Of a stretch of DNA of 64,000 nt, positions 1-64,000 are shown piece by piece. Position 1 is the stretch's first letter. Each line of letters opens with the position of its first letter. Both the position numbers and the translations under genes were made by a program. The notes beneath the pieces were generated by a model, which was given only the letters and a program-made list of their open reading frames with translations, searched no databases and had not been told where the DNA came from. Source of the stretch: Trueperaceae bacterium (GTDB lineage Bacteria > Deinococcota > Deinococci > Deinococcales > Trueperaceae); contig OZ243913.1 of assembly GCA_965213705.1 (NCBI GenBank), positions 1 through 64,000 of the forward strand, read 5' to 3'.

Positions 1-255
1 TTTTTTGAGCCATTTCGCTATTGTGGTGCGGGACACGCCGAATGTTCTGGTCAGCCCACGCATACTAGAGCGCTCCTGATACGACTTCAGTATCTCATCT
101 TTCTTCGCTTCGCTGTACCCTTTAGTGCTCGCGTTCTCGCGACTGGACTTGCCGCACGCTCGACACAGGTACTTTTGCTTGCCGTTTGGTGCATGACCGT
201 TCTTGACAAGCTCTTCGCTCTCGCAGTGGCAGCAACGTACAACTTTGGTGACCAT
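1..255 (-). CDS. insA: IS1-family transposase InsA (zinc ribbon + HTH), truncated by window edge
   Basis: Not in the ORF track. Manual translation: MVTKVVRCCHCESEELVKNGHAPNGKQKYLCRACGKSSRE...ERSSMRGLTRTFGVSRTTIAKWLKK. It has the CxxC..KNG..G.Q.Y.CxxC ribbon and an HTH, and ends in the A-run where IS1 elements frameshift. Confidence 0.9.
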   Translation of the reverse strand, partial: MVTKVVRCCHCESEELVKNGHAPNGKQKYLCRACGKSSRENASTKGYSEAKKDEILKSYQERSSMRGLTRTFGVSRTTIAKWLKK

Positions 256-289
256 TCCTTAGCTTATCAGTCTTTGCTAAACCACTACC
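1..289 (-). mobile_element. IS1-family insertion sequence, left end (continues beyond window start)
   Basis: The minus strand begins GGTAGTGGTTTAGC at 289, an IS1-type GGTA terminus, and an InsA-like ORF follows 34 nt later. Base composition is lower GC than the neighbours. Confidence 0.85.
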
Positions 290-375
290 AAGAAATGAAC
301 CGCGAGGGTTTGAGACGGCCCGCCTCCGACCTTGCCCCGCTTTTGGTGTTACCGCTCACAGTGCCGCTGTCCGCA

Positions 376-1752
376 TCAGCTGGAACTGTCGCCCCGAGCA
401 AACCGCTTTTGGTACCAGTTCATGAGCGGCGTGACCGACACGCCGTGGACGAACGAGCTGGCGGCGATGGTGACGAGCGTCAGCGACAGCACCTTGTAAG
501 CTACCCCGTCGGGCAGCCCGTGGTTCTCGGCGTACATGAGGTAGTAAACCGAGCCGATGCCGCGGATGCCGAACCAGGCAATAAACCCTTCGCGCACGTC
601 GTCGGTGTGCGAACCCAGCAACCCGACCCACACCGCGAGCGGGCGGATGACCAAAAACATCAGCGGCACGAACCACAGCGCCTCCCACCCCCACTCGGCG
701 TAGTACAGCAGTGCGCCCACGAGGACGACCATCGCCACCGCGCCGATGCGCTCGAACTGCTCGGTAAACCCCAGCACCGCCGAAGCCATGTAGGCCGGGG
801 CTTTTTCGGGGTCGACCGCCATCTCCTCGCCCTGGCCTTGCTGCGCGGCCGCGGCGACCTCCGCGCTGGCTGCGGCGCTCTCCTCGTCGGCCATACTCTC
901 GTCTACGCCGTTTTCGTTCAGACCCTTTTCATTTGCGTAGTGACGCTCGACCGCCCGCAGCGCCAGACCCGCCGCGAACGCCGCCAGAAAAGCGTAGGTG
1001 TGCACCCACAGCGCCAAGCCGTAGGACAAAAAAACGAGCCCGAGCGCCAGAAAGTCGTCGAGCCCCACCGCCTCCCGGTGCTCTTTGCGCAGGTAAACCA
1101 CAAGCCGACCTGTCGCCGCCCCCAACAGCGCGCCGACCGCCAAGCCGCCCAGGATGGCCCAGAAGACGTCGAAAACGAGCCAGCGCCAGCCGTACTCGCC
1201 GAGTTCGCGAAGACCTAACAGCCCCAACCCCAGCATCACAAAAGGAAACGCCGTGCCGTCGTTAAAACCGGCCTCGCCGGTAAGCGCGAAACGCAGTTGG
1301 TCGCTGTCGCCCGGGTCCTCGAGCTGCACGTCCGAGGCCAGCACCGGGTCGGTGGGCGCGAGCACCGCGCCCAGGATGACCGCGCCGCCCAGCGGCAGCC
1401 CGAGCAGCCAAACCCCCACGCCGGTAATGAGCGCGACCGTCACGGTCATGGACACGAAAGCGAGCAGCAGGGGCAGCCGCCAGCGAGCGTCGCGGAAGGG
1501 AATACGCATCTTCAGCCCGGCCGCGAACAGCGACAACACCACGACCGTCTCGGACAAGCGCTCGATAAATTTCACCGTGCCCTCGCCGAGCGGTTCTATA
1601 GTCAACATCCCCAAACCGAGCGGACCCACAAGCAAACCCGTCGCCAGGTAGAGCAGCGACGCCGACAGGGGCAAGCGCTTCAGCACGGACCCCGCCAAGG
1701 CCATAAAAGTGAGCAGCAGGCCCACGACGATAAACCAGACGTAAAACCCCAT
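376..1752 (-). CDS. CPA1/NhaP-type cation:proton antiporter
   Basis: Polytopic membrane protein with LAPTDPVLA, GEAGFNDG and WFGIRGIGS motifs. Confidence 0.9.
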   Translation of the reverse strand: MGFYVWFIVVGLLLTFMALAGSVLKRLPLSASLLYLATGLLVGPLGLGMLTIEPLGEGTVKFIERLSETVVVLSLFAAGLKMRIPFRDARWRLPLLLAFVSMTVTVALITGVGVWLLGLPLGGAVILGAVLAPTDPVLASDVQLEDPGDSDQLRFALTGEAGFNDGTAFPFVMLGLGLLGLRELGEYGWRWLVFDVFWAILGGLAVGALLGAATGRLVVYLRKEHREAVGLDDFLALGLVFLSYGLALWVHTYAFLAAFAAGLALRAVERHYANEKGLNENGVDESMADEESAAASAEVAAAAQQGQGEEMAVDPEKAPAYMASAVLGFTEQFERIGAVAMVVLVGALLYYAEWGWEALWFVPLMFLVIRPLAVWVGLLGSHTDDVREGFIAWFGIRGIGSVYYLMYAENHGLPDGVAYKVLSLTLVTIAASSFVHGVSVTPLMNWYQKRFARGDSSS

Positions 1753-2138
1753 CAGCCGTTCCTAAAACCGGGCTCGAGCCGGGGTCGAACGGCGCTGAAA
1801 ACCACCCTTGCGAACCTCGTCCGCAGACCGTGTTCGGTTTTCGTGTTGAACGGGTTGAGCGGCGTTGCTACGGTTGAAATAGTCACGGTTGGAGCGTTCA
1901 TTGCTTACTTTAACCCTGCAACCGGCAGGTGACTGAGTAACTTTCGCTGCCATCGCGAGGTTTCCACTTCGTCGAGTAACGCCTTAGCGAGCATGTTGTT
2001 TGTCTCGAGGGTCGAAACCCCGCACAAGCCGCGAGACTCGACCAAAATCACGGCGCGAAGCCCGCCGCCAGTGGGAATGGTAAGGTAATTCCGGATGAAC
2101 TTTTGCACTGGCTTTTGCACCGGCATAAAGGAGGCAAC

Positions 2139-2597
2139 ATGAAACGCTACTTTCTCGTTCTCTCGGCTTTGCTGTTTTTTGTGACGGCGGCGGCGCAAGC
2201 GCCCGCAGGGCTGGTCGTTTTGCAGAGCGCGACCGACATAGAGACGACCCAGGCCAAGCTCGAGGCGGCCATCTCAGCCGCCGACGGGCTCAACGTCATG
2301 ACGGTTATCGACCACGCGGCGAACGCGGCGAGTGTGGGCTTAGACCTGCGCCCGACCCGTGTGGTTTTGTTCGGCAACCCGAACGCGGGCACGCCGCTGA
2401 TGCAGGCCGCGCAGTCGGTCGCTATCGACCTACCCCAAAAGATGCTGCTTTGGGAAGACGAGGTCGGCGACGTGTTCGTGGCCTACAACAACCCCTACTA
2501 CCTCAAAGCGCGCCACAACGTCGCAGGGCAGGACGAGGTTTTAGCTAACATCGCCGCCGCACTCGACAGGCTCGCCAAAGCCGCGACGGCACCGTAA
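2139..2597 (+). CDS. DUF302-family secreted protein
   Basis: SD AAGGAGG precedes ATG 2139. Signal peptide, then IDHAANA, LFGNPNAGTPLMQ and IDLPQKMLLWED motifs. Confidence 0.85.
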   Translation: MKRYFLVLSALLFFVTAAAQAPAGLVVLQSATDIETTQAKLEAAISAADGLNVMTVIDHAANAASVGLDLRPTRVVLFGNPNAGTPLMQAAQSVAIDLPQKMLLWEDEVGDVFVAYNNPYYLKARHNVAGQDEVLANIAAALDRLAKAATAP

Positions 2598-2693
2598 AGA
2601 GCGTGGGAGCAGCTGAGCGGAGAAACTAGCTCCTCCGCTCAGCTCTCCGTCCTCAAAGAAAACACCCCAACCCGCCGCGTGGTAGCTTGACCT

Positions 2694-3419
2694 ATGGCTT
2701 TTTTCCGTCGCCACCGGGCTTACCTCGTCCACGTCTACACCGCCTCGACGCTCGTGTTCGTGGTCTTGGGGATGGAGTGGGTGCTGAGCGGCGACTACGG
2801 TCTCGCCCTCGGCATGATGGCGATAACGATTCTCATCGACGCGACCGACGGCCTGTTGGCGCGGCGTTTCCGGGTCAAGGAGACGGCGAGCGGCGTGGAC
2901 GGCGCGCTGCTGGACAACATCGTCGACTTTTTGAGCTACGTGGCCCTGCCGATGCTGTTTTTGCTCCGGGCGGAGATGTTGCTGCCGCCGGTCACGCTGT
3001 GGGTATCGTTCGTCATGTTCGCGAGCGCTTTCGGCTTTTCGCGCACCACGGCCAAACTGGCCGACAAGGGCTTTTTTGTGGGGTTCCCGTCGTACTGGAA
3101 CATCCTCGTGTTTTACCTCTATTCGCTAGCAAGTCCGGCACCGCTCAACACGCTGCTCGTCGTCGTGCTGTCGCTGCTGGTTTTCGTGCCGGTGCGGTTT
3201 TTGTACGTGAGCCGCTTGTCCAAAGGGCGCACGCTGCACTTTGCACTCGGAACGGTGTGGGGTTTGTTTTGCCTCGTCGCGCTGTTCTTACCAGTGAGCG
3301 AGTTCCGGACGAACCTGCTCTACTTGTCGCTCGCTTATCCAGTTTTTTACACAGCCCACTCGCTTTTGCTCGACTTGAAAGAGCGTCAACCGGAGTTGCT
3401 GGCGCGGCTCGGGCTGTGA
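2694..3419 (+). CDS. pcs: Phosphatidylcholine synthase-like CDP-alcohol phosphatidyltransferase
   Basis: DATDGLLARRFRVKE...DGALLDNIVDFLSYV (Pcs-type spacing of the CDP-alcohol motif) and FVGFPSYWN. Highly hydrophobic. Confidence 0.75.
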   Translation: MAFFRRHRAYLVHVYTASTLVFVVLGMEWVLSGDYGLALGMMAITILIDATDGLLARRFRVKETASGVDGALLDNIVDFLSYVALPMLFLLRAEMLLPPVTLWVSFVMFASAFGFSRTTAKLADKGFFVGFPSYWNILVFYLYSLASPAPLNTLLVVVLSLLVFVPVRFLYVSRLSKGRTLHFALGTVWGLFCLVALFLPVSEFRTNLLYLSLAYPVFYTAHSLLLDLKERQPELLARLGL

Positions 3420-4252
3420 GCCAGCTCCGCCCTCGCCGCCGCGAACATCACCCCTAGCGGGGCCGCGCACGCCGTCCAGCGCCGAAACGCCTCCGCGCCC
3501 TGGTAGACGAGCATCGGGAGGCCGTTTTGGGTTGCCAACCCGGCGGCAGCCGCGTCTTGCAACAGCCGCGTGCGCTCGGGCCGGTAAACGAGGTCGCAGA
3601 CAAACCCGTTCTGGGGCAACACGCCCTCCGGCAGTGGCGACAAGTTGGGGTTCACGCCGCCCCGCTCCATCCCGACCGAGGTCGTGTTGACGAGCAGGTG
3701 CGCGCGCCGCACCGCCTCCGGCAAAGCTGCCTCACCCAAGACCTCTATCCGGCCCGAAGCCCCAAAGTCGGCGGCGAGGGCGTGGGCTTTTTCAGGCGTT
3801 CGGTTGTAAACCTGCACAAGGTCCACACCCGCGCTCAATAAGGCGTACACGACCGCCCTGGCCGCCCCGCCCGCACCGAGCACCACGGGGGCGGTACCTT
3901 TTACCTCGAGCCCGGCGGCTTCGCGGAGCGCCCGCAAAAAGCCGAGCGCGTCGGTGTTGTGGCCCAGCAACTCACCCGCCCGGTTCACGACGGTGTTGAC
4001 GGCCCCGACGGCCTCGGCGGTTTTCGTGAGCACGTCCATCAGCGGCAAAACGTCGAGCTTGTGGGGAATGGTTACGTTCGCGCCGAGAACGCCCGGCGCG
4101 CGCAGGGCGGCGACAGCCTCGGCCAGGTCGCCGGGCGCGACGTCGCGCGCTTCGTAACGAGCCGCTACGCCCGACGCCGCAAAAGCGGCGTTGTGCATGG
4201 CGGGGCTTACAGAGTGCCCGGCCGGGTGGGCCAGCAGGTAAACCCGCTTCAC
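3386..4252 (-). CDS. aroE: Shikimate dehydrogenase
   Basis: HSVSPAMHN, GANVTIPHK, GAVNT, NTD, GAGGAARA and MLVYQGAEAF motifs. Confidence 0.95.
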   Translation of the reverse strand: MKRVYLLAHPAGHSVSPAMHNAAFAASGVAARYEARDVAPGDLAEAVAALRAPGVLGANVTIPHKLDVLPLMDVLTKTAEAVGAVNTVVNRAGELLGHNTDALGFLRALREAAGLEVKGTAPVVLGAGGAARAVVYALLSAGVDLVQVYNRTPEKAHALAADFGASGRIEVLGEAALPEAVRRAHLLVNTTSVGMERGGVNPNLSPLPEGVLPQNGFVCDLVYRPERTRLLQDAAAAGLATQNGLPMLVYQGAEAFRRWTACAAPLGVMFAAARAELAHSPSRASNSG

Positions 4253-4264
4253 GCACCCACCGGT

Positions 4265-5299
4265 TTAAGCACCTACGGTGCGGCGCTCGAGCAGTTCGGC
4301 GAGCACCTCCAGCGTCTTGTCGACGTCCTCGTCACCGACTTCGTAGTGCGTGACGAGTCGAATCGTCGTCGGCGTCATCGCGTTGCTGAGGACGCCCGCG
4401 TCCTTCAGGGCAGCGGCGAGAGCGGGCGCGTCCGGCACGGTGAAGTAAACCATGTTGGTCTGGACGGTGTCCAAGTCGAGGGTGACGCCGGGTAAACGGG
4501 CCAACCCTTCGGCCAAACGGCGCGCCCGGGCGTGGTCCTCGGTCAGGCGCTCGGTCATGGTCTCGAGGGCGACGATGCCCGCCGCGGCCAACACGCCCGC
4601 CTGCCGCATCCCACCGCCGAGCATTTTGCGGTAGCGGTGCGCGCGCCCGATAAACTCCGTTGAGCCCAACAGAACCGTCCCCACCGGAGCCGCCAGGCCC
4701 TTGCTGAGGCACAGCGAAGCCGAGTCGAAGGGCGCGCAGAGTTCGGCTATCGGCACACCCAGCGCCGCGGCGGCGTTGAAGGCCCTGGCCCCGTCCAAGT
4801 GCAGCGGCAAACCCTCCTCGCGGGCAACCTGCGCAATTTCCCGGCAGCGCTCTAAGGGGACGACGGTGCCGCCCGCCTTGTTGTGAGTGTTCTCTAAAAC
4901 GACAAGTCCGGTCGGGGCCTGGTGGACGCTATGGTGGACGGCGGCGCGAACGTCCGCCGCCTCGGGCACACCCTGTGGTGCAGGCACGAGCCGCGCCACC
5001 AGTCCGCTCACCACGGCGAACGCACCGATTTCGTACTCATAGATGTGCGCGCCCTCGGGCGCGATGACCTCGTCGCCGCGGCCCGTGTGGGTCGCCAAGG
5101 CAACTTGGTTGCTCATGCTGCCGGTCGGCATGAACAAGCCCGCTTCGAACCCGGCGCGCTCGGCCAGCATCTCTTGCAGACGGTTCAGCGTCGGGTCTTC
5201 TCCGTAAACGTCGTCGCCGACCACGGCCTCGGCCATCGCGCGGCGCATCTCGGGGGTCGGGCGGGTCACGGTGTCTGAACGGAGGTCGATAGGGTGCAT
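4265..5299 (-). CDS. ltaE: Low-specificity L-threonine aldolase
   Basis: [35 protein letters not shown] and GGGMRQAG motifs. Confidence 0.95.
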
Positions 5300-5334
5300 A
5301 GCTTATTCTAACGCGCCCGCACGCCCACGCACAA

Positions 5335-5363
5335 AAAGGAGGACTTCTGAGAAGTCCTCCTTT
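5335..5363 (-). terminator. Intrinsic terminator of the TPR-SPOR-rex-lipoprotein operon
   Basis: AAAGGAGGACTTC-TGA-GAAGTCCTCCTTT perfect stem with a T-run on the minus strand, just after the 5386 stop. Confidence 0.8.
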
Positions 5364-5385
5364 GCAAACCCGTTTTTATTCGGCG

Positions 5386-6435
5386 TTAGGGTGCTGCAGC
5401 TCCGACGGTGACAGCGACTTGCGCGCTGCTCACGCCTCCGTTCGTGTCACGAATCGTGTAAGAAAAAATGTCTGTGCCCGTGAAACCGGCGTCGGGTGTG
5501 TACTCCACCAAAGCTCCGCCCAACACCGTGGCCGTTCCGTTGGGAGCCGGTGTGACCGCCGTGATAAGAAGCGGGTCGTCGTCGGGGTCGGAGTCGTTGG
5601 CAAGAACATCAATCGTGACCGCTGTGTCGACCGCCGTCACCGCTTCGTCGCCCTCCGCGACGGGGGGTTCGTTGTTGGAAACGTCGAAAGCGTATGACTC
5701 AAACACAGCCTCGTTCACGCCGTTGATTGTAAAAACGGAAAAGGAGTGACGACCGTTGCCCAATTCCGCTGTGTCTATACTCGTGGAGTAGGCAGGAACG
5801 ACGTCACTGGTATAGACTGTTTCGCCGTCCAAAAAAACCTCTAAATACTGAATGCCGCTTTCAGGGTCGGATACCGAGGCAGTCAAAGAGACATTGCCTT
5901 TCTGTTGTCCTTGCGGTACCGTAGCTCGGACAACAGGCAAGCTGCCGTCCACTTGAACAGCTGCTTTGTAAAGCGCGTTGTCCTGACCCTTGTCGTCGGT
6001 GGCGATAACCTCCAGCTCGGCCGGGACCAACCCCGTTTTGGCACCTTGAAAGGGAACCACAAAGGTAAAAGGATTGCGGAAAATTTCCTCGTCCACGTCG
6101 GCGCTCAGGGTATTTCGCCAGACTTCGCTATAGACGGTATCGCCGACACTGTTCCGCCCACCCTGCCGCAAGATGAGCGTAACGCTCATCACCTGCCGCT
6201 CGTCGGAGGAGGTTATCTCTACGGGCACCCTGTTGGCCGCGACGGTGTTGCTGTTGGGGTCGTACTGCTGCGTTGCCGGGGCCAAGATGACGCCGCCCGA
6301 AGGCTTGCGCGACTCGAGCCCGTTAATAGTCGCCACCGACACCTGGGGCGCGGTGTCCGGAACAATCTCGAGGGCGCTGTTGCAAGCGCTCAGAACGACA
6401 GCCAAGGCTGTTAGGAGAAAAATTTTAAGCCACAT
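5386..6435 (-). CDS. Lipoprotein with Ig-like/cadherin-like (Big_9-type) domains
   Basis: Lipobox LSAC. C-terminal NEPPVAEGD...IDVLANDSDPD...YTPDAGFTGTDIFSYTI repeat signature. Confidence 0.8.
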   Translation of the reverse strand: MWLKIFLLTALAVVLSACNSALEIVPDTAPQVSVATINGLESRKPSGGVILAPATQQYDPNSNTVAANRVPVEITSSDERQVMSVTLILRQGGRNSVGDTVYSEVWRNTLSADVDEEIFRNPFTFVVPFQGAKTGLVPAELEVIATDDKGQDNALYKAAVQVDGSLPVVRATVPQGQQKGNVSLTASVSDPESGIQYLEVFLDGETVYTSDVVPAYSTSIDTAELGNGRHSFSVFTINGVNEAVFESYAFDVSNNEPPVAEGDEAVTAVDTAVTIDVLANDSDPDDDPLLITAVTPAPNGTATVLGGALVEYTPDAGFTGTDIFSYTIRDTNGGVSSAQVAVTVGAAAP

Positions 6436-6441
6436 ATTAGT

Positions 6442-7050
6442 TTAGCGCTGCTCTACTGGAACTTGAATAGCCATTCGATAAGGTCCCGAGCGAAAAGCCG
6501 AGTTCAAGTCATCGGTTCCATAAAGGTAGAAATCACCGTATGCGCCAACTGCACCACCCGAAAAAAGAATCTTATAGTCTTCATACGCAATGGTGATAGG
6601 TGTAAAGAAACCGTTCGGCGAAGTCACCAGCGGGCCCCTCGCAAACCTTGCACCCTCAGAATCGAAGCGGCAGCCCAAGTTTTCGCCCCCCACGACCGGC
6701 AGAGGTTGTGTGCAAGTTATACCGGCCGGTACATAGATGTTCAAGGCACCTTGGCTGTTGACGACGCTGTCGCCGGGAAACAGCGGGTTGCCGCTCGAGT
6801 CGTAAAACTCTATTGTATATCCCTCGACCGTCGCGCCGATGGCACCTGCGCGGCTGGCGAAGTTGAGGGTGTGGCTCGGAATAGTGAAGGTTACGACGCC
6901 CGTTTCTCTGTTAAGGGTGTACTGAAAGCCAAGTGGCAAAGGCGAAATGCCCAGGTCGATTTGGGGCTTGTTGTAACCCAAGTTGATTCCGCAGCTCGAG
7001 AGTAGCAGCAGCAAAGCGGCGGCTGTAAACACGTTCCATAATTGTTTCAT
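6442..7050 (-). CDS. Hypothetical lipoprotein
   Basis: Lipobox LSSC. ATGA overlap with rex and an SD inside the end of rex. Confidence 0.75.
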   Translation of the reverse strand: MKQLWNVFTAAALLLLLSSCGINLGYNKPQIDLGISPLPLGFQYTLNRETGVVTFTIPSHTLNFASRAGAIGATVEGYTIEFYDSSGNPLFPGDSVVNSQGALNIYVPAGITCTQPLPVVGGENLGCRFDSEGARFARGPLVTSPNGFFTPITIAYEDYKILFSGGAVGAYGDFYLYGTDDLNSAFRSGPYRMAIQVPVEQR

Positions 7051-7688
7051 GCAAGCTCCTCCTTGAGCTGTGGATTAACAATATAGAACGAAAGCCTCTT
7101 CAAGCCAGCTAAAAAATCCACAGGCTCGACGTGCACGTCGCTGGGCACGTTGATGACCCTGGGGGCGAAGTTGAGGATGCCGCGCACGCCTGCGGCGACG
7201 AGCGCGTCGGCGGCCTCCTGCGCGGCGTCTTGCGGAACCGTCAAAAAGCCGATGTCGACGCCTTTTTCCTTGACGACGCGGGACAGTTCGCGGGTGTGGT
7301 ACACCTCCAAACCGGCGACTGTCTGCCCGACGCGGGCCGGGTCGATGTCAAAGAAAGCCTTGAGTGAAAAATCGTACTGGTCGAAGTTGGGGTAGTGGGC
7401 TATCGCCTCGCCCAACCGGCCCATGCCCAAAATAGCGACGTTCCAGGCCCTGGTGAGGCCCAAAATCCGGCGCAGCTCGCGGCGCAACGTGGGCACGGTG
7501 TAGCCCGCGCCCCGCGTGCCGAAACGACCGAAATAGGCGAGGTCTTTGCGCACCTGGAACGCCGAAACTTGCGCCTCGTCGGCGAGCTGCTCGGAGGACG
7601 TGTTTTTGACGCCCTGCGCTTCCATGTCGCTCAGGATGCGCAGGTATGTCACGAGTCGGCTGATGGTGGCGGTGGGAATCGTCGACAT
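7047..7688 (-). CDS. rex: Redox-sensing transcriptional repressor Rex
   Basis: IPTATISRLVTYLR, QVRKDLAYFGRFGTRGAGY, GMGRLG and GILNFAP motifs. Confidence 0.97.
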   Translation of the reverse strand: MSTIPTATISRLVTYLRILSDMEAQGVKNTSSEQLADEAQVSAFQVRKDLAYFGRFGTRGAGYTVPTLRRELRRILGLTRAWNVAILGMGRLGEAIAHYPNFDQYDFSLKAFFDIDPARVGQTVAGLEVYHTRELSRVVKEKGVDIGFLTVPQDAAQEAADALVAAGVRGILNFAPRVINVPSDVHVEPVDFLAGLKRLSFYIVNPQLKEELA

Positions 7689-8800
7689 CAGTTGCTACGG
7701 ACAAAGTAGTCGATGCCTTGCGCGCCGAGGCGTGACTGGGCGCTGGCAAGTTCGTCGGGGCCGAAAGGCCCGACCAGCAGCTTGACGAACGAGCCCTCGG
7801 TCACCTCGGAAACGTTGAAGCCCAAACTCTCGAGCTGTTCCCGCTGCGGTCGGGCCAATTCCGAGGAGTTGAAAGCGCCCGCTTGCACGTAGCGCTCACC
7901 GCCCGAAGTGTCAAGCGAAGTGTCGGCTTGGCTCGTGTCCGCCGCTGCGGAAGCCGAGGGCGTGGGGACCGCCTCTTCACCGCTCGTCGCAGCAGTTTCG
8001 GTCGCGGCCTCGCCGGCCGTGTCGGGTTCGAACAGTAGGGGGTTGTCTTTCAACCCCTCGCCCTGAATCCGGCTGAACGCGCTCTCGGCCTCGCCCTGCG
8101 TGGCAAAAGGGCCGACGAGCACGAGCGTCAGGGCACCTTGGACGGCCGTAAAGGTGGGAAATCCCGCCTCTTCGAACGTCTGCGCGCGCCGCAGGGCGTT
8201 GTCGGCGTCCCCAAAGCTGTCAATCAAAATACGGTAAGACGACTCGGCGTCCGACGCGGTGGACACTGTTGCGCTCGAGCCGGTCGTACTCGAGCCAGTC
8301 GTACTCGAGCCGGTCGTGGTCGGAGCGGGTGCGACGGGGGCGGTCGCCTCGGCAGACGTCGGCGGGGCCGTCGCGGCGGGGTCTGCAAGCGACGCGTCGC
8401 CGGAACTCGGTATAACCGGAACGCCCGCGTCGTCGGTGTCGGGGGTGCTGTCCGTTCCGTCTAGGGAGGTCGTCTCGATGCTCGGCACTACCGTGTCTTG
8501 CGCAGCAGCGTCCGGCGTCGTGTCCAGCGTGGGGCCTTGTGCTGTGCCTTCTTGTGCGGTGTCCTGGGTTCCCGACTGGGGAGCTAAGTTGCCGGTGGTT
8601 GCGTCGGCAACCCCGGCGCCGGTGTCGGCAGGGGTGTCGGCTTGCGGCGTCGCGCTGGCGGCGGGTGGGGACGCAGGGGTGCGCGACCCCCCGGAGAGAA
8701 ACGAGCCGCCGTTGAGTAAGGTAGCGATGATGCCGGCGATGACCGCTAGCAGCGCGAGTCCGATGAGCAGGTCGGGCCAGTTGCGTCGAATCCAGTCCAT
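7688..8800 (-). CDS. Membrane-anchored protein with low-complexity linker and two SPOR domains
   Basis: N-terminal TM helix, Thr/Ala/Asp-rich linker, then YVQAGAF...LLVGPF and VLVGPF SPOR signatures. Confidence 0.85.
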   Translation of the reverse strand: MDWIRRNWPDLLIGLALLAVIAGIIATLLNGGSFLSGGSRTPASPPAASATPQADTPADTGAGVADATTGNLAPQSGTQDTAQEGTAQGPTLDTTPDAAAQDTVVPSIETTSLDGTDSTPDTDDAGVPVIPSSGDASLADPAATAPPTSAEATAPVAPAPTTTGSSTTGSSTTGSSATVSTASDAESSYRILIDSFGDADNALRRAQTFEEAGFPTFTAVQGALTLVLVGPFATQGEAESAFSRIQGEGLKDNPLLFEPDTAGEAATETAATSGEEAVPTPSASAAADTSQADTSLDTSGGERYVQAGAFNSSELARPQREQLESLGFNVSEVTEGSFVKLLVGPFGPDELASAQSRLGAQGIDYFVRSN

Positions 8801-8815
8801 GCCCGCCAGTTTAAC

Positions 8816-10354
8816 CTAAAAGTACTTTTGGAGTGCGTCCTGAGCCGGGCCGTAACCCAGGCCTGAAGCGCGAACCCACGCCTCCTTTGCAGCTTCACGG
8901 CGATTTTGGGCGTAGAGCGACCAACCCAGGTTGTAAAAGGCCCCGGCGTCGTCGGGAACGTCGTCCACCATCATCTGATAAACCAGTTCGGCGTCTTGGT
9001 AACGCTCGGACGCGAGGTAAGCGGCGCCCAAGTTGGCGCGAGCTTCGACGTTTGCGGGCTCGAGCTGCACCGCGCGCTCGATGTACTGCACCGCCGCGTC
9101 GTAGTTTTGCTGCTGGTACTCGGCCAACCCGGTCCAGAGTTGCGCCAAAGAATCGTCAGACCGGGTTGCCAGCACCGTTTCAAAGGTCTGCAACGCGCCC
9201 GAGTAGTCTTCTTGCTGGTAAAGGCCGCGCCCCACGATAAAGTTGGCTTGAGCGAGCAAGTCGGGGTCGGTAAGCGTCTCGAGCGCCTTTTGCGCGGTGG
9301 CGAACGCCTCGGCGTTGCGCCCGACCTGGTCGTAACCGCTCGCCAGCGCCAACTGGGCTTCGCCGCTGTCGGGCTTGATAGCGACAGCGTTTTCCAAATA
9401 CCCCAAGGCCGCACCGGGGTCGCCGTTCTCCAGGTAACTCACGCCCAGGTTGTAACGCGCCTGCCACGAAGTCGCGTCGGCGGCGGTCGCCCGCTGAAAA
9501 GCGCTGACGGCTTCGGCTTCACGGCCCAAACTGCGCTGCAACAAACCCAATTTGATAAGAATACTCGCCTGCGCCGCGGCGTTGCCGGCGGCCTGGGCGC
9601 TCCGCAGGGCGCGCTCCAAAGAACTCACCGCGTAGTCCGGCTGGTCGGCCTGAACATAAATGTCGGCGACGAGCGTGCTTACCAAATAATCCCTGCTGCG
9701 CGCTTCTAGGTCGGTGAGTTCGGGCAGGGCTTCGAGGCCGTTGCCCGCGTTGTAGAGCGCTTGACCACGCTGCAGGGTGAGTTCGTCGTCACCGGGACGC
9801 AGCTCGAGGGCGGCGGTGTACGCTTCAGCCGCGCCCGCGTAGTCTTCGACTCGCTCCAACTGGCCGGCCAAACCCAGGTAGGCGTTGGTTTGTTCGGCCG
9901 AACTCACCTCTGCTGAAGTCTCGAGGGCCGCGCGAAACGCTTCGACCGCTTCCTCAAAACGGCGCAGTTTGGCGAGGGTGACACCACGGTTGAAGTGGCC
10001 GTCAAACCGCTCCGGGTAGAGCCGCGCAACCTCGGTAAATTGAAACAGCGCGGCCTCGTAGTCGCCGCGTCCGTACTCGGCCAGACCCAGCCCAAAGTGC
10101 GCGTCGCCCGAGCGGTAATCGAGACTGACGGCTTCTAAAAAGCTTTTCTGCGCTTCGTCGAAGGCGTTCTCTTGCAACAGCGCGTCGCCCAGGTCGACCC
10201 AAGCGTTTAGGTTGCCCGGCTCGCGCTGCACGACCTGGCGCAAACCCGCCGACGTTTGCGCCGCCGCTACACCACTGACCAAGACGACCGCCAGAGCGAA
10301 AGCTGCCAGCAGGATGCTCAAGCCGCGTGAGACCTGAAAAGTTGTTCTTGCCAT
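8816..10354 (-). CDS. Exported tetratricopeptide-repeat protein
   Basis: SD GGAGG before ATG 10354, signal peptide, many TPR-like repeats (AHFGLGLAEY, ARYNLGVSY, AFYNLGWSLY). Confidence 0.9.
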   Translation of the reverse strand: MARTTFQVSRGLSILLAAFALAVVLVSGVAAAQTSAGLRQVVQREPGNLNAWVDLGDALLQENAFDEAQKSFLEAVSLDYRSGDAHFGLGLAEYGRGDYEAALFQFTEVARLYPERFDGHFNRGVTLAKLRRFEEAVEAFRAALETSAEVSSAEQTNAYLGLAGQLERVEDYAGAAEAYTAALELRPGDDELTLQRGQALYNAGNGLEALPELTDLEARSRDYLVSTLVADIYVQADQPDYAVSSLERALRSAQAAGNAAAQASILIKLGLLQRSLGREAEAVSAFQRATAADATSWQARYNLGVSYLENGDPGAALGYLENAVAIKPDSGEAQLALASGYDQVGRNAEAFATAQKALETLTDPDLLAQANFIVGRGLYQQEDYSGALQTFETVLATRSDDSLAQLWTGLAEYQQQNYDAAVQYIERAVQLEPANVEARANLGAAYLASERYQDAELVYQMMVDDVPDDAGAFYNLGWSLYAQNRREAAKEAWVRASGLGYGPAQDALQKYF

Positions 10355-10644
10355 AGCCTGTGCCTCCAAAAGACTTAAAACGCAGCCCACCGCCGAGTCG
10401 CTGTGCGCGTCCCAAAATTCCAGGTAAGTCTAGTACGCAAGTCCCCGCCGCCCGTGTGAAATCCCCCACGAGACGCGCCGAGCGCGTAAAGTGTGGCGTT
10501 TTCGCCCGAAACCCAGACCTGTTCAAGCCCGCGGGGCTCGAGCTGAGACTGGATTTGACACAGGCGCGTTTTTGTGCAGAGTTGATTTTGGTGATTCCAA
10601 AACACAAACGGCTTTTGCTGTACCGACTAGATTATTTCCCCGAG

Positions 10645-11745
10645 CTAACCCGCCGCGCCGTGGGTCAGCGCGAGCTGCCCGCAAGCGCCCCCGGCGTCCT
10701 GCCCGCGGCTGAAGCGCACCGACACCGACAGACCGGCCGCCTCGAGCAACCTCTTAAATTCGGCAATGCGCTCGCGCGGACTGGTGCGAAATTCAGACAC
10801 GCCCCAGGCGTTGAAGGGGATGAGGTTGACGTGGCTGTTCAAGCCTTTCAAGCGTTCGGCCAACAATTCGGCTTGCCAAGGCGCGTCGTTGACGCCGTCC
10901 AGCATCGTGTACTCCACGGTAACGCGGCGCGAGGTCGCGGCCTGCCAGTCGTGGAGTGAAGAGATAATTTCTTCTATTGGATACGCGTGCGCCGTCGGGA
11001 TGATGGCGCGGCGCGTGGCCTCGTCGGGCGCGTGCAAACTTACTGCCAAAACGAGCGGCAGACCTTCGGCGGCGAGTTTGCGGATTTTTGGCGGCAAACC
11101 TACCGTCGACAAGGTGATGCGCCGCGGCGACATGTCGAGCGCTTTCGGGTTGACAAGCGTGCGGACGGCGGCGAGCGCGTGGTCGTAGTTCAGCAGCGCC
11201 TCGCCCATGCCCATCAGCACGACGTTGCGGACCTCTTTCGGCGCAAACCGTTCGCCCCAGGCGACCGCTAAGACTTGCGCGACGATTTCGCCGCGGCTCA
11301 AGTTGCGCCCGAAGCCCAAACTGCCCGTCGCGCAAAACGCGCAGCCCGCCGGACAGCCGACCATCGACGACACACACACCGTCTTGCGGTCTTGGTAGGG
11401 CATGTAAACCGCCTCGGTCTGGCGGCCGTCGCGCAGGGTGAACAAGTAGCGCACGGAGGCGTCCCAGGAGGGGAAGCGCTCGGTTTTGACAAATGGGCTG
11501 ACGGTGTAGCTTTGCTCGAGTTCCGCCCGCCAGTCTTTAGGCAAATTCGTCATCGCCTCGAAACCCTGCGCGCCGCGTTCATAGAGCCAATTCGCGAGTT
11601 GGTCGCGGCGGTAACCCTGCGCGGGCGAGGGTGTAGGGAGGTTTTCGGGGGCCAGCTCGAGCAGCGACGGTTTGAACGCCTCGGTCTCTGTTTTGAGCGT
11701 GTTGGTGATGTCGATTTTGAGAGTGTCGGTTGTCGCTGCGTTCAC
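10645..11745 (-). CDS. rlmN: 23S rRNA (adenine-2503-C2)-methyltransferase RlmN
   Basis: Radical [22 protein letters not shown] and C-terminal GACGQL. Confidence 0.95.
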
Positions 11746-11804
11746 TTCGTCACTGTAGCACGGGGTTGAAAGCCGTTAAGTCGCTGGGACGGGTCTCCGG
11801 CGGG

Positions 11805-12317
11805 TCAGGCCGGGGCGGGGTCGGAGGGCAGGATGAAGAGTGGCAGGCGTTCGCGCAGCGGCTCGACCTCGCCGCGCAGCCGCGTAAACACTTCGGCGTC
11901 CAGGTAAGCGGCGCTCGCCCGGAACAGGCCCAGGTAATACTCGGCTATCAGCATCTGCTCGGCTCGGCTTAAGTGTTCGCGCTCGAGCCGCGTCAGCAAC
12001 TCCGTAACAAAGTTCTCGCGCGACTCTAAAGCGGGGCAGCCGCCTTGCTTGATAACCTCGCGCAGCACGACTATCGTTTCGTTCGGGTTGTGCCAAAAGC
12101 CGAAGGACAGTTCAGAGGTGAGCGCGTCGACGCGCCGCATCCGGCTACGGTACTCGCCGCTGCCGAGCAGTTCACGGGCCAAAGCTTGGCGCTCCAAGCG
12201 TTTGGTCGCGTACTCGCCCAAAGAAAAAGGTTTGCCCAGCGGCCGCAAAGCCCCGCCGACGAGCGCGCGCAGACGGTAAGCCAACAAGTAGTCTTGGTAC
12301 TCCAAAAGATGCTCCAC
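11805..12317 (-). CDS. Hypothetical protein
   Basis: Plausible globular ORF. A TAAACT -10 box lies 7 nt upstream of the GTG start. Confidence 0.7.
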   Translation of the reverse strand: MEHLLEYQDYLLAYRLRALVGGALRPLGKPFSLGEYATKRLERQALARELLGSGEYRSRMRRVDALTSELSFGFWHNPNETIVVLREVIKQGGCPALESRENFVTELLTRLEREHLSRAEQMLIAEYYLGLFRASAAYLDAEVFTRLRGEVEPLRERLPLFILPSDPAPA

Positions 12318-12446
12318 ACTTATAAGTTTAGCGGCGCGTGTGGGCCGGGTGTGGGGCGGTTGTTACGTTGCGCGTCCGGCGCTGAGCGGTATAGTTGAGA
12401 CAAAGCGAGACTCGAAAGTACGCCCATTCTTTAACGGAGGCAGTGT

Positions 12447-13697
12447 ATGCGCACGAAAAAGAAGACGGTCGGCATGGTGTTGGCGGGCGGCAAGGGAACA
12501 CGCCTGCATCCCCTGACCTGGAAGCGGACCAAACCGGCGGTGCCGTTCGCGTCGAAGTACCGGATTATCGACTTCGCGCTGAACAACATGATCAACTCAG
12601 AAATTTTCGGGATGTACGTGCTGACGCAGTTCAAGGCGCAGTCCCTGACCGAGCACATCCAGCGCAACTGGCGCTTCGGCAGTTTTTTGAGTGACTACTT
12701 CATCACCCTCGCCCCGGCGCAGATGTACTTGTACGAAGAACTCGGCGCGGAGTGGTACCGCGGCACCGCCGACGCGATTTACCAAAACATCCACCTCATC
12801 AACAACAACGAGCCCGACTACGTCGCGATTTTCAGCGGCGACCACATCTACAAGATGGACATTTCCCGCATGATAGACGACCACATGCGCAACCACGCGG
12901 ACGTCACCATCGCGGCTTACCCGACGACGGTGGACGAAGGCCAGCGCTTCGGCATTTTGCAGGTCGACCAAAACTTTCAAATCACCGAGTTCCAAGAAAA
13001 GCCCAAAAACCCCAAGGAGATTCCGGGCCGTCCGGGTTACTGCTTAGCTTCGATGGGCAACTATATTTTTTCTTACAGGGCGCTTTTAGAGCTGCTCAAC
13101 CGCGACGCCGCCAACGAAACCTCCGAACACGACTTCGGCAAAGACGTGTTGCCGATGGCGCTGCAAGACGGTTACAAGGTGATGGCCTACGACTTCGCCA
13201 GCAACCCGCTGCCGGGGCAGTTGGGGCCGAACACTTACTGGCGCGACGTGGGCACCATCGACAGCTACTGGGAAGCCAACATGGACCTAGTCGCGGTTAC
13301 GCCCGAGTTCGACCTGTTCAACGAGGCCTGGCCGCTGCGCACCTCGACCGAGTTTTCGCCGCCCGCCAAGTTCGTCCACGAAGAGGTCGAGCGGCGCGGC
13401 CAAGCTTTCAACAGCTTGTTGGCCGGGGGTGTCATTATTTCCGGCGGCACGGTGCGGCGCTCGATTCTGTCACGCCGCGTCCGGGTCAACAGCTTGAGCC
13501 TGCTGGAAAACTCGGTCGTCTTCGACGACGTGACGGTTCAGCGGCGCTGCACCATCCGCAACGCCATCATCGACAAAAACGTGACCATCCCCGAGGGCAC
13601 CCAAATCGGCGTCAACTTGGACGACGACCGGGCTCGAGGCTTTACGGTAACCGAGAGCGGCGTGGTGGTGGTGCCGAAGAGTTATCAATTCGACTAA
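12447..13697 (+). CDS. glgC: Glucose-1-phosphate adenylyltransferase
   Basis: [48 protein letters not shown] and YWRDVGT motifs. Confidence 0.97.
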
Positions 13698-13753
13698 ACT
13701 CGCGAAAGTATCAACCCAGCAACCGTAAGGCCGGTGACTATCGCTTTTTGGTT

Positions 13754-14000
13754 GAACCTGTGCAAAAAGTCTGGTGCTCAGGAGTGCTCAGCCGTTGCGG
13801 GTAGTCCCGCTTTCACAAATGTGGAGCACCAAGTCAGTCTTCCGTACACGCAATCCCAGCGCACTCCGAACGTTGGGATTGTTTCGCATTCGGACTTGGT
13901 CACCTTCGTTCGCAGTGTCCGAACCCCTTTGTGCGGCTTGGACGCCCTTGCGGTAAGTCTGAAACGTGGGGGCCGGGCGGTCTCAACCGTGGCGACTCCA
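13754..14000. other. Highly structured intergenic element (candidate ncRNA or MITE-like element)
   Basis: Five inverted-repeat pairs within ~150 nt, no credible ORF, and an IS-end-like GAACCTGTGCAAAAAGTC at the left edge. Confidence 0.4.
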
Positions 14001-14247
14001 AAACGCCGCAAACTTACGCGGCACAGCCAAAACCGAAAACGTCACACCCCACCGTTGACTTTGCCGGTATTCTGGCTCCCACAAGGATTTTTTCAGCCGA
14101 ATTTTCACGTCGGTTGGGGGTCCGTCCGGGCGCGCTCTTTGGTCCGGTAGCTTACAGCTTTTTCACACACCGGGGTGCTACTCTGACCCTACCAAAAACG
14201 TCTGTTGGTCGCTTCAGAATGGGGGCTGCAGGCTTAGGAGGAAGCTT

Positions 14248-16242
<1,995 letters not shown>

Positions 16243-16262
16243 AGGCTTGAGTAGTCACGCTT

Positions 16263-16295
16263 AAAAAGAGCAAGCCCTGGGGGCTTGCTCTTTTT
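16263..16295 (+). terminator. Intrinsic terminator after ftsH
   Basis: AAAAAGAGCAAGCC-CTGGG-GGCTTGCTCTTTTT. Confidence 0.85.
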
Positions 16296-16535
16296 GCTAG
16301 TCGCAGGCTCGCACCTGTACCTGAGCGCGGGCCGGCCTCGAGAACGCTCCCCTATTTTTCGGGCGGTACACCCTTGTTTTGTGTTCGCACCTGTCAAGCC
16401 CAGTAGCGCAGAACCGCCGTCTCTTGCACGAAGCGGAACGCCTTTTCTAAAACACCGAAGTTTGGCTGAAGCTCAGCGCGAGACGTCTTACGCAGTTTTC
16501 GACCGCGCCGAACCCGCCCCTGTTAGGATAAACGC

Positions 16536-18203
16536 GTGGCGGTCATCGACGGCAAATATGAAATTTTGTCGCAGCGCGCGTTGGACGAGGGCCAGACCTT
16601 TTTCAGCGCCACCGCGCCGGACGGGGCCGCCCTGAGCATCGTTTGGTTCGACCTGACGACGCCCCAACAAGAGGTTCGCTTTGAACGTTACCGGCAACTG
16701 TTGCGCACGCTCAAAAAGCAAGGTTGGGCGGCGCTTCACGAGGTCGTTTCGCGGCCAGGCGCGCACTACGTGGTTTGGTACGCCCCCGCACCCGGCCAGC
16801 AGTCCAAAGCGGCGGATAAAGACCTCGAGCACATCCTGCGCAGCCACGGCTACAGTTCCGAACAGGCCGATATTCGCTCGGCAAAAAGCGGGCATTTGGT
16901 CTACGCGCTCGCTTTCGGTGAAGCGGCAGCCCTGCCCGAACCCGCTTCTCCCCCCCGCCCGCGGGGCAAGCCTGCGGCGCGTCCACCGCTGCCACTCTGG
17001 CTGCTGCAGTGGGGTTTGGGCGTCGCGCTGCTGAGCGTCGGCAGCCTCTTTTTCTACACGAGTTTCAAGCTCGGCGTAAACGACGCGCTCGTGACCGTTC
17101 CCGAGCTGACAAGTTTGCCGGTCAATGAGGCGGCGCAGACGCTTTACGACCTGAAGCTCGGGGTCGAACCCAGCGGGGTCGCGTCGGACGCGCCGCCCTA
17201 CAGCGTGTTGGAACTCGCCCCCGCCCCCGGCAGTGAAACGAGGCCGGGCACGACCGTACGCTTAAACTACGCGCTGCCCGCCGGTCAGGTCGCGCTCGTC
17301 ACGGTGCCGCAACTGCGCGGCGCCGACTTCACCAACCAACTCGCGGAGCAGCTTGCGGCGGTGAGCTTGCGCCTGGGCGACGTCGCCTACGTCCACAGCA
17401 ACGTCGCCGAAGGCGTCGTCATCGCTCAGTCGCGCGAAGCCGGCACACAAACCAACGAAGGCGCGGCCGTCCACCTGCTCGTAAGTGAAGGCCCACGCCC
17501 CCAAGAAACGTTCGTGCCGAACTTAGTCGGTCTGCCGCTCGAGGACGCCCTCGCCCTGGCGCGGCTGACAGGTGTGAGCGTCACCGAGCCCGAGGAGCGG
17601 CCGGGCGGACGCTACGCCCCCGGCACCGTCTTGGCGCAGAGCATCGCGCCCGGTGCGTCCGTTCCCTTGCGAGGAGCCGAGTTGCGCCTGAGCGTCGCGG
17701 ACGGTGGAACCCCGCCCCCCGAGCGCCCCGTACCCTCGCTCGTCGGGATGAGCCGCGCCGCCGCCACGCGCACGGCGGCTGAAGCGGGATTCGACCTGGA
17801 AATTCAAACCGTCGACAGCGACACCGAAAGCCTCAACCTGCCCGAAGGCGTCGTCAACCAGAGCCCGCCGCCCGGCGGCGCGGCCACCGACACCACGGTG
17901 AGCATTTTACTCAACCAGCGGCCCGTACCCACGCCGCGGCCCGCGGTCACGGCGACGTTTCGCCCGCCGCAAGCGCGCACTTTGACCTATACTTTCGACG
18001 TCGAACGCGGTATTTCGACCCTCCAAGCCCGGGTCAAAGCCCTGACCGTGAGCGGCAAAGAGTACCAAGTTTTGGCCCGAACCGTCACGGGGGGCGAGCG
18101 GTTGAGCGGCACGTGGCGAACGAGCGAGCCAGGCCCCGTCACCTTCCAGCTTTTTCTGGGCACCGACCCCGAACCTTACGCGCAGGCCAGGGTCAATCCT
18201 TGA
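16536..18203 (+). CDS. PASTA-repeat membrane protein with degenerate kinase-like N-terminus
   Basis: Four repeats starting VPELT/VPQLRG/VPNLVG/VPSLVG after a TM helix. The N-terminus begins IDGKYEI. Confidence 0.85.
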   Translation: MAVIDGKYEILSQRALDEGQTFFSATAPDGAALSIVWFDLTTPQQEVRFERYRQLLRTLKKQGWAALHEVVSRPGAHYVVWYAPAPGQQSKAADKDLEHILRSHGYSSEQADIRSAKSGHLVYALAFGEAAALPEPASPPRPRGKPAARPPLPLWLLQWGLGVALLSVGSLFFYTSFKLGVNDALVTVPELTSLPVNEAAQTLYDLKLGVEPSGVASDAPPYSVLELAPAPGSETRPGTTVRLNYALPAGQVALVTVPQLRGADFTNQLAEQLAAVSLRLGDVAYVHSNVAEGVVIAQSREAGTQTNEGAAVHLLVSEGPRPQETFVPNLVGLPLEDALALARLTGVSVTEPEERPGGRYAPGTVLAQSIAPGASVPLRGAELRLSVADGGTPPPERPVPSLVGMSRAAATRTAAEAGFDLEIQTVDSDTESLNLPEGVVNQSPPPGGAATDTTVSILLNQRPVPTPRPAVTATFRPPQARTLTYTFDVERGISTLQARVKALTVSGKEYQVLARTVTGGERLSGTWRTSEPGPVTFQLFLGTDPEPYAQARVNP

Positions 18204-18260
18204 AACAGCTTCTCGAAACCGCCAAACCCACACCCTGCCCAACCGTGCAATAGTGAACCC

Positions 18261-19199
18261 ATGCCCGTTTTTGTCGTCGACAAACCTTTAGGTTTTACCT
18301 CGCACGACGTGGTCGCTCGAGCGCGCAAGCTCTTACAAACGCGCCGCGTGGGTCACGCGGGCACCCTCGACCCGCTCGCCGGCGGCGTGCTCGTGGTTTT
18401 AAGCGAAGAGGCCACCAAGCTCTCGCCCTTTTTGACCGCCTCGGAGAAACACTACCTCGCCTGGGTGTCCTTCGGCGCGGGCACGCCCACCTTGGACGCG
18501 GAAGGGCCGGTTACAGAGACGGCGGACGCTTCTCATCTTCGGCGAGAGGCCCTCGAGGGCGCGCTCCCCCCCTTCCTAACCCTGACCGAGCAAGTGCCGC
18601 CCGACTACTCCGCCGTCAAAAAAGGCGGCGTCAAGGGCTACGAGGCGGCGCGCAAGGGTGAGGCGTTGGACCTCCCGGCGCGGTCTGCCGGATATGAGGA
18701 GGTGCGGCTGCTCGAGTTCGCCCCCTCGCGCGACCGCCTCCCCACCGCCTTCAGCCTGACGCCGGACGGCGGTTGGGCACCCAACCCGCGCGGGTTGGAA
18801 GTGCCCCTGCCAGACACGCTCGGCGACTTTCCCACCGCGCTGTTTTACCTGAAAGTGGCGGCGGGGACTTACATCCGCGCCTTTGCTCGAGACTTGGGAT
18901 TAGCCCTCGGCGTACCCGCCCACCTGAGCGGTTTGGTACGAACCCGCGCGGGCCGCTTGGGTCTGGAAGAGGCGGTTGGGCTCGAGGACCTTGCCAGCAC
19001 ACTGGGTCTGAGCCTGGCCGCCGCCCTACCCTACCCGCTCGTCGCCCTGAACGACGAAGAGGTGGCGCGGGTGCGGCAGGGGCAGCGGCTGTCTTTAGTT
19101 CTCGAGGGCCGCGTCGGTTTGACGACGCCGGAAGGTGAGCTTGTGGCGGTGGCTGAAACGGTGGACGAACGGATGAAACTGTTGCGCGTTTGGTACTAA
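18261..19199 (+). CDS. truB: tRNA pseudouridine(55) synthase
   Basis: VDKPLGFTSHDVV, VGHAGTLDPLA, PPDYSAVK and GTYIRAFARDLG motifs. Confidence 0.95.
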   Translation: MPVFVVDKPLGFTSHDVVARARKLLQTRRVGHAGTLDPLAGGVLVVLSEEATKLSPFLTASEKHYLAWVSFGAGTPTLDAEGPVTETADASHLRREALEGALPPFLTLTEQVPPDYSAVKKGGVKGYEAARKGEALDLPARSAGYEEVRLLEFAPSRDRLPTAFSLTPDGGWAPNPRGLEVPLPDTLGDFPTALFYLKVAAGTYIRAFARDLGLALGVPAHLSGLVRTRAGRLGLEEAVGLEDLASTLGLSLAAALPYPLVALNDEEVARVRQGQRLSLVLEGRVGLTTPEGELVAVAETVDERMKLLRVWY

Positions 19200-19229
19200 G
19201 TTGGGCGCACCGAAGCATGTCCTAAAGTG

Positions 19230-20390
19230 TTAACGAAGCGGCTTGTACACCGTCAACTCGTCACCCCAAACTAAGACCTCGCCGTTGCTGAACTGAACCG
19301 TGGTGAAGATGGCATGGTCATCTCGTTTGGACGCCAGACTTAGCACCTTTCCCGTATCGGCGTCGAGCGCCCATAAAGCGCTGTTTGTGGCGTACACGAC
19401 GCCGTTGACGTATTTGGGGGTTCCACCGTAGGTAAAAGAAGTGTCTGGATCTGTCCTGGCCGTGTGTACCCAAGTATGTTGGCCGGATGCAAGGTCGACG
19501 CTGTAGACGCAAGTTCCAGAGCTAGGCGTGAAATAGACTTTTCCCCCACCGACCTCAAGACCAGTCACCATCCCCGCCCCGTCCACGCATGTGTCGAGCA
19601 ACTCCTCGGAAACACTCAAGCGTTGTCCCGTCTTGCGGTCAAAGGTTTGGATGGTGTAGGAACTTTCAACGGCTGCTATCAGCTTATCTCCATTAAGAGT
19701 AAGTGCGGTTGGGGCGTAGACGCCCCCTTCTACTTGCTGAGGTGTGGCGGTGTCGGCCTGCCACAACACGGTGCCATTCTCAGGCGCGAGCGCACGTAGG
19801 GCGCTTAGCCCTGTGTACTCACTGATACCTGCGTAGATGGTGCCTTCATCATCGACGGCAAGCGACCATAACGTTTTTTCGAAGTCTTTCCGCCAAACTA
19901 GAGTGGGCGCGCTCGGGTTGGTCATGTCATAGGCATAGAGAAACTTGTCGTTCGGCACGTACAAACGAGTTTGGAAAAAGAGGGGACCTGCACCGGCAAC
20001 ACCCTCGATCGCTTCATCAGGTAAGGGCGGGGGAACCTTGGCTAAAAGTTCGCCTTGACGAGACAAAACCAACAGCCCTGCACTTTTTAAAAAGATAACG
20101 GCAAGCTCATCATTGAGCGCGAACTGGCGGTCGGGTATAAAAGCGTTACCCACCGGGTAGCGCCAAGCAATTTCACGCTTGACCACGTCTACAGCTAGTA
20201 AGTAACGCGGGGAACCCTCACTGGGCTGAGTTGTTCCAATCATCAGATTATCTAAAAGAACAGTGCGCCCAGACCCGTTTACTGGCGCTGTCCAAAGGAC
20301 AGGTGTGAGGTTGGGAAAAGCGGTGAAACCTCCTTCGTCGCACCCGACCAACATCAGAAAAAGCACAACTAAGAGCCAAACCTTCTTCAT
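19230..20390 (-). CDS. PQQ-like beta-propeller lipoprotein (BamB-like repeats)
   Basis: Lipobox LVGC and repeated A.D..TG...W blades. Lower GC than flanks. Confidence 0.75.
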   Translation of the reverse strand: MKKVWLLVVLFLMLVGCDEGGFTAFPNLTPVLWTAPVNGSGRTVLLDNLMIGTTQPSEGSPRYLLAVDVVKREIAWRYPVGNAFIPDRQFALNDELAVIFLKSAGLLVLSRQGELLAKVPPPLPDEAIEGVAGAGPLFFQTRLYVPNDKFLYAYDMTNPSAPTLVWRKDFEKTLWSLAVDDEGTIYAGISEYTGLSALRALAPENGTVLWQADTATPQQVEGGVYAPTALTLNGDKLIAAVESSYTIQTFDRKTGQRLSVSEELLDTCVDGAGMVTGLEVGGGKVYFTPSSGTCVYSVDLASGQHTWVHTARTDPDTSFTYGGTPKYVNGVVYATNSALWALDADTGKVLSLASKRDDHAIFTTVQFSNGEVLVWGDELTVYKPLR

Positions 20391-20634
20391 CTTTGTCGGC
20401 CTACCTTTCAAGCTTAATCAAAACTATAGTCGCTCGAGCCTCTTTTTTGAAGAAGTGAACGAGTCTCTTCAAAAGGTGTCGAGACGTTTTGCGTGAAATC
20501 TGCGGCGGGGCTCGAGCCCCGCCCCTAGCGTTGTCCCCACACACGTGCAGTTATCCACACTTTACAAACCTTCATGCACTACACTGGAGCGTGAAAGAGA
20601 AGCAGCGTGAAGAAGACATTGTAAAGGAGACAGC

Positions 20635-21762
20635 GTGAACATCGGCATTCCCAAAGAGGTCAAACGCCACGAGTACCGCGTGTCGGCGACGCCGGGCGCG
20701 GTGCGGGCGCTCGTCGGGGCGGGGCACCGCGTGGTGGTCGAAACCGGCGCGGGCGCGGGCAGCAGCTTTTCCGACGCGGACTTTGAGGCGCAGGGCGCGC
20801 GCATCGTGGACAGTGCCCAGGAGGCCTGGTCGCAGGCGATGGTCTTGAAGGTCAAGGAGCCCGTCGAGCAAGAGTACCACTTTTTGCGCGACGACCTGCT
20901 GCTGTTTACCTACCTGCACTTGGCCGCCGACCGGCCCCTCACAGACAGGTTGCTGACGGCGGGCACCACGGCCATCGCTTACGAAACGGTGCAGGTCGAA
21001 AACGGCGCCCTGCCGCTTTTAACCCCCATGAGCGAGGTCGCCGGGCGCATGGCCCCGCAGGTGGGGGCGTACCACTTGGAGCGCTTTCTGGGCGGGCGCG
21101 GCTTGCTCCTGGGCGGCGTGCCAGGCGTCGAGGCGGGCGAGGTGGTGATTTTGGGCGGCGGCGTGGTCGGCACCAACGCGGCCAAAATTGCCCTCGGGCT
21201 GGGTGCGCGGGTGACGATTTTGGACATCAGCCACGCGCGGCTGCAGTATCTTGACGACATTTTTGGGGGCCGCGTGCAGACGCTCGCCAGCAACTTGGGC
21301 AGCGTCGCCGCGGTGATTCGGCGGGCCGACCTGCTCGTCGGCGCGGTGCTGATTCCGGGTGCCAAAGCCCCGCACCTCGTCACCAAGGACATGCTGAGCA
21401 CCATGAAACCCGGCAGCGTGATTGTGGACGTGGCGGTCGACCAGGGCGGTTGCATCGAGACGATTCACCCGACCACCCACGACGAGCCGACTTATGTGGT
21501 TGAGGGAGTTGTCCACTACGGCGTCGCCAACATGCCGGGCGCGGTGCCGAACACGAGTACGACCGCGCTGAGCAACCAGACGCTGCCCTACGCCCTCAAG
21601 TTAGCAGCGAAAAACACGGCCGCCCTGCGCGAAGACCCCGCACTTATGAAGGGTCTCAACACCCACGCGGGCCAACTTACCTACGCGGCGGTCGGCCGCG
21701 CCTTCGGCCTCGAGACCGTCCCCGCCGCGGAAGCGCTGGGGCAAATGGTGGTGGCGAGCTGA
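20635..21762 (+). CDS. ald: Alanine dehydrogenase
   Basis: IGIPKEVKRHEYRV, LFTYLHLAA, PMSEVAGR, GGGVVGTNAA, DVAVDQGGC and YGVANMPGAVP motifs. Confidence 0.97.
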   Translation: MNIGIPKEVKRHEYRVSATPGAVRALVGAGHRVVVETGAGAGSSFSDADFEAQGARIVDSAQEAWSQAMVLKVKEPVEQEYHFLRDDLLLFTYLHLAADRPLTDRLLTAGTTAIAYETVQVENGALPLLTPMSEVAGRMAPQVGAYHLERFLGGRGLLLGGVPGVEAGEVVILGGGVVGTNAAKIALGLGARVTILDISHARLQYLDDIFGGRVQTLASNLGSVAAVIRRADLLVGAVLIPGAKAPHLVTKDMLSTMKPGSVIVDVAVDQGGCIETIHPTTHDEPTYVVEGVVHYGVANMPGAVPNTSTTALSNQTLPYALKLAAKNTAALREDPALMKGLNTHAGQLTYAAVGRAFGLETVPAAEALGQMVVAS

Positions 21763-21773
21763 GTTCGTGGGGG

Positions 21774-21802
21774 GTAGGGGCGGGTTTGAAACCCGCCCCT
21801 AC
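21774..21802. repeat. GTAG-type REP-like palindrome between convergent ald and ruvA
   Basis: GTAGGGGCGGGTTT-G-AAACCCGCCCCTAC, perfect 14-bp arms. Confidence 0.8.
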
Positions 21803-21905
21803 GGTGCGCCGAAAAAGCGCTTTCAGGATAAAGGTTTACCGCACGAAGACAACTTCGCGGAAAGCTGTCCCAAACAGCCTGAGGGGTTGCAAAACCGAGT
21901 CGAAG

Positions 21906-22499
21906 CTAGCGCAGTTTCGCCAGGGCTTTGCGGATGAGGGTTTCGGCAGGGTCGTCAGGGTGCTCGAGCGCCAGCATCCCGACCGCCGACTTCACCTGCG
22001 ACTCGCGGTAGCCGAGCGCGAGCAGCGCCTGCACCGCGTCCTCGCCCGCGCCGGTCAGCACCGACTGCGGCCGCGTCGCGCCGGGCGCGGCCGCCAAGTG
22101 TTCGGGCAACTTGTTTTTGAGGTCGAGGATAATTCGCTCGGCCGTTTTTTTGCCGACGCCGGGCGCGCTCGAGAGCAGGCCTGCGTCCCCGCCCAAAATG
22201 GCCGAGGCAATCAAGGTCGTCGGCATGGACGACAAAATCGCCAAACCCACCTTCGGCCCGATGCCCGACACCGAGATAAGGTAGCGAAAGAGCGTCAGCA
22301 AGTCTTCGGTGTGAAAACCGTAGAGCGACAGTTCGTCTTCTTTTACTACGAGGTGCGTGTGGAGCCGCACTGCTGCACCCTTAGAGCAGGCCATCAGGGT
22401 CGCTTTGGGGGCGAACAGCTCGAGGCCGAACGCGCCCGCTTGCATCACCAGGCTGGCGTCACGCACCTCGGCGACGATGCCGTCCACAAAGGCAATCAC
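21906..22499 (-). CDS. ruvA: Holliday junction branch migration protein RuvA
   Basis: Likely GTG start (MIAFVDG). LYGF, VSGIGPK, PGVGKKTAERI and ALLALGY motifs. Confidence 0.95.
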   Translation of the reverse strand: MIAFVDGIVAEVRDASLVMQAGAFGLELFAPKATLMACSKGAAVRLHTHLVVKEDELSLYGFHTEDLLTLFRYLISVSGIGPKVGLAILSSMPTTLIASAILGGDAGLLSSAPGVGKKTAERIILDLKNKLPEHLAAAPGATRPQSVLTGAGEDAVQALLALGYRESQVKSAVGMLALEHPDDPAETLIRKALAKLR

Positions 22500-22529
22500 C
22501 GGAATCCCAACACTAAAACGCTCCAAACA

Positions 22530-23327
22530 TCAAAATTCTCCAAACAAGGGCGCAAAAATCGCCTCGTAGCCGATGTCGGCGACCGTCTCGCAACCGGTTA
22601 AGCGCATCGCGTAGGCGAGTTCGGCCTCCAGGTTGGCAAGGGCGCGGTCGCTCTCGACGACCACGGCTTCCGCACCGACAGCGAGGTAGCGAAACACGTC
22701 GACGCCGCTCCGCACCGGGCCGCCCGCGTACACACTTGTCATGCCCGCTACTGCGTCCAACACCTCGGGAAAAATCTCGATGGTTGCGGGGCCGTTCAGG
22801 TAAAAACCCGCGCCCGAATGCACCACCACGCCTTCCAAGCCCGCCTCGGCGGCCAGCAGCGCGTCCGCGGGGCTGGCGACGCCGTACAGCCAAATCGGGC
22901 AGCCCGCCGCGGCGCGGAGTTCGGCCAGGTCCTCGCGCGTTTTGGGCCGCCAGGGGTTTGTTCCGTAGGGTGCGGTGTCGGCGAGCGCAGTAAAATCCAG
23001 CGCCAGCGCGCCCACGCCCCGCGCGGCGAGTTTGCGGACCTTGGGCATCAGCTCGCCCATTTTTTCGGTTTTGAGGAGCGCCACCGCCCGCTCGAGCGCC
23101 CCGCCCTTTTCCCCTAGTTCCAACAGAAGTTCGGCCCGCACCAGACTCAAGGTTTCTGTTCCGCGGGTTTCTGTTCCACTCGGCAACGTCCCCTCGACGA
23201 GCGGCACGACCGGCGAGGCGAAGGCGCGCTCGAGCACGGTGACGCCCAAATCGACCTCGTGAACGTCGTGGAGGACGCGCGGGATGAGCTGATAACTGTC
23301 TAGGGCGGCAAGGTCGCGGTCGGGCAC
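22530..23327 (-). CDS. FMN-dependent alpha-hydroxy-acid oxidase family protein, divergent
   Basis: LIPRVLHDV, GGPVRSGVDVFRYLAVGAEAV and ELAYAMRLTGC motifs. TACACT lies 6 nt before GTG 23327. Confidence 0.7.
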   Translation of the reverse strand: MPDRDLAALDSYQLIPRVLHDVHEVDLGVTVLERAFASPVVPLVEGTLPSGTETRGTETLSLVRAELLLELGEKGGALERAVALLKTEKMGELMPKVRKLAARGVGALALDFTALADTAPYGTNPWRPKTREDLAELRAAAGCPIWLYGVASPADALLAAEAGLEGVVVHSGAGFYLNGPATIEIFPEVLDAVAGMTSVYAGGPVRSGVDVFRYLAVGAEAVVVESDRALANLEAELAYAMRLTGCETVADIGYEAIFAPLFGEF

Positions 23328-23474
23328 GCGTTTAGTGTACCAAGTAGACCGGGGCGTACTGAGCGGACCAGCGGGTCGAGTCAACCCAACTCGCTGTGTA
23401 GGCCGGTGAGCCAAGCAAACGCACTCGGACGAACCCGGCGGGTTTCGGGCAGGCACAGACGAGGAGGGCAGGTT

Positions 23475-25016
23475 TTAGACTTTGGCCGAACGTACCAGGT
23501 CTTGCTTTAGGTCCCACAGGGCTTCGGTCAGCGAGACGTGATAAATGTGCGGGTTCAGCAGGCGCTTGACCCCGGCGTCCAGACGGGCCAGGTCGGTCTC
23601 GCAACGCTCGCGCAAGCTTGCCAGCGGCGGCGCGTCAGCCGTGCGCTTGCCCCCGGCGAACACGGGCTCGAGCAGCGGCTCAATGTCTACGGCGTTGCGC
23701 TGCAGGATGCGCCGCAGCCGCGCGTCCGAGGGATGGTGCAGCGTGACGGTGTCCTCTTGGCGCGGGTCCTCGTGGGACAAGCTCACCAGGTCGGCGGTCG
23801 CCTTGCCGCGTTCGTCGTAAAGCCGCCACAACCGTTTGTCGCCGGGATTGAGGGTCTTGGCGGGCGTGTTCGAGAGTTTGATGGCGGGTTGCCAAGCGCC
23901 GTTTTCTTCTATCGCTACGAGCTTGTAGACCCCGTCCAGGGCCGAGTCGCCCTGCGAAATCATCAGGCTCGTGCCGACGCCGTAGCTGAGGCGTTTGATG
24001 AGCGCGTCCGGGTCGACCCCGTAGCTCCGCGCCTCGGCCGCGATTTGGGTGACGATTTGCCAGATGGTGAACTCGTCCAGACGGTTCGACAAAACGATGC
24101 TCGCGTCTTCAAAGCCCGCCGCGTCGAGCAGTTTGGCGCTCTGGATGCTCAAAAAAGCCAAGTCACCCGAGTCGAGCCGCACGCCGACGGGTTTGTGACC
24201 GTTTCGGCGCAACCCCTCAAACACCCGAATCGCGTTGGGTACGCCGCTCGCCAGGGTGTCGACCGTGTCGACCAGGAGTAAGCAGTCGTCCGGGTAGGCT
24301 TCAGCGTAGGCTTCAAAGGCGGCCAGCTCGCCGAGCCCGAGCGCCATAAATCCTTGCACCATGCTGTGCGCGTGGGTGCCTTTCGGCGGCAAACCGAGCA
24401 CGAACGACAAACCCGTGTTAGACGTAAAGTCCACCCCGCCGATGAGCGCCGCACGCGTCCCGGCGTTCACCCCGCGCTCGTGACCGCGCCGCATCCCAAA
24501 GTCAATCACGGCGCTGCCCCGCGCTTCTCGCTTGACCCGCGCCGCTTTCGTCGCTATGAGCGTCGGGTAGTTGAGGTGGTTGAGGAGCGAGGTTTCCAAA
24601 ATCTGCGTCATGGCGAACGGGCCTTGCACCACCGCCACGGGTGCGCCCGCGTGGACGACGCGGCCCTCCGGCACCGCGCTGAGCCGAACGTCGGCAAAGT
24701 TGCCGCAGGCTTTCAGCCAGGTCAGAAAGTCCTCGTCAAACAGCCGCGCGCCCGTGCTCGCTTTAGCCCCACGCAGGTAGTCCAAGTCCTCGTCGCGAAA
24801 ACGCGCCCGCTCCATCCAGTCGAGCAGCCACTCTAGCCCCGCCGCCACGCAGTAACCCGCCTCGTGGCGACCGTAGTCGGGGTAGGTGCGAAAAAAGTAG
24901 TCGAACTGCACCTGGCGTTCGTGCAAACCCTGGCGAAAGTACAGCTGCGCCATCGTCAGCTGGTACATGTCGGTAAAAAGAACACCTTCGGCGGTCTGCT
25001 GCTCGGTGGGGGTCAT
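23475..25016 (-). CDS. pncB: Nicotinate phosphoribosyltransferase
   Basis: [38 protein letters not shown] and DGVYKLV motifs. Confidence 0.95.
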
Positions 25017-25286
25017 CTAGGCTCCTCGCTTTGGTCAAAATAGGGCGTCGGGTCGGTCAAACTTGGGTCATCGGCGTCGTCGGTTCTCGCGTGGGGCGGG
25101 CTCGAGCCGCGGCGGTTCCGCTTTGCCGTTCTTACCCCGCCTTTCTCACCCAGCCGTTCTCACCTCGCCATTCTTGACCTCGCCTTTGTAGCGGCATGGC
25201 TGTCGGCGCAACCACCGTGAGGTTGAAGACGCCCAACGACGCCTCGGCTCTGCACTTCTCAGCCAGCCAAGGCTATACTCTAGCTT

Positions 25287-26549
25287 ATGCTTCAAGAAAA
25301 AGAGCTTCACACGAACGCTATCCAAAAAGCCACCCTGCCCAACGGTTTTACGGTCGTTTTCGAGCCGCTGCCGTGGCTGGCCTCGGCGAGTTTTTCCCTG
25401 TTGTTGCCGGTCGGCGCGACGACCGACCCGGACGGTGAGACGGGCAGCGCCACTGTTTTAAACGACCTCTTGTACCGCGGCGCGGGCGAGTACAGTTCGC
25501 AGGGTTTGTCCGACGCGCTCGACGCGCTCGGGGTGCGCCGGGGCGGCGGGGCGGGCAAGGAGTACATGACCTTGTCGGGCTCGCTGCTCGCTGAATCGTT
25601 TCAGGCGGCGCTGCCCATCTACGCCGACGTCGTGCGGCGTCCGCACCTGGCGGAAAGCGAGTTCGAGAGCGCGCGAACCCTGGCCGAGCAAGAACTCGCC
25701 TCGCTCGGCGACAACCCGACCCAACAACTGTTCAACACCCTGGCCGGAAAATACTTCGTGTCCGCCCACGGCAACAGCAGTTACGGCGACGCGGCGGGTT
25801 TGGCCGCGCTGACGCCGGACAGTGTGCGCACGGACTACCAACGCCGGGTGTCGCCGCGCGGCGCAATCCTGAGCGTGGCGGGCGGGCTCGAGTGGGACAC
25901 GGTGCGCACCCTCGCCGAGGGTTTGTTCGGCGACTGGCAGGCCGTCGGTACCGACTTGCCCGAGGTGCGCGTCGGGCGGCCCCACCAGGACCACTTGACC
26001 GAAGACACCTCGCAGGTGCAAATCGGGGTGGCTTTCGGGGCGGCCGCGCCGGGTGCGCCGGGTTGGTACGAAAACGCGCTCGTCCTGGGCGTGCTGGGCG
26101 GCGGCATGGGCGCGCGGCTCTTTACGGAGGTGCGCGAGAAACGCGGGCTGGTCTACAGCGTGGCGGCGATGAGCCAGGCGGTACGCGGCTTCGGCTACAC
26201 GCTCGCTTACGCCGGCACCACGACCGAGCGCGCCAACGAAACTTTAGAGGTTTTGCTTCATGAACTGCGGCGCTTGAGCGACGGGGTGAGCGAGGAGGAA
26301 CTGGTGCGCGCCCGCACCGGCCTCCTGTCCCAACTCGTCATGCAGGGCGAGTCGAGCGGGGCCAGGGCCTCGGCCTTGGCGCGCGATACGTTCCTGCTCG
26401 GCGAGCCGCGCCGCGTGGACGAGGTCAAGGCCGCGCTGCTGGACATCTTCCACGCCGACCTCAACCGCTACTTACAAACCGCCTACCGACCCGAATTTAC
26501 CGTTTTGACCCTCGGGGCCAAACCCTTAAGCGAGGTGACCTTAGCATGA
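25287..26549 (+). CDS. M16-family peptidase, non-catalytic subunit
   Basis: M16 fold (LPNG, RLFTEVREKRGLVYSV). The HxxEH motif is replaced by TVLND. Confidence 0.85.
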   Translation: MLQEKELHTNAIQKATLPNGFTVVFEPLPWLASASFSLLLPVGATTDPDGETGSATVLNDLLYRGAGEYSSQGLSDALDALGVRRGGGAGKEYMTLSGSLLAESFQAALPIYADVVRRPHLAESEFESARTLAEQELASLGDNPTQQLFNTLAGKYFVSAHGNSSYGDAAGLAALTPDSVRTDYQRRVSPRGAILSVAGGLEWDTVRTLAEGLFGDWQAVGTDLPEVRVGRPHQDHLTEDTSQVQIGVAFGAAAPGAPGWYENALVLGVLGGGMGARLFTEVREKRGLVYSVAAMSQAVRGFGYTLAYAGTTTERANETLEVLLHELRRLSDGVSEEELVRARTGLLSQLVMQGESSGARASALARDTFLLGEPRRVDEVKAALLDIFHADLNRYLQTAYRPEFTVLTLGAKPLSEVTLA

Positions 26550-27865
26550 CGCAAGACAACCTGACCCACTCCGATACGGTGCAGTCCGACACGGTGCAGC
26601 CCGACACGACCCGGTCCGACACTGTCCAGATTAGCCCAGACCAACCCGGCATCGTTTTTCAGCACGCCAAACTGGACAACGGCCTTGTCGTCATCGGCGA
26701 GCACAACCCGCGCGCGCAGAGCGTGGCGGCGGGCTACTTCGTCAACACGGGCGCTCGAGACGAGAGTAAGGAAATTGCGGGCGTGTCGCACTTTTTGGAA
26801 CACATGATGTTCAAGGGCACTGCGAAACGCAGCCCCGAAGACATCAACCGCGAGTTCGACGAACTCGGCGCGAACTACAACGCTTACACCTCCGAAGAGC
26901 GCACCGTGTACTACGGCGCGGTGCTGAGCGAACGGGGCGACAAGCTACTCGACCTGCTCACCGACATGATGCGGCCCTCGCTGCGCGTTTCAGACTTCGA
27001 CCTAGAGAAAAACGTAATTTTGGAAGAAATCGCCATGTACGAAGACCGACCCAACTTTAAGGTGTTCGAGATAGGCAACGAGCGTTACTACCGCACGCAT
27101 CCCCTGGGCAACTCGGTATTGGGCAGTCCGCAGTCCATCACCGACCTCACCCAAACTCAGATGCAAGCCTACTTCGACGCGCGCTACGCGCCCAACAACA
27201 TGCTCCTAAGCGTCGCCGGCAACTACGACTGGGACGCAGTTCTTGGGCAAGTCGCTACCCTGACGAACACTTGGCAACCGTTTGAAACCGCGCGGCGCTA
27301 TCCCGACCTGAACCCCAAAACCGGGGCGGACGAAGAGCATGACGCTCGTCTGAACCGCGCCCACGTCGCCTTTTTCGCGCCCGGCGTGAGCGCGCAGAGC
27401 ACACTGCGCTACGCCGCGGCGGTGTTGGCGAACGCCCTCGGCGACGCCTCGGGCAGCCGTCTTTATTGGGAAATTATCGACAAAGGGCTCGCCGACAGCG
27501 CCTCGCTGTCGCACGACAGCGCCGACCGCTCGGGCGCGTTCGTGGGTTACTTGTCGACCGCGCCCAAAGACTTAGAACGCGTGCGCGACCTGTACCTGCA
27601 GGTGCTGACGCGTGTCGAAACCGACGGTGTGAGCGCCGCCGAGTGGACGCGGGCGCAGCGCAAACTCGCCACCTCGCTCACTTTGCGCGGCGAGACGCCG
27701 TTCGGCCGGCTGATGTCGTTCGGCTCGGCTTACCTCTACACGGGCGAGTACCAGTCGGTGCAAGACGTGGTCGCGGCGATTTTTAAAGCGAGTCTGGCCG
27801 ACGCCGAGGCGCTGCTGGCGAACAAACCGTTTGCCCAAGCCTACTCGCTGAGCTTGACGCCTTGA
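26546..27865 (+). CDS. M16-family zinc peptidase, catalytic subunit
   Basis: GVSHFLEHMMFKGT, NAYTS and EKNVILEEI motifs. Confidence 0.92.
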   Translation: MTQDNLTHSDTVQSDTVQPDTTRSDTVQISPDQPGIVFQHAKLDNGLVVIGEHNPRAQSVAAGYFVNTGARDESKEIAGVSHFLEHMMFKGTAKRSPEDINREFDELGANYNAYTSEERTVYYGAVLSERGDKLLDLLTDMMRPSLRVSDFDLEKNVILEEIAMYEDRPNFKVFEIGNERYYRTHPLGNSVLGSPQSITDLTQTQMQAYFDARYAPNNMLLSVAGNYDWDAVLGQVATLTNTWQPFETARRYPDLNPKTGADEEHDARLNRAHVAFFAPGVSAQSTLRYAAAVLANALGDASGSRLYWEIIDKGLADSASLSHDSADRSGAFVGYLSTAPKDLERVRDLYLQVLTRVETDGVSAAEWTRAQRKLATSLTLRGETPFGRLMSFGSAYLYTGEYQSVQDVVAAIFKASLADAEALLANKPFAQAYSLSLTP

Positions 27866-28518
27866 AGCGTGCCCCGTGGGTTTCCGCGTTCGCGTTGACG
27901 CTCATGGTGATGACGCTCATGGTGAGCGCGCACGCCCAGTTCGCCGCCCTCACCGTCACGCCCACCGGGGCCGAGGTCGTCGACATCGCCACAGGGGTGA
28001 CGACCTTGCCTGACGGCGGCGAGGTCGTCGACGCCGAGCGGGGTTTGACCCTTCGGAGCGCCTACATCGAGTTTGTCGAGGACGAGTACATCGCCACGAA
28101 AGAGTCGACCGTGACGGGCAAGTTCGGCAGCTTGAGCGCCCCCGAGCTGACCCTCGACCTGGTCAGGAACGAACTTTGGGCGCAGGGCGAGGTCGTGTTT
28201 ACGGGTTCCGACATCGAGGTCAGGGCGGACCGTCTCACCCTGTTTTTAGACGCCGAAGTCGCGCGGCTCAGCGGCAACGTCACGAGCCGCGACCCGAGTT
28301 TCGAGACCGACGCGCTGCTGCTGAACCTGAAAATCTCGGGCGCGCTGCTGGTAAGTCCTTACGCGTTTCAAAACGGGCCGTTTATGTTGCAGCAAACCTC
28401 GGCAGGGGCTTTGCTGCAGCTGCGCCAAGACGCGCTGCCCGACGGGACTTACGCTTACAACCCCACCACCGAAGTCGAGGCCGGTCTGTTGCAGACGCTG
28501 CAACCTTTTTTGCCCTGA
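27862..28518 (+). CDS. Exported beta-rich protein, possibly LptA/OstA-like
   Basis: Signal peptide, beta-jellyroll-like segments (AQGEVVF, VRADRLTL, LSGNV), and operon context. Confidence 0.55.
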   Translation: MKRAPWVSAFALTLMVMTLMVSAHAQFAALTVTPTGAEVVDIATGVTTLPDGGEVVDAERGLTLRSAYIEFVEDEYIATKESTVTGKFGSLSAPELTLDLVRNELWAQGEVVFTGSDIEVRADRLTLFLDAEVARLSGNVTSRDPSFETDALLLNLKISGALLVSPYAFQNGPFMLQQTSAGALLQLRQDALPDGTYAYNPTTEVEAGLLQTLQPFLP

Positions 28519-28521
28519 ACG

Positions 28522-30462
28522 GTGGGGTGGGCTCGGCGGCTCGCTACGCTGACTGCGCTTTGGGTCGCAGTCTCAGCGAACGTGGCCTGGGCCGCTCCCT
28601 GTGACCTTTTTCGGGAGGGTCGTACCGCGCTTGCGGTAGAGGGTTTGGGTACGGCTTACTTTACAGGCCTCGAGACCACCCTGCAAAACGGCGCGGCGCG
28701 TCTCTCGGGCGGTGTGTGTGTGGCGGGAACGAGCGGTTTTGAACTGCGCAGCGAAACCGTAGACGTTACGGGTATTCCCGACGCGCCCGTCTTAGCAGCC
28801 GAACAGGTCACCGTGAATTTTTCGGGTTGGACGCTTCGGAGTGCCGCTTTGAAAGCCGACGCGGACACGCTCGAGCTGAGCGACGTGGTTTTTTACGGCG
28901 GCACGCTCCAGGGGCGGGCCGAGAGAGCCACCTTCGACGTCGCAGAGGGCGGTTTAGAGCTTGGTAAGGTCGCGGTCACCGGCAAAGGTTTTCGGGTACA
29001 GGGCGACGTGGCGACCCTCCAGGGTGACCGCCTCGTTTTTCAAGACGCCCTCGCCACGACTTGCGTGTGCGCCGCGGACGCGCTCTACGTCGTCCGCGCG
29101 CCGACGGCGACGTACGACCTGACACGTGAAGCGGTTCGGGTCGAGGGTGGGCAACTTCTCGTCGGCAACGTGCAGGTAGCGCTGCCGGACGTCGAAGTGA
29201 CGCCGGAGAACCTTCAAAACTTCACCTTCCCCGTACAGGTCGAGTACGTTTCCGACAACGAGACGACGGGCGTTTTGGGCACGGGCTTGGGCATCCGCGT
29301 TCCGGCTATCGGTGTCGGCGGCGGGCTCGGTGTGGAGGTCGGCGCCGTCGGTCTCGACACCGAATACCCCCTCAACGTCGTGTTGCTGGCTCATTACCGA
29401 GACGGCTCCTTGGCGTTCGACGTGGGCCGCGCCGCCAAGGGCGTGCAGGCCGACGTGCTGCTGACCGAGGCATTGACACCCGCGCTGAACCTGACTTTGG
29501 GGGTTCGTAACCGCGACTGGCAAGACGCCGGCTTTTTGCACGAGGGCGTGCTCGGCCTCAGCGGCGACACACGGCTGACGCTGTTTACAAGCGACGACCT
29601 CGCCCTGGCGGCGGGCGGCTTTGCCGCCGTGTCCTACCAGTTTTTGGGTGTTCCCGTCACCGCGCCACGTTTGGGGGTGTACCAAGAACTGCGTTTTTTG
29701 AGTCCGCCCACCGCCGTCGGCCGTTTTGGGATTAGTACACGCGCCGAAGTCACGACCTACCCCGGCACCGGCCGCAGCCAAGTCGGCTTTGCGTTTCGGC
29801 CTTCCTGGGCGGGCAGCTACGGCCCCGTAAGCGTCAACGCGACCTGGGACGCCCTGTGGACCAACCGAGCCTCGCCCTTCGGGGTAAGCCTGGACCGGCT
29901 CGAGCCTAGAAACCTGCTCGTTTTAGGCGGGCTTGTCGACGGCGACTTGACGCCTGGGTTGCGCGGCACGTTTTCGGTCAGCGCCCGCTACGACTTTTTG
30001 AGGCCGTCCGGGGGCGCTTTCAGCGCTGGGCTCGAGACTTTAGCGCTCGGCGCGAGCCTGAGCTACCGTGCCGACACCTTCACCCTGGTCCCTTTTTTCA
30101 GGGCCGAACTCGCGCCGCTGTTCAACGAGACCCTGCGCGGCGAAACCGACAGCTTTGTCGAGACCGGCCTCGACTTGGACGCTGCCACCTGGAGTTTCGG
30201 GCTGACTTTCAGGGCGGACCCGCTCGCGCCAAAAATCACCAAGTTGGAAGCGCGCACGAGCTTTCCCGTCACCCTGGACGCGCTTACCCTAAAACCCTTT
30301 ATAGCTTTCGACTTTGCCCCGACCCTTACTGCCGGCCAGTTCCCACGCGTGTCGGGCCACGGTTTGGACGTGACCTACCGGAGTTGCTGCGGCACCCTGG
30401 TGGTGGGCTATAGGCAGTTAGGGAACGCCTTTACGACCTCGTTCGCCGTGCGCTTCGAGTAG
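28522..30462 (+). CDS. LptD-like outer-membrane protein
   Basis: Signal peptide, OstA-like N-half with ATTC...YVVRA, amphipathic beta-strands, YRSCCG near the C-terminus and a terminal aromatic strand (FAVRFE). Confidence 0.6.
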   Translation: MGWARRLATLTALWVAVSANVAWAAPCDLFREGRTALAVEGLGTAYFTGLETTLQNGAARLSGGVCVAGTSGFELRSETVDVTGIPDAPVLAAEQVTVNFSGWTLRSAALKADADTLELSDVVFYGGTLQGRAERATFDVAEGGLELGKVAVTGKGFRVQGDVATLQGDRLVFQDALATTCVCAADALYVVRAPTATYDLTREAVRVEGGQLLVGNVQVALPDVEVTPENLQNFTFPVQVEYVSDNETTGVLGTGLGIRVPAIGVGGGLGVEVGAVGLDTEYPLNVVLLAHYRDGSLAFDVGRAAKGVQADVLLTEALTPALNLTLGVRNRDWQDAGFLHEGVLGLSGDTRLTLFTSDDLALAAGGFAAVSYQFLGVPVTAPRLGVYQELRFLSPPTAVGRFGISTRAEVTTYPGTGRSQVGFAFRPSWAGSYGPVSVNATWDALWTNRASPFGVSLDRLEPRNLLVLGGLVDGDLTPGLRGTFSVSARYDFLRPSGGAFSAGLETLALGASLSYRADTFTLVPFFRAELAPLFNETLRGETDSFVETGLDLDAATWSFGLTFRADPLAPKITKLEARTSFPVTLDALTLKPFIAFDFAPTLTAGQFPRVSGHGLDVTYRSCCGTLVVGYRQLGNAFTTSFAVRFE

Positions 30463-30614
30463 CGGCGTTCGCCGTTCGCTGTCGGACGAACGACCAAAGA
30501 CGAACATCGAACGAGGTTTTCTCAAAAAGCCGAGAGCGTTTAGTGTTAGGGTTAAACCCGCAGACTTGCACCACAGCCTCATACTGCAGCAGGCTCGTAC
30601 CCGAGACCTTACCG

Positions 30615-31745
30615 ATGACCCGTTTCGACCGCTACTTACTCCGCGAGGCCGCCGCGCCCCTACTCTTCAGCCTCGCGCTCTACAGCGCGCTGGCGGTCGT
30701 CAGCGTCACCTTGCCGCGCTTGCAGTGGATAGTGGGTGCGCCCTTTGGCGGGCTCGCGTACTGGCTGCTGCTCCAGGTGCCGGCGGCGCTCGTGCAAACC
30801 CTGCCGGTGGCGCTCGTGCTGACGGTGTTATTGGTTTTCGGACGTTTGGCGGCGAGCAACGAACTCTCGGCGGCCCAGGCGGGCGGTATTTCGCTGCTGC
30901 GCGTCGGGGGAGTGTTCGTGGCGCTGAGCGCGCTGCTCACCGTGACCGCCCTGGCCGTCAACGAATACGTGCTGCCGGCGACGAACGCGCGGGTCGGCAG
31001 TTTGTACTGGCCCCTAACGACCGGCGGTCAGAGCGGTTTGTGGCGGCTCGCGGCCAAAAACATTCCCTTGAACGGGTACACCCTTTATTTCGAGACGGCC
31101 GACCCCAAAACGGACGACCTGCTGGGCGTGCGGATAGAGGCGTGGCAGGGCGAGCGGGGCGTGTTCGTGTTGGCCGAGCGCGCCCACTTTTCCGACGACG
31201 GTCTGGAGCTGTACGGCTACCGTTCGAGCACCCTAGACTTCGCCGCTTTAGCGGGGGATACCGAGGACGCCGCCGACCTGCTTAAAAAGTTCGTCCTGCG
31301 CTACACCGAATCGCAGCGGCCCGACCAGCCGCTCGTGCTGAAAACCTCGGAGAGCGTGGACGAACTCGTCACCCGTTACAGCGGCGGCGGTTTCGAAGAC
31401 AGCCGCTCGTTGGGCGACACCTTTCAAGACGCTTCAAACCCCGACTTGAGCCCGCAAGAGAGGCGGCAGGCCGCGGTGCTGTTCCACCGCAAGCTCGCCG
31501 AGCCGTTCGCCAACCTCACGCTGCTCCTCGTCGCGATTCCCCTGAGCTTGCTTTACGCGCACAGCCGGGGCGTGGCGTTCGGGCTGTCGCTCGTCGTCAC
31601 CCTGGCCTGGTACGTGCTCCTCACCGCCGGGCAACTGCTCGCCCAAAGCGGCGCGGTGCCGGTCTGGTTGGGGCTGTGGTTCGGTAACATCGCGCTGGCA
31701 ACCGCGGGGCTGTACCTGCTGCTGGCGCGAACACGGCTGAGGTAA
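30615..31745 (+). CDS. LptF/LptG-family permease
   Basis: MTRFDRYLLRE, LPVALVL..FGRLAASNELSAAQAGGIS and FHRKLAEPF motifs. Confidence 0.9.
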   Translation: MTRFDRYLLREAAAPLLFSLALYSALAVVSVTLPRLQWIVGAPFGGLAYWLLLQVPAALVQTLPVALVLTVLLVFGRLAASNELSAAQAGGISLLRVGGVFVALSALLTVTALAVNEYVLPATNARVGSLYWPLTTGGQSGLWRLAAKNIPLNGYTLYFETADPKTDDLLGVRIEAWQGERGVFVLAERAHFSDDGLELYGYRSSTLDFAALAGDTEDAADLLKKFVLRYTESQRPDQPLVLKTSESVDELVTRYSGGGFEDSRSLGDTFQDASNPDLSPQERRQAAVLFHRKLAEPFANLTLLLVAIPLSLLYAHSRGVAFGLSLVVTLAWYVLLTAGQLLAQSGAVPVWLGLWFGNIALATAGLYLLLARTRLR

Positions 31746-31749
31746 AAAA

Positions 31750-31826
31750 GTGCTGAGTCCTGAGTACCGAGTAGAAAGTAGGTTTTTACTCGGTACTTTC
31801 AACTCGGTACTCGGTACTTCTCGGTC
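31750..31826. repeat. Heptamer tandem repeats forming a stem-loop
   Basis: CTGAGTC/CTGAGTA/CCGAGTA followed by repeated TACTCGG. An 11-bp stem pairs 31763-31773 with 31787-31797. Confidence 0.65.
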
Positions 31827-31887
31827 TTTTCCCGTTATCGAATTGCGCGCTAAGCGACAGCGGGCATGATAAACTTGTGTTCCTAGC

Positions 31888-34077
31888 ATGACGCTCCTCC
31901 CCCAGAGCTTGCAAAAAGCGACAGCCTACCTAGACGCCCGCGACGAGAAACGCTTGGCGGCGGCGTACGCGCTTGCCCACCGCGCGCACGACGGGATGAT
32001 GCGCCGCTCGGGCGACCCCTACATCACCCACCCGGTCGCGGTGACCGAAATTTTGGCCGAGTTGCGCCTGGACGCGGACGCGCTGTTGGCCGGACTGCTC
32101 CACGACACCGTCGAAGACACCGACGTGACCTTTGAACAAATCGAGGCGGAGTTCGGCGCATCGGTGCGCCGAATTGTCGAGGGTGAAACGAAAATCAGCA
32201 AGCTCGCCGTGCGCGTCTATGAGGACGAGCAGGCCGAAAACCTGCGGCAGATGCTCTTGGCGATGGTCTCGGACGTGCGAATCATCATCGTCAAACTCGC
32301 CGACCGGCTCCACAACATGAGGACTTTAGCGTTTCAGCCGCCCCACAAACAGCAGCGCATCGCCAAGGAAACGTTGGAGATTTTCGCCCCGCTGGCCCAC
32401 CGCCTCGGCATCAGCAACTTAAAAAACGAACTCGAGGACCTGAGTTTTCACTACTTAGAGCCCGAGCGCTTTGAAGCGCTGCAGCGGCAAGTGCGGATGC
32501 GCCACACCGAGCGCGAGGCTTACGTCAAGCAGTCGATACACCTGCTCGAGGACCGCCTCAAAACCGAAGGCCTCAAGTTCGAGGTGTCCGGGCGCAGCAA
32601 ACACCTCTACAGCATCCACTACAAGATGCAGCGCGACAACAAAAACCTCGACCAAATTTTCGACCTCATGGCGATCCGGGCCACGGTCGACGCCCCGAAC
32701 GGCAACGGCATGACCGACGAGGACAAGGAAAAAGCGGTCTGCTACCGCGCGCTCGGCATCGTCCACAGCCTCTGGACGCCGATTCCGGGCCGCTTCAAGG
32801 ACTACGTGGCGGTGCCCAAACCCAACGGCTACCAGTCGCTCCACACGACCGTCATCGGCTTGCGCGGCCAGCCCATCGAGGTGCAGATTCGCACTTCACG
32901 GATGCACAAGGTCGCCGAGTACGGGGTCGCCGCGCACTGGGCTTACAAACAGGGGTTGGAAGACGTCGCCGAAATCGAGAAGCGGCTCGAGTGGATGAAA
33001 CAACTTTTAGACGTCGACGACACCGCCGAGAGCGCAGGCGCGTTTATCGAAACGGTCAAACACGACCTCCTGAGCGAGCGCGTCTTGATGTTCACGCCCG
33101 CGGGCGACCTCATGAACCTGCCGCGCGGCTCGACGCCGGTCGACTTCGCTTACCAGGTTCACACCGAAATCGGCCACCGCTGCATCGGCGCGCGGGTCAA
33201 CGGGCAAATCGTGCCGCTGAGCTACGAACTGCAAACCGGCGACCGCGTCGAAATCCTGACCAACCGCTCGGCGCAGTATGGCCCGAGCAGCGACTGGCTG
33301 AACTTGGCCGTGACCCGGAGCGCCAAGCAGAAAATTCGGCACTACTTTCGGCAGCAGGAAAAACAAGGGCAGTTGGAGAGCGGCAAACGCTCGTTGGAGC
33401 GCGCCCTGCGCCGCAAACAGCTCGGCTTGGGGCAGTACATGACGCGGGCGAAGCTCGAGGGGGCCGCCAAAAAGCTGCTGCATTCGGACAGCGTGGACGA
33501 CCTGTACTCGGCGCTGAGCAGCCGCCGTATCGCCGCCCGGCAGGTTGTGGACCTCCTCGCGCCCGGTGCCGAAAAACCGCCCACAACGCCCACCAAACCG
33601 CCGACCCCCAAGTCGGGCATCGGCGGCGTCTTCGTCGACGAACTCGACACGCCCGCCAAGCTCGCGCAGTGCTGCTCGCCCGTGCGCGGCGACGACGTGG
33701 TCGGCTACATCACCCGCGGGCGCGGCGTGACCGTCCACCGGGCGCAGTGTCCGAACGTCAAACACCTCCTGCAAACACAAGAGGAGCGCTTCGTCAACGT
33801 CACCTGGGACGTGCCCTCGGGCGAGGTGTTCCCGGTCGACTTCGAGGTCGTCGGGGTCGACCGACCAGGTCTTTTGAAAGACGTGCTCGACGTTATCGGC
33901 GGCATGAACAAGTCGGCCTCGAGGGTCAGCGCCGACGTCCACAACACCTCCTCCGCCCATATCCACTTCCGCGTGGACGTCAAGGACCAAAACGAAATCG
34001 CTTACATAAAAGACAACGTCTTCAAAATCGCCGACGTGACGGATATTTACCGGGCCAAGCCGGGGATAAAGGCGTAG
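31888..34077 (+). CDS. rel: Bifunctional (p)ppGpp synthetase/hydrolase Rel
   Basis: PYITHP, LLHDTVED (intact HD), KLADRLHNMRTL, KPNGYQSLHT, EVQIRT, then TGS, ZFD (CCSP) and ACT domains. Confidence 0.97.
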   Translation: MTLLPQSLQKATAYLDARDEKRLAAAYALAHRAHDGMMRRSGDPYITHPVAVTEILAELRLDADALLAGLLHDTVEDTDVTFEQIEAEFGASVRRIVEGETKISKLAVRVYEDEQAENLRQMLLAMVSDVRIIIVKLADRLHNMRTLAFQPPHKQQRIAKETLEIFAPLAHRLGISNLKNELEDLSFHYLEPERFEALQRQVRMRHTEREAYVKQSIHLLEDRLKTEGLKFEVSGRSKHLYSIHYKMQRDNKNLDQIFDLMAIRATVDAPNGNGMTDEDKEKAVCYRALGIVHSLWTPIPGRFKDYVAVPKPNGYQSLHTTVIGLRGQPIEVQIRTSRMHKVAEYGVAAHWAYKQGLEDVAEIEKRLEWMKQLLDVDDTAESAGAFIETVKHDLLSERVLMFTPAGDLMNLPRGSTPVDFAYQVHTEIGHRCIGARVNGQIVPLSYELQTGDRVEILTNRSAQYGPSSDWLNLAVTRSAKQKIRHYFRQQEKQGQLESGKRSLERALRRKQLGLGQYMTRAKLEGAAKKLLHSDSVDDLYSALSSRRIAARQVVDLLAPGAEKPPTTPTKPPTPKSGIGGVFVDELDTPAKLAQCCSPVRGDDVVGYITRGRGVTVHRAQCPNVKHLLQTQEERFVNVTWDVPSGEVFPVDFEVVGVDRPGLLKDVLDVIGGMNKSASRVSADVHNTSSAHIHFRVDVKDQNEIAYIKDNVFKIADVTDIYRAKPGIKA

Positions 34078-34186
34078 AAAAGCGTGTAGAGCAGCCCCTT
34101 CTCTTTCTTGAAAACGTCTTTGGCGATAATGGATACTTGGACTGACTGCAAGTGTTGAGGGCGGTGGCATCTGAGGGGGAACGCCT

Positions 34187-35320
34187 TCACCCACCTGAGT
34201 GAGCCTGCGTTTCTTGTCTTGCTCGAGTGAGTTGCTCGAGGTGGTTGACGTGCTGACCTATGTTACTTGTGCTAAACGTTTTTAGAAAGTGCTCGCGCGC
34301 GTTGACGCCGAACTGCTCGCGCAGAGCGTCGTCCAGGAGTAAAACTTTTATTTTCTCAGCAAACGCGGCCGCGTCTTCGGGGGGTACCAAAAAGCCTGTT
34401 TTGCCGTCTATAACCACTTCTACTATCCCGTCGACCTCGGACGCTACAACCGGCGTGCCGACAGCTTGGGCTTCGGCACCGACGTAGCCGAAAGCTTCAT
34501 TTTTGCTGGTGACCACACAAACCGACGCCCTGGCGAGAGCTTCCATCACCTCCGGCAACGGTTTATAACCGTGGAAGGTACACAGGTCGGCAACACCCAG
34601 TTCGGCGGCTCGAGCTTCGCAAACGCTTTTCTGCGCTCCTGCACCGTAAAATTCAACGTGAACGTCAGGCACGTGTTCACGAATGAACGGAAGAGCCTCG
34701 ACAAGCACCTGCTGATTTTTAGAGGGTGTGAAGCGACCCACGCTGACCAGGCGGTTGGGAAACCTTGGTGTGGGTTCAATCTGCGGAGGGGGAATGAGGT
34801 TGTGGAGCACCGAAATTTTGTTGGAAGGCAGGTGATAAACAGTCTGCAAATCGTTCGCCGAAGCTTGTGAGTTGGCGACGAGGTGGGTAGCAAAAAGATA
34901 AACGAAGCGCTTGCGCAACAACTTCAAATCTTCAACCCAGCCCGGCCTTTTGGCGTCGGCTCGAGTCTGTTTATAAAGGGTGCGGTACCAAGCTACTCGG
35001 GTGGGAATACCGGTAAAAGCGCCGACGAGTACACAGACGTTCACAGTGTTGAATTGACTGATAAGACAGTCTGGTCGGTAATTTCGGGCAAAACGATGTA
35101 GAAATACAGCGTCACGCCAACTCGTGGCCGTTTTGGAAGGCCAGCTCAAAAATAGCAGGTTCGACTCGGCGTTTTCTGAATCAAGTTGGTTACCCAAAAA
35201 GGTGACGCGGTGCCCGCGCCTAACGAGTTCGTCAGCCAAAGCACTGTAATACAGGCTGTTCGCCTTACCTTTTTTTGATTGGAACGCGATGGCGAAATGC
35301 GACACACACCAAGTTACCAA
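34187..35320 (-). CDS. GT4-family glycosyltransferase (lower GC)
   Basis: VGRFTPSKNQ and EAFGYVGAEAQAVGTPVVAS..GIVEVV motifs. Start uncertain. Confidence 0.85.
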   Translation of the reverse strand: MVTWCVSHFAIAFQSKKGKANSLYYSALADELVRRGHRVTFLGNQLDSENAESNLLFLSWPSKTATSWRDAVFLHRFARNYRPDCLISQFNTVNVCVLVGAFTGIPTRVAWYRTLYKQTRADAKRPGWVEDLKLLRKRFVYLFATHLVANSQASANDLQTVYHLPSNKISVLHNLIPPPQIEPTPRFPNRLVSVGRFTPSKNQQVLVEALPFIREHVPDVHVEFYGAGAQKSVCEARAAELGVADLCTFHGYKPLPEVMEALARASVCVVTSKNEAFGYVGAEAQAVGTPVVASEVDGIVEVVIDGKTGFLVPPEDAAAFAEKIKVLLLDDALREQFGVNAREHFLKTFSTSNIGQHVNHLEQLTRARQETQAHSGG

Positions 35321-35456
35321 ATCCTATGAAAGGTAACAAGGTTCTCAGTTTTACCTTATAGCTTTCTTCCAGACCAACATTCAAGCCCCACCCTGTAACG
35401 AGGCGCACATCGCGCCTCGTGGTTTGTTGACGGCTCGAGCCGTGCTAGATTGACAC

Positions 35457-35918
35457 ATGCCGAATCCCGACGCCCCCGACTACCAAGCCATGCTGCAGGT
35501 CGCCTTGGAAGAAGCTCGCCAGGGCCTCAGTGAGGGCGGCATTCCCATCGGAGCCGCCCTGTTTCATAAGGACGGCCGAATCTTGGGCCGCGGCCACAAC
35601 CGCCGCGTGCAAGACGGCGACCCGAGCATTCACGGGGAGACCGACGCGTTCCGAAAAGCCGGACGGCAGCGCAGTTACAAAGACACCATTATGGTGACTA
35701 CGCTCGAGCCCTGCTGGTACTGCAGCGGGCTGGTCAAGCAGTTCGGCATCGGCACGGTGGTTATCGGTGAATCCGAGAACTTTCAGGGCGGCGCGGCTTG
35801 GTTGCGGGAGCAAGGCGTCGAGGTTGTCAATTTGAATTCTGCCGAGTGTGTTGCCATGCTTGCAGACTTTATCGCCGCACATCCAAACCTCTGGCACGAG
35901 GATATAGGGCTCGAGTAA
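35457..35918 (+). CDS. Zinc-dependent nucleoside/cytosine deaminase
   Basis: EGGIPIGA, GHNRRVQ, HGE and TLEPCWYC motifs. Confidence 0.9.
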   Translation: MPNPDAPDYQAMLQVALEEARQGLSEGGIPIGAALFHKDGRILGRGHNRRVQDGDPSIHGETDAFRKAGRQRSYKDTIMVTTLEPCWYCSGLVKQFGIGTVVIGESENFQGGAAWLREQGVEVVNLNSAECVAMLADFIAAHPNLWHEDIGLE

Positions 35919-35921
35919 CCC

Positions 35922-36320
35922 TCACTCCATGTCCACGGCGACCCTGCGGCCCTTGAAAAACAGCGTGAGCTTCTCAAAATACTGCTCGAGGGCAAAAACG
36001 AGCGAGTAACCGACGATTTCTTCGGCACCCATAGCGCCCCAGCCGAGCAGCGAACCCAACCTACCAGCAAGGTAGAAAACGCCGACGAGGGTTGCAAAAT
36101 TTTCCACAAGTTTTGCCATGTTAGGACGCGGCTCCCCCACCCCGTCCCTCACGCCGCTCGCCGTCCTACCCCGGAAGACGTACCAGACAATGTAAAGAAC
36201 GACCAACAACAAACCGTACCGAAAAAGCAGTTCCGTCCACACCCTGTCCACCTGCCTTACAGCTACTTTAGAGGATGTAAAAGTGAAGATGTCGGCCGAA
36301 ACCGGCCTTTTCAACCCCAA
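35922..36320 (-). CDS. Hypothetical small membrane protein (start uncertain)
   Basis: Open frame with two or three hydrophobic stretches and no recognisable motif. Confidence 0.35.
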   Translation of the reverse strand: MGLKRPVSADIFTFTSSKVAVRQVDRVWTELLFRYGLLLVVLYIVWYVFRGRTASGVRDGVGEPRPNMAKLVENFATLVGVFYLAGRLGSLLGWGAMGAEEIVGYSLVFALEQYFEKLTLFFKGRRVAVDME

Positions 36321-36547
36321 AGAAAAACCCGCGCTTGTCCAGGGCGCGGGTCAATCAGGGAGGTAAGGACAGTTTAGGGCTGCACTCTTACAAAATTCTT
36401 ACAGGTTCGGGCGAGATGTTTGAGCCGCTGGAAATACCGGAAGCACCGGCAAACTTCGCAGGTGTAAATCAGGCGTGTACGACCAAAGCAAACAAGCCGG
36501 TGCAGAACACCCGGCTCCTCTTTTGCCGTTGCTGACTCTATTTTTAG

Positions 36548-36623
36548 TGGTGGGCGATGAGGGACTTGAACCCCCGACATCCTCCTTGTAAGGGAGGCGC
36601 TCTTCCAGCTGAGCTAATCGCCC
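36548..36623 (-). tRNA. tRNA-Val(TAC)
   Basis: GGGCGATTAGCTCAG...CCTCC-CT-TAC-AA-GGAGG...GTTCAAG...CGCCCACCA, 76 nt. Confidence 0.97.
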
Positions 36624-36769
36624 ACGAGAGGTAACATCTTTCAACACACATCATTCAGCTCATCCAACAATACCGTCGCGCAAGAAAAGCATCATCTTCA
36701 ACAACCGGCAGCAGCCTCGAGAAGCTTCTAAGATTAAAGGTACCACCCACGCGGATGATACCTTCACCT

Positions 36770-36844
36770 TGGTGACCCCTACGAGATTCGAACTCGTGCC
36801 GCCACTGTGAAAGAGTGGTGACCTAACCGCTAGTCGAAGGGGCC
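36770..36844 (-). tRNA. tRNA-Glu(TTC)
   Basis: GGCCCCT...CCACT-CT-TTC-AC-AGTGG...GTTCGAAT...AGGGGTCACCA, 75 nt. Confidence 0.97.
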
Positions 36845-36848
36845 CTGC

Positions 36849-36924
36849 TGGTGGGTCGTACAGGGCTCGAACCTGTGACCCGCTGATTAAAAGTCAGCTG
36901 CTCTTCCAACTGAGCTAACGACCC
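36849..36924 (-). tRNA. tRNA-Lys(TTT)
   Basis: GGGTCGTTAGCTCAG...GCTGA-CT-TTT-AA-TCAGC...GTTCGAG...CGACCCACCA, 76 nt. Confidence 0.97.
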
Positions 36925-36989
36925 CTGCAGTACCTGGGCCGGAGCCCGCACCTTCGGCAAACCCCTCAGGGCTCGCCTACAGCCTGACC

Positions 36990-37019
36990 AGTATATGGAC
37001 TAAAGAGAGGACCTGTCAA
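36990..37019 (-). promoter_or_regulatory. Sigma70-type promoter of the tRNA operon
   Basis: TTGACA-18 nt-TATACT on the minus strand, ~65 nt upstream of tRNA-Lys. Confidence 0.75.
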
Positions 37020-37243
37020 GGTGCTGGCGGACAAGTATTTCGCGGTGCAGACGGTCGTTGAAGAGGTCTTCTCTTAAACTTGGTTTCGTAAGGCGAGCCT
37101 CACTTCAAATCGAGGAGCGAACTGCAGAAAAGTTTTCGACTGCGTTTTATTTTTCCTACTCGTCACCCGGACAAATCGACCCGGACGAAGCGGATGACAC
37201 TTTCGTGACATACGAAATCCCCCTACGCTCTAAAATTTAGGTA

Positions 37244-38422
37244 GTGGAACGGTTAGCACTTATCGGCGTCTCACACAGGCGCGGCGGGGCGGCGGCGCTC
37301 GAGGCGTGGCAGCGAGGTTTCAAGGCGGCGGATTTTGAGCGCTATGGCTTGGAGGAGTGGGTACCTTTGGTGACCTGCAACCGCTGGGACCTCGTCACCG
37401 TGTTGCCTGCAGGGATGAACGTGGCGGAGGCGAGGGCGCAGCTTACCCCGCCGGGTTCAAAAGTGCGGCCCTACGCGTTTTTAGGCGACGGGGCCTTGGA
37501 ACAGCTCAGCCGCGTGGCCGCGTCGCTCGACTCGCTCAACCCCGGCGAGGACCAGATTATGGCGCAGGTGAGAGAGGCCTTCAGCGCGGCGCAGGCGTCG
37601 GGAACAACTGGTAAGACGACGATGTTCGCGTTTCACACGGCGCTGCGCATCGCCAAAAAGGTGCGGCGCGACGTCGACCTAGCGCCGCTGCACACGTCGC
37701 TCTTCAGCCTGGCGCGGCCGCAGTTGGAACGCAGCCTAGCGCCCGGTGACCGCGTCGCCGTCCTCGGCGCGGGCGAGATGGGCACGCTGGCGGCGAAGTC
37801 TTTGGCGGAGAACAAGAACCTGCACCTGACCATCGTCAACCGCACACCGGAGCGCGCGGCCCAGCTCGGCAAACACCTCGGGGTGGAGAGTTTAAGCCTG
37901 GCCGAGTTTTTAGCGTCGCCGCCCCCGCTCGAGGCCCTCGTCTGCGCACTGTCCGCAGGCGACGTGGTGGACGAGACCGTGCTCGAGAAGCTGCCCACGC
38001 TTAAAACGATTGTCGACTTAGGCGTGCCGCGCAACCTCAAGGCGGGGGCGGCGCGTGGGGTGTGCGTGCTCGACGTGGACACGCTGCAGGCGGCGGGAAA
38101 TATGCGCCGCACGGCGATGACCGACAAGCTCGCCCGCGCCGAACGGCTCATCCAGGACGAACTCGAACTCGCCCGCGTTGAGTGGACCGAGCGGCAGTTG
38201 GGGCCGTCCATCAAACGGCTGCGCGACTGGTACTTGGACACCATCGGCGACAGCCTGCCCGCCGCCGACGCCGCCAAACTCGCCCACAAGTTCGCGCACG
38301 TGCCTATCAAAGGCTTGCGGGCGGTGGCGCGGGAGTACGGGCTCGAGGCGGCGAAGGTGTTTTTGGAGGAAACCGGCTTGAACGATAGGGTAAATGACGG
38401 CTTGAACGACGGGGTTGAATGA
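37244..38422 (+). CDS. hemA: Glutamyl-tRNA reductase
   Basis: GVSHR, TCNR, RVAASLDSLNPGEDQIMAQVR, GAGEMG and DLGVPRN motifs. Confidence 0.93.
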   Translation: MERLALIGVSHRRGGAAALEAWQRGFKAADFERYGLEEWVPLVTCNRWDLVTVLPAGMNVAEARAQLTPPGSKVRPYAFLGDGALEQLSRVAASLDSLNPGEDQIMAQVREAFSAAQASGTTGKTTMFAFHTALRIAKKVRRDVDLAPLHTSLFSLARPQLERSLAPGDRVAVLGAGEMGTLAAKSLAENKNLHLTIVNRTPERAAQLGKHLGVESLSLAEFLASPPPLEALVCALSAGDVVDETVLEKLPTLKTIVDLGVPRNLKAGAARGVCVLDVDTLQAAGNMRRTAMTDKLARAERLIQDELELARVEWTERQLGPSIKRLRDWYLDTIGDSLPAADAAKLAHKFAHVPIKGLRAVAREYGLEAAKVFLEETGLNDRVNDGLNDGVE

Positions 38423-38516
38423 TGACCAGACTCAGCCAGTGGCTCGTAGCCGGTAGCCTGCAGTTCTCCTACAAGCCACAAACCACTGGCTACAAACTCC
38501 ATCCAGGGAGAGGACT

Positions 38517-39404
38517 ATGAACCTCATCCGCATCGCCACCCGCAAAAGTCAACTCGCCCTGTGGCAAGCGAACTTCGTCAAAAGTCGGCTCGAGGCCCTC
38601 GGCCACGGGGTCGAACTCGTTTTAATCGAAACGCAGGGTGACAAGGATTACCAGCCGTTCGCACTCATGCAAGGCCAAGGGTTTTTCACCAAGGCCGTGC
38701 AGGACGCGGTGTTGGCGGGCGAGGCCGACGTGGCCGTCCACTCGCACAAAGACCTGCCGAGCGCGCCCATGCCGATGTTGGAAATCGCCGCCGTGACCGA
38801 ACGCGCCGACCCGCGCGACGTGTTGCTGGTGCGACCGGAAAAGTTTGACTCGAGCGCGCAAAACTTGCCCCTGACAGAAGGTGCGACCGTCGGCACGAGC
38901 GCGGTGCGGCGGCAAAAACAGCTGCTCGCCTTACGCCCCGACCTCGTCACGAAAGAACTCCGCGGCAACGTGCCGACGCGGGTACAGAAACTGCGCGACG
39001 GCCTATATGACGCGATTGTTCTGGCGGCGGCGGGCCTGGAGCGCCTGGACCTCGACTTGTCCGGCTTGGAAACCCTCGTCCTCGAGCCCCACGTGATGGT
39101 GCCCGCCCCGGCGCAGGGCGCGCTGGCGCTCGAGACGCGCCGCGACGCTTACGAGGTCGCCTCCGTCCTGACCGACCTCCACGACCTCCGCAGCTACAAA
39201 GCCGTCGCCGCCGAACGCGGACTGATGGCGATGCTCCAGGGCGGCTGCCAACTCGCCCTCGGCGCGCACGCGGTTTATGAGGACGGCGTCGTCAAGCTTA
39301 AAGCCTGGTACGAAGGCCACTACATCGAGGTCGCCAACCCTTCTTCAGAAGGCGCGGCGATGCTCGCCTTCGAGGCGCTCGGGCGACCGACGGTAGAAAC
39401 TTAG
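38517..39404 (+). CDS. hemC: Hydroxymethylbilane synthase
   Basis: IATRKSQLALWQA, AVHSHKDLP, GTSAVRR, RGNVPTR, PAPAQGAL and GGCQ motifs. Confidence 0.97.
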   Translation: MNLIRIATRKSQLALWQANFVKSRLEALGHGVELVLIETQGDKDYQPFALMQGQGFFTKAVQDAVLAGEADVAVHSHKDLPSAPMPMLEIAAVTERADPRDVLLVRPEKFDSSAQNLPLTEGATVGTSAVRRQKQLLALRPDLVTKELRGNVPTRVQKLRDGLYDAIVLAAAGLERLDLDLSGLETLVLEPHVMVPAPAQGALALETRRDAYEVASVLTDLHDLRSYKAVAAERGLMAMLQGGCQLALGAHAVYEDGVVKLKAWYEGHYIEVANPSSEGAAMLAFEALGRPTVET

Positions 39405-39416
39405 AGGATGTTTTAG

Positions 39417-40106
39417 GTGAAGCTCAGGGTCGCGCTCACGCAGTCGCCGGGCAAGCTGGCAGGCTTGGAGGCAGGCTTGCTCGAGCGCGGTTTCGAGGTC
39501 GTGCGCAGCCCCTTGATAAAAACCGAGCCGCTTTTGACGCAAACCGTCAGGGAGCACGCCGAGGTTTTGTTAGGTTGCCCCTGGCTGCTGTTCACGAGCC
39601 CGAGCGGGGTCGAGGCTTGGGGCGCGCTCGAGCTGGGTTTCGGTGGGGCGCGGCTCGGCGCGGTCGGGGCCAAAACGGCGGCGGCGCTTGAAGGTTTGGG
39701 CGGTAGGGTCAGTCTCGTCGGCGAGCCGCAAACTTCGCTCGGACTGGCCGAGGCTTTTTTGCAAGATGCAAACGCCGCCGCGCCCGTCGGGCTGCCGCGC
39801 GGTGACCGGGCGCTGCCGACGTTGCAGGACGCGTTGGAGAAAAACGGCCTCGAGACCCGCCCGCTGGTGGTGTACCGAACAGTTACCAACGCCTTTAACG
39901 CCGATGATGTAGATGTGGTTGTCCTCAGCAGTCCCTCGGCGGTCGAAGCCCTGCCGCGCACTGTCGGGGCGCGCGCCAAGCTTGTCGCCCTCGGTCCCAG
40001 CACGGGCGCGGCCATTGCGGAGTACGGCTGGAGCTACGTCCAGGCCGACCGCCCCGACGCGGACGCCGTGCTTGACGCCCTCGAGACCCTGACGCCCTCA
40101 GCTTAG
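39417..40106 (+). CDS. hemD: Uroporphyrinogen-III synthase
   Basis: FTSPSGV, AVGAKTAAAL, VYRT, SSPSAV and GPST motifs, plus operon position. Confidence 0.9.
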   Translation: MKLRVALTQSPGKLAGLEAGLLERGFEVVRSPLIKTEPLLTQTVREHAEVLLGCPWLLFTSPSGVEAWGALELGFGGARLGAVGAKTAAALEGLGGRVSLVGEPQTSLGLAEAFLQDANAAAPVGLPRGDRALPTLQDALEKNGLETRPLVVYRTVTNAFNADDVDVVVLSSPSAVEALPRTVGARAKLVALGPSTGAAIAEYGWSYVQADRPDADAVLDALETLTPSA

Positions 40107-40161
40107 ACACCTTTTACGACGCCACCAGTCCAGCCGCCGACCGGACCGCAAAAAGGAAACC

Positions 40162-41271
40162 ATGACCCTGACGAAAACGAAGCTCGAGCCCACCCTTACC
40201 AAGCGCCCGCGCCGCCTGCGGGCGACAGCCGCGCTCCGCACCCTCGTCGCCGACACCTTTTTGCGGCCCGAGGACTTCATCGCGCCCTACTTCGTGGTGC
40301 CGGGCCACAATGAGGTGCAGCCGGTCGGCGCGCTGCCCGGCGTGTCGCGCTTCAGCGTGGATAGGTTGATGGGGGAACTCGAGCGCGCCCTCAACTTGGG
40401 CGTCCGGGCGGCGGTGTTGTTCGGCGTCGTGCCGGAGAGCGGCAAGTCCGCCGACGCGAGCCTGGCCGACGACCCGCAAGGCCCCATCAACCGGGCGCTG
40501 CGCGAGGCGCGGGCCGCCTTTGGCGACGACATTGTGCTCGTCACCGACGTGTGTTTGTGCAGCTACACCGACCACGGCCACTGCGGGCTCCTCAAAACGA
40601 CGCCGCGGGGGACGGTGGTGGACAACGACTCGAGCTTGGGGCACCTTGCAAACATGGCGCTCTCTCACGCCCATTCCGGGGCCGACCTCGTCTCGCCGTC
40701 CGATATGATGGACGGGCGGGTTTCCGCGATTCGGCAAACCCTCGACGCCGAGGGGCACAGCGAGGTCGGGATTCTTTCTTACGCGGTGAAGTACGCTTCG
40801 GCCTTTTACGGGCCATTTCGGGAGGCGGCGGGGTCGGCCCCGAAGGAGGCCCCCCCTGTCGTCGCTGACGCCCAACAACCCCCCCTTTTAGGGGGGGACC
40901 GACCGAGCGAAGCGTTGGTCAGGGGAGGTCCGCCCAAAGACCGCAAGACGTACCAGATGGACTACCGCAACAGCTCGGAAGCCCTGCGCGAAGCCGCGCT
41001 CGACGAGGCCGAGGGCGCGGACATGCTGATGGTCAAGCCCGCGCTGCCCTACTTAGACGTGCTGGCACGACTGCGGGAGAAGACGGTTTTACCGCTGGTG
41101 GCCTACAACGTCTCGGGCGAATACGCCATGCTCAAGGCGGCGGTGAGCGCGGGCGCGCTTGAAGAAGCGCCTGCCGTGCTCGAGTCCCTGACCGCCATCA
41201 AGCGGGCCGGGGCCGACCTAATCGTCAGTTACCACGCCGTAGAGGCACTGGAAAAAGGCTGGTTGGCTTGA
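40162..41271 (+). CDS. hemB: Porphobilinogen synthase (Zn-binding Cys type) with an in-frame insertion
   Basis: RPRRLR, DVCLCSYTDHGHC, PSDMMDGRV, SAFYGPFR, TYQMD, MVKP and AYNVSGEY motifs. Confidence 0.97.
   Translation: MTLTKTKLEPTLTKRPRRLRATAALRTLVADTFLRPEDFIAPYFVVPGHNEVQPVGALPGVSRFSVDRLMGELERALNLGVRAAVLFGVVPESGKSADASLADDPQGPINRALREARAAFGDDIVLVTDVCLCSYTDHGHCGLLKTTPRGTVVDNDSSLGHLANMALSHAHSGADLVSPSDMMDGRVSAIRQTLDAEGHSEVGILSYAVKYASAFYGPFREAAGSAPKEAPPVVADAQQPPLLGGDRPSEALVRGGPPKDRKTYQMDYRNSSEALREAALDEAEGADMLMVKPALPYLDVLARLREKTVLPLVAYNVSGEYAMLKAAVSAGALEEAPAVLESLTAIKRAGADLIVSYHAVEALEKGWLA
40849..40930. repeat. Palindromic element inserted in frame within hemB
   Basis: Near-complementary ends (CCCCCCTGTC ... 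GTCAGGGGAGG), an internal CCCCCCCT-TTT-AGGGGGGG hairpin and a GAGCGAAGCG core. Encodes extra PPVVADAQQPPLLGGDRPSEALVRGG. Confidence 0.7.
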
Positions 41272-42446
41272 AGCGCAGACCTTCTCTCACCTCCCGCACG
41301 GTCACGCGCGCGGCCTTCGGCGTCATCATCGTGTTCGTGCTGGCGCAAGTGGTGTGGTGGATTATTTTTCAGAACCGCTATATTTCCGGGGTCACGTGGG
41401 ACACGCTCGCGGCTTGGCAGCAAGACGCTCGAGCGGCGAACGACGCCTTCAGCGCCATCCCCGACCCCGCCCTCGTTCAGTCGCTGCAAGCGGACTACCC
41501 ACACCTCCTGTTCGACGAAACCACAGGTACATTCAAGCTCAATCCTGAAGTCGTGGCGGCGTTTACCAACAGGCAAAACGGCTTCGTCCGCATGGTCGCC
41601 TTCGAGGGGCCGTTTTTCGTGCTCGTCGTGCTGGGCGGGCTCTACATCATCGCCAAGAGTTTACGCACCGAGCGCGAACTCAAGCGGCGGCAGCAAAACT
41701 TTTTGTCGGCCATCACCCACGAGTTCAAGACGCCGCTCAGCACGCTGCGGCTCCTCGTCGAAACTGTCCTCATGCGGAGTTTGCCGCCGGAGAAACAGCG
41801 GGACTATTTGTCCCGGATGGAAGGCGAGCTGACGCGGCTCGAGAGCACCAGCGAGCAAGTCCTCGCGGCGGCGCGGCTCGAGCAGTCGCGCACAGCCCCG
41901 CTGTTGGAACCCCTGGAAATGAACAGTGTCGTGCAGGGCGTGGTCGGGAGGTTGCGGGCGGGCCTCGAGGCGCGCGGCGCGCGTTTGAGCGTCGTCTACA
42001 GCCCCGAGCCGTTGCCCGTTTCCATCGACAGCAGCGCCTTCGCCGTGGTGCTCGGCAACCTCCTCGACAACGCGGTGAAGTACAGTCCGGGAGCCGAGAA
42101 AACCGTGACGGTGCGGCTGGTGCGCCAACGCGACCTCGTGATGACCCACGTCGAAGACCACGGCGTCGGCATTTCGGAGGGTGAGCGCAAGCGCGTGTTC
42201 GAGCGCTTTTACCGCGTCGGCAGCGAGATGACGCGCCGCTCGACCGGCGTCGGCTTGGGCTTGCACCTGGTTCGCAGCATGACCGAGGCGATGAACGGGT
42301 GGGTAAGGCTCGAGGCCAACACCCCCCAGGGCAGCCGCTTCACCGTCGTGCTGCCGCGCCGCGTCGTGGCGACGGCAGACGAACAAACGGACGAGCGAAC
42401 GGACGAACAAGGGGCGGAAACCTTCACCGTGAGCGGCCGAGCGTGA
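41268..42446 (+). CDS. Sensor histidine kinase
   Basis: Two TM helices, THEFKTPL (H box), NLLDNAVKYS, DHGVGI, FERFYR and GVGLGL motifs. Overlaps the hemB stop. Confidence 0.95.
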   Translation: MKRRPSLTSRTVTRAAFGVIIVFVLAQVVWWIIFQNRYISGVTWDTLAAWQQDARAANDAFSAIPDPALVQSLQADYPHLLFDETTGTFKLNPEVVAAFTNRQNGFVRMVAFEGPFFVLVVLGGLYIIAKSLRTERELKRRQQNFLSAITHEFKTPLSTLRLLVETVLMRSLPPEKQRDYLSRMEGELTRLESTSEQVLAAARLEQSRTAPLLEPLEMNSVVQGVVGRLRAGLEARGARLSVVYSPEPLPVSIDSSAFAVVLGNLLDNAVKYSPGAEKTVTVRLVRQRDLVMTHVEDHGVGISEGERKRVFERFYRVGSEMTRRSTGVGLGLHLVRSMTEAMNGWVRLEANTPQGSRFTVVLPRRVVATADEQTDERTDEQGAETFTVSGRA

Positions 42447-43204
42447 AGCCGACCGTTCTCATCATCGAAGACGAGGCGCTGCTGGCCGAGGTTTTGGTCG
42501 ACAACTTGGAGGCCGAGGGTTACGCTGTCACGGTCGCGCCGGACGGGCGGGCGGGTTTGGACGTGTGGCAACAGACGCGACCTAACCTCATCGTTTTGGA
42601 CGTGATGCTGCCTTTTATCGACGGCTACGAAGTGTGCCGGACGATGCGGGGTGCGGGCGACACGACGCCGGTTTTGTTCCTGAGCGCCAAGGGCCGGCCC
42701 GACGACCGGGTCGAGGGGCTCGCCGCCGGGGGTGACGACTACCTGCCCAAACCCTTTCACCTCCCCGAGTTTTTGCTGCGCGTGCAGAACATGTTGCGCC
42801 GTCAGGGTTGGGGACAGGATTGGAAACAGCGTTGGGGAGAGGCCGAGAAACAAGTGCCTACAGACTCGAGCTTCGCCTTCGGCGGACACCGGGTAGACTT
42901 TCGCACCTGGACGGCCGCGCTGGCGAGTGGCGCTGAGGAACCTTTGGGCGAGCGCGAACTCGGTATTTTTAGGTTGTTGGCGCACCGCGCGAACGAGGTT
43001 GTGAGCCGCGACGACATCCTGGACGCGGTCTGGGGCGACGACGCCTTCCCGAGCAGCCGCACGGTCGACAACTTCGTGGTTCGACTGCGCAAGCTGTTCG
43101 AGCCCGACCCCGGCCACCCGGTTTACTTTCACACGGTGTGGGGCGTGGGCTATAAATTTACGCCGGAAGGCGCGGGCGAACTGACCCTGAAAAACTCAAC
43201 TTAA
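42443..43204 (+). CDS. OmpR-family response regulator
   Basis: GTG start overlapping the HK stop. IIEDE, LDVMLP, DDYLPKPF, RTVDNFVVRLR and TVWGVGY motifs. Confidence 0.95.
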   Translation: MKPTVLIIEDEALLAEVLVDNLEAEGYAVTVAPDGRAGLDVWQQTRPNLIVLDVMLPFIDGYEVCRTMRGAGDTTPVLFLSAKGRPDDRVEGLAAGGDDYLPKPFHLPEFLLRVQNMLRRQGWGQDWKQRWGEAEKQVPTDSSFAFGGHRVDFRTWTAALASGAEEPLGERELGIFRLLAHRANEVVSRDDILDAVWGDDAFPSSRTVDNFVVRLRKLFEPDPGHPVYFHTVWGVGYKFTPEGAGELTLKNST

Positions 43205-44115
43205 ACGACGCTCGCTGAACGTTGTCCGCACGAGTCTTGTCCACAGGAGGCCAGGGGCGCGCCGCTCTCGAGCTGCAACGTCGTGTGGACGATTTCGAAC
43301 TCGTCGTGAAGCCCGCGCCGCGCCTGCACGATGAGGGCGTTGTTTTGCACCTCTTCCGGCACGACGAGGTGCGCGGTCAGCGCGGTCTCAGTCGTGCTCA
43401 TCGCCCAAATGTGCAGGTCGTGGACCTCGCTCACGCCGGGCAGGGTTTTCAGGTAGGCTCGCACCGCCTCCGGGTCGATGCCCTCGGGCACAGCGTCGAG
43501 CGACAGCCGCAGCGCGTCGCGGAACAAGCCCCAGGTGCTCCACAGCACCACCGCCACAATGACGAGGCTGATAACCGGGTCGAGCCAAACCGCGCCCGTG
43601 TAAAGGATGACGACTCCGGCGACCAGCACGCCCAGCGTCACGAGGCCGTCCGCCATCATGTGCAAAAACGCGCCGCGGATGTTGAGGTCGTCCTGGCCCT
43701 TGACGAACAGGTACGCCGTACCGAAGTTAACCACCAAGCCGACAAGCGTCACCCAGATAATCGTCGCGCCGGGTACGGGGGCGGGGTCTTGCAAGCGCCC
43801 GACGGCCTCCCACACGACCACGCCCATCGCGCCGAAGAGCAGCAGCGCGTTGAACAGCGAGGCGACGATGGGCGAACGTTTCAAGCCGTAGGTAAAGCGC
43901 TCCGAGGGCGGCCGCAGGGCCAAGCGCGCCCCCGCCCAGGCGATAATGAGGCTCAGCACGTCGCTGGCGTTGTGGCCCGCGTCGGCAATGAGTCCGAGCG
44001 AGCCGACCGACAAGCCCACCGCCGCCTCGACCATCACGTAAAGCGTGTTCAGACCGATGCCGACGGCAAAAGCCCGGCCGAAACTTTTGGGTGCGTGTGA
44101 GTGGTCGTGTGCTAT
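43201..44115 (-). CDS. Cation diffusion facilitator (CzcD-type Zn/Co/Cd efflux), apparent ATA start
   Basis: ADAGHNASD, NIRGAFLHMMAD, VHDLHIW and HTTLQLE motifs. The frame extends 26 codons upstream of 44037 to ATA-AHDHSHAPK. Confidence 0.9.
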   Translation of the reverse strand: MAHDHSHAPKSFGRAFAVGIGLNTLYVMVEAAVGLSVGSLGLIADAGHNASDVLSLIIAWAGARLALRPPSERFTYGLKRSPIVASLFNALLLFGAMGVVVWEAVGRLQDPAPVPGATIIWVTLVGLVVNFGTAYLFVKGQDDLNIRGAFLHMMADGLVTLGVLVAGVVILYTGAVWLDPVISLVIVAVVLWSTWGLFRDALRLSLDAVPEGIDPEAVRAYLKTLPGVSEVHDLHIWAMSTTETALTAHLVVPEEVQNNALIVQARRGLHDEFEIVHTTLQLESGAPLASCGQDSCGQRSASVV

Positions 44116-44359
44116 GGGTCTTGCCCCCTTCGAAAATGCGACTTGCAGTATAGCCCGCGAGAGGGGGCTGACCTCCTCGAGCCGTCATCTTTTGACTCGC
44201 TTACTCACCTTATGCCGCAGCTATCAGCCTGGAAAATGGGCCGATGAGGTTGAGGAAACAGAATGCAGAACGGGTTTGGTCGATTCTCCCTTCTGCACTC
44301 TGTTTCCTTTTTCTTCCCAGAATCCTCTGTAGAACAACGTGCTCGCGAAAGGTGCGTCA

Positions 44360-44953
44360 TCACTTGAGCCCCAGTGCTCCCAAAACGCTCGGTCTGATCA
44401 ACTTGTAAAACATCCTCGCCATCTCGTGTGGCGGGGTTTTCATGTCGTCCTCGAGCCAACCCGTGAGAACCGACAGCATCGCTCCGGCGACGAAGTCGGC
44501 TATGACGTTGGGCGGCACGGACGGTTTGACGCCGATGGTCTGAATCGCCTGGTGCGCGGTTTGCGACGCATAAAACCTCAAGCGTTGCAGCATGAGACCG
44601 CCGCCCTGGCCGTTCAGGACGACCCTGAAGAGGGCCGGGTCGCGCTGCACGACCTCGAACACGACCAGCGCGGGGTGCGGCGCGCCGCGCAGGAGGTCTT
44701 GGCTGGAGAATCCCTTGACCTCCTCGAGAATCCCCTCCACCAACGCATCGAACGAACTCAACAACAGGGCGTCTTTGTCGTCGAAATGCAAGTAAAAAGT
44801 CGCTCTCGCCACATCGGCCCGCTCGGTGATTTCGGTAACGGTGATGCTCTCGTAATTCTTTTCTAAAATCAGCGCCATCAGCGCGTCGAACAAGCGCCCC
44901 TGCGACCGCCGCACCCGCCGGTCCTTGGGGGTGGAACGTTCAGAAGTAGACAT
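44360..44953 (-). CDS. TetR/AcrR-family regulator
   Basis: DRRVRRS..LFDAL..ITVTEITERADVARATFYLHF HTH. Confidence 0.93.
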   Translation of the reverse strand: MSTSERSTPKDRRVRRSQGRLFDALMALILEKNYESITVTEITERADVARATFYLHFDDKDALLLSSFDALVEGILEEVKGFSSQDLLRGAPHPALVVFEVVQRDPALFRVVLNGQGGGLMLQRLRFYASQTAHQAIQTIGVKPSVPPNVIADFVAGAMLSVLTGWLEDDMKTPPHEMARMFYKLIRPSVLGALGLK

Positions 44954-45045
44954 ACACACCCTTCTGTCCAGTAGTAGACGTTTTCGCCCGGTTGTTCTTG
45001 ACGGGCCTTCCTTGCAGCCCCTACATTAACAGTGTGACCAATAGA

Positions 45046-45057
45046 AGACAACTGTCT
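45046..45057. promoter_or_regulatory. Candidate TetR operator
   Basis: AGACA-AC-TGTCT palindrome next to a TAAACT -10 box, between divergent TetR and monooxygenase genes. Confidence 0.45.
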
Positions 45058-45092
45058 ATAAACTGACGCTCGTTTGCGAAAGGGGTTGGACC

Positions 45093-46769
45093 ATGACCGG
45101 AAAAGGAACAGGAACTCTTACAGAGACGGACGTGCTCATCGTCGGAGCCGGTCCTACCGGCCTTACCGCCGCTACACTTTTGGCCCGCTACGGGGTGAAG
45201 TTTCGCATCATCGACAAAAACGCTGCGGCGGCTGAGAAGTCCAGGGCGCTGGGTGTGCAGGCGCGCACCCTGGAGCTGTGGGACAAGCTCGGTTTGGCTG
45301 AAGGTGCAGTGGCGCGCGGGCAAGCCCTGCAAGCCCTCAACCTCATTACGAAAGGCACGGTTGATGAAGGCGGTAGGCCGTTTATAGCGTTGGGGCGCGA
45401 CGGGAAGGACATCTCGCCCTACCCCTACCTGCTCATCCACGAGCAGAACAAGACCGAAAAGATGCTCTTAGCCGACTTAGCCGCTCAAATCGGACCAAAG
45501 GGTGCCTACGGCGTCGAGCGGGGTACCGAAATCGTGGGCCTTGTGCCTGCCGAAGACAAGGTGACGGTCGTCTTGCGCCACGAGGACGAACAGCGAGAGA
45601 CTGTAGAAGCGAAGTGGCTGATTGCCGCCGACGGCGCGAGCAGCTTTGTACGCAAGACGCTGGCCTTAGAGTTTGACGGCGCGACCTACGCCGACCCGCT
45701 GTTCGTGGCCGACGTGGACCTCGAGTGGCCCCTGTCACGCGACAAGTTTTACGCCCAGGTGCCGCGCCAGGGAATGCTGACCTTTTTTCCGATGCGCGGG
45801 GACGGCTACTCAGACAACCAGTACCGCATCATCGCGCGTATTCCAAGAGAGTTGGAGAGCAAAGACGAGCTTACGGGTGAGGACATCCAACAAATCTTAG
45901 ACAAGCACAGCGTCGTGAGAGCGAAAATTACCGCCACGCGCTGGGTGTCCAAGTACCGCATCCACCGCCGCATGACCAGGGCGTTTCGTGTCGGGCGTGT
46001 TTTTTTAGCGGGCGACGCGGCGCACATCCACAGTCCAGCCGGAGGTCAAGGGATGAACACGGGCATTCAAGACGCCTGGAAACTCGCCTGGAAACTCGCG
46101 CTCGTGGTGAAGGGTCAAGCGGCTGAAGAACTTTTGGAGAGCTACGAACTCGAGCGTATCCCCGTCGCTAAAGCCGTGCTGAACGGCTCGGACAAAGGCT
46201 TTTCTTTCATCGGCTCACCGAACTACGTTTTTCACCTGCTCCGCAGTGCCCTCCTGCCGCGCCTCACCAGCCTCGCTTCACGCGAAAGTGTTGGCAAGGG
46301 CATCTTCAAGTTTCTCTCGCAGACCTGGATTAACTACCGCAAGAGTCCGGCAGTGGGCAGCGACAAGGGCGCCAAACGGGTCAAGCCCGGCGACCGTGCG
46401 CCCTACGCACGCTTCACCTTGGGTGAGAGCGTCTATTCGCTGCTGCACGGCGTAGACCACCACCTGCTGCTCTTTGCAGGCCGGGGTGCTGACGTGGAGG
46501 CGGAGCGTGCGCGGGCCGAGGCGCAGCTGAACGACTACGGCGTCACAACGCGAGTACACGTTGTCGGCGCTAAAGAGACTGCTTTGCGCGAGGCGTACGG
46601 CGTGGACGAGCCCAGTGCGTTTCTGGTGCGTCCCGACGGACACGTCGCGTGGCGCGGCGCTGTGAGCTTGGATGACTTGGCATCTTACATGGACAGGTTT
46701 TACACACGTTGTACCGAAGCCGAGCAAAAGACAGCGCCCGCGCAGCCGAAGTTTGAGGTCGCCGTCTGA
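45093..46769 (+). CDS. FAD-dependent monooxygenase (aromatic hydroxylase-like)
   Basis: GAGPTG, ADGASSFVR, LAGDAAHIHSPAGGQGMNTGIQDA and C-terminal LVRPDGHVAW. Confidence 0.93.
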   Translation: MTGKGTGTLTETDVLIVGAGPTGLTAATLLARYGVKFRIIDKNAAAAEKSRALGVQARTLELWDKLGLAEGAVARGQALQALNLITKGTVDEGGRPFIALGRDGKDISPYPYLLIHEQNKTEKMLLADLAAQIGPKGAYGVERGTEIVGLVPAEDKVTVVLRHEDEQRETVEAKWLIAADGASSFVRKTLALEFDGATYADPLFVADVDLEWPLSRDKFYAQVPRQGMLTFFPMRGDGYSDNQYRIIARIPRELESKDELTGEDIQQILDKHSVVRAKITATRWVSKYRIHRRMTRAFRVGRVFLAGDAAHIHSPAGGQGMNTGIQDAWKLAWKLALVVKGQAAEELLESYELERIPVAKAVLNGSDKGFSFIGSPNYVFHLLRSALLPRLTSLASRESVGKGIFKFLSQTWINYRKSPAVGSDKGAKRVKPGDRAPYARFTLGESVYSLLHGVDHHLLLFAGRGADVEAERARAEAQLNDYGVTTRVHVVGAKETALREAYGVDEPSAFLVRPDGHVAWRGAVSLDDLASYMDRFYTRCTEAEQKTAPAQPKFEVAV

Positions 46770-46985
46770 ATTTCGAGGGGCTTCAAGATTCCAAACCTTT
46801 CAAGCTCGAGCCCAGAAAGGACGTACCGTGTTAAGACAACTCGTCAGAATGATTACAGGCGGTGACGGCGAAGCCGGGGGGCCGTGCGTGGGCGTCTTCC
46901 CCGCCAATGCAAGCCAGGGCTTCGTGGTACGTGAAAAGCTTGTGATATAGTGGCGCGTTGCGTACCACACGCTCGGAGGCCTCTC

Positions 46986-48266
46986 TTGTCAGATTCTCAG
47001 ACGTCAGACCCAATCCGCCAGCGCACCGTCTCGAGAACCACTCTGGGCGTCGTTGAAAAACCCAGTCCCGCCCGCGTCGACGACGTGTTCGCAAAAGCGT
47101 TCAACTTCACCCGCGCCGACGAGGCGGTGGCGGCAGGGATGCACCCCTACTTCAAACCTATCGCCTCGCAAAACGGCGGCACGGTCGTGGTGGGTGGTCG
47201 CGAAATGATCATCACCGGCTCGAACGACTACCTGGGTTTGACCCAGGACGGTCGCTTGAAAGAGTCCTCACGGCGCGCGCTCGACGACTTCGGGACGAGC
47301 TGCACGGGCTCGCGCTTTTTGACGGGCACCTTGACGTTTCACGACGACTTGGAACTGCGCCTCGCCAAGTTTTTGCAAAAGGAAACCGCGCTGACCTTCA
47401 GCGCCGGGTTTTTGGGCTGCTTGTCTGTCGTGAGCGTGCTGGCGGGTCGCCACGATATTTTGTACTTCGACCGCGAGAACCACGCCTGTCTTTACGACGG
47501 CGCGCGACTGTCGTTCGCCGCGCTGCGCAAGTACGAGCACAACGACGTCGCGGACTTAGAACGGCTGCTCGAGAAAGACAAAGATAAACCCGGCGGCCGG
47601 TTAATTGTCACCGACGGCGTGTTTTCGATGAGCGGACACATCGCCAAGTTACCGGAACTTGTCAAAGTCGCCCGCAAGTACGGCGCGCGAATTATCGTCG
47701 ACGACGCGCACGCGACCGGCGTTTTGGGCAAACACGGCCGCGGCAGCGCCGAGCACTTCGGGTTGAACGAAGAAGTCGACGTCATCGTCGGCACCTTTTC
47801 GAAGTCGTTCGCCTCGGTCGGCGGCTTTATGGCCGGGCCGCGCGAAGTGGTGAACTACGTCAAGCACAAGGCGCGGCCGTTTATTTTCACGGCGGCCTTG
47901 CCCGCCATGCAGATGGCGGCGGCCCTGAAAGCCTTAGACATCATGGAGACCGAGCCGCAGCACCGCGACCAGTTGTGGCGCAACGTGCGGCACTACCACC
48001 GGGGCATGAACGCTCTCGGCTTCGACACGCTGGGCACGCAAACACCAATCGTCCCCGTCGTCATCGGCGACGACGACATGACGCTGCTGTTCTGGCGCGA
48101 ACTGTGGGAAGAGGGCATTTTCACCACGCCGTCGGTGCCGCCCGCGGTGCCGCTGGGACAGAGCATCATCCGCACCTCGGTCAACGCCAACCACGAACCC
48201 CAGCACATCGACGGCATTTTGAGCGCGTTCGAGAAGGTCGGGAAGCGTCTGGGCGTCATCGGCTAG
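46986..48266 (+). CDS. spt: Serine palmitoyltransferase-like alpha-oxoamine synthase (PLP)
   Basis: SD GGAGG then in-frame TTG 46986. HPYFKPI..GSNDYLGL, GTSCTGSRFLTGT, NHACLYDG, DGVFSM, DDAH and GTFSKSF motifs. Neighbours are bCerS- and CerR-like genes. Confidence 0.8.
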   Translation: MSDSQTSDPIRQRTVSRTTLGVVEKPSPARVDDVFAKAFNFTRADEAVAAGMHPYFKPIASQNGGTVVVGGREMIITGSNDYLGLTQDGRLKESSRRALDDFGTSCTGSRFLTGTLTFHDDLELRLAKFLQKETALTFSAGFLGCLSVVSVLAGRHDILYFDRENHACLYDGARLSFAALRKYEHNDVADLERLLEKDKDKPGGRLIVTDGVFSMSGHIAKLPELVKVARKYGARIIVDDAHATGVLGKHGRGSAEHFGLNEEVDVIVGTFSKSFASVGGFMAGPREVVNYVKHKARPFIFTAALPAMQMAAALKALDIMETEPQHRDQLWRNVRHYHRGMNALGFDTLGTQTPIVPVVIGDDDMTLLFWRELWEEGIFTTPSVPPAVPLGQSIIRTSVNANHEPQHIDGILSAFEKVGKRLGVIG

Positions 48267-48278
48267 CCCGGCCGTCTT

Positions 48279-49388
48279 ATGCTCGCCGTCCGTCCCGTCA
48301 AGGCCAAAGCCGACTTAATCAGGTTCATCGAGTACCCGTACCGAAAGTACCGCACCGACCCCCATTGGGTGCCGCCCTTACGCATGAGCGAGCGCGAGCG
48401 CTTCGACGAGAAGAAAAACCCGTTTTTCGAGCACGGCTGCATGGAGCTGTTTTTAGCTGAGCGTGACGGTCACGTCGTGGGGCGCGTCGCGGGCATCGAC
48501 GACGACCTTCACAACGAGACGCACGGTGACAACACGGCTTTTTTCGGCTTTTTCGAGGCGGAGGACGCGGGGGTGGCTCGAGCCCTCTTAACACAAGTCG
48601 AAACCTGGGCCGCAAGCTTGTCGCGCAGCGCCCTACGCGGCCCCACCAACCCCACCATGAACGACGGCGCGGGCTTTCAAATCAACGCCTTCGACACCGA
48701 CCCCTACGTCATGATGCCCTACAACCCGCCCGAGTACCCGGCTTTTGTCGAGGCGGCGGGCTACCGCAAAATCAAAGACCTCTACGCCTGGTACTTGGGC
48801 TCCGACGTGGGTCCGAGCGAGCGGCTGCTGCGCCTCGCCGACCGCGCCGCGAAACGGTACAGCTTTACGATTCGCCCCGTGCAGATGAAACATTTCGACA
48901 AAGAGGTCGAGCGCGTGCTCGGTTTTTACAACGACGTCTGGGAAAAGAACTGGGGCCAGACGAAGTACACGCCCAAGGAAGCCGAAATCCTCGCCAAAGA
49001 ACTTAAACTTATCGTCGACCCCGAAATGGTGCTGATGTTGGAAATAGAGGGCGAGCTGGCGGGCGTCGCGGTGGGCTTTCCCAACGCCAACCAGCTGTTC
49101 AAAAAAATGAACGGACGACTCTTGCCCTTCGGTATATTTTACGCGCTGCGAGCTAAAAAAATCATGAACGAGATGCGCCTGCCGATTTTGGGCGTCAGGC
49201 CCGAGTACCGCAACAAGGGTTTGGAGCTGGCCCTCATCGCCGAGTTTTGCCGCCGGGGCATCGCGCGGGGCTACACCGGGGCCGAGTGCTCGTGGATTTT
49301 GGAGGACAACGAAGCCATGAACAAGGGCATCGCCGCGGCGGGCGCGGAGCTTTACAAGACGTACCGGCTTTATCAGAAAGAGCTATGA
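48279..49388 (+). CDS. Bacterial ceramide synthase-like GNAT N-acyltransferase
   Basis: 369 aa with DPHWVPPL..E..KNPFF, VGRVA, FFGFFE, MPYNPPEY, KDLYAW, WEKNWG, NGRLLPFG, LGVRPEYRNKG, SWILEDN and KTYRLY. Confidence 0.8.
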   Translation: MLAVRPVKAKADLIRFIEYPYRKYRTDPHWVPPLRMSERERFDEKKNPFFEHGCMELFLAERDGHVVGRVAGIDDDLHNETHGDNTAFFGFFEAEDAGVARALLTQVETWAASLSRSALRGPTNPTMNDGAGFQINAFDTDPYVMMPYNPPEYPAFVEAAGYRKIKDLYAWYLGSDVGPSERLLRLADRAAKRYSFTIRPVQMKHFDKEVERVLGFYNDVWEKNWGQTKYTPKEAEILAKELKLIVDPEMVLMLEIEGELAGVAVGFPNANQLFKKMNGRLLPFGIFYALRAKKIMNEMRLPILGVRPEYRNKGLELALIAEFCRRGIARGYTGAECSWILEDNEAMNKGIAAAGAELYKTYRLYQKEL

Positions 49389-49500
49389 CAGGAGGAAGGA
49401 GAAAGGAGAAAGGAGAAAGTGAAGTCACAAACTTTTTCCCCTCTGCTTCTCGGCTCCCCTGCTCCTCCGCCCTGCTACTTGAAGGTGCAGCGACTCAGCT

Positions 49501-50448
49501 GTGAAGCCCCGCGTTCTCCTTACCGGCGCGTCGGGGTTTGTGGGCAGCCACGTCGCCCACAGCTTGGTCGAGGCGGGCTACGCGCTGCGCTGCGGCTTGC
49601 GGCCGACGAGCGCGCGGCGCTGGCTGGAGGGGCTGGACTACGAGCCGGTTTCGCTCGACTTGCAAGACTTAGGCGGGCTCGAGCGCGCCTGCGGCCGCGT
49701 CGACTTAGTCGTCCACGCGGCCGGGGTCACGCGGGCCAAGGACGACGCGACCTTTTTTCGGGTCAACACCGAGGGCACCCTGAACTTGGCGCGGGCGGCG
49801 CAGCGCGCGGGCGTGAGCCGGTTCGTTTTTGTGAGCAGTTTAGAAGCGCGCGGGCCGGACCATGCGAGCGGGCCGGACAGCCCTTACGGACACAGTAAAC
49901 TGGACGCCGAAGGTGGGTTGCGGGCGTTTGGTGAGGGCCTCGAGGTCGTCGTACTGCGACCGGCCGGAGTCTACGGGCCGCGCGACACCGACTTGCTGCC
50001 CCTGTTCAAACTGGCAAAGCTAGGTTATTTGCCCGCCCCCGCGGGCGGCGGCGTGTTGCAACCGGTTCACGCCCACGACGTGGCCGGGGCGGTGATAGCC
50101 GCGGCTTCACGCGCCGCGCGTTTCGGGCCGTTTCCGGTCGCCGAACCGCGCAGCTACACTTGGCCGGAAGTGGGGCAAGGTTTAGAAGCGGCGTTGGGGC
50201 GCAAGGTGAGGACGATAAAGGTGCCTCCGGCTGTTTTTTTGACGGCGGGGTACGGGTTGGAAAGCGTCGCCAAACTGCTCGGCCGGACGCCTCAACTCGA
50301 CAGCCGCCGGGCGCGCGCTCTCGCCGTCCACACCTACACCTGCGACGTGTTGACAACGCAGCGCGACCTCGCCTGGCAACCGCGCTACCCCTTGAGCGCA
50401 GGTCTGGCGCAAACAGCGCGGTGGTACGAACAAAAAAGCTGGCTCTAA
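49501..50448 (+). CDS. Extended SDR / NAD-dependent epimerase-dehydratase, candidate ceramide reductase (CerR-like)
   Basis: TGASGFVG, HAAG, YGHSK (YxxxK) and LRPAGVYGPRD motifs. Third gene of the spt run. Confidence 0.7.
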   Translation: MKPRVLLTGASGFVGSHVAHSLVEAGYALRCGLRPTSARRWLEGLDYEPVSLDLQDLGGLERACGRVDLVVHAAGVTRAKDDATFFRVNTEGTLNLARAAQRAGVSRFVFVSSLEARGPDHASGPDSPYGHSKLDAEGGLRAFGEGLEVVVLRPAGVYGPRDTDLLPLFKLAKLGYLPAPAGGGVLQPVHAHDVAGAVIAAASRAARFGPFPVAEPRSYTWPEVGQGLEAALGRKVRTIKVPPAVFLTAGYGLESVAKLLGRTPQLDSRRARALAVHTYTCDVLTTQRDLAWQPRYPLSAGLAQTARWYEQKSWL

Positions 50449-50648
50449 AAAAGTTGGTGTGGGTGGGGACGGGCTTCATACCGATGGTAGTAACAAAACG
50501 GCGGCAAAACCGCGGTGACAAGGGCGCCTGTACCCAGGCTGGGTGCGCCAAACAAACGAGTTTTCGAGACGGAAACGGTGATAAACTCGCTCTAGGCCGG
50601 GGAAGAGCGGGGCGCTGAGCCCACGCCTACCGGTACGGTAGGGAAGCT

Positions 50649-51671
50649 ATGAAGTCTGCGGTTGTGATGGCAGGACTGAGCGTGGTGTTCGGGGTCGTCG
50701 GGCTGGTTCTGGTCGTCGGTGACGACGTGTTTCGCCCTGAAACCTACGTTCTCACTCACTACAGTCCCGGCTTGGCACTGCTGGCACTGTTGGCTTTTAT
50801 CACCGCTTGGTTGGCACCTGCGTTTAGAATCCAGCTGCTGTGCCGTGAGCGCGTCACCCTTCCCTTTTGGCGGGCACTGCTGGTCCAGCTTGCGACTTCG
50901 TTCGGGGCCGCCGTGACGCCGGGCAAGTCGGGGGCCGGGGTCGCCGGGACCGCGGCCCTGAGTACCTTGGGCTTTTCGGTCGGCCAAAGTTTCAACATCG
51001 CCGTTCAACAGGCTTTGCTCGACCTCGCGTTTTACAGCTGGGCGTTGCCGTTGAGCCTCGCCTACCTCGTTTTGAGCGACAAGTTTAAACTCCCTTTGAG
51101 CCTGGAACTTGCCGGCTTGGCGCTTGCGCTCGGTTTGGTTATAGCTTTGCTGTTTCGGCGAAAAGTGCCCGAGTTGCTGTTGCGCGTGGCTTTGACGGCG
51201 GCGCGGCTGCCCCTGCCGGGGCGCGTCAGGCTGTGGTTGCAGCGCGCAACCCACGACTACTACCGGAGCGCTCAAACCGAGTTCAGGCTCAGCCGCACAG
51301 GGTGGTTGGGCGCGCATGTAGCGACGGCGGTGGGCTGGCTGAGCAACTATGCGCTGCTGTGGGCGCTGCTCAAGTTGGACGGGGCCGAGGCCGCGTTGTC
51401 GGGCGTGGTGGCGGTGTTGACGCTGGTGTCCGTTACCGCCAACATCGTGCCGACGCCGGGCGGCTCCGGTTTTATAGAAGTGGCGGTGGGTTTGGCGACG
51501 CAGGCGCAAAGTTCAAGCCGAGTCGCCGCCGCACTGTTGCTGTGGCGACTCGGTACCTTTTACATCATCTTTTTTATCGGTCCTTTCGCGAGTTGGTTGC
51601 TGTACCGTAACCGCTCCGCACAGTTGACGCGGCCCCGCGCCGGAGTCAGGTTGAACGAGCGAGATGTTTGA
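50649..51671 (+). CDS. Flippase-like (LPG synthase TM / UPF0104) membrane protein
   Basis: AAVTPGKSG, PTPGGSGFIE and LLWRLGTFY motifs. Polytopic. Confidence 0.85.
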   Translation: MKSAVVMAGLSVVFGVVGLVLVVGDDVFRPETYVLTHYSPGLALLALLAFITAWLAPAFRIQLLCRERVTLPFWRALLVQLATSFGAAVTPGKSGAGVAGTAALSTLGFSVGQSFNIAVQQALLDLAFYSWALPLSLAYLVLSDKFKLPLSLELAGLALALGLVIALLFRRKVPELLLRVALTAARLPLPGRVRLWLQRATHDYYRSAQTEFRLSRTGWLGAHVATAVGWLSNYALLWALLKLDGAEAALSGVVAVLTLVSVTANIVPTPGGSGFIEVAVGLATQAQSSSRVAAALLLWRLGTFYIIFFIGPFASWLLYRNRSAQLTRPRAGVRLNERDV

Positions 51672-52917
51672 CGTGCCGAGCGTTCACTTAGAGGACGCCG
51701 TGAGCGTGACCGGTTTGACCTCGCCCGTTCGCGTCGCCCTGTTTACCGGCGCTTACAACCACATTGCCGACGGGGTGTCTCTGACCCTCAACCGCTTGGT
51801 CCATTACCTAGAAACGCAAGGACACAGCGTGCGCGTGTTCGCGCCGACGGTTCGCGAACCCGAACTGAGCCACAAAGGCACCCTGATACCGGCGTGGTCC
51901 GTACCGGCCCCGGGCCGCCCCGACTACCGCTTGGCGTTGGGTTTGTCGCCGAAAGCGCGCCACGCCCTCAGCGGCTTCGACCCGGACTTGTACCACGTCG
52001 CCACCCCCGACCTGCTGGGCCACCAGGCGCTGCGCTTGGCGCGGCGCTCGGGCAAGCCCGTCGTCGCTTCTTATCACACGCACTTCAGTTCCTACCTGGG
52101 CTATTACGGCTTGGGCAGGCTCGAGCCCCCGCTGTGGTGGGCCTTGCGCCGCTTTTACCGCCGCTGCGACCAGGTTTACGTGCCGACGGCTTCGGTTGCC
52201 GCAAGCCTGCGCGACCACGGCGTCACCGAAGGGCTGCGTTTGTGGCCGCGCGGCGTCGACGCCGCGCGCTTCAACCCTGCTCGGCGCTCTTTTGCCTGGC
52301 GGCGCGCCCACGGAATCGCCGACGACGAGACCGTGCTGATTTTCGTCAGCCGCCTGGTCTGGGAAAAGGGTTTGGAAACGCTCGCTGAAACCGTCGAGGC
52401 GTTGCAACGGCGCGGCGTTCCCCACCGCAGCGTCGTCGTCGGCGACGGGCCGGCCGGTCCGTCGCTGCAACGTCGGCTTCAGCAAACGGTCTTTACGGGT
52501 CGCTTGGAAGGTGCCGAACTTGCAACCGCCTACGCCTCGGCCGACCTGTTTTTGTTTCCGAGCGAGACCGAGACGTTCGGCAACGTGGTTTTAGAGGCGA
52601 TGGCCTCCGGCTTGGCCGCCGTCTGCGCCGACGCGACCGGCAGCCGCGACCTGCAAGTGACGGGGGTAACCGGTTACCTCGTTCCCCCGGGCGACAGCTC
52701 CAGCTTTGCCGAAAAAACTGCGGCGCTCCTGACTCGGCCCAGCCTCCGCCGCGACTTGGCCGACGCTGCTTACGAGCGGTCACAAACCTACCACTGGGAG
52801 GCGGTGCTGGCGCGCGTTGCCGGGTACTACCAGCAGGTGTTGGCGGGACGGGCCACGGAGGGCCGAGCGCCGACCGAACGCGGCCCGGCGGTCAACCGAA
52901 ATAGTCCTCGAGGATGA
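51664..52917 (+). CDS. GT4 glycolipid glycosyltransferase (MgtA/PimB-like)
   Basis: DGVSLTL, HVATP, ASYHTHF, WPRGVD..RFNP, VSRLVWEKG and ETFGNVVLEAMASG motifs. Confidence 0.9.
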   Translation: MFDVPSVHLEDAVSVTGLTSPVRVALFTGAYNHIADGVSLTLNRLVHYLETQGHSVRVFAPTVREPELSHKGTLIPAWSVPAPGRPDYRLALGLSPKARHALSGFDPDLYHVATPDLLGHQALRLARRSGKPVVASYHTHFSSYLGYYGLGRLEPPLWWALRRFYRRCDQVYVPTASVAASLRDHGVTEGLRLWPRGVDAARFNPARRSFAWRRAHGIADDETVLIFVSRLVWEKGLETLAETVEALQRRGVPHRSVVVGDGPAGPSLQRRLQQTVFTGRLEGAELATAYASADLFLFPSETETFGNVVLEAMASGLAAVCADATGSRDLQVTGVTGYLVPPGDSSSFAEKTAALLTRPSLRRDLADAAYERSQTYHWEAVLARVAGYYQQVLAGRATEGRAPTERGPAVNRNSPRG

Positions 52918-53761
52918 CTTTGGTGCTTTTGTACTTCCAGTGCCAGCGCCGCCGCGCACCTACGCCTGCGGTCGTCGCGTTTTGGTGATGGCGCACGACC
53001 AAGTCGGGCAGCCACCACACTTGCAAGTCGGCGTTGCGCGCTTGTTCTGCCAGGTGCACCTCTTCAAAGTACATAAAGCCGCGGTACTCGAGGGTCAGCG
53101 CCTCCAACAAGCGGTCTTTCAAAAACACGGCGCTGCCGTGAGGTGCGTAAATTTTCGCGGGTGCGGCGTTCAGGTGCGCACGTTTGAACGCGTCGAGCTT
53201 TTGCTTGGTCACGAAGCCCAAGTCCCAGAGTCGGCTCAGCGGCACGCTGCGCCACACCCACATATACAGGTAAAGCAAAAAACGGGCCGGGCGCGAGCGC
53301 ATAAACGGGTTTTGCCGCGCGCCGTTGTCCAGCAGCACGTTCGGAGCGACGATGCCCACGTCTTCAGGCAAAACGTGCGCGGCCAAACGGTAAAAAAAGT
53401 CGGCGGCGAACTCCAAGTCGGTGTTGACGACGCCCAGCCAAGTCGGGAGCGTTTTGTGCTCGGCCCGCCAGGCCCGGTAGGCGAAAGCGCAGCCGCCCAA
53501 GTAACCCACGTTGCGGCTTTTATAAACGCTCACGCCGGCCGGGAGCGGTTCTTCGTTCGTCCAGGAAGCGCTGCTGTCTGCAACGGCGACAGCCAAACGC
53601 CAACCCGGCGGCAGGGGAAGTCCCTGCAGGTGCGCGACAAAACGGCGCACCTGCGCCTCGTTGTGGTAGTGAACACAGCTCAGCAGGACGGTTACGGCTG
53701 GGTTGCCGTTCTGGTCACCGTTCGTGGCTGCGGCGTCCCGGGTTGAAAGGTCGTCACTCAA
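52892..53761 (-). CDS. GT2-like glycosyltransferase
   Basis: NVGYLGG, VVNTDL, QNPF, APHGSAVF and FMYFEE motifs. Confidence 0.75.
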   Translation of the reverse strand: MSDDLSTRDAAATNGDQNGNPAVTVLLSCVHYHNEAQVRRFVAHLQGLPLPPGWRLAVAVADSSASWTNEEPLPAGVSVYKSRNVGYLGGCAFAYRAWRAEHKTLPTWLGVVNTDLEFAADFFYRLAAHVLPEDVGIVAPNVLLDNGARQNPFMRSRPARFLLYLYMWVWRSVPLSRLWDLGFVTKQKLDAFKRAHLNAAPAKIYAPHGSAVFLKDRLLEALTLEYRGFMYFEEVHLAEQARNADLQVWWLPDLVVRHHQNATTAGVGARRRWHWKYKSTKVILEDYFG

Positions 53762-53965
53762 AGTCGGTCTCTTCCAGTCGCTCGCTTACATCGCTTTCGG
53801 CCGTGCGCCGCTTTGCTCCGGGCCGGGTCGAAAGCTCGAGCGCGTCGTAAAAACCCAGCCACTCTAGCACAGAACAGCGTTTTTTCTGAGCAGGGGCGGT
53901 ACTTGGGCGGTTCGTTGCCGGGGAGCGCGTTCGGGGGCGGCACGTTTGTGTCATGATAGCCAGGC

Positions 53966-55201
53966 ATGACCCCAGCGACGACCCTCTTGCCGACCCGCGC
54001 TTCGGCTCTCAAAGCCAAGCTGCTCTTCGCCACCATAGCAGCGGGCGGCGGTCACGTCGCGACGGCCGAGGCGATGGCGGCGGCTGTGACGCGCCACTAC
54101 CCAGGGCAGTTGGAGGCGGTTGTCACGGACTACATGAAAGAGGTCGGCAACCGCGAAGCCGCTGTCGCGGCGTTTGACGAGCGCCACAAAGAGTTGTGGA
54201 AAAGAGCCTTGCGTTTTCCCTTGTCGGCGCGCTTGGGCCAGCGGCTTATCGACGCGCTGCCCAACCTCACCGTAAAAGTGCAGCGGCGCTTTTTGGCCCG
54301 CTTTGCCGAGGTCGCCGCGGCCGACTTGGCGGAGCGACGCCCCGACTTGGTCGTTTCGAATCACGGGCTGATAACGACCGGTTTGGCACTTGCCAAACGC
54401 GACTACGGCCTCAGGGTTCCCGTACTGACTTTTGCAACCGAAACGCACAACATCAGCGCCTACTGGGCCGACCCCGAGGCGGACCACATGTTGGTACCGA
54501 ATAGGGGCGTGCTCGCCGACTTAAACCGCATGGGCGTGCCGCTTGACAAGATGGACGTGGTCGGCTACCCGGTGCAACAAGCGTTTTTGCAAGCTCCCGA
54601 CAAAACGGAGGCTCGAGCCCGCCTCGGCCTCTCAATCCGGTTTACCCTCCTCGTTTCGCTCGGCGGCGAGGGCATCGGCGGCGACCCGCTCCAAACGGTG
54701 CGGGTGCTCGCCGCCGCGCGGCCCCACGCCCAAATCCTGGTGATGTGTGGCCGCAACGAAACGCTGCAGCGTAAAGTCGCCGCGCTGCAAGCCCCCAACT
54801 TGCGCGCTTACGGCTTCAGCCGGGACATGGCCGTCTTTTTGGCGGCGAGCGACGTCGTGGTCGGCAAGGCCGGCCCGGCGTCGGTCTACGAAACGCTCGC
54901 GGTGGGCCGGCCCCTGCTGATTACGAGTTATGCCGGCCTCAACGAACAAGGCGTGACTCGGTTCGTCGCCGAACAGGGTCTGGGGCATTACGTTTCCTCG
55001 ACAGCTGCGCTTTTGAAAGCTTTGAGTCTTTACGAGCGAGGCGACCCGGACCAGGGCAATCCGCAAAGCGACAGGGTTCAAGACGTAGCAGCGCGTTGCC
55101 GCGCCCTCGACCTCAAGGGGCAGACCGACGCCGTAGCGCAAGCCATCTGGGGTTACCTGAACCGGTTCAAACCTACACCTTACCAGGACGTGTGGGTTTA
55201 A
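53966..55201 (+). CDS. GT28 MGDG-synthase/UgtP-like glycolipid glycosyltransferase
   Basis: GGGHVATAEA, VVGYPV, LGGEGIG, CGRNE and DVVVGKAGPASVYE motifs. Confidence 0.88.
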   Translation: MTPATTLLPTRASALKAKLLFATIAAGGGHVATAEAMAAAVTRHYPGQLEAVVTDYMKEVGNREAAVAAFDERHKELWKRALRFPLSARLGQRLIDALPNLTVKVQRRFLARFAEVAAADLAERRPDLVVSNHGLITTGLALAKRDYGLRVPVLTFATETHNISAYWADPEADHMLVPNRGVLADLNRMGVPLDKMDVVGYPVQQAFLQAPDKTEARARLGLSIRFTLLVSLGGEGIGGDPLQTVRVLAAARPHAQILVMCGRNETLQRKVAALQAPNLRAYGFSRDMAVFLAASDVVVGKAGPASVYETLAVGRPLLITSYAGLNEQGVTRFVAEQGLGHYVSSTAALLKALSLYERGDPDQGNPQSDRVQDVAARCRALDLKGQTDAVAQAIWGYLNRFKPTPYQDVWV

Positions 55202-55208
55202 GAAATCC

Positions 55209-56225
55209 ATGCGCAAAAGGTACTGGCTGACGGTCATCATCTCCGTCGTGTTCGGCGCATTCGCGCTGTGGCTGGTGTTGCCGGAGGCTTTCGCGCCGGC
55301 CAGCCTGGCAACATTGCGGCGTCTGACAAGTCATCACTACGCGGCCGTCGCACTCGTCATAACGGGCTGGTGGTCGGCGGCGGCCGTGCGCTTTATGCTG
55401 CTCAGCCACGCTGTCGGACGGCCCATCCGTTTTCACCAGGGCGTCCGGGTGACTTTAGCGGGTATTTTCGCCGCGACCGTCACGCCTTCGGGTGGGGGCA
55501 GCGGCGTGGGAGTAGCCCTCAGCCTGAACCGCTACGGCTTGTCGCTACACGAGGCCGTCGCCGTGACCACCCTCACCCTGACCCTCGACTTAGCTTTTTT
55601 CACCTGGGCGGTGCCCGCCTCGTTTTTTTACTTGTTGGCCGAGGGTGTGCGCTTGCCCGGCGAAAACTTAGGCGCCTTGGTCGTGGTCGTGTCGCTGGTT
55701 CTGCTGGCGCTGGGCTACCTCGTGACGTTTCGACTGGCGCTGTTGAGCCGAGGTTTGAAAAGAGTCGCGTTTTTGTCGCTTCTGCGCCCGTTGCGGCGGC
55801 GTTTGCTGCGCTTCGTGAACGAGCTGACGACGGCGCACGCGCTGTTCAATGGGCGGGGGGGTTTGGAACACCTGAGTTTTCACCTGTTGACCCTCCTGAC
55901 CTGGCTTTTCCACCTCGGGCTTTTGAACGTGGTGGCTTGGGCGCTCGAGCTGGGCATTCCCCCCCTGGAGTTGCTGGCGCTGCAACTGCTGATTTTAGTC
56001 TTGTCGTTTGCCATCCCCACGCCCGGCGGCAGCGGTTATTTGGAAGCCGCCCTCGCGCTGGCCCTCAGGGGCGACGCGCCCGCCCAGACCCTGTCGGTGG
56101 CGGTGGTGGTGTGGCGCGTGTTCGGCTACTACTTGTATTTTTTGGTCGGCCCCTTGAACAGCTTTACGCTGCTGGCCCGGCGGCGCGGGCCGCGGGCCGC
56201 ACGGGTCAGCCCACCTGATCGATAG
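55209..56225 (+). CDS. Second flippase-like (LPG synthase TM / UPF0104) membrane protein
   Basis: ATVTPSGGG, PTPGGSGYLE and VVWRVFGYY motifs. Paralogous to 50649-51671. Confidence 0.85.
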   Translation: MRKRYWLTVIISVVFGAFALWLVLPEAFAPASLATLRRLTSHHYAAVALVITGWWSAAAVRFMLLSHAVGRPIRFHQGVRVTLAGIFAATVTPSGGGSGVGVALSLNRYGLSLHEAVAVTTLTLTLDLAFFTWAVPASFFYLLAEGVRLPGENLGALVVVVSLVLLALGYLVTFRLALLSRGLKRVAFLSLLRPLRRRLLRFVNELTTAHALFNGRGGLEHLSFHLLTLLTWLFHLGLLNVVAWALELGIPPLELLALQLLILVLSFAIPTPGGSGYLEAALALALRGDAPAQTLSVAVVVWRVFGYYLYFLVGPLNSFTLLARRRGPRAARVSPPDR

Positions 56226-57159
56226 GCAGCTTACCTAACGCGTAAGCGACCCTACGCCGGTTCGCTTCGGACAGAAAAGTCCGTAGCGTCGTGCCGGCAA
56301 AAGCCGGATACACCCGCGCGCGCGTGGCCTCGCTTACGTCGCGGCGGCCGAGTTTTGCAGCCAAACCGCGCGCGTCCCGCCCTACCTTGAAGACATCCTG
56401 GGGCCGACCCGCCGCGGCCAGGTGAAAAAAACCCGCCAGGTAGCGCCCGGCGAGCATCTCGAGCCGCTCCACCCCGCGAAAGTACCGCATGATTGTAACG
56501 AGGTCGTTGCGAAACGGCAGGTAAGCCTGGTGCGGCTTGATGCTGGCGCGCGCCTGGTAGAGGTGATAAACCGGGGCGTCCGGCAAAAAGTCGGCCTCCC
56601 AACCGTGCGCCAGCACTTCGATGGTCGTCGGAATTTCGGTGGCGTACATAAAGTAGCCCGGCGGGCTCAGCGGCACTTGCGACAAGACCGCGCGCCGAAA
56701 CACGACCGCGCCCGCGAAAAAACCGCGCGCGGGCGCATAGCTGTGGCCGGCGCGAACCTCCGGCAAGTACGGCGTGTAGGCCGTGCGCCCGGACACGGGT
56801 TCGACAAAAGGCAGCGCCACCATGCCGAGCCTTTCGCCCCGTTTTTCAAAGTGGGCGACGACCTTGGGCAGCGTGTCTTCGTGGGGGTAAGCGTCATCGT
56901 CGAGTTCGAACACGAGGTCGCCGGTCACGTGTCGGAGCGCGTCCCCCAACCCGTCGAAGCCGCGCGGCGCGTCGTGGCGGCACACTTTGACCCCCGGAAA
57001 GTCGTTCAGCATGGCGGCGGTGCCGTCTCGAGAGCCGTCGTCGACCACGACGACCTCGCGCGCAGGACCGGGCAACGTCTCCAGACGGGTCAGCAACCGC
57101 CGCAACGTGTCCCGCCGCGCGTGGGTCGGAATCAAAAAGGTAACGACGGGCTCGAGCAC
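56206..57159 (-). CDS. GT2 glycosyltransferase
   Basis: LIPTHAR, VVVDDGSRDGT, LDDDAY and FMYATE motifs. Confidence 0.88.
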   Translation of the reverse strand: MLEPVVTFLIPTHARRDTLRRLLTRLETLPGPAREVVVVDDGSRDGTAAMLNDFPGVKVCRHDAPRGFDGLGDALRHVTGDLVFELDDDAYPHEDTLPKVVAHFEKRGERLGMVALPFVEPVSGRTAYTPYLPEVRAGHSYAPARGFFAGAVVFRRAVLSQVPLSPPGYFMYATEIPTTIEVLAHGWEADFLPDAPVYHLYQARASIKPHQAYLPFRNDLVTIMRYFRGVERLEMLAGRYLAGFFHLAAAGRPQDVFKVGRDARGLAAKLGRRDVSEATRARVYPAFAGTTLRTFLSEANRRRVAYALGKLPIDQVG

Positions 57160-57211
57160 AAGGCTTAGATTATGGCACGGCCGCGCTCGTTCTCGGAACC
57201 CGCGGCTCGGT

Positions 57212-58231
57212 TCAGCTTTCCAGGACCGCTCGCACCGCCGCCAACACCCGCTTCGCGTTCGGACGGTAGTGGTGCTCTATCGAACTGAAAGGCGGGTAGG
57301 GCGCGTCCCAACCGGCCACGCGCAACACGGGAGCGTGAAGTGAGTAAAGTGCCTCCTCGGCCAGCCGCGCCGCGACTTCCGCGCCGAAACCGCTGTTCCG
57401 CATGGCCTCGTAAACGACGACCGCCCGACCCGTTTTTTCGACCGAGGCGAGCACCGTGTCCATGTCGAGCGGCGTGAGGGTTTCTAAGTCGATGATTTCG
57501 AGTTCCACACCTTCTTTCGAGGCGACCTCGGCGGCTTTCTCGCAAACCTCGACCATGCCGCCGTAACAAATCAACGTCGCCGCGTCACCGGGGCGCACCA
57601 CTCGAGCCCACCCAATCTCGTGCGTGTAGTACCCCGTAGGCACCGCCTCTTTGAGCGAGCGGTAAAGCTTGATGGCCTCGAAAAAAAACACCGGGTCGGG
57701 GTCGTCGATGGCGGCCAGCAGGAGGCCCTTGGCGCGCTCCGGCGTCGACGGGATAACGACTTTGACGCCCGGCACGTGCGTCAGAAAGCCTTCGGGCGAG
57801 TCGGCGTGTTGCTCGGGCGTGTGGACGCCGCCGCCGTAGGGCGCGCGCACGACCATCGGCACGGAAAAGCGCCCGCGCGTCCGGTGCCGATAGCGGCCCA
57901 GGTGCGACAAGATTTGGTCGAAGGCCGGATACAAAAATCCTGCAAACTGGATTTCGGCGACCGGTTTCATCCCGGCGAGCGCCAAACCGATGCCGTAACC
58001 GACGATGCCCGCCTCGGCCAGCGGCGTGTCGAAGACTCGAGCCTCGCCGTACTTTTGCTGCAAGCCGTCCGAGGCGCGGAACACGCCGCCCATGTGCCCG
58101 ACGTCCTCGCCGAAGAGCAGCACTTTGGGGTCGCGGCTCAGCGCCACGTCGAGCGCGTCGTTGACGGCCTGGACCATGTTCATCGTCTTCGAGGTTTGCA
58201 CCTCGTCGCGGCTTTTCTCTTCAACGCTCAT
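57212..58231 (-). CDS. 2-oxoacid (pyruvate or branched-chain) dehydrogenase E1 beta
   Basis: [25 protein letters not shown] and [12 protein letters not shown] motifs. Confidence 0.95.
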
Positions 58232-59265
58232 GCAGGGCCTCTTTCATGCAAAGCCTCCCAAGCGCGGGTCTGTTCAGCCGTCATCGTTTCGAACACGTGC
58301 TCGACGATTTCCCACGGCTCGGGCTCGGGCGTTTCGTCGGCGATTCGCAACGCTTCGCCCAGTTCGGTTTTGAAACCGTCTTCCAGGGCGCGCTCCTGCT
58401 CGTCGTCCCACAGCTCGAGACCGTTGAGTAAGTTCCGCATCCGCACCACCGGGTCTTTTTTGCGCCAAGGGTCGCTGTCAAGCTCGTCCCGGTAACGCCC
58501 TGGGTCGTCCGAAGTCGTGTGCGGCGCGATGCGGTAGGTCAGGGCTTCTATGAGGGTGGGGCCGTCGCCACCCCTCGCCCGCGCCACCGCCTCCCGCGCC
58601 ACCGCCCACACCGCGACGAGGTCGTTGCCGTCCACCACCACGCCCGGCAGCCCGTAGCCCGCGGCGCGCTCGGCGATGCGCTGGTTTTTCATCTGTTTGG
58701 AGGTCGGCACGCTGATGGCCCAACCGTTGTTCTGCACCGTAAACACGACCGGCGCGCCAAACACGGCGGCGAAGTTCAGCGCCTCGTGAAAGTCGCCCTC
58801 GGACGTGCCGCCGTCGCCGATGTAGGTCCCGGCGACCCAGTCCTCACCCTGGTAACGCCCCGCCATCGCCACGCCGACCGCCTGCGGCAACTGCGTGGCG
58901 ATGGGAATGTAAAAGGGCAACATCCGCAACTCGTCCGGAAAGCGCCAGCCCGCCGGGTGCGCCCGCCAGTACAAGATGAGCTGCGCCACCGACAAACCGT
59001 GCGTGAGCGCCGCCGCACTCTCGCGGTAGCTCGGCACGAGCCAATCGCTTTTTTCCAGCGCCAGCGCCGTGCCGACCTGCGCGGCTTCTTGCCCGTAACA
59101 GGGCGGATACACGCCGAGCCGCCCCTGCCGGTGCAGCGTGACCGCCCGCTCGTCGAAAAAGCGGCTGCGCCGCAACGCCTCGTAACCCTTTACCAGTTCG
59201 TCGTTACCGAAAGGAAGCTCCTTTAGCGGCTCTCCGCTGTCACTCAAGTACTGAACTGTCTCCAT
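58228..59265 (-). CDS. 2-oxoacid dehydrogenase E1 alpha
   Basis: SD GGAGG then ATG 59265. [20 protein letters not shown] (ThDP motif) and PHTTSDDP. Confidence 0.95.
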
Positions 59266-59437
59266 GTGCCCTCCAAAGGTTTGTGAATAGAGAAGTGGAT
59301 GTATACAGGCTATTGTACTCGAGCCCGCTGAACTTGCGTATTTGTACTTGGGGTGCGGCGGGGTCTCGAGCTTGGGCACCTAAGCTCTATGACTCAACCG
59401 CTAGGCAGTCGCAGCTTTCCAGGCTAAACTCTGGTTT

Positions 59438-59644
59438 GTGAACGAAATCATCTTTCTTGTCCAAGAAGCTGTCGAGGGTGGCTTCGAAGCGAAAGCGCTC
59501 TCCGCCTCTATTTATACTGAGGCCGACACCCTGGATGAACTTAAAAACATGATTCGAGACGCCGTGGCTTGTCACTTCGAAAACGATGAAAAGCCTAAAA
59601 TCGTTCGTCTTCACTACGTTCGTGAAGAGACCATAGCTGCTTGA
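59438..59644 (+). CDS. Small HicB-like antitoxin-family protein
   Basis: 68 aa, EGGFEAKAL..IYTEADTLDELKNMIRDAV pattern. Low GC. Confidence 0.65.
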   Translation: MNEIIFLVQEAVEGGFEAKALSASIYTEADTLDELKNMIRDAVACHFENDEKPKIVRLHYVREETIAA

Positions 59645-59745
59645 ATGCCGCGCTATTTTGACTGATATAGCTGGTCACATAGGCAAAGACAAAAGCACGC
59701 TCATAGCTGAACTATTTGGTTGACCTTCCAAGTCAGGGGCTCGAG

Positions 59746-60139
59746 CTACCCCGTCACCTCACCGAGCAGGTACTCGAGCCTCGTTTGCGCATTTTCCTGC
59801 GAGCCGTAAATGCTCCGTACCAGGTTGCCCGCGCGGTCGAACACGAACCAGTGCGGTGTACCCTCCACGCCCCACTTTTCGGCGAGCTTGCCTTCCAGGT
59901 CAAGGGCGATAGGAAAAGGGATGTCGGCGAAGATTTCGGCAAAGTGGATTAGGGTTGGCACAACCTCGTTTCTGGTGTAGGGCTTGTGGCCGAACGAGGT
60001 GTGAATCATCAAAATGACGAATTCGTCGCCGTAGGCTCGAGCCAACCTCTTCAAAAACGGCGCGCCGCGCGAGACGCATTCAAGGTTTTAGGGGCGGCAA
60101 CGTCGCCGCCCACACGAAGTCGTCAGCGCCGGGCCACAT
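59746..60139 (-). pseudogene. Frameshifted thioredoxin-fold (TlpA/redoxin-like) gene
   Basis: The ATG 60139 frame (MWPGADDFV...) stops after 19 codons. The body (NLECVSRG..FPIALD..WGVEGTPHW..DRAG) is in another frame behind a TAA, with only one Cys at the CxxC position. Confidence 0.65.
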
Positions 60140-60182
60140 GCCTACACTTTTACCCTATAAAGTTTCCTACAGACAAAAACCC

Positions 60183-60626
60183 TCAAGCCCGGTCCGCTTC
60201 GGGTTGCGGCCAGAGGTCGTCGCGGTAGTCGTCGTTGAGCATGTGGCGGATTTCGTCGACCTGACCGGCGCTGACAAAGTGGTTGACCGTTTCGAACACG
60301 GCCCGCACCATGCGTTCGGTGTCGACCTCTTCTTGGGCGTACACAACCGCGACCCTGGCTAGGAACTCGTCCTTGTGCCGGTCGGTGACGGGTGTGTGCG
60401 CCGGGTTGAAACCCTCGAAGTAAAAGCCGCGCACGAGCATCGGCAACTGCGAGCCGAACTCGACCGCCTCTTTGGGCGGGATGCGGTCACGGAGCGCGTG
60501 CAAAGTAGCGCGCAGGGCCGCGTAGGCGGCGTCTTTGGTGGCTAGGTCTAAACTGGTTTGGATTTCGTTCAGCCACTGGTTCGTCTTTTGAACCGTGGCG
60601 TCGAAAACGTCTAAGCCGGTACTCAT
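60183..60626 (-). CDS. DUF2267-family protein
   Basis: SD AGGAGG then ATG 60626. FDATVQKTNQWL, ALRATLHALRDR and QLPMLVRGFYFEG motifs. Confidence 0.85.
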   Translation of the reverse strand: MSTGLDVFDATVQKTNQWLNEIQTSLDLATKDAAYAALRATLHALRDRIPPKEAVEFGSQLPMLVRGFYFEGFNPAHTPVTDRHKDEFLARVAVVYAQEEVDTERMVRAVFETVNHFVSAGQVDEIRHMLNDDYRDDLWPQPEADRA

Positions 60627-60715
60627 AACAGTCCTCCTGTCTTTACTTTTAGCAGGTGTCGAGAGTGTCGTTAAGTGCCCCAAGCCCTATTTCAGCCTGC
60701 GCTATAATGGCTTGA

Positions 60716-61105
60716 GTGAGTGACGACGCCCAACCAACCTACAGCGCGCGCGAGATTGTCCTCGAGCTGTTTCCCGCCACCGACGAACGCCTCGTGCCGA
60801 CGCCCCGAGCTTACCGACTTTTGCCCGACCCGGTGGGCAACTTGGTGCTCTACACACCCGCAGGCGAACAGCTGCTGACCTTTACCCCGGTGGCGATTGC
60901 CGGCAGCGCCGCCGCGCAACTCTGCTGCGACTTTTGTGCCCACAGCGCGCCCAGGTACTATTTGCAACCCTTCCGGGTCGAGGTGCCGGGCACGGCCGGG
61001 CGGCGCAGTCTTTACGTGACCCTGTGCCGCGACACGGAAAGCTGCGACCTGCGGCGCTTTAACGACCGCCCTGTACAAGCCCTGCTGGAACGGGTCTACG
61101 CTTAA
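60716..61105 (+). CDS. Small Cys4 zinc-finger protein (possibly FBP_C treble-clef-like)
   Basis: CDFC ... CRDTESC. TATAAT lies 7 nt before the GTG. Confidence 0.6.
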   Translation: MSDDAQPTYSAREIVLELFPATDERLVPTPRAYRLLPDPVGNLVLYTPAGEQLLTFTPVAIAGSAAAQLCCDFCAHSAPRYYLQPFRVEVPGTAGRRSLYVTLCRDTESCDLRRFNDRPVQALLERVYA

Positions 61106-61167
61106 GTGGGTGGCCGCTTGAAAACCGAAACTCCAAACGTAACGAAGTTCCCGCCGGAACCGCTACT

Positions 61168-61914
61168 GTGAAAACCGCCGTCGTTACCGGCGGCGCGCAG
61201 GGCATCGGGCGGGCGGTCGTGCTCGAGCTGTTGCGAGAGGGTTACGCCGTCGTCGCCGCCGACCAGGACGCGGCGGCGGGGGCCGACCTCGTTGAGAGGT
61301 ACCGCGACGCGGGCGACCTTCACTTTGTCGAAACCGATGTCGCCGAGGAAAGAGATGTCGAAGGGCTCATCGCTGAAACCCTGGCCCGCTTCTCCCAACT
61401 CGACGCCCTGGTAAACAACGCGGGCGTCGGCGTCAGCAAACCTGTGACTGAATTGAGTTTGGACGAGTGGAACCGCGTGCTCGGCACGAACCTGACCGGC
61501 GCGTTTTTGTGCGCCAAACACGCCGCGCCGCACTTGAGCGCGAACAAGGGTGCCATCGTCAACATCGCCTCGACCCGCGCGCTGATGTCCGAAGCCGATA
61601 CCGAGGCTTACGCGGCCTCGAAGGGCGGGCTCGTCGCGCTGACGCACGCGCTCGCTATAAGTCTGGGTCCGGCGGTGCGGGTGAACGCCGTAAGCCCTGG
61701 CTGGATAGAGGTGCGCGACTGGCAAAAGGGTGACGCCCCAACCCCCGAGCACAGCGAAACCGACCGGGCGCAACACCCGGTCGGGCGGGTGGGCAAGCCC
61801 CAGGACGTGGCGGTGCTGGTGTACTTTTTACTCTCCGACGCGAGCGGTTTTACGACTGGGCAAAATTTTGTCGTGGACGGCGGCATGACGAAAAAGATGA
61901 TTTACGCGGAGTAG
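61168..61914 (+). CDS. Classical SDR oxidoreductase
   Basis: TGGAQGIG, NNAG, YAASK, VNAVSPGWI and VDGG motifs. Confidence 0.95.
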   Translation: MKTAVVTGGAQGIGRAVVLELLREGYAVVAADQDAAAGADLVERYRDAGDLHFVETDVAEERDVEGLIAETLARFSQLDALVNNAGVGVSKPVTELSLDEWNRVLGTNLTGAFLCAKHAAPHLSANKGAIVNIASTRALMSEADTEAYAASKGGLVALTHALAISLGPAVRVNAVSPGWIEVRDWQKGDAPTPEHSETDRAQHPVGRVGKPQDVAVLVYFLLSDASGFTTGQNFVVDGGMTKKMIYAE

Positions 61915-62011
61915 TGGGTACCCGGCTCGAGCCTCCTGAAAACCCGGTAGACTTGAACCTGGCAAGCTTTGAACACAAAAACAAGGCTGAGAGCAGCGAT
62001 GGGGGACGAAC

Positions 62012-62500
62012 ATGACTGATACCCGAACCGAAATTGTCGACGAACTGGGCTTCGGCATTGTGCCGAACTTGTTTACGGCGGCGGACGCCAACCCGGAGGT
62101 GCAGACCGGACTCTGGAAAGCGTTCCGGCACGTCGTGCTGCGCGGCGTGTTGCCGCGAACCGTCAAGGAAATGATGGGCGTGGTGGTGTCGCGCGAGGCC
62201 GGCAGCAGCTACGCGGCCCAAGTCCACCTGCACGCGCTCACCCTGCAGGGTATCGACGCGCCGATCGTGGCGGCGCTCGACCGGGGTGACTTGCCCGCGG
62301 GCGTGCCGGAACGGGTGGGACAGTTGCTGAGGTTCGCCCAGGGCGCCGCGCGGCAGCCGCACGACAGCGCCCAGGTACAAAGTTTGCGCAGCGCCGGTTT
62401 CGACGACGCGGAAATCGCCGAAGCGGTCGCGGTCGTCGGCGTGTTCCGCATGGTCAACGCCTGGACCGACCTGATGGCGGTTCCCTTAGATGAATTGTAA
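62012..62500 (+). CDS. AhpD/CMD-like (peroxidase-related) protein lacking Cys
   Basis: LGFGIVPNLF, LPRTVKEMMGVVVS..SSYAAQVH and LRSAGFDDAEIAEAV motifs. Confidence 0.8.
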   Translation: MTDTRTEIVDELGFGIVPNLFTAADANPEVQTGLWKAFRHVVLRGVLPRTVKEMMGVVVSREAGSSYAAQVHLHALTLQGIDAPIVAALDRGDLPAGVPERVGQLLRFAQGAARQPHDSAQVQSLRSAGFDDAEIAEAVAVVGVFRMVNAWTDLMAVPLDEL

Positions 62501-62547
62501 GGACGAGTTGTAAAGCGTGAGGGCCGAGCTTTAGTGGACGCGCTTTG

Positions 62548-63852
62548 ATGGACGAGGCGACCTGGGCGAGTCTTTCCAACCGCCTATTGACGCTGCAGGA
62601 GTTGTTCGTCGGGGTGAGCAAGCTGGCACCCGAGGCGCTGCTCGAGCGCTTGCGGCGCGGCGTCGGCTGGACGTTCGATAAGGCCGAACTGCTCGCCGTT
62701 GAGCCGGCCGACCTGAACCCGCCGCCGACGATCAACCGCGGGCGCTACCTGTTGGACGTGCAGGGCGACGTTTACCTCGCTTACTTCGAAGGCCCGCCCC
62801 GACCGCTGTATCTCGTGCTTGCCGGGGTGCGTTTGAGCGACCCGCAGGAGTACCGGCTGTGCGCGCTGTTTTTCGAACACTTGCTGGCGGCTTTGGAGGC
62901 TTCGGGCTACCGGCGGGAACTCGAGGCGCAGGCTCACTGTGACTGGTTGACCGGCCTGTACAACGGCCGCTTTTTGCGGGAGACGCTGGCGCAAGGCTTG
63001 CCTGCAGACCAGGTGCTCGGACTCGTCGAGCTGGAGCCGCGCCTGTTCGAAGGTGGTGCGACTGCGCAGCGCGACTTGGCGTTGCAGGCGTTCGCTCACG
63101 TGCTCGGTGCCGCCCTGCCCACCGAGGCTCGAGCCTTTCGCCTGGCCGACCGGCGCTTCGCCGTTGTGACAACTTCGGACTGCCAAGAGGCCGTCGACGC
63201 GGTCGTCCGGCAGAGCGACTCAGCCGGACACCTCGTGTGGGCGACCGCGGCCGAGGCGGCGGGGGCCGCGCTGCTCGAGCTGGCCGAAAAACGCCTCTTG
63301 GGCCTTATCGGGCCGCTCGTCGAACCGCGCCGCCCCAACGCGAATGTGCGGGTTCACAGCCGCTACGAGCAAATCCGCCTCGCTTACGAAGAGGTCGTCT
63401 CCGTCTGGGACATAGACACGCCCACACACCTCATCGTCGACGGTCCCAACGGCTTCGCCTTGGAAACCTTTGACGACACCTTGCGCCCGGCGCTCATCGT
63501 CACCGACAGCCGCTCGAACGCTTACCTGAGCGACCTCTGGAACTTAAACCCGGAGGGTTTGCTCGTCGGCGTCGAGGACAAAGCGCAGCTCGAGCGGGCC
63601 CTAAAGGGGGTCGCGGCGGGCGAAAAAGTCTACGTCGGCCCCGAGCTTTACGACGAAGGCCTCTACCCGCGCGAGCGCGAGGTGTGGCGGCTCTTGGCAC
63701 AGGGGCTCGACAACGCGCAAATCGCCGCGCGCCTGGGCGTGAGCGACAAGACGGTGGCGAACTACGTCAGCACCTTGCAGGACAAGCTGCACCTGAATAG
63801 CCGCGTCGCCCTCGTGCTGCACTACATGGGCCAGCTTCCCCCGACGGATTAG
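62548..63852 (+). CDS. LuxR-family regulator with degenerate GGDEF-like and REC-like domains
   Basis: DWLTGLYNGRFL, with RLADRRF at the GGDEF position. C-terminal LYPREREVWRLLAQGLDNAQIAARLGVSDKTVANYV HTH. Confidence 0.85.
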   Translation: MDEATWASLSNRLLTLQELFVGVSKLAPEALLERLRRGVGWTFDKAELLAVEPADLNPPPTINRGRYLLDVQGDVYLAYFEGPPRPLYLVLAGVRLSDPQEYRLCALFFEHLLAALEASGYRRELEAQAHCDWLTGLYNGRFLRETLAQGLPADQVLGLVELEPRLFEGGATAQRDLALQAFAHVLGAALPTEARAFRLADRRFAVVTTSDCQEAVDAVVRQSDSAGHLVWATAAEAAGAALLELAEKRLLGLIGPLVEPRRPNANVRVHSRYEQIRLAYEEVVSVWDIDTPTHLIVDGPNGFALETFDDTLRPALIVTDSRSNAYLSDLWNLNPEGLLVGVEDKAQLERALKGVAAGEKVYVGPELYDEGLYPREREVWRLLAQGLDNAQIAARLGVSDKTVANYVSTLQDKLHLNSRVALVLHYMGQLPPTD

Positions 63853-63854
63853 AG

Positions 63855-63896
63855 GACTTGGGAAAATCTCCCAAGTCGGGTCGGAACCTGTCCCTA
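63855..63896. promoter_or_regulatory. Candidate tandem LuxR/NarL-type operator
   Basis: GACTTGGGA-AAATC-TCCCAAGTC perfect 9-bp inverted repeat, plus a degenerate copy GTCGGAACCTGTCCCTA upstream of a TACTCT -10 box. Confidence 0.5.
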
Positions 63897-63983
63897 ACAC
63901 CCTAACCTCGTCCTCACGTACTCTTAATCCAGCTTTCACAGCTTGGGTCGCCCTCCAGGGGCGAACACGAATGGAGGAGTACA

Positions 63984-64000
63984 TGAGCAAGCGGTTGGGA
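63984..64000 (+). CDS. Start of a gene continuing beyond the window
   Basis: GGAGGAG SD followed by ATG AGC AAG CGG TTG. Confidence 0.55.

Follow-up and report, generated by a model that had tools for sequence, protein, structure and literature searches.

Does the genome of a Trueperaceae bacterium, a relative of Deinococcus within the phylum Deinococcota, encode a pathway for making, glycosylating and translocating a sphingolipid? The question is raised by a block of nine open reading frames at positions 46986-57159 of the window (i.e., the 64,000-nucleotide stretch of DNA analyzed here), whose placement in Trueperaceae bears out the Deinococcota-like origin proposed in an earlier note on this sequence. 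We found no report of sphingolipids in Truepera, the Deinococcota or Rubrobacter among the titles and abstract openings searched, and the sole lipid description found for the family lists unidentified glycolipids (PMC3072082). The pathway is already known, and it is the lineage for which no sphingolipid report was found. Since predicted producers are already distributed over 40 phyla (PMC11334938), adding a further lineage is only modestly surprising. We favor the reading that the block likely makes a dihydroceramide, which would carry one or a few sugars and be flipped across the inner membrane.

All nine frames are intact, and eight have Pfam support. The first three are consecutive and co-oriented, as claimed in the earlier note, and comprise an Spt-like alpha-oxoamine synthase (AOS; 46986-48266, plus strand, 426 aa from a TTG, with the frame open from a GTG at 46950), a tandem GNAT N-acyltransferase of the bCerS/YghO family (48279-49388, plus strand, 369 aa) and a CerR-like extended SDR, hereafter type B (49501-50448, plus strand, 315 aa; PF01370). 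They are followed by a flippase-like membrane protein of the UPF0104/LPG_synthase_TM family (flippase 1; 50649-51671, plus strand; PF03706, 81 bits; TIGR00374 above cut-off), a GT4 retaining glycosyltransferase that overlaps it by 8 nt (51664-52917, plus strand; PF13439/PF00534, EX7E motif), an accessory, divergent GT2-like glycosyltransferase (52892-53761, minus strand), a GT28 MGDG-synthase-like inverting glycosyltransferase that belongs to the conserved core of the cluster (53966-55201, plus strand; PF06925 and PF04101), a second UPF0104/LPG_synthase_TM protein starting 7 nt past it (flippase 2; 55209-56225, plus strand; PF03706, 100 bits) and a GT2 glycosyltransferase convergent on flippase 2 (56206-57159, minus strand; PF00535). 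Intergenic gaps are, in gene order, 12, 112, 200, -8, -26, 204, 7 and -20 nt. The four glycosyltransferases and two flippase-like genes previously described are thus all present, while their order differs from that description, with flippase 1 preceding the GT4 gene and both GT2 genes on the minus strand; because of these two genes, the block is not one operon. A promoter scan of the block found none, and terminator-like matches were uninformative. GC and GC3 of the block are in line with those of the flanking genes, which, together with the family-wide occurrence of the core, rules out a recent foreign island.

The AOS is a serine palmitoyltransferase homologue, predicted to condense serine with an acyl thioester. 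Its best structural and profile matches are the SPTs of Sphingobacterium multivorum and other Bacteroidota (PDB 3a2b/8guh, 357 bits, vs. 261 for Kbl and 194 for BioF; NF047600, top-scoring of 16 NCBIfam families). However, the scores are below the cut-offs of the NCBIfam Spt equivalogs (446/640 for NF047600, 388/500 for NF047599 and 308/670 for NF047603), and the genes are clustered in Trueperaceae but not in Bacteroidota. In a quick tree of 62 rows (HemA and SulA absent; Alicyclobacillus BioF as the BioF reference), the AOS falls inside a 45-row Spt clade with E. coli BL21 Spt (SH-aLRT 100), separate from Kbl and BioF; clustering with either of these was the refuting test named in the earlier note. 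The protein carries a GTFSKS PLP-lysine motif along with H166, S109, N80, R396 and A303. All side-chain contacts of PLP-serine reported for SPT (Asn52, Ser81, His138, Ser185, Thr241, Ser243 and Lys244; PMC10196870) are kept (N80, S109, H166, S214, T270, S272 and K273), and Met271, a main-chain contact, is replaced by I300, the same as in E. coli Spt. We consider it extremely improbable that the enzyme is instead BioF or Kbl, as public annotations have it, with unrelated neighbors. Many close homologues do bear the JGI label '8-amino-7-oxononanoate synthase', and this is the single AOS of the host genome, but the tree and the motif speak against such a function, as do the lack of bioD in that genome, its below-cut-off matches for bioB and tdh, and the separate Kbl-type paralogues of several family genomes. 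A large set of 'BioF' annotations is probably wrong. A homologue search with a Truepera MAG Spt named no cultured Truepera among the matches listed.

A SulA/CapB cysteate acyltransferase was also ruled out: A303 occupies the position of the diagnostic Lys281, 30 residues past the catalytic lysine (PMC9304779), and PDB 28eh scores 258 vs. 357 for SPT. A related concern is that the enzyme might take alanine, glycine or some different amino acid in place of serine, giving a 1-deoxy or other amino-lipid. The divergence of the clade, which is below all Spt cut-offs and has the Asn85 and Asn117 positions replaced (T113 and C145, the latter standing for a near-universal AOS Asn throughout the clade), would fit such a substrate, and the S. 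multivorum enzyme binds several amino acids, with alanine use described. Yet the side-chain serine contacts are kept, Asn117 is nowhere named in PMC10196870, the SulA lysine is absent, and a 1-deoxy lipid would offer no C1 hydroxyl to the tightly linked GT28, so that we regard a non-serine substrate as quite unlikely.

With the E. coli BL21 proteins as the reference, each of the three enzymes has a reciprocal best match: the AOS with Spt, the GNAT with YghO and the SDR with the epimerase (39, 36 and 30% identity, respectively). BL21 Spt has been assayed, and the other two BL21 genes have been named orthologues of those in Caulobacter (PMC9386255). The GNAT aligns with YghO, its sole reciprocal match, over its full length (36% over 377 aa, E 7e-74), inside the homology filter used for bCerS (E <= 1e-30, >= 50% coverage; PMC11334938), and its predicted model (pLDDT 87) resembles tandem GNAT folds; no solved bCerS relative was found by sequence. 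It is a bCerS homologue with predicted N-acylation of a long-chain base. The SDR shows a modest link to CerR: it is the reciprocal best match of the ECD_02852-type epimerase (pairwise E 6e-33) and groups with SDRs of spt clusters (SH-aLRT 87), the commoner type-A SDR falling outside that group. Reciprocal matches, tree and active-site residues thus agree in pointing to the Spt/bCerS/CerR homology put forward earlier, i.e., to the three-enzyme core of Caulobacter crescentus and E. coli BL21 (spt CC_1162/ECD_02854; cerS/bCerS CC_1154/yghO; cerR CC_1164/ECD_02852). In contrast to these systems, the Trueperaceae locus carries GT28 and UPF0104 genes instead of acpR/aasR and lptF/G, its Spt lies in a separate clade, and two exchangeable reductases are found across the family. 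The description of the locus as self-contained is weakened by the lack of an acyl-carrier or acyl-ACP synthetase gene; the host genome has no match to E. coli AcpR at E 1e-4, and its AasR matches reach just 23-30%.

The host locus is one version of a cluster that occurs across the family and is not special to the host genome. bCerS is found in 104 of the 127 other family genomes and in 0 of 216 from three other families of the order (f2-f4), and among 35 family loci, chosen from the bCerS matches, 30 have spt as the gene immediately preceding bCerS, so that the arrangement is no accident. Of the 104 positive genomes, 93 encode an SDR of type A or type B, never both; that is, two distantly related putative reductases occupy the third slot of the core. 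The GT28 gene is present in 93/127 family genomes, 92 of the 93 being bCerS-positive (92/104 of bCerS-positive vs. 1/23 of bCerS-negative genomes, kin not being independent), and sits in 26 of the 35 loci; a UPF0104-family flippase does so in 24. A GT28 match was missing from 12 bCerS-positive family genomes and from both genomes tested outside the family. GT28 and a flippase are strongly linked to the ceramide core. As for the remaining glycosyltransferases, orthologues of GT4 occur in 2/127 family genomes and those of GT2 in 21/127, the convergent position after a flippase being repeated in three genomes (G265, G276 and G266), and the GT2-like gene, which has no Pfam or NCBIfam match (ESM Atlas 0.99 to GT2 clusters), is confined to the host genus among the loci examined.

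Alternatively, the core might make ceramide while the glycosyltransferases and flippases serve mainly diacylglycerol, PG or long-chain diols, that is, two adjoining lipid pathways. The PDB matches of GT28 are MGD1 and a processive DAG glucosyltransferase, its solved relatives acting on diacylglycerol; the top NCBIfam matches of the GT4/flippase pair are the GlcN-PG genes gpgS/gpgF, with scores below cut-off (157/480 to GlcNAc-PG synthase for GT4); genome G018 has a GT2 orthologue without spt and bCerS; and Rubrobacter taiwanensis has the trio with no GT28 match. We nevertheless find this arrangement unlikely, given that the GT28 clade resides in most of the bCerS loci examined and is missing from 216/216 genomes of the bCerS-less families, and that a separate GT4 paralogue and two further UPF0104 genes are encoded in the host genome. 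Members of these bCerS-less families are rich in glyceroglycolipids. Pseudomonas gpgSDF and C. difficile hexSDF likewise encode a GT4 lipid glycosyltransferase with a UPF0104 protein; however, they modify glycerolipids, the Trueperaceae genes score far below cut-off, and the block has no deacetylase gene. The cluster is also an unlikely source of 1,2-diols or alkylamines, as Thermus/Meiothermus have diols and family f4 is without the cluster, and a simple reading as LPS replacement was ruled out, since the genome encodes lpxD/C/A/B-like and msbA-like genes.

Returning to a glycosylated ceramide, its described glycosyltransferases (Caulobacter Sgt1, Zymomonas/Sphingobium GlcA transferases, B. 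fragilis BF9343_3149) share the GT4 family with one enzyme of the block, a likeness of family and of Sphingomonadaceae matches rather than of characterised sequences, whereas the conserved glycosyltransferase of Trueperaceae is GT28; no GT28 ceramide glycosyltransferase was found in the parts of the literature searched. The best plasmid-collection matches of the GT4 are from Sphingomonadaceae (41-45%), it groups with uncharacterised Sphingomonas GT4s away from its own-genome paralogue (10 rows), and its orthologue in genome G358 likewise follows a type-B SDR. The flippases, termed paralogous in the earlier note, do belong to one family (profile above cut-off, multi-pass membrane proteins), yet their mutual identity is just 32%; flippase 1 shares 40% identity with flippases adjoining a type-B SDR or GT28 in Rubrobacteraceae loci and in genome G021. 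For standalone UPF0104 proteins, GpgF included, lipid flipping still awaits verification (PMC12713373).

The same gene order, with a type-B SDR, recurs in another phylum, in uncharacterised clusters of Rubrobacter (R. radiotolerans plasmid NZ_CP007515.1 and R. taiwanensis), with identities to the host proteins of 70-71% for Spt, 58-59% for the GNAT and 53-54% for the SDR, the range over Rubrobacter cluster SDRs being 51-55%; some Rubrobacteraceae loci also have GT28 and a flippase, and the cluster is present in just 28/104 genomes of its class. Gene order and identities point to an spt-GNAT-SDR core shared across phyla, between Trueperaceae and Rubrobacter, in either direction. In unconstrained trees the Rubrobacteraceae sequences fall within Trueperaceae, but a single Trueperaceae clade is not rejected by AU tests (p 0.26 and 0.68). 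Both are radiation- and desiccation-tolerant lineages.

Under the favored reading, Spt would condense L-serine with acyl-CoA or housekeeping acyl-ACP to 3-ketosphinganine, with an acyl chain that is likely branched, judging from the fatty-acid profile of T. radiovictrix. The tandem GNAT would N-acylate the Spt product and the SDR reduce its 3-keto group, the order of acylation and reduction being debated even in Caulobacter. The conserved GT28 would place a beta-linked hexose on the C1 hydroxyl. A parallel product with an alpha-linked hexose or hexuronate would come from the accessory GT4, a head group would be extended by the GT2 enzymes, and the two UPF0104 proteins would carry the products to the outer face of the inner membrane. 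GT4 and GT28 more likely yield parallel products than one chain, because the studied lipid members of both families add the first sugar. The suggestion of up to four sugars is accordingly weak: GT4 and GT28 come from families that prime lipids, the two GT2 genes are read from the other strand, and the GT4 and GT2-like genes are rare additions.

A broader model can be advanced tentatively, and as a whole we hold it to be possible rather than probable: a glycosphingolipid made by GT28 would define the envelope of Trueperaceae, and likewise that of a second family of the order. It would be old in Deinococcota, absent from the lines of Deinococcus and Thermus, and exchanged between Trueperaceae and Rubrobacter; the UPF0104 proteins would be the inner-membrane sphingolipid flippases that have long been sought, and the two SDR types, though distantly related, would be interchangeable at the CerR step. 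The locus supplies candidates for an inner-membrane flippase, a GT28 ceramide glycosyltransferase and a second reductase type; no inner-membrane sphingolipid flippase has been identified in Caulobacter (PMC11087976), and another candidate has been proposed (PMC11324152). The same trio is found in cultured Rubrobacter strains. If our reading is true, about four fifths of the Trueperaceae genomes sampled would have sphingolipid as an ordinary constituent of the membrane, and a sugar-bearing sphingolipid would be a common, undescribed membrane lipid of the family.

The nine-gene lipid locus proposed in the earlier note (window 46986..57159) was borne out, with all nine ORFs present and intact and with matches to Aminotran_1_2, GNAT, Epimerase, LPG_synthase_TM (both flippase-like proteins), GT4, GT28_C/MGDG_synth and GT2 in Pfam, the one ORF without a Pfam label being GT2-like by language-model features. 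The spt, GNAT, SDR, flippase 1 and GT4 genes are on the plus strand, as are GT28 and flippase 2, and both GT2 genes are on the opposite strand. GC3 is 0.76-0.82 for the locus genes, inside the 0.73-0.84 that the flanking genes span, and the host assembly is one contig of 4.25 Mb, 98% complete. A Trueperaceae MAG has the same set of nine genes, its proteins 77-96% identical to those of the window and its DNA 77-89% identical into both flanks. The assignment of the host to Deinococcota held as well, the window Rel being nearest to that of a same-family genome (74% identity; the Rel of Rubrobacter reaches 45% and those of three other families in the order 53-54%). The genes 5' of the cluster (window 40162-46769; hemB-like, a two-component pair, a cation efflux gene, TetR and an FAD monooxygenase) and 3' of it (pyruvate dehydrogenase E1 genes) appear unlinked to it.

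The alpha-oxoamine synthase (AOS) could in principle be a BioF or Kbl enzyme rather than a serine palmitoyltransferase (Spt). Its closest solved structures are SPTs (357 bits), ahead of a Thermus-type AOS (310), Kbl (261), cysteate acyltransferase (258) and BioF (194); the AOS of family f4 of the phylum scores 779 bits against PDB 7poa, presumably the Thermus thermophilus enzyme. Judged by this score together with genome counts and sizes, f4 is probably Thermaceae, f2 Deinococcaceae and f3 Marinithermaceae. A 62-row quick tree places the window AOS among 45 rows that form one clade (SH-aLRT 100) and include E. coli BL21 Spt and homologues from Bacteroides/Parabacteroides; the Kbl and BioF rows fall outside it. 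It carries the GTFSKS motif, SPT-characteristic according to the part of PMC10196870 consulted, keeps in alignment the side-chain residues that the same source places around PLP-serine, and has Ala at the position of Lys281, the residue diagnostic of SulA (PMC9304779, in part). The top NCBIfam model is the Bacteroidota Spt, and no NCBIfam model reaches its cut-off. A point against Spt identity is the replacement of two conserved Asn positions, one by T113 (in 20/20 family and 9/9 Rubrobacter-side rows) and the other by C145, where the residues are C/S or A/M. The host genome search returned no other AOS and no bioD, with bioB and tdh not above cut-off. Hence, the Spt reading held against BioF and Kbl.

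For the other two enzymes, the E. coli BL21 cluster region was taken as the reference for reciprocal searches; PMC9386255 (in part) gives yghO as the counterpart of Caulobacter CC_1154 and ECD_02852 as that of CC_1164. The window Spt, GNAT and SDR are reciprocal best hits of E. coli Spt, YghO and the epimerase (39, 36 and 30% identity), in agreement with the Spt/bCerS/CerR homology suggested earlier. The predicted structure of the GNAT, at pLDDT 87, agrees with tandem GNAT folds, and the SDR groups at an SH-aLRT of only 87 with cluster SDRs from E. coli, Streptomyces, Aureispira and Acidobacteriota. A ceramide-type backbone is very probable. The three-enzyme ceramide pathway was already known (PMC11087976, in part), and the window cluster is a variant of it. 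Predicted producers have been extended to 40 phyla by PMC11334938, whose main text does not mention Deinococcota. According to PMC3072082 (in part), T. radiovictrix has a complex lipid mix, uncompared, in which diol-like compounds accompany glycolipids and phospholipids. Among the titles and abstract starts listed by a literature search, none reports sphingolipids from Truepera, Deinococcus or Rubrobacter.

The core is family-wide. Searching 364 genomes of the phylum with the GNAT (E <= 1e-20), we found bCerS in 104/127 genomes of the family (host left out), 19/19 of f5 and 1/1 of f6, and in none of f2 (0/125), f3 (0/23) or f4 (0/68); the bCerS, SDR_A and GT28 tallies include one unpublished genome (G330). 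One homologue (G341:C8:2887-3987) has several in-frame stops and is frameshifted, broken or an assembly error. In two f5 genomes examined, spt and bCerS sit on different contigs. bCerS hits were used to pick 35 family loci, some of which stop at contig edges (one type-B SDR just below the 40% filter was excluded). Of these loci, 30 have spt immediately upstream of bCerS, 26 contain a GT28, 24 a UPF0104 gene, 22 an Rce1-like gene, 7 a GT2 and 6 glf. GT28 itself occurs in 93/127 family genomes (92 of these 93 bCerS-positive), 4/19 of f5 and 0/216 of f2-f4.

Two architectures were observed. The commoner type A reads spt-bcerS-Rce1-like-SDR_A-GT28-(glf)-flippase, and type B, that of the window, has SDR_B. 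In the type-A locus L053, the Rce1-like gene (PF02517; 12119-12847) lies between bCerS and SDR_A (12855-13859), which occupies the reductase slot that SDR_B fills in type B (window 49501-50448, plus strand); no Rce1-like gene was found in the host. SDR_A is present in 80/127 family genomes and SDR_B in 14/127 plus the host; the two are ~30% alike, and genera g10 and g24 each hold both types. No genome carries both, where ~11 of the 104 bCerS-positive would be expected under independence, a count in which kin are related, thresholds unequal and top candidates alone scored. The same slot and this mutual exclusion suggest that both carry out the reduction. The glf gene (UDP-galactopyranose mutase; L053:15076-16185, also in L022, L056, L112, L118 and L125) hints at head groups with galactofuranose; a 64% identical glf is elsewhere in the host genome (3304719-3305801).

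The spt-GNAT-SDR_B order also occurs in R. taiwanensis and, on a plasmid, in R. radiotolerans, at 70-71% (Spt), 58-59% (GNAT) and 53-54% (SDR) identity to the window. That is, the Rubrobacter trio is about as close to the window as many family members are while Rel is not, which indicates that the trio moved between phyla. The patchiness of bCerS in the class of Rubrobacter (28/104 genomes, 7 of the 28 unpublished: G383, G446-G450 and G461) and free trees favor Rubrobacter as the recipient, although AU tests leave the alternative standing. On the R. radiotolerans plasmid (NZ_CP007515.1, L052:10707-16299) an LTA-synthase-family gene comes after the trio, and its product could attach a head group of the phosphoglycerol type. 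Plasmids of other taxa carry related genes: a Streptomyces plasmid (L088:5001-9527) has the trio followed by a condensation-domain protein, and Priestia plasmids have a Spt-clade AOS (46% to the window AOS; L092:4998-6212 in Priestia megaterium) next to acyltransferase and methyltransferase genes; a bCerS homologue was not detected within that 11-kb locus.

The GT4 and GT28 families prime a lipid hydroxyl. GT28 has MGD1 and the processive DAG glucosyltransferase as its nearest solved structures, and GT4 has its nearest plasmid-collection matches in Sphingomonadaceae, with a true orthologue in just 2/127 family genomes, in one of them again directly after SDR_B. GT4 overlaps the flippase 1 gene (-8 nt) and flippase 2 follows GT28 at +7 nt. 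GT2 adjoins the cluster in other genera too, and was also found in one genome without the core. GT4 enzymes are the described bacterial ceramide glycosyltransferases (PMC9692976, PMC13318209; both in part). The product is probably glycosylated by the linked GT28/GT4. Since both are priming enzymes, each with its own flippase gene, two parallel mono-glycosyl products, perhaps lengthened by the GT2s, would fit better than one four-sugar chain, which we consider unlikely; the earlier note was otherwise mostly sound, its chain of up to four sugars being the weak part. Even for the standalone UPF0104 protein that has been studied, flipping is a prediction (PMC12713373, in part).

Lpt paralogues carry sphingolipids in Caulobacter, and the window holds, 15 kb upstream of spt, a third gene of the LptF/G family (30543-31745), preceded by two ORFs (218 and 646 aa) without a Pfam match (stretch 27862-31745). 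Elsewhere the host has an lpx-like block, lpxD-lpxC-Gfo/Idh/MocA oxidoreductase-lpxA-lpxB-like-msbA-like (G000:C1:229403-237277), in which lpxD is above cut-off and lpxA above one cut-off. LpxC is found in 23/24 family genomes, 4/4 of f5, 0/4 of f2, 1/4 of f3 and 2/4 of f4; the controls, T. thermophilus and D. radiodurans, gave no match. The locus is of greater interest as a trait of the whole family than as a lone locus and, because the genome carries this block, the predicted lipid would lie alongside a lipid A-like molecule rather than replace one.
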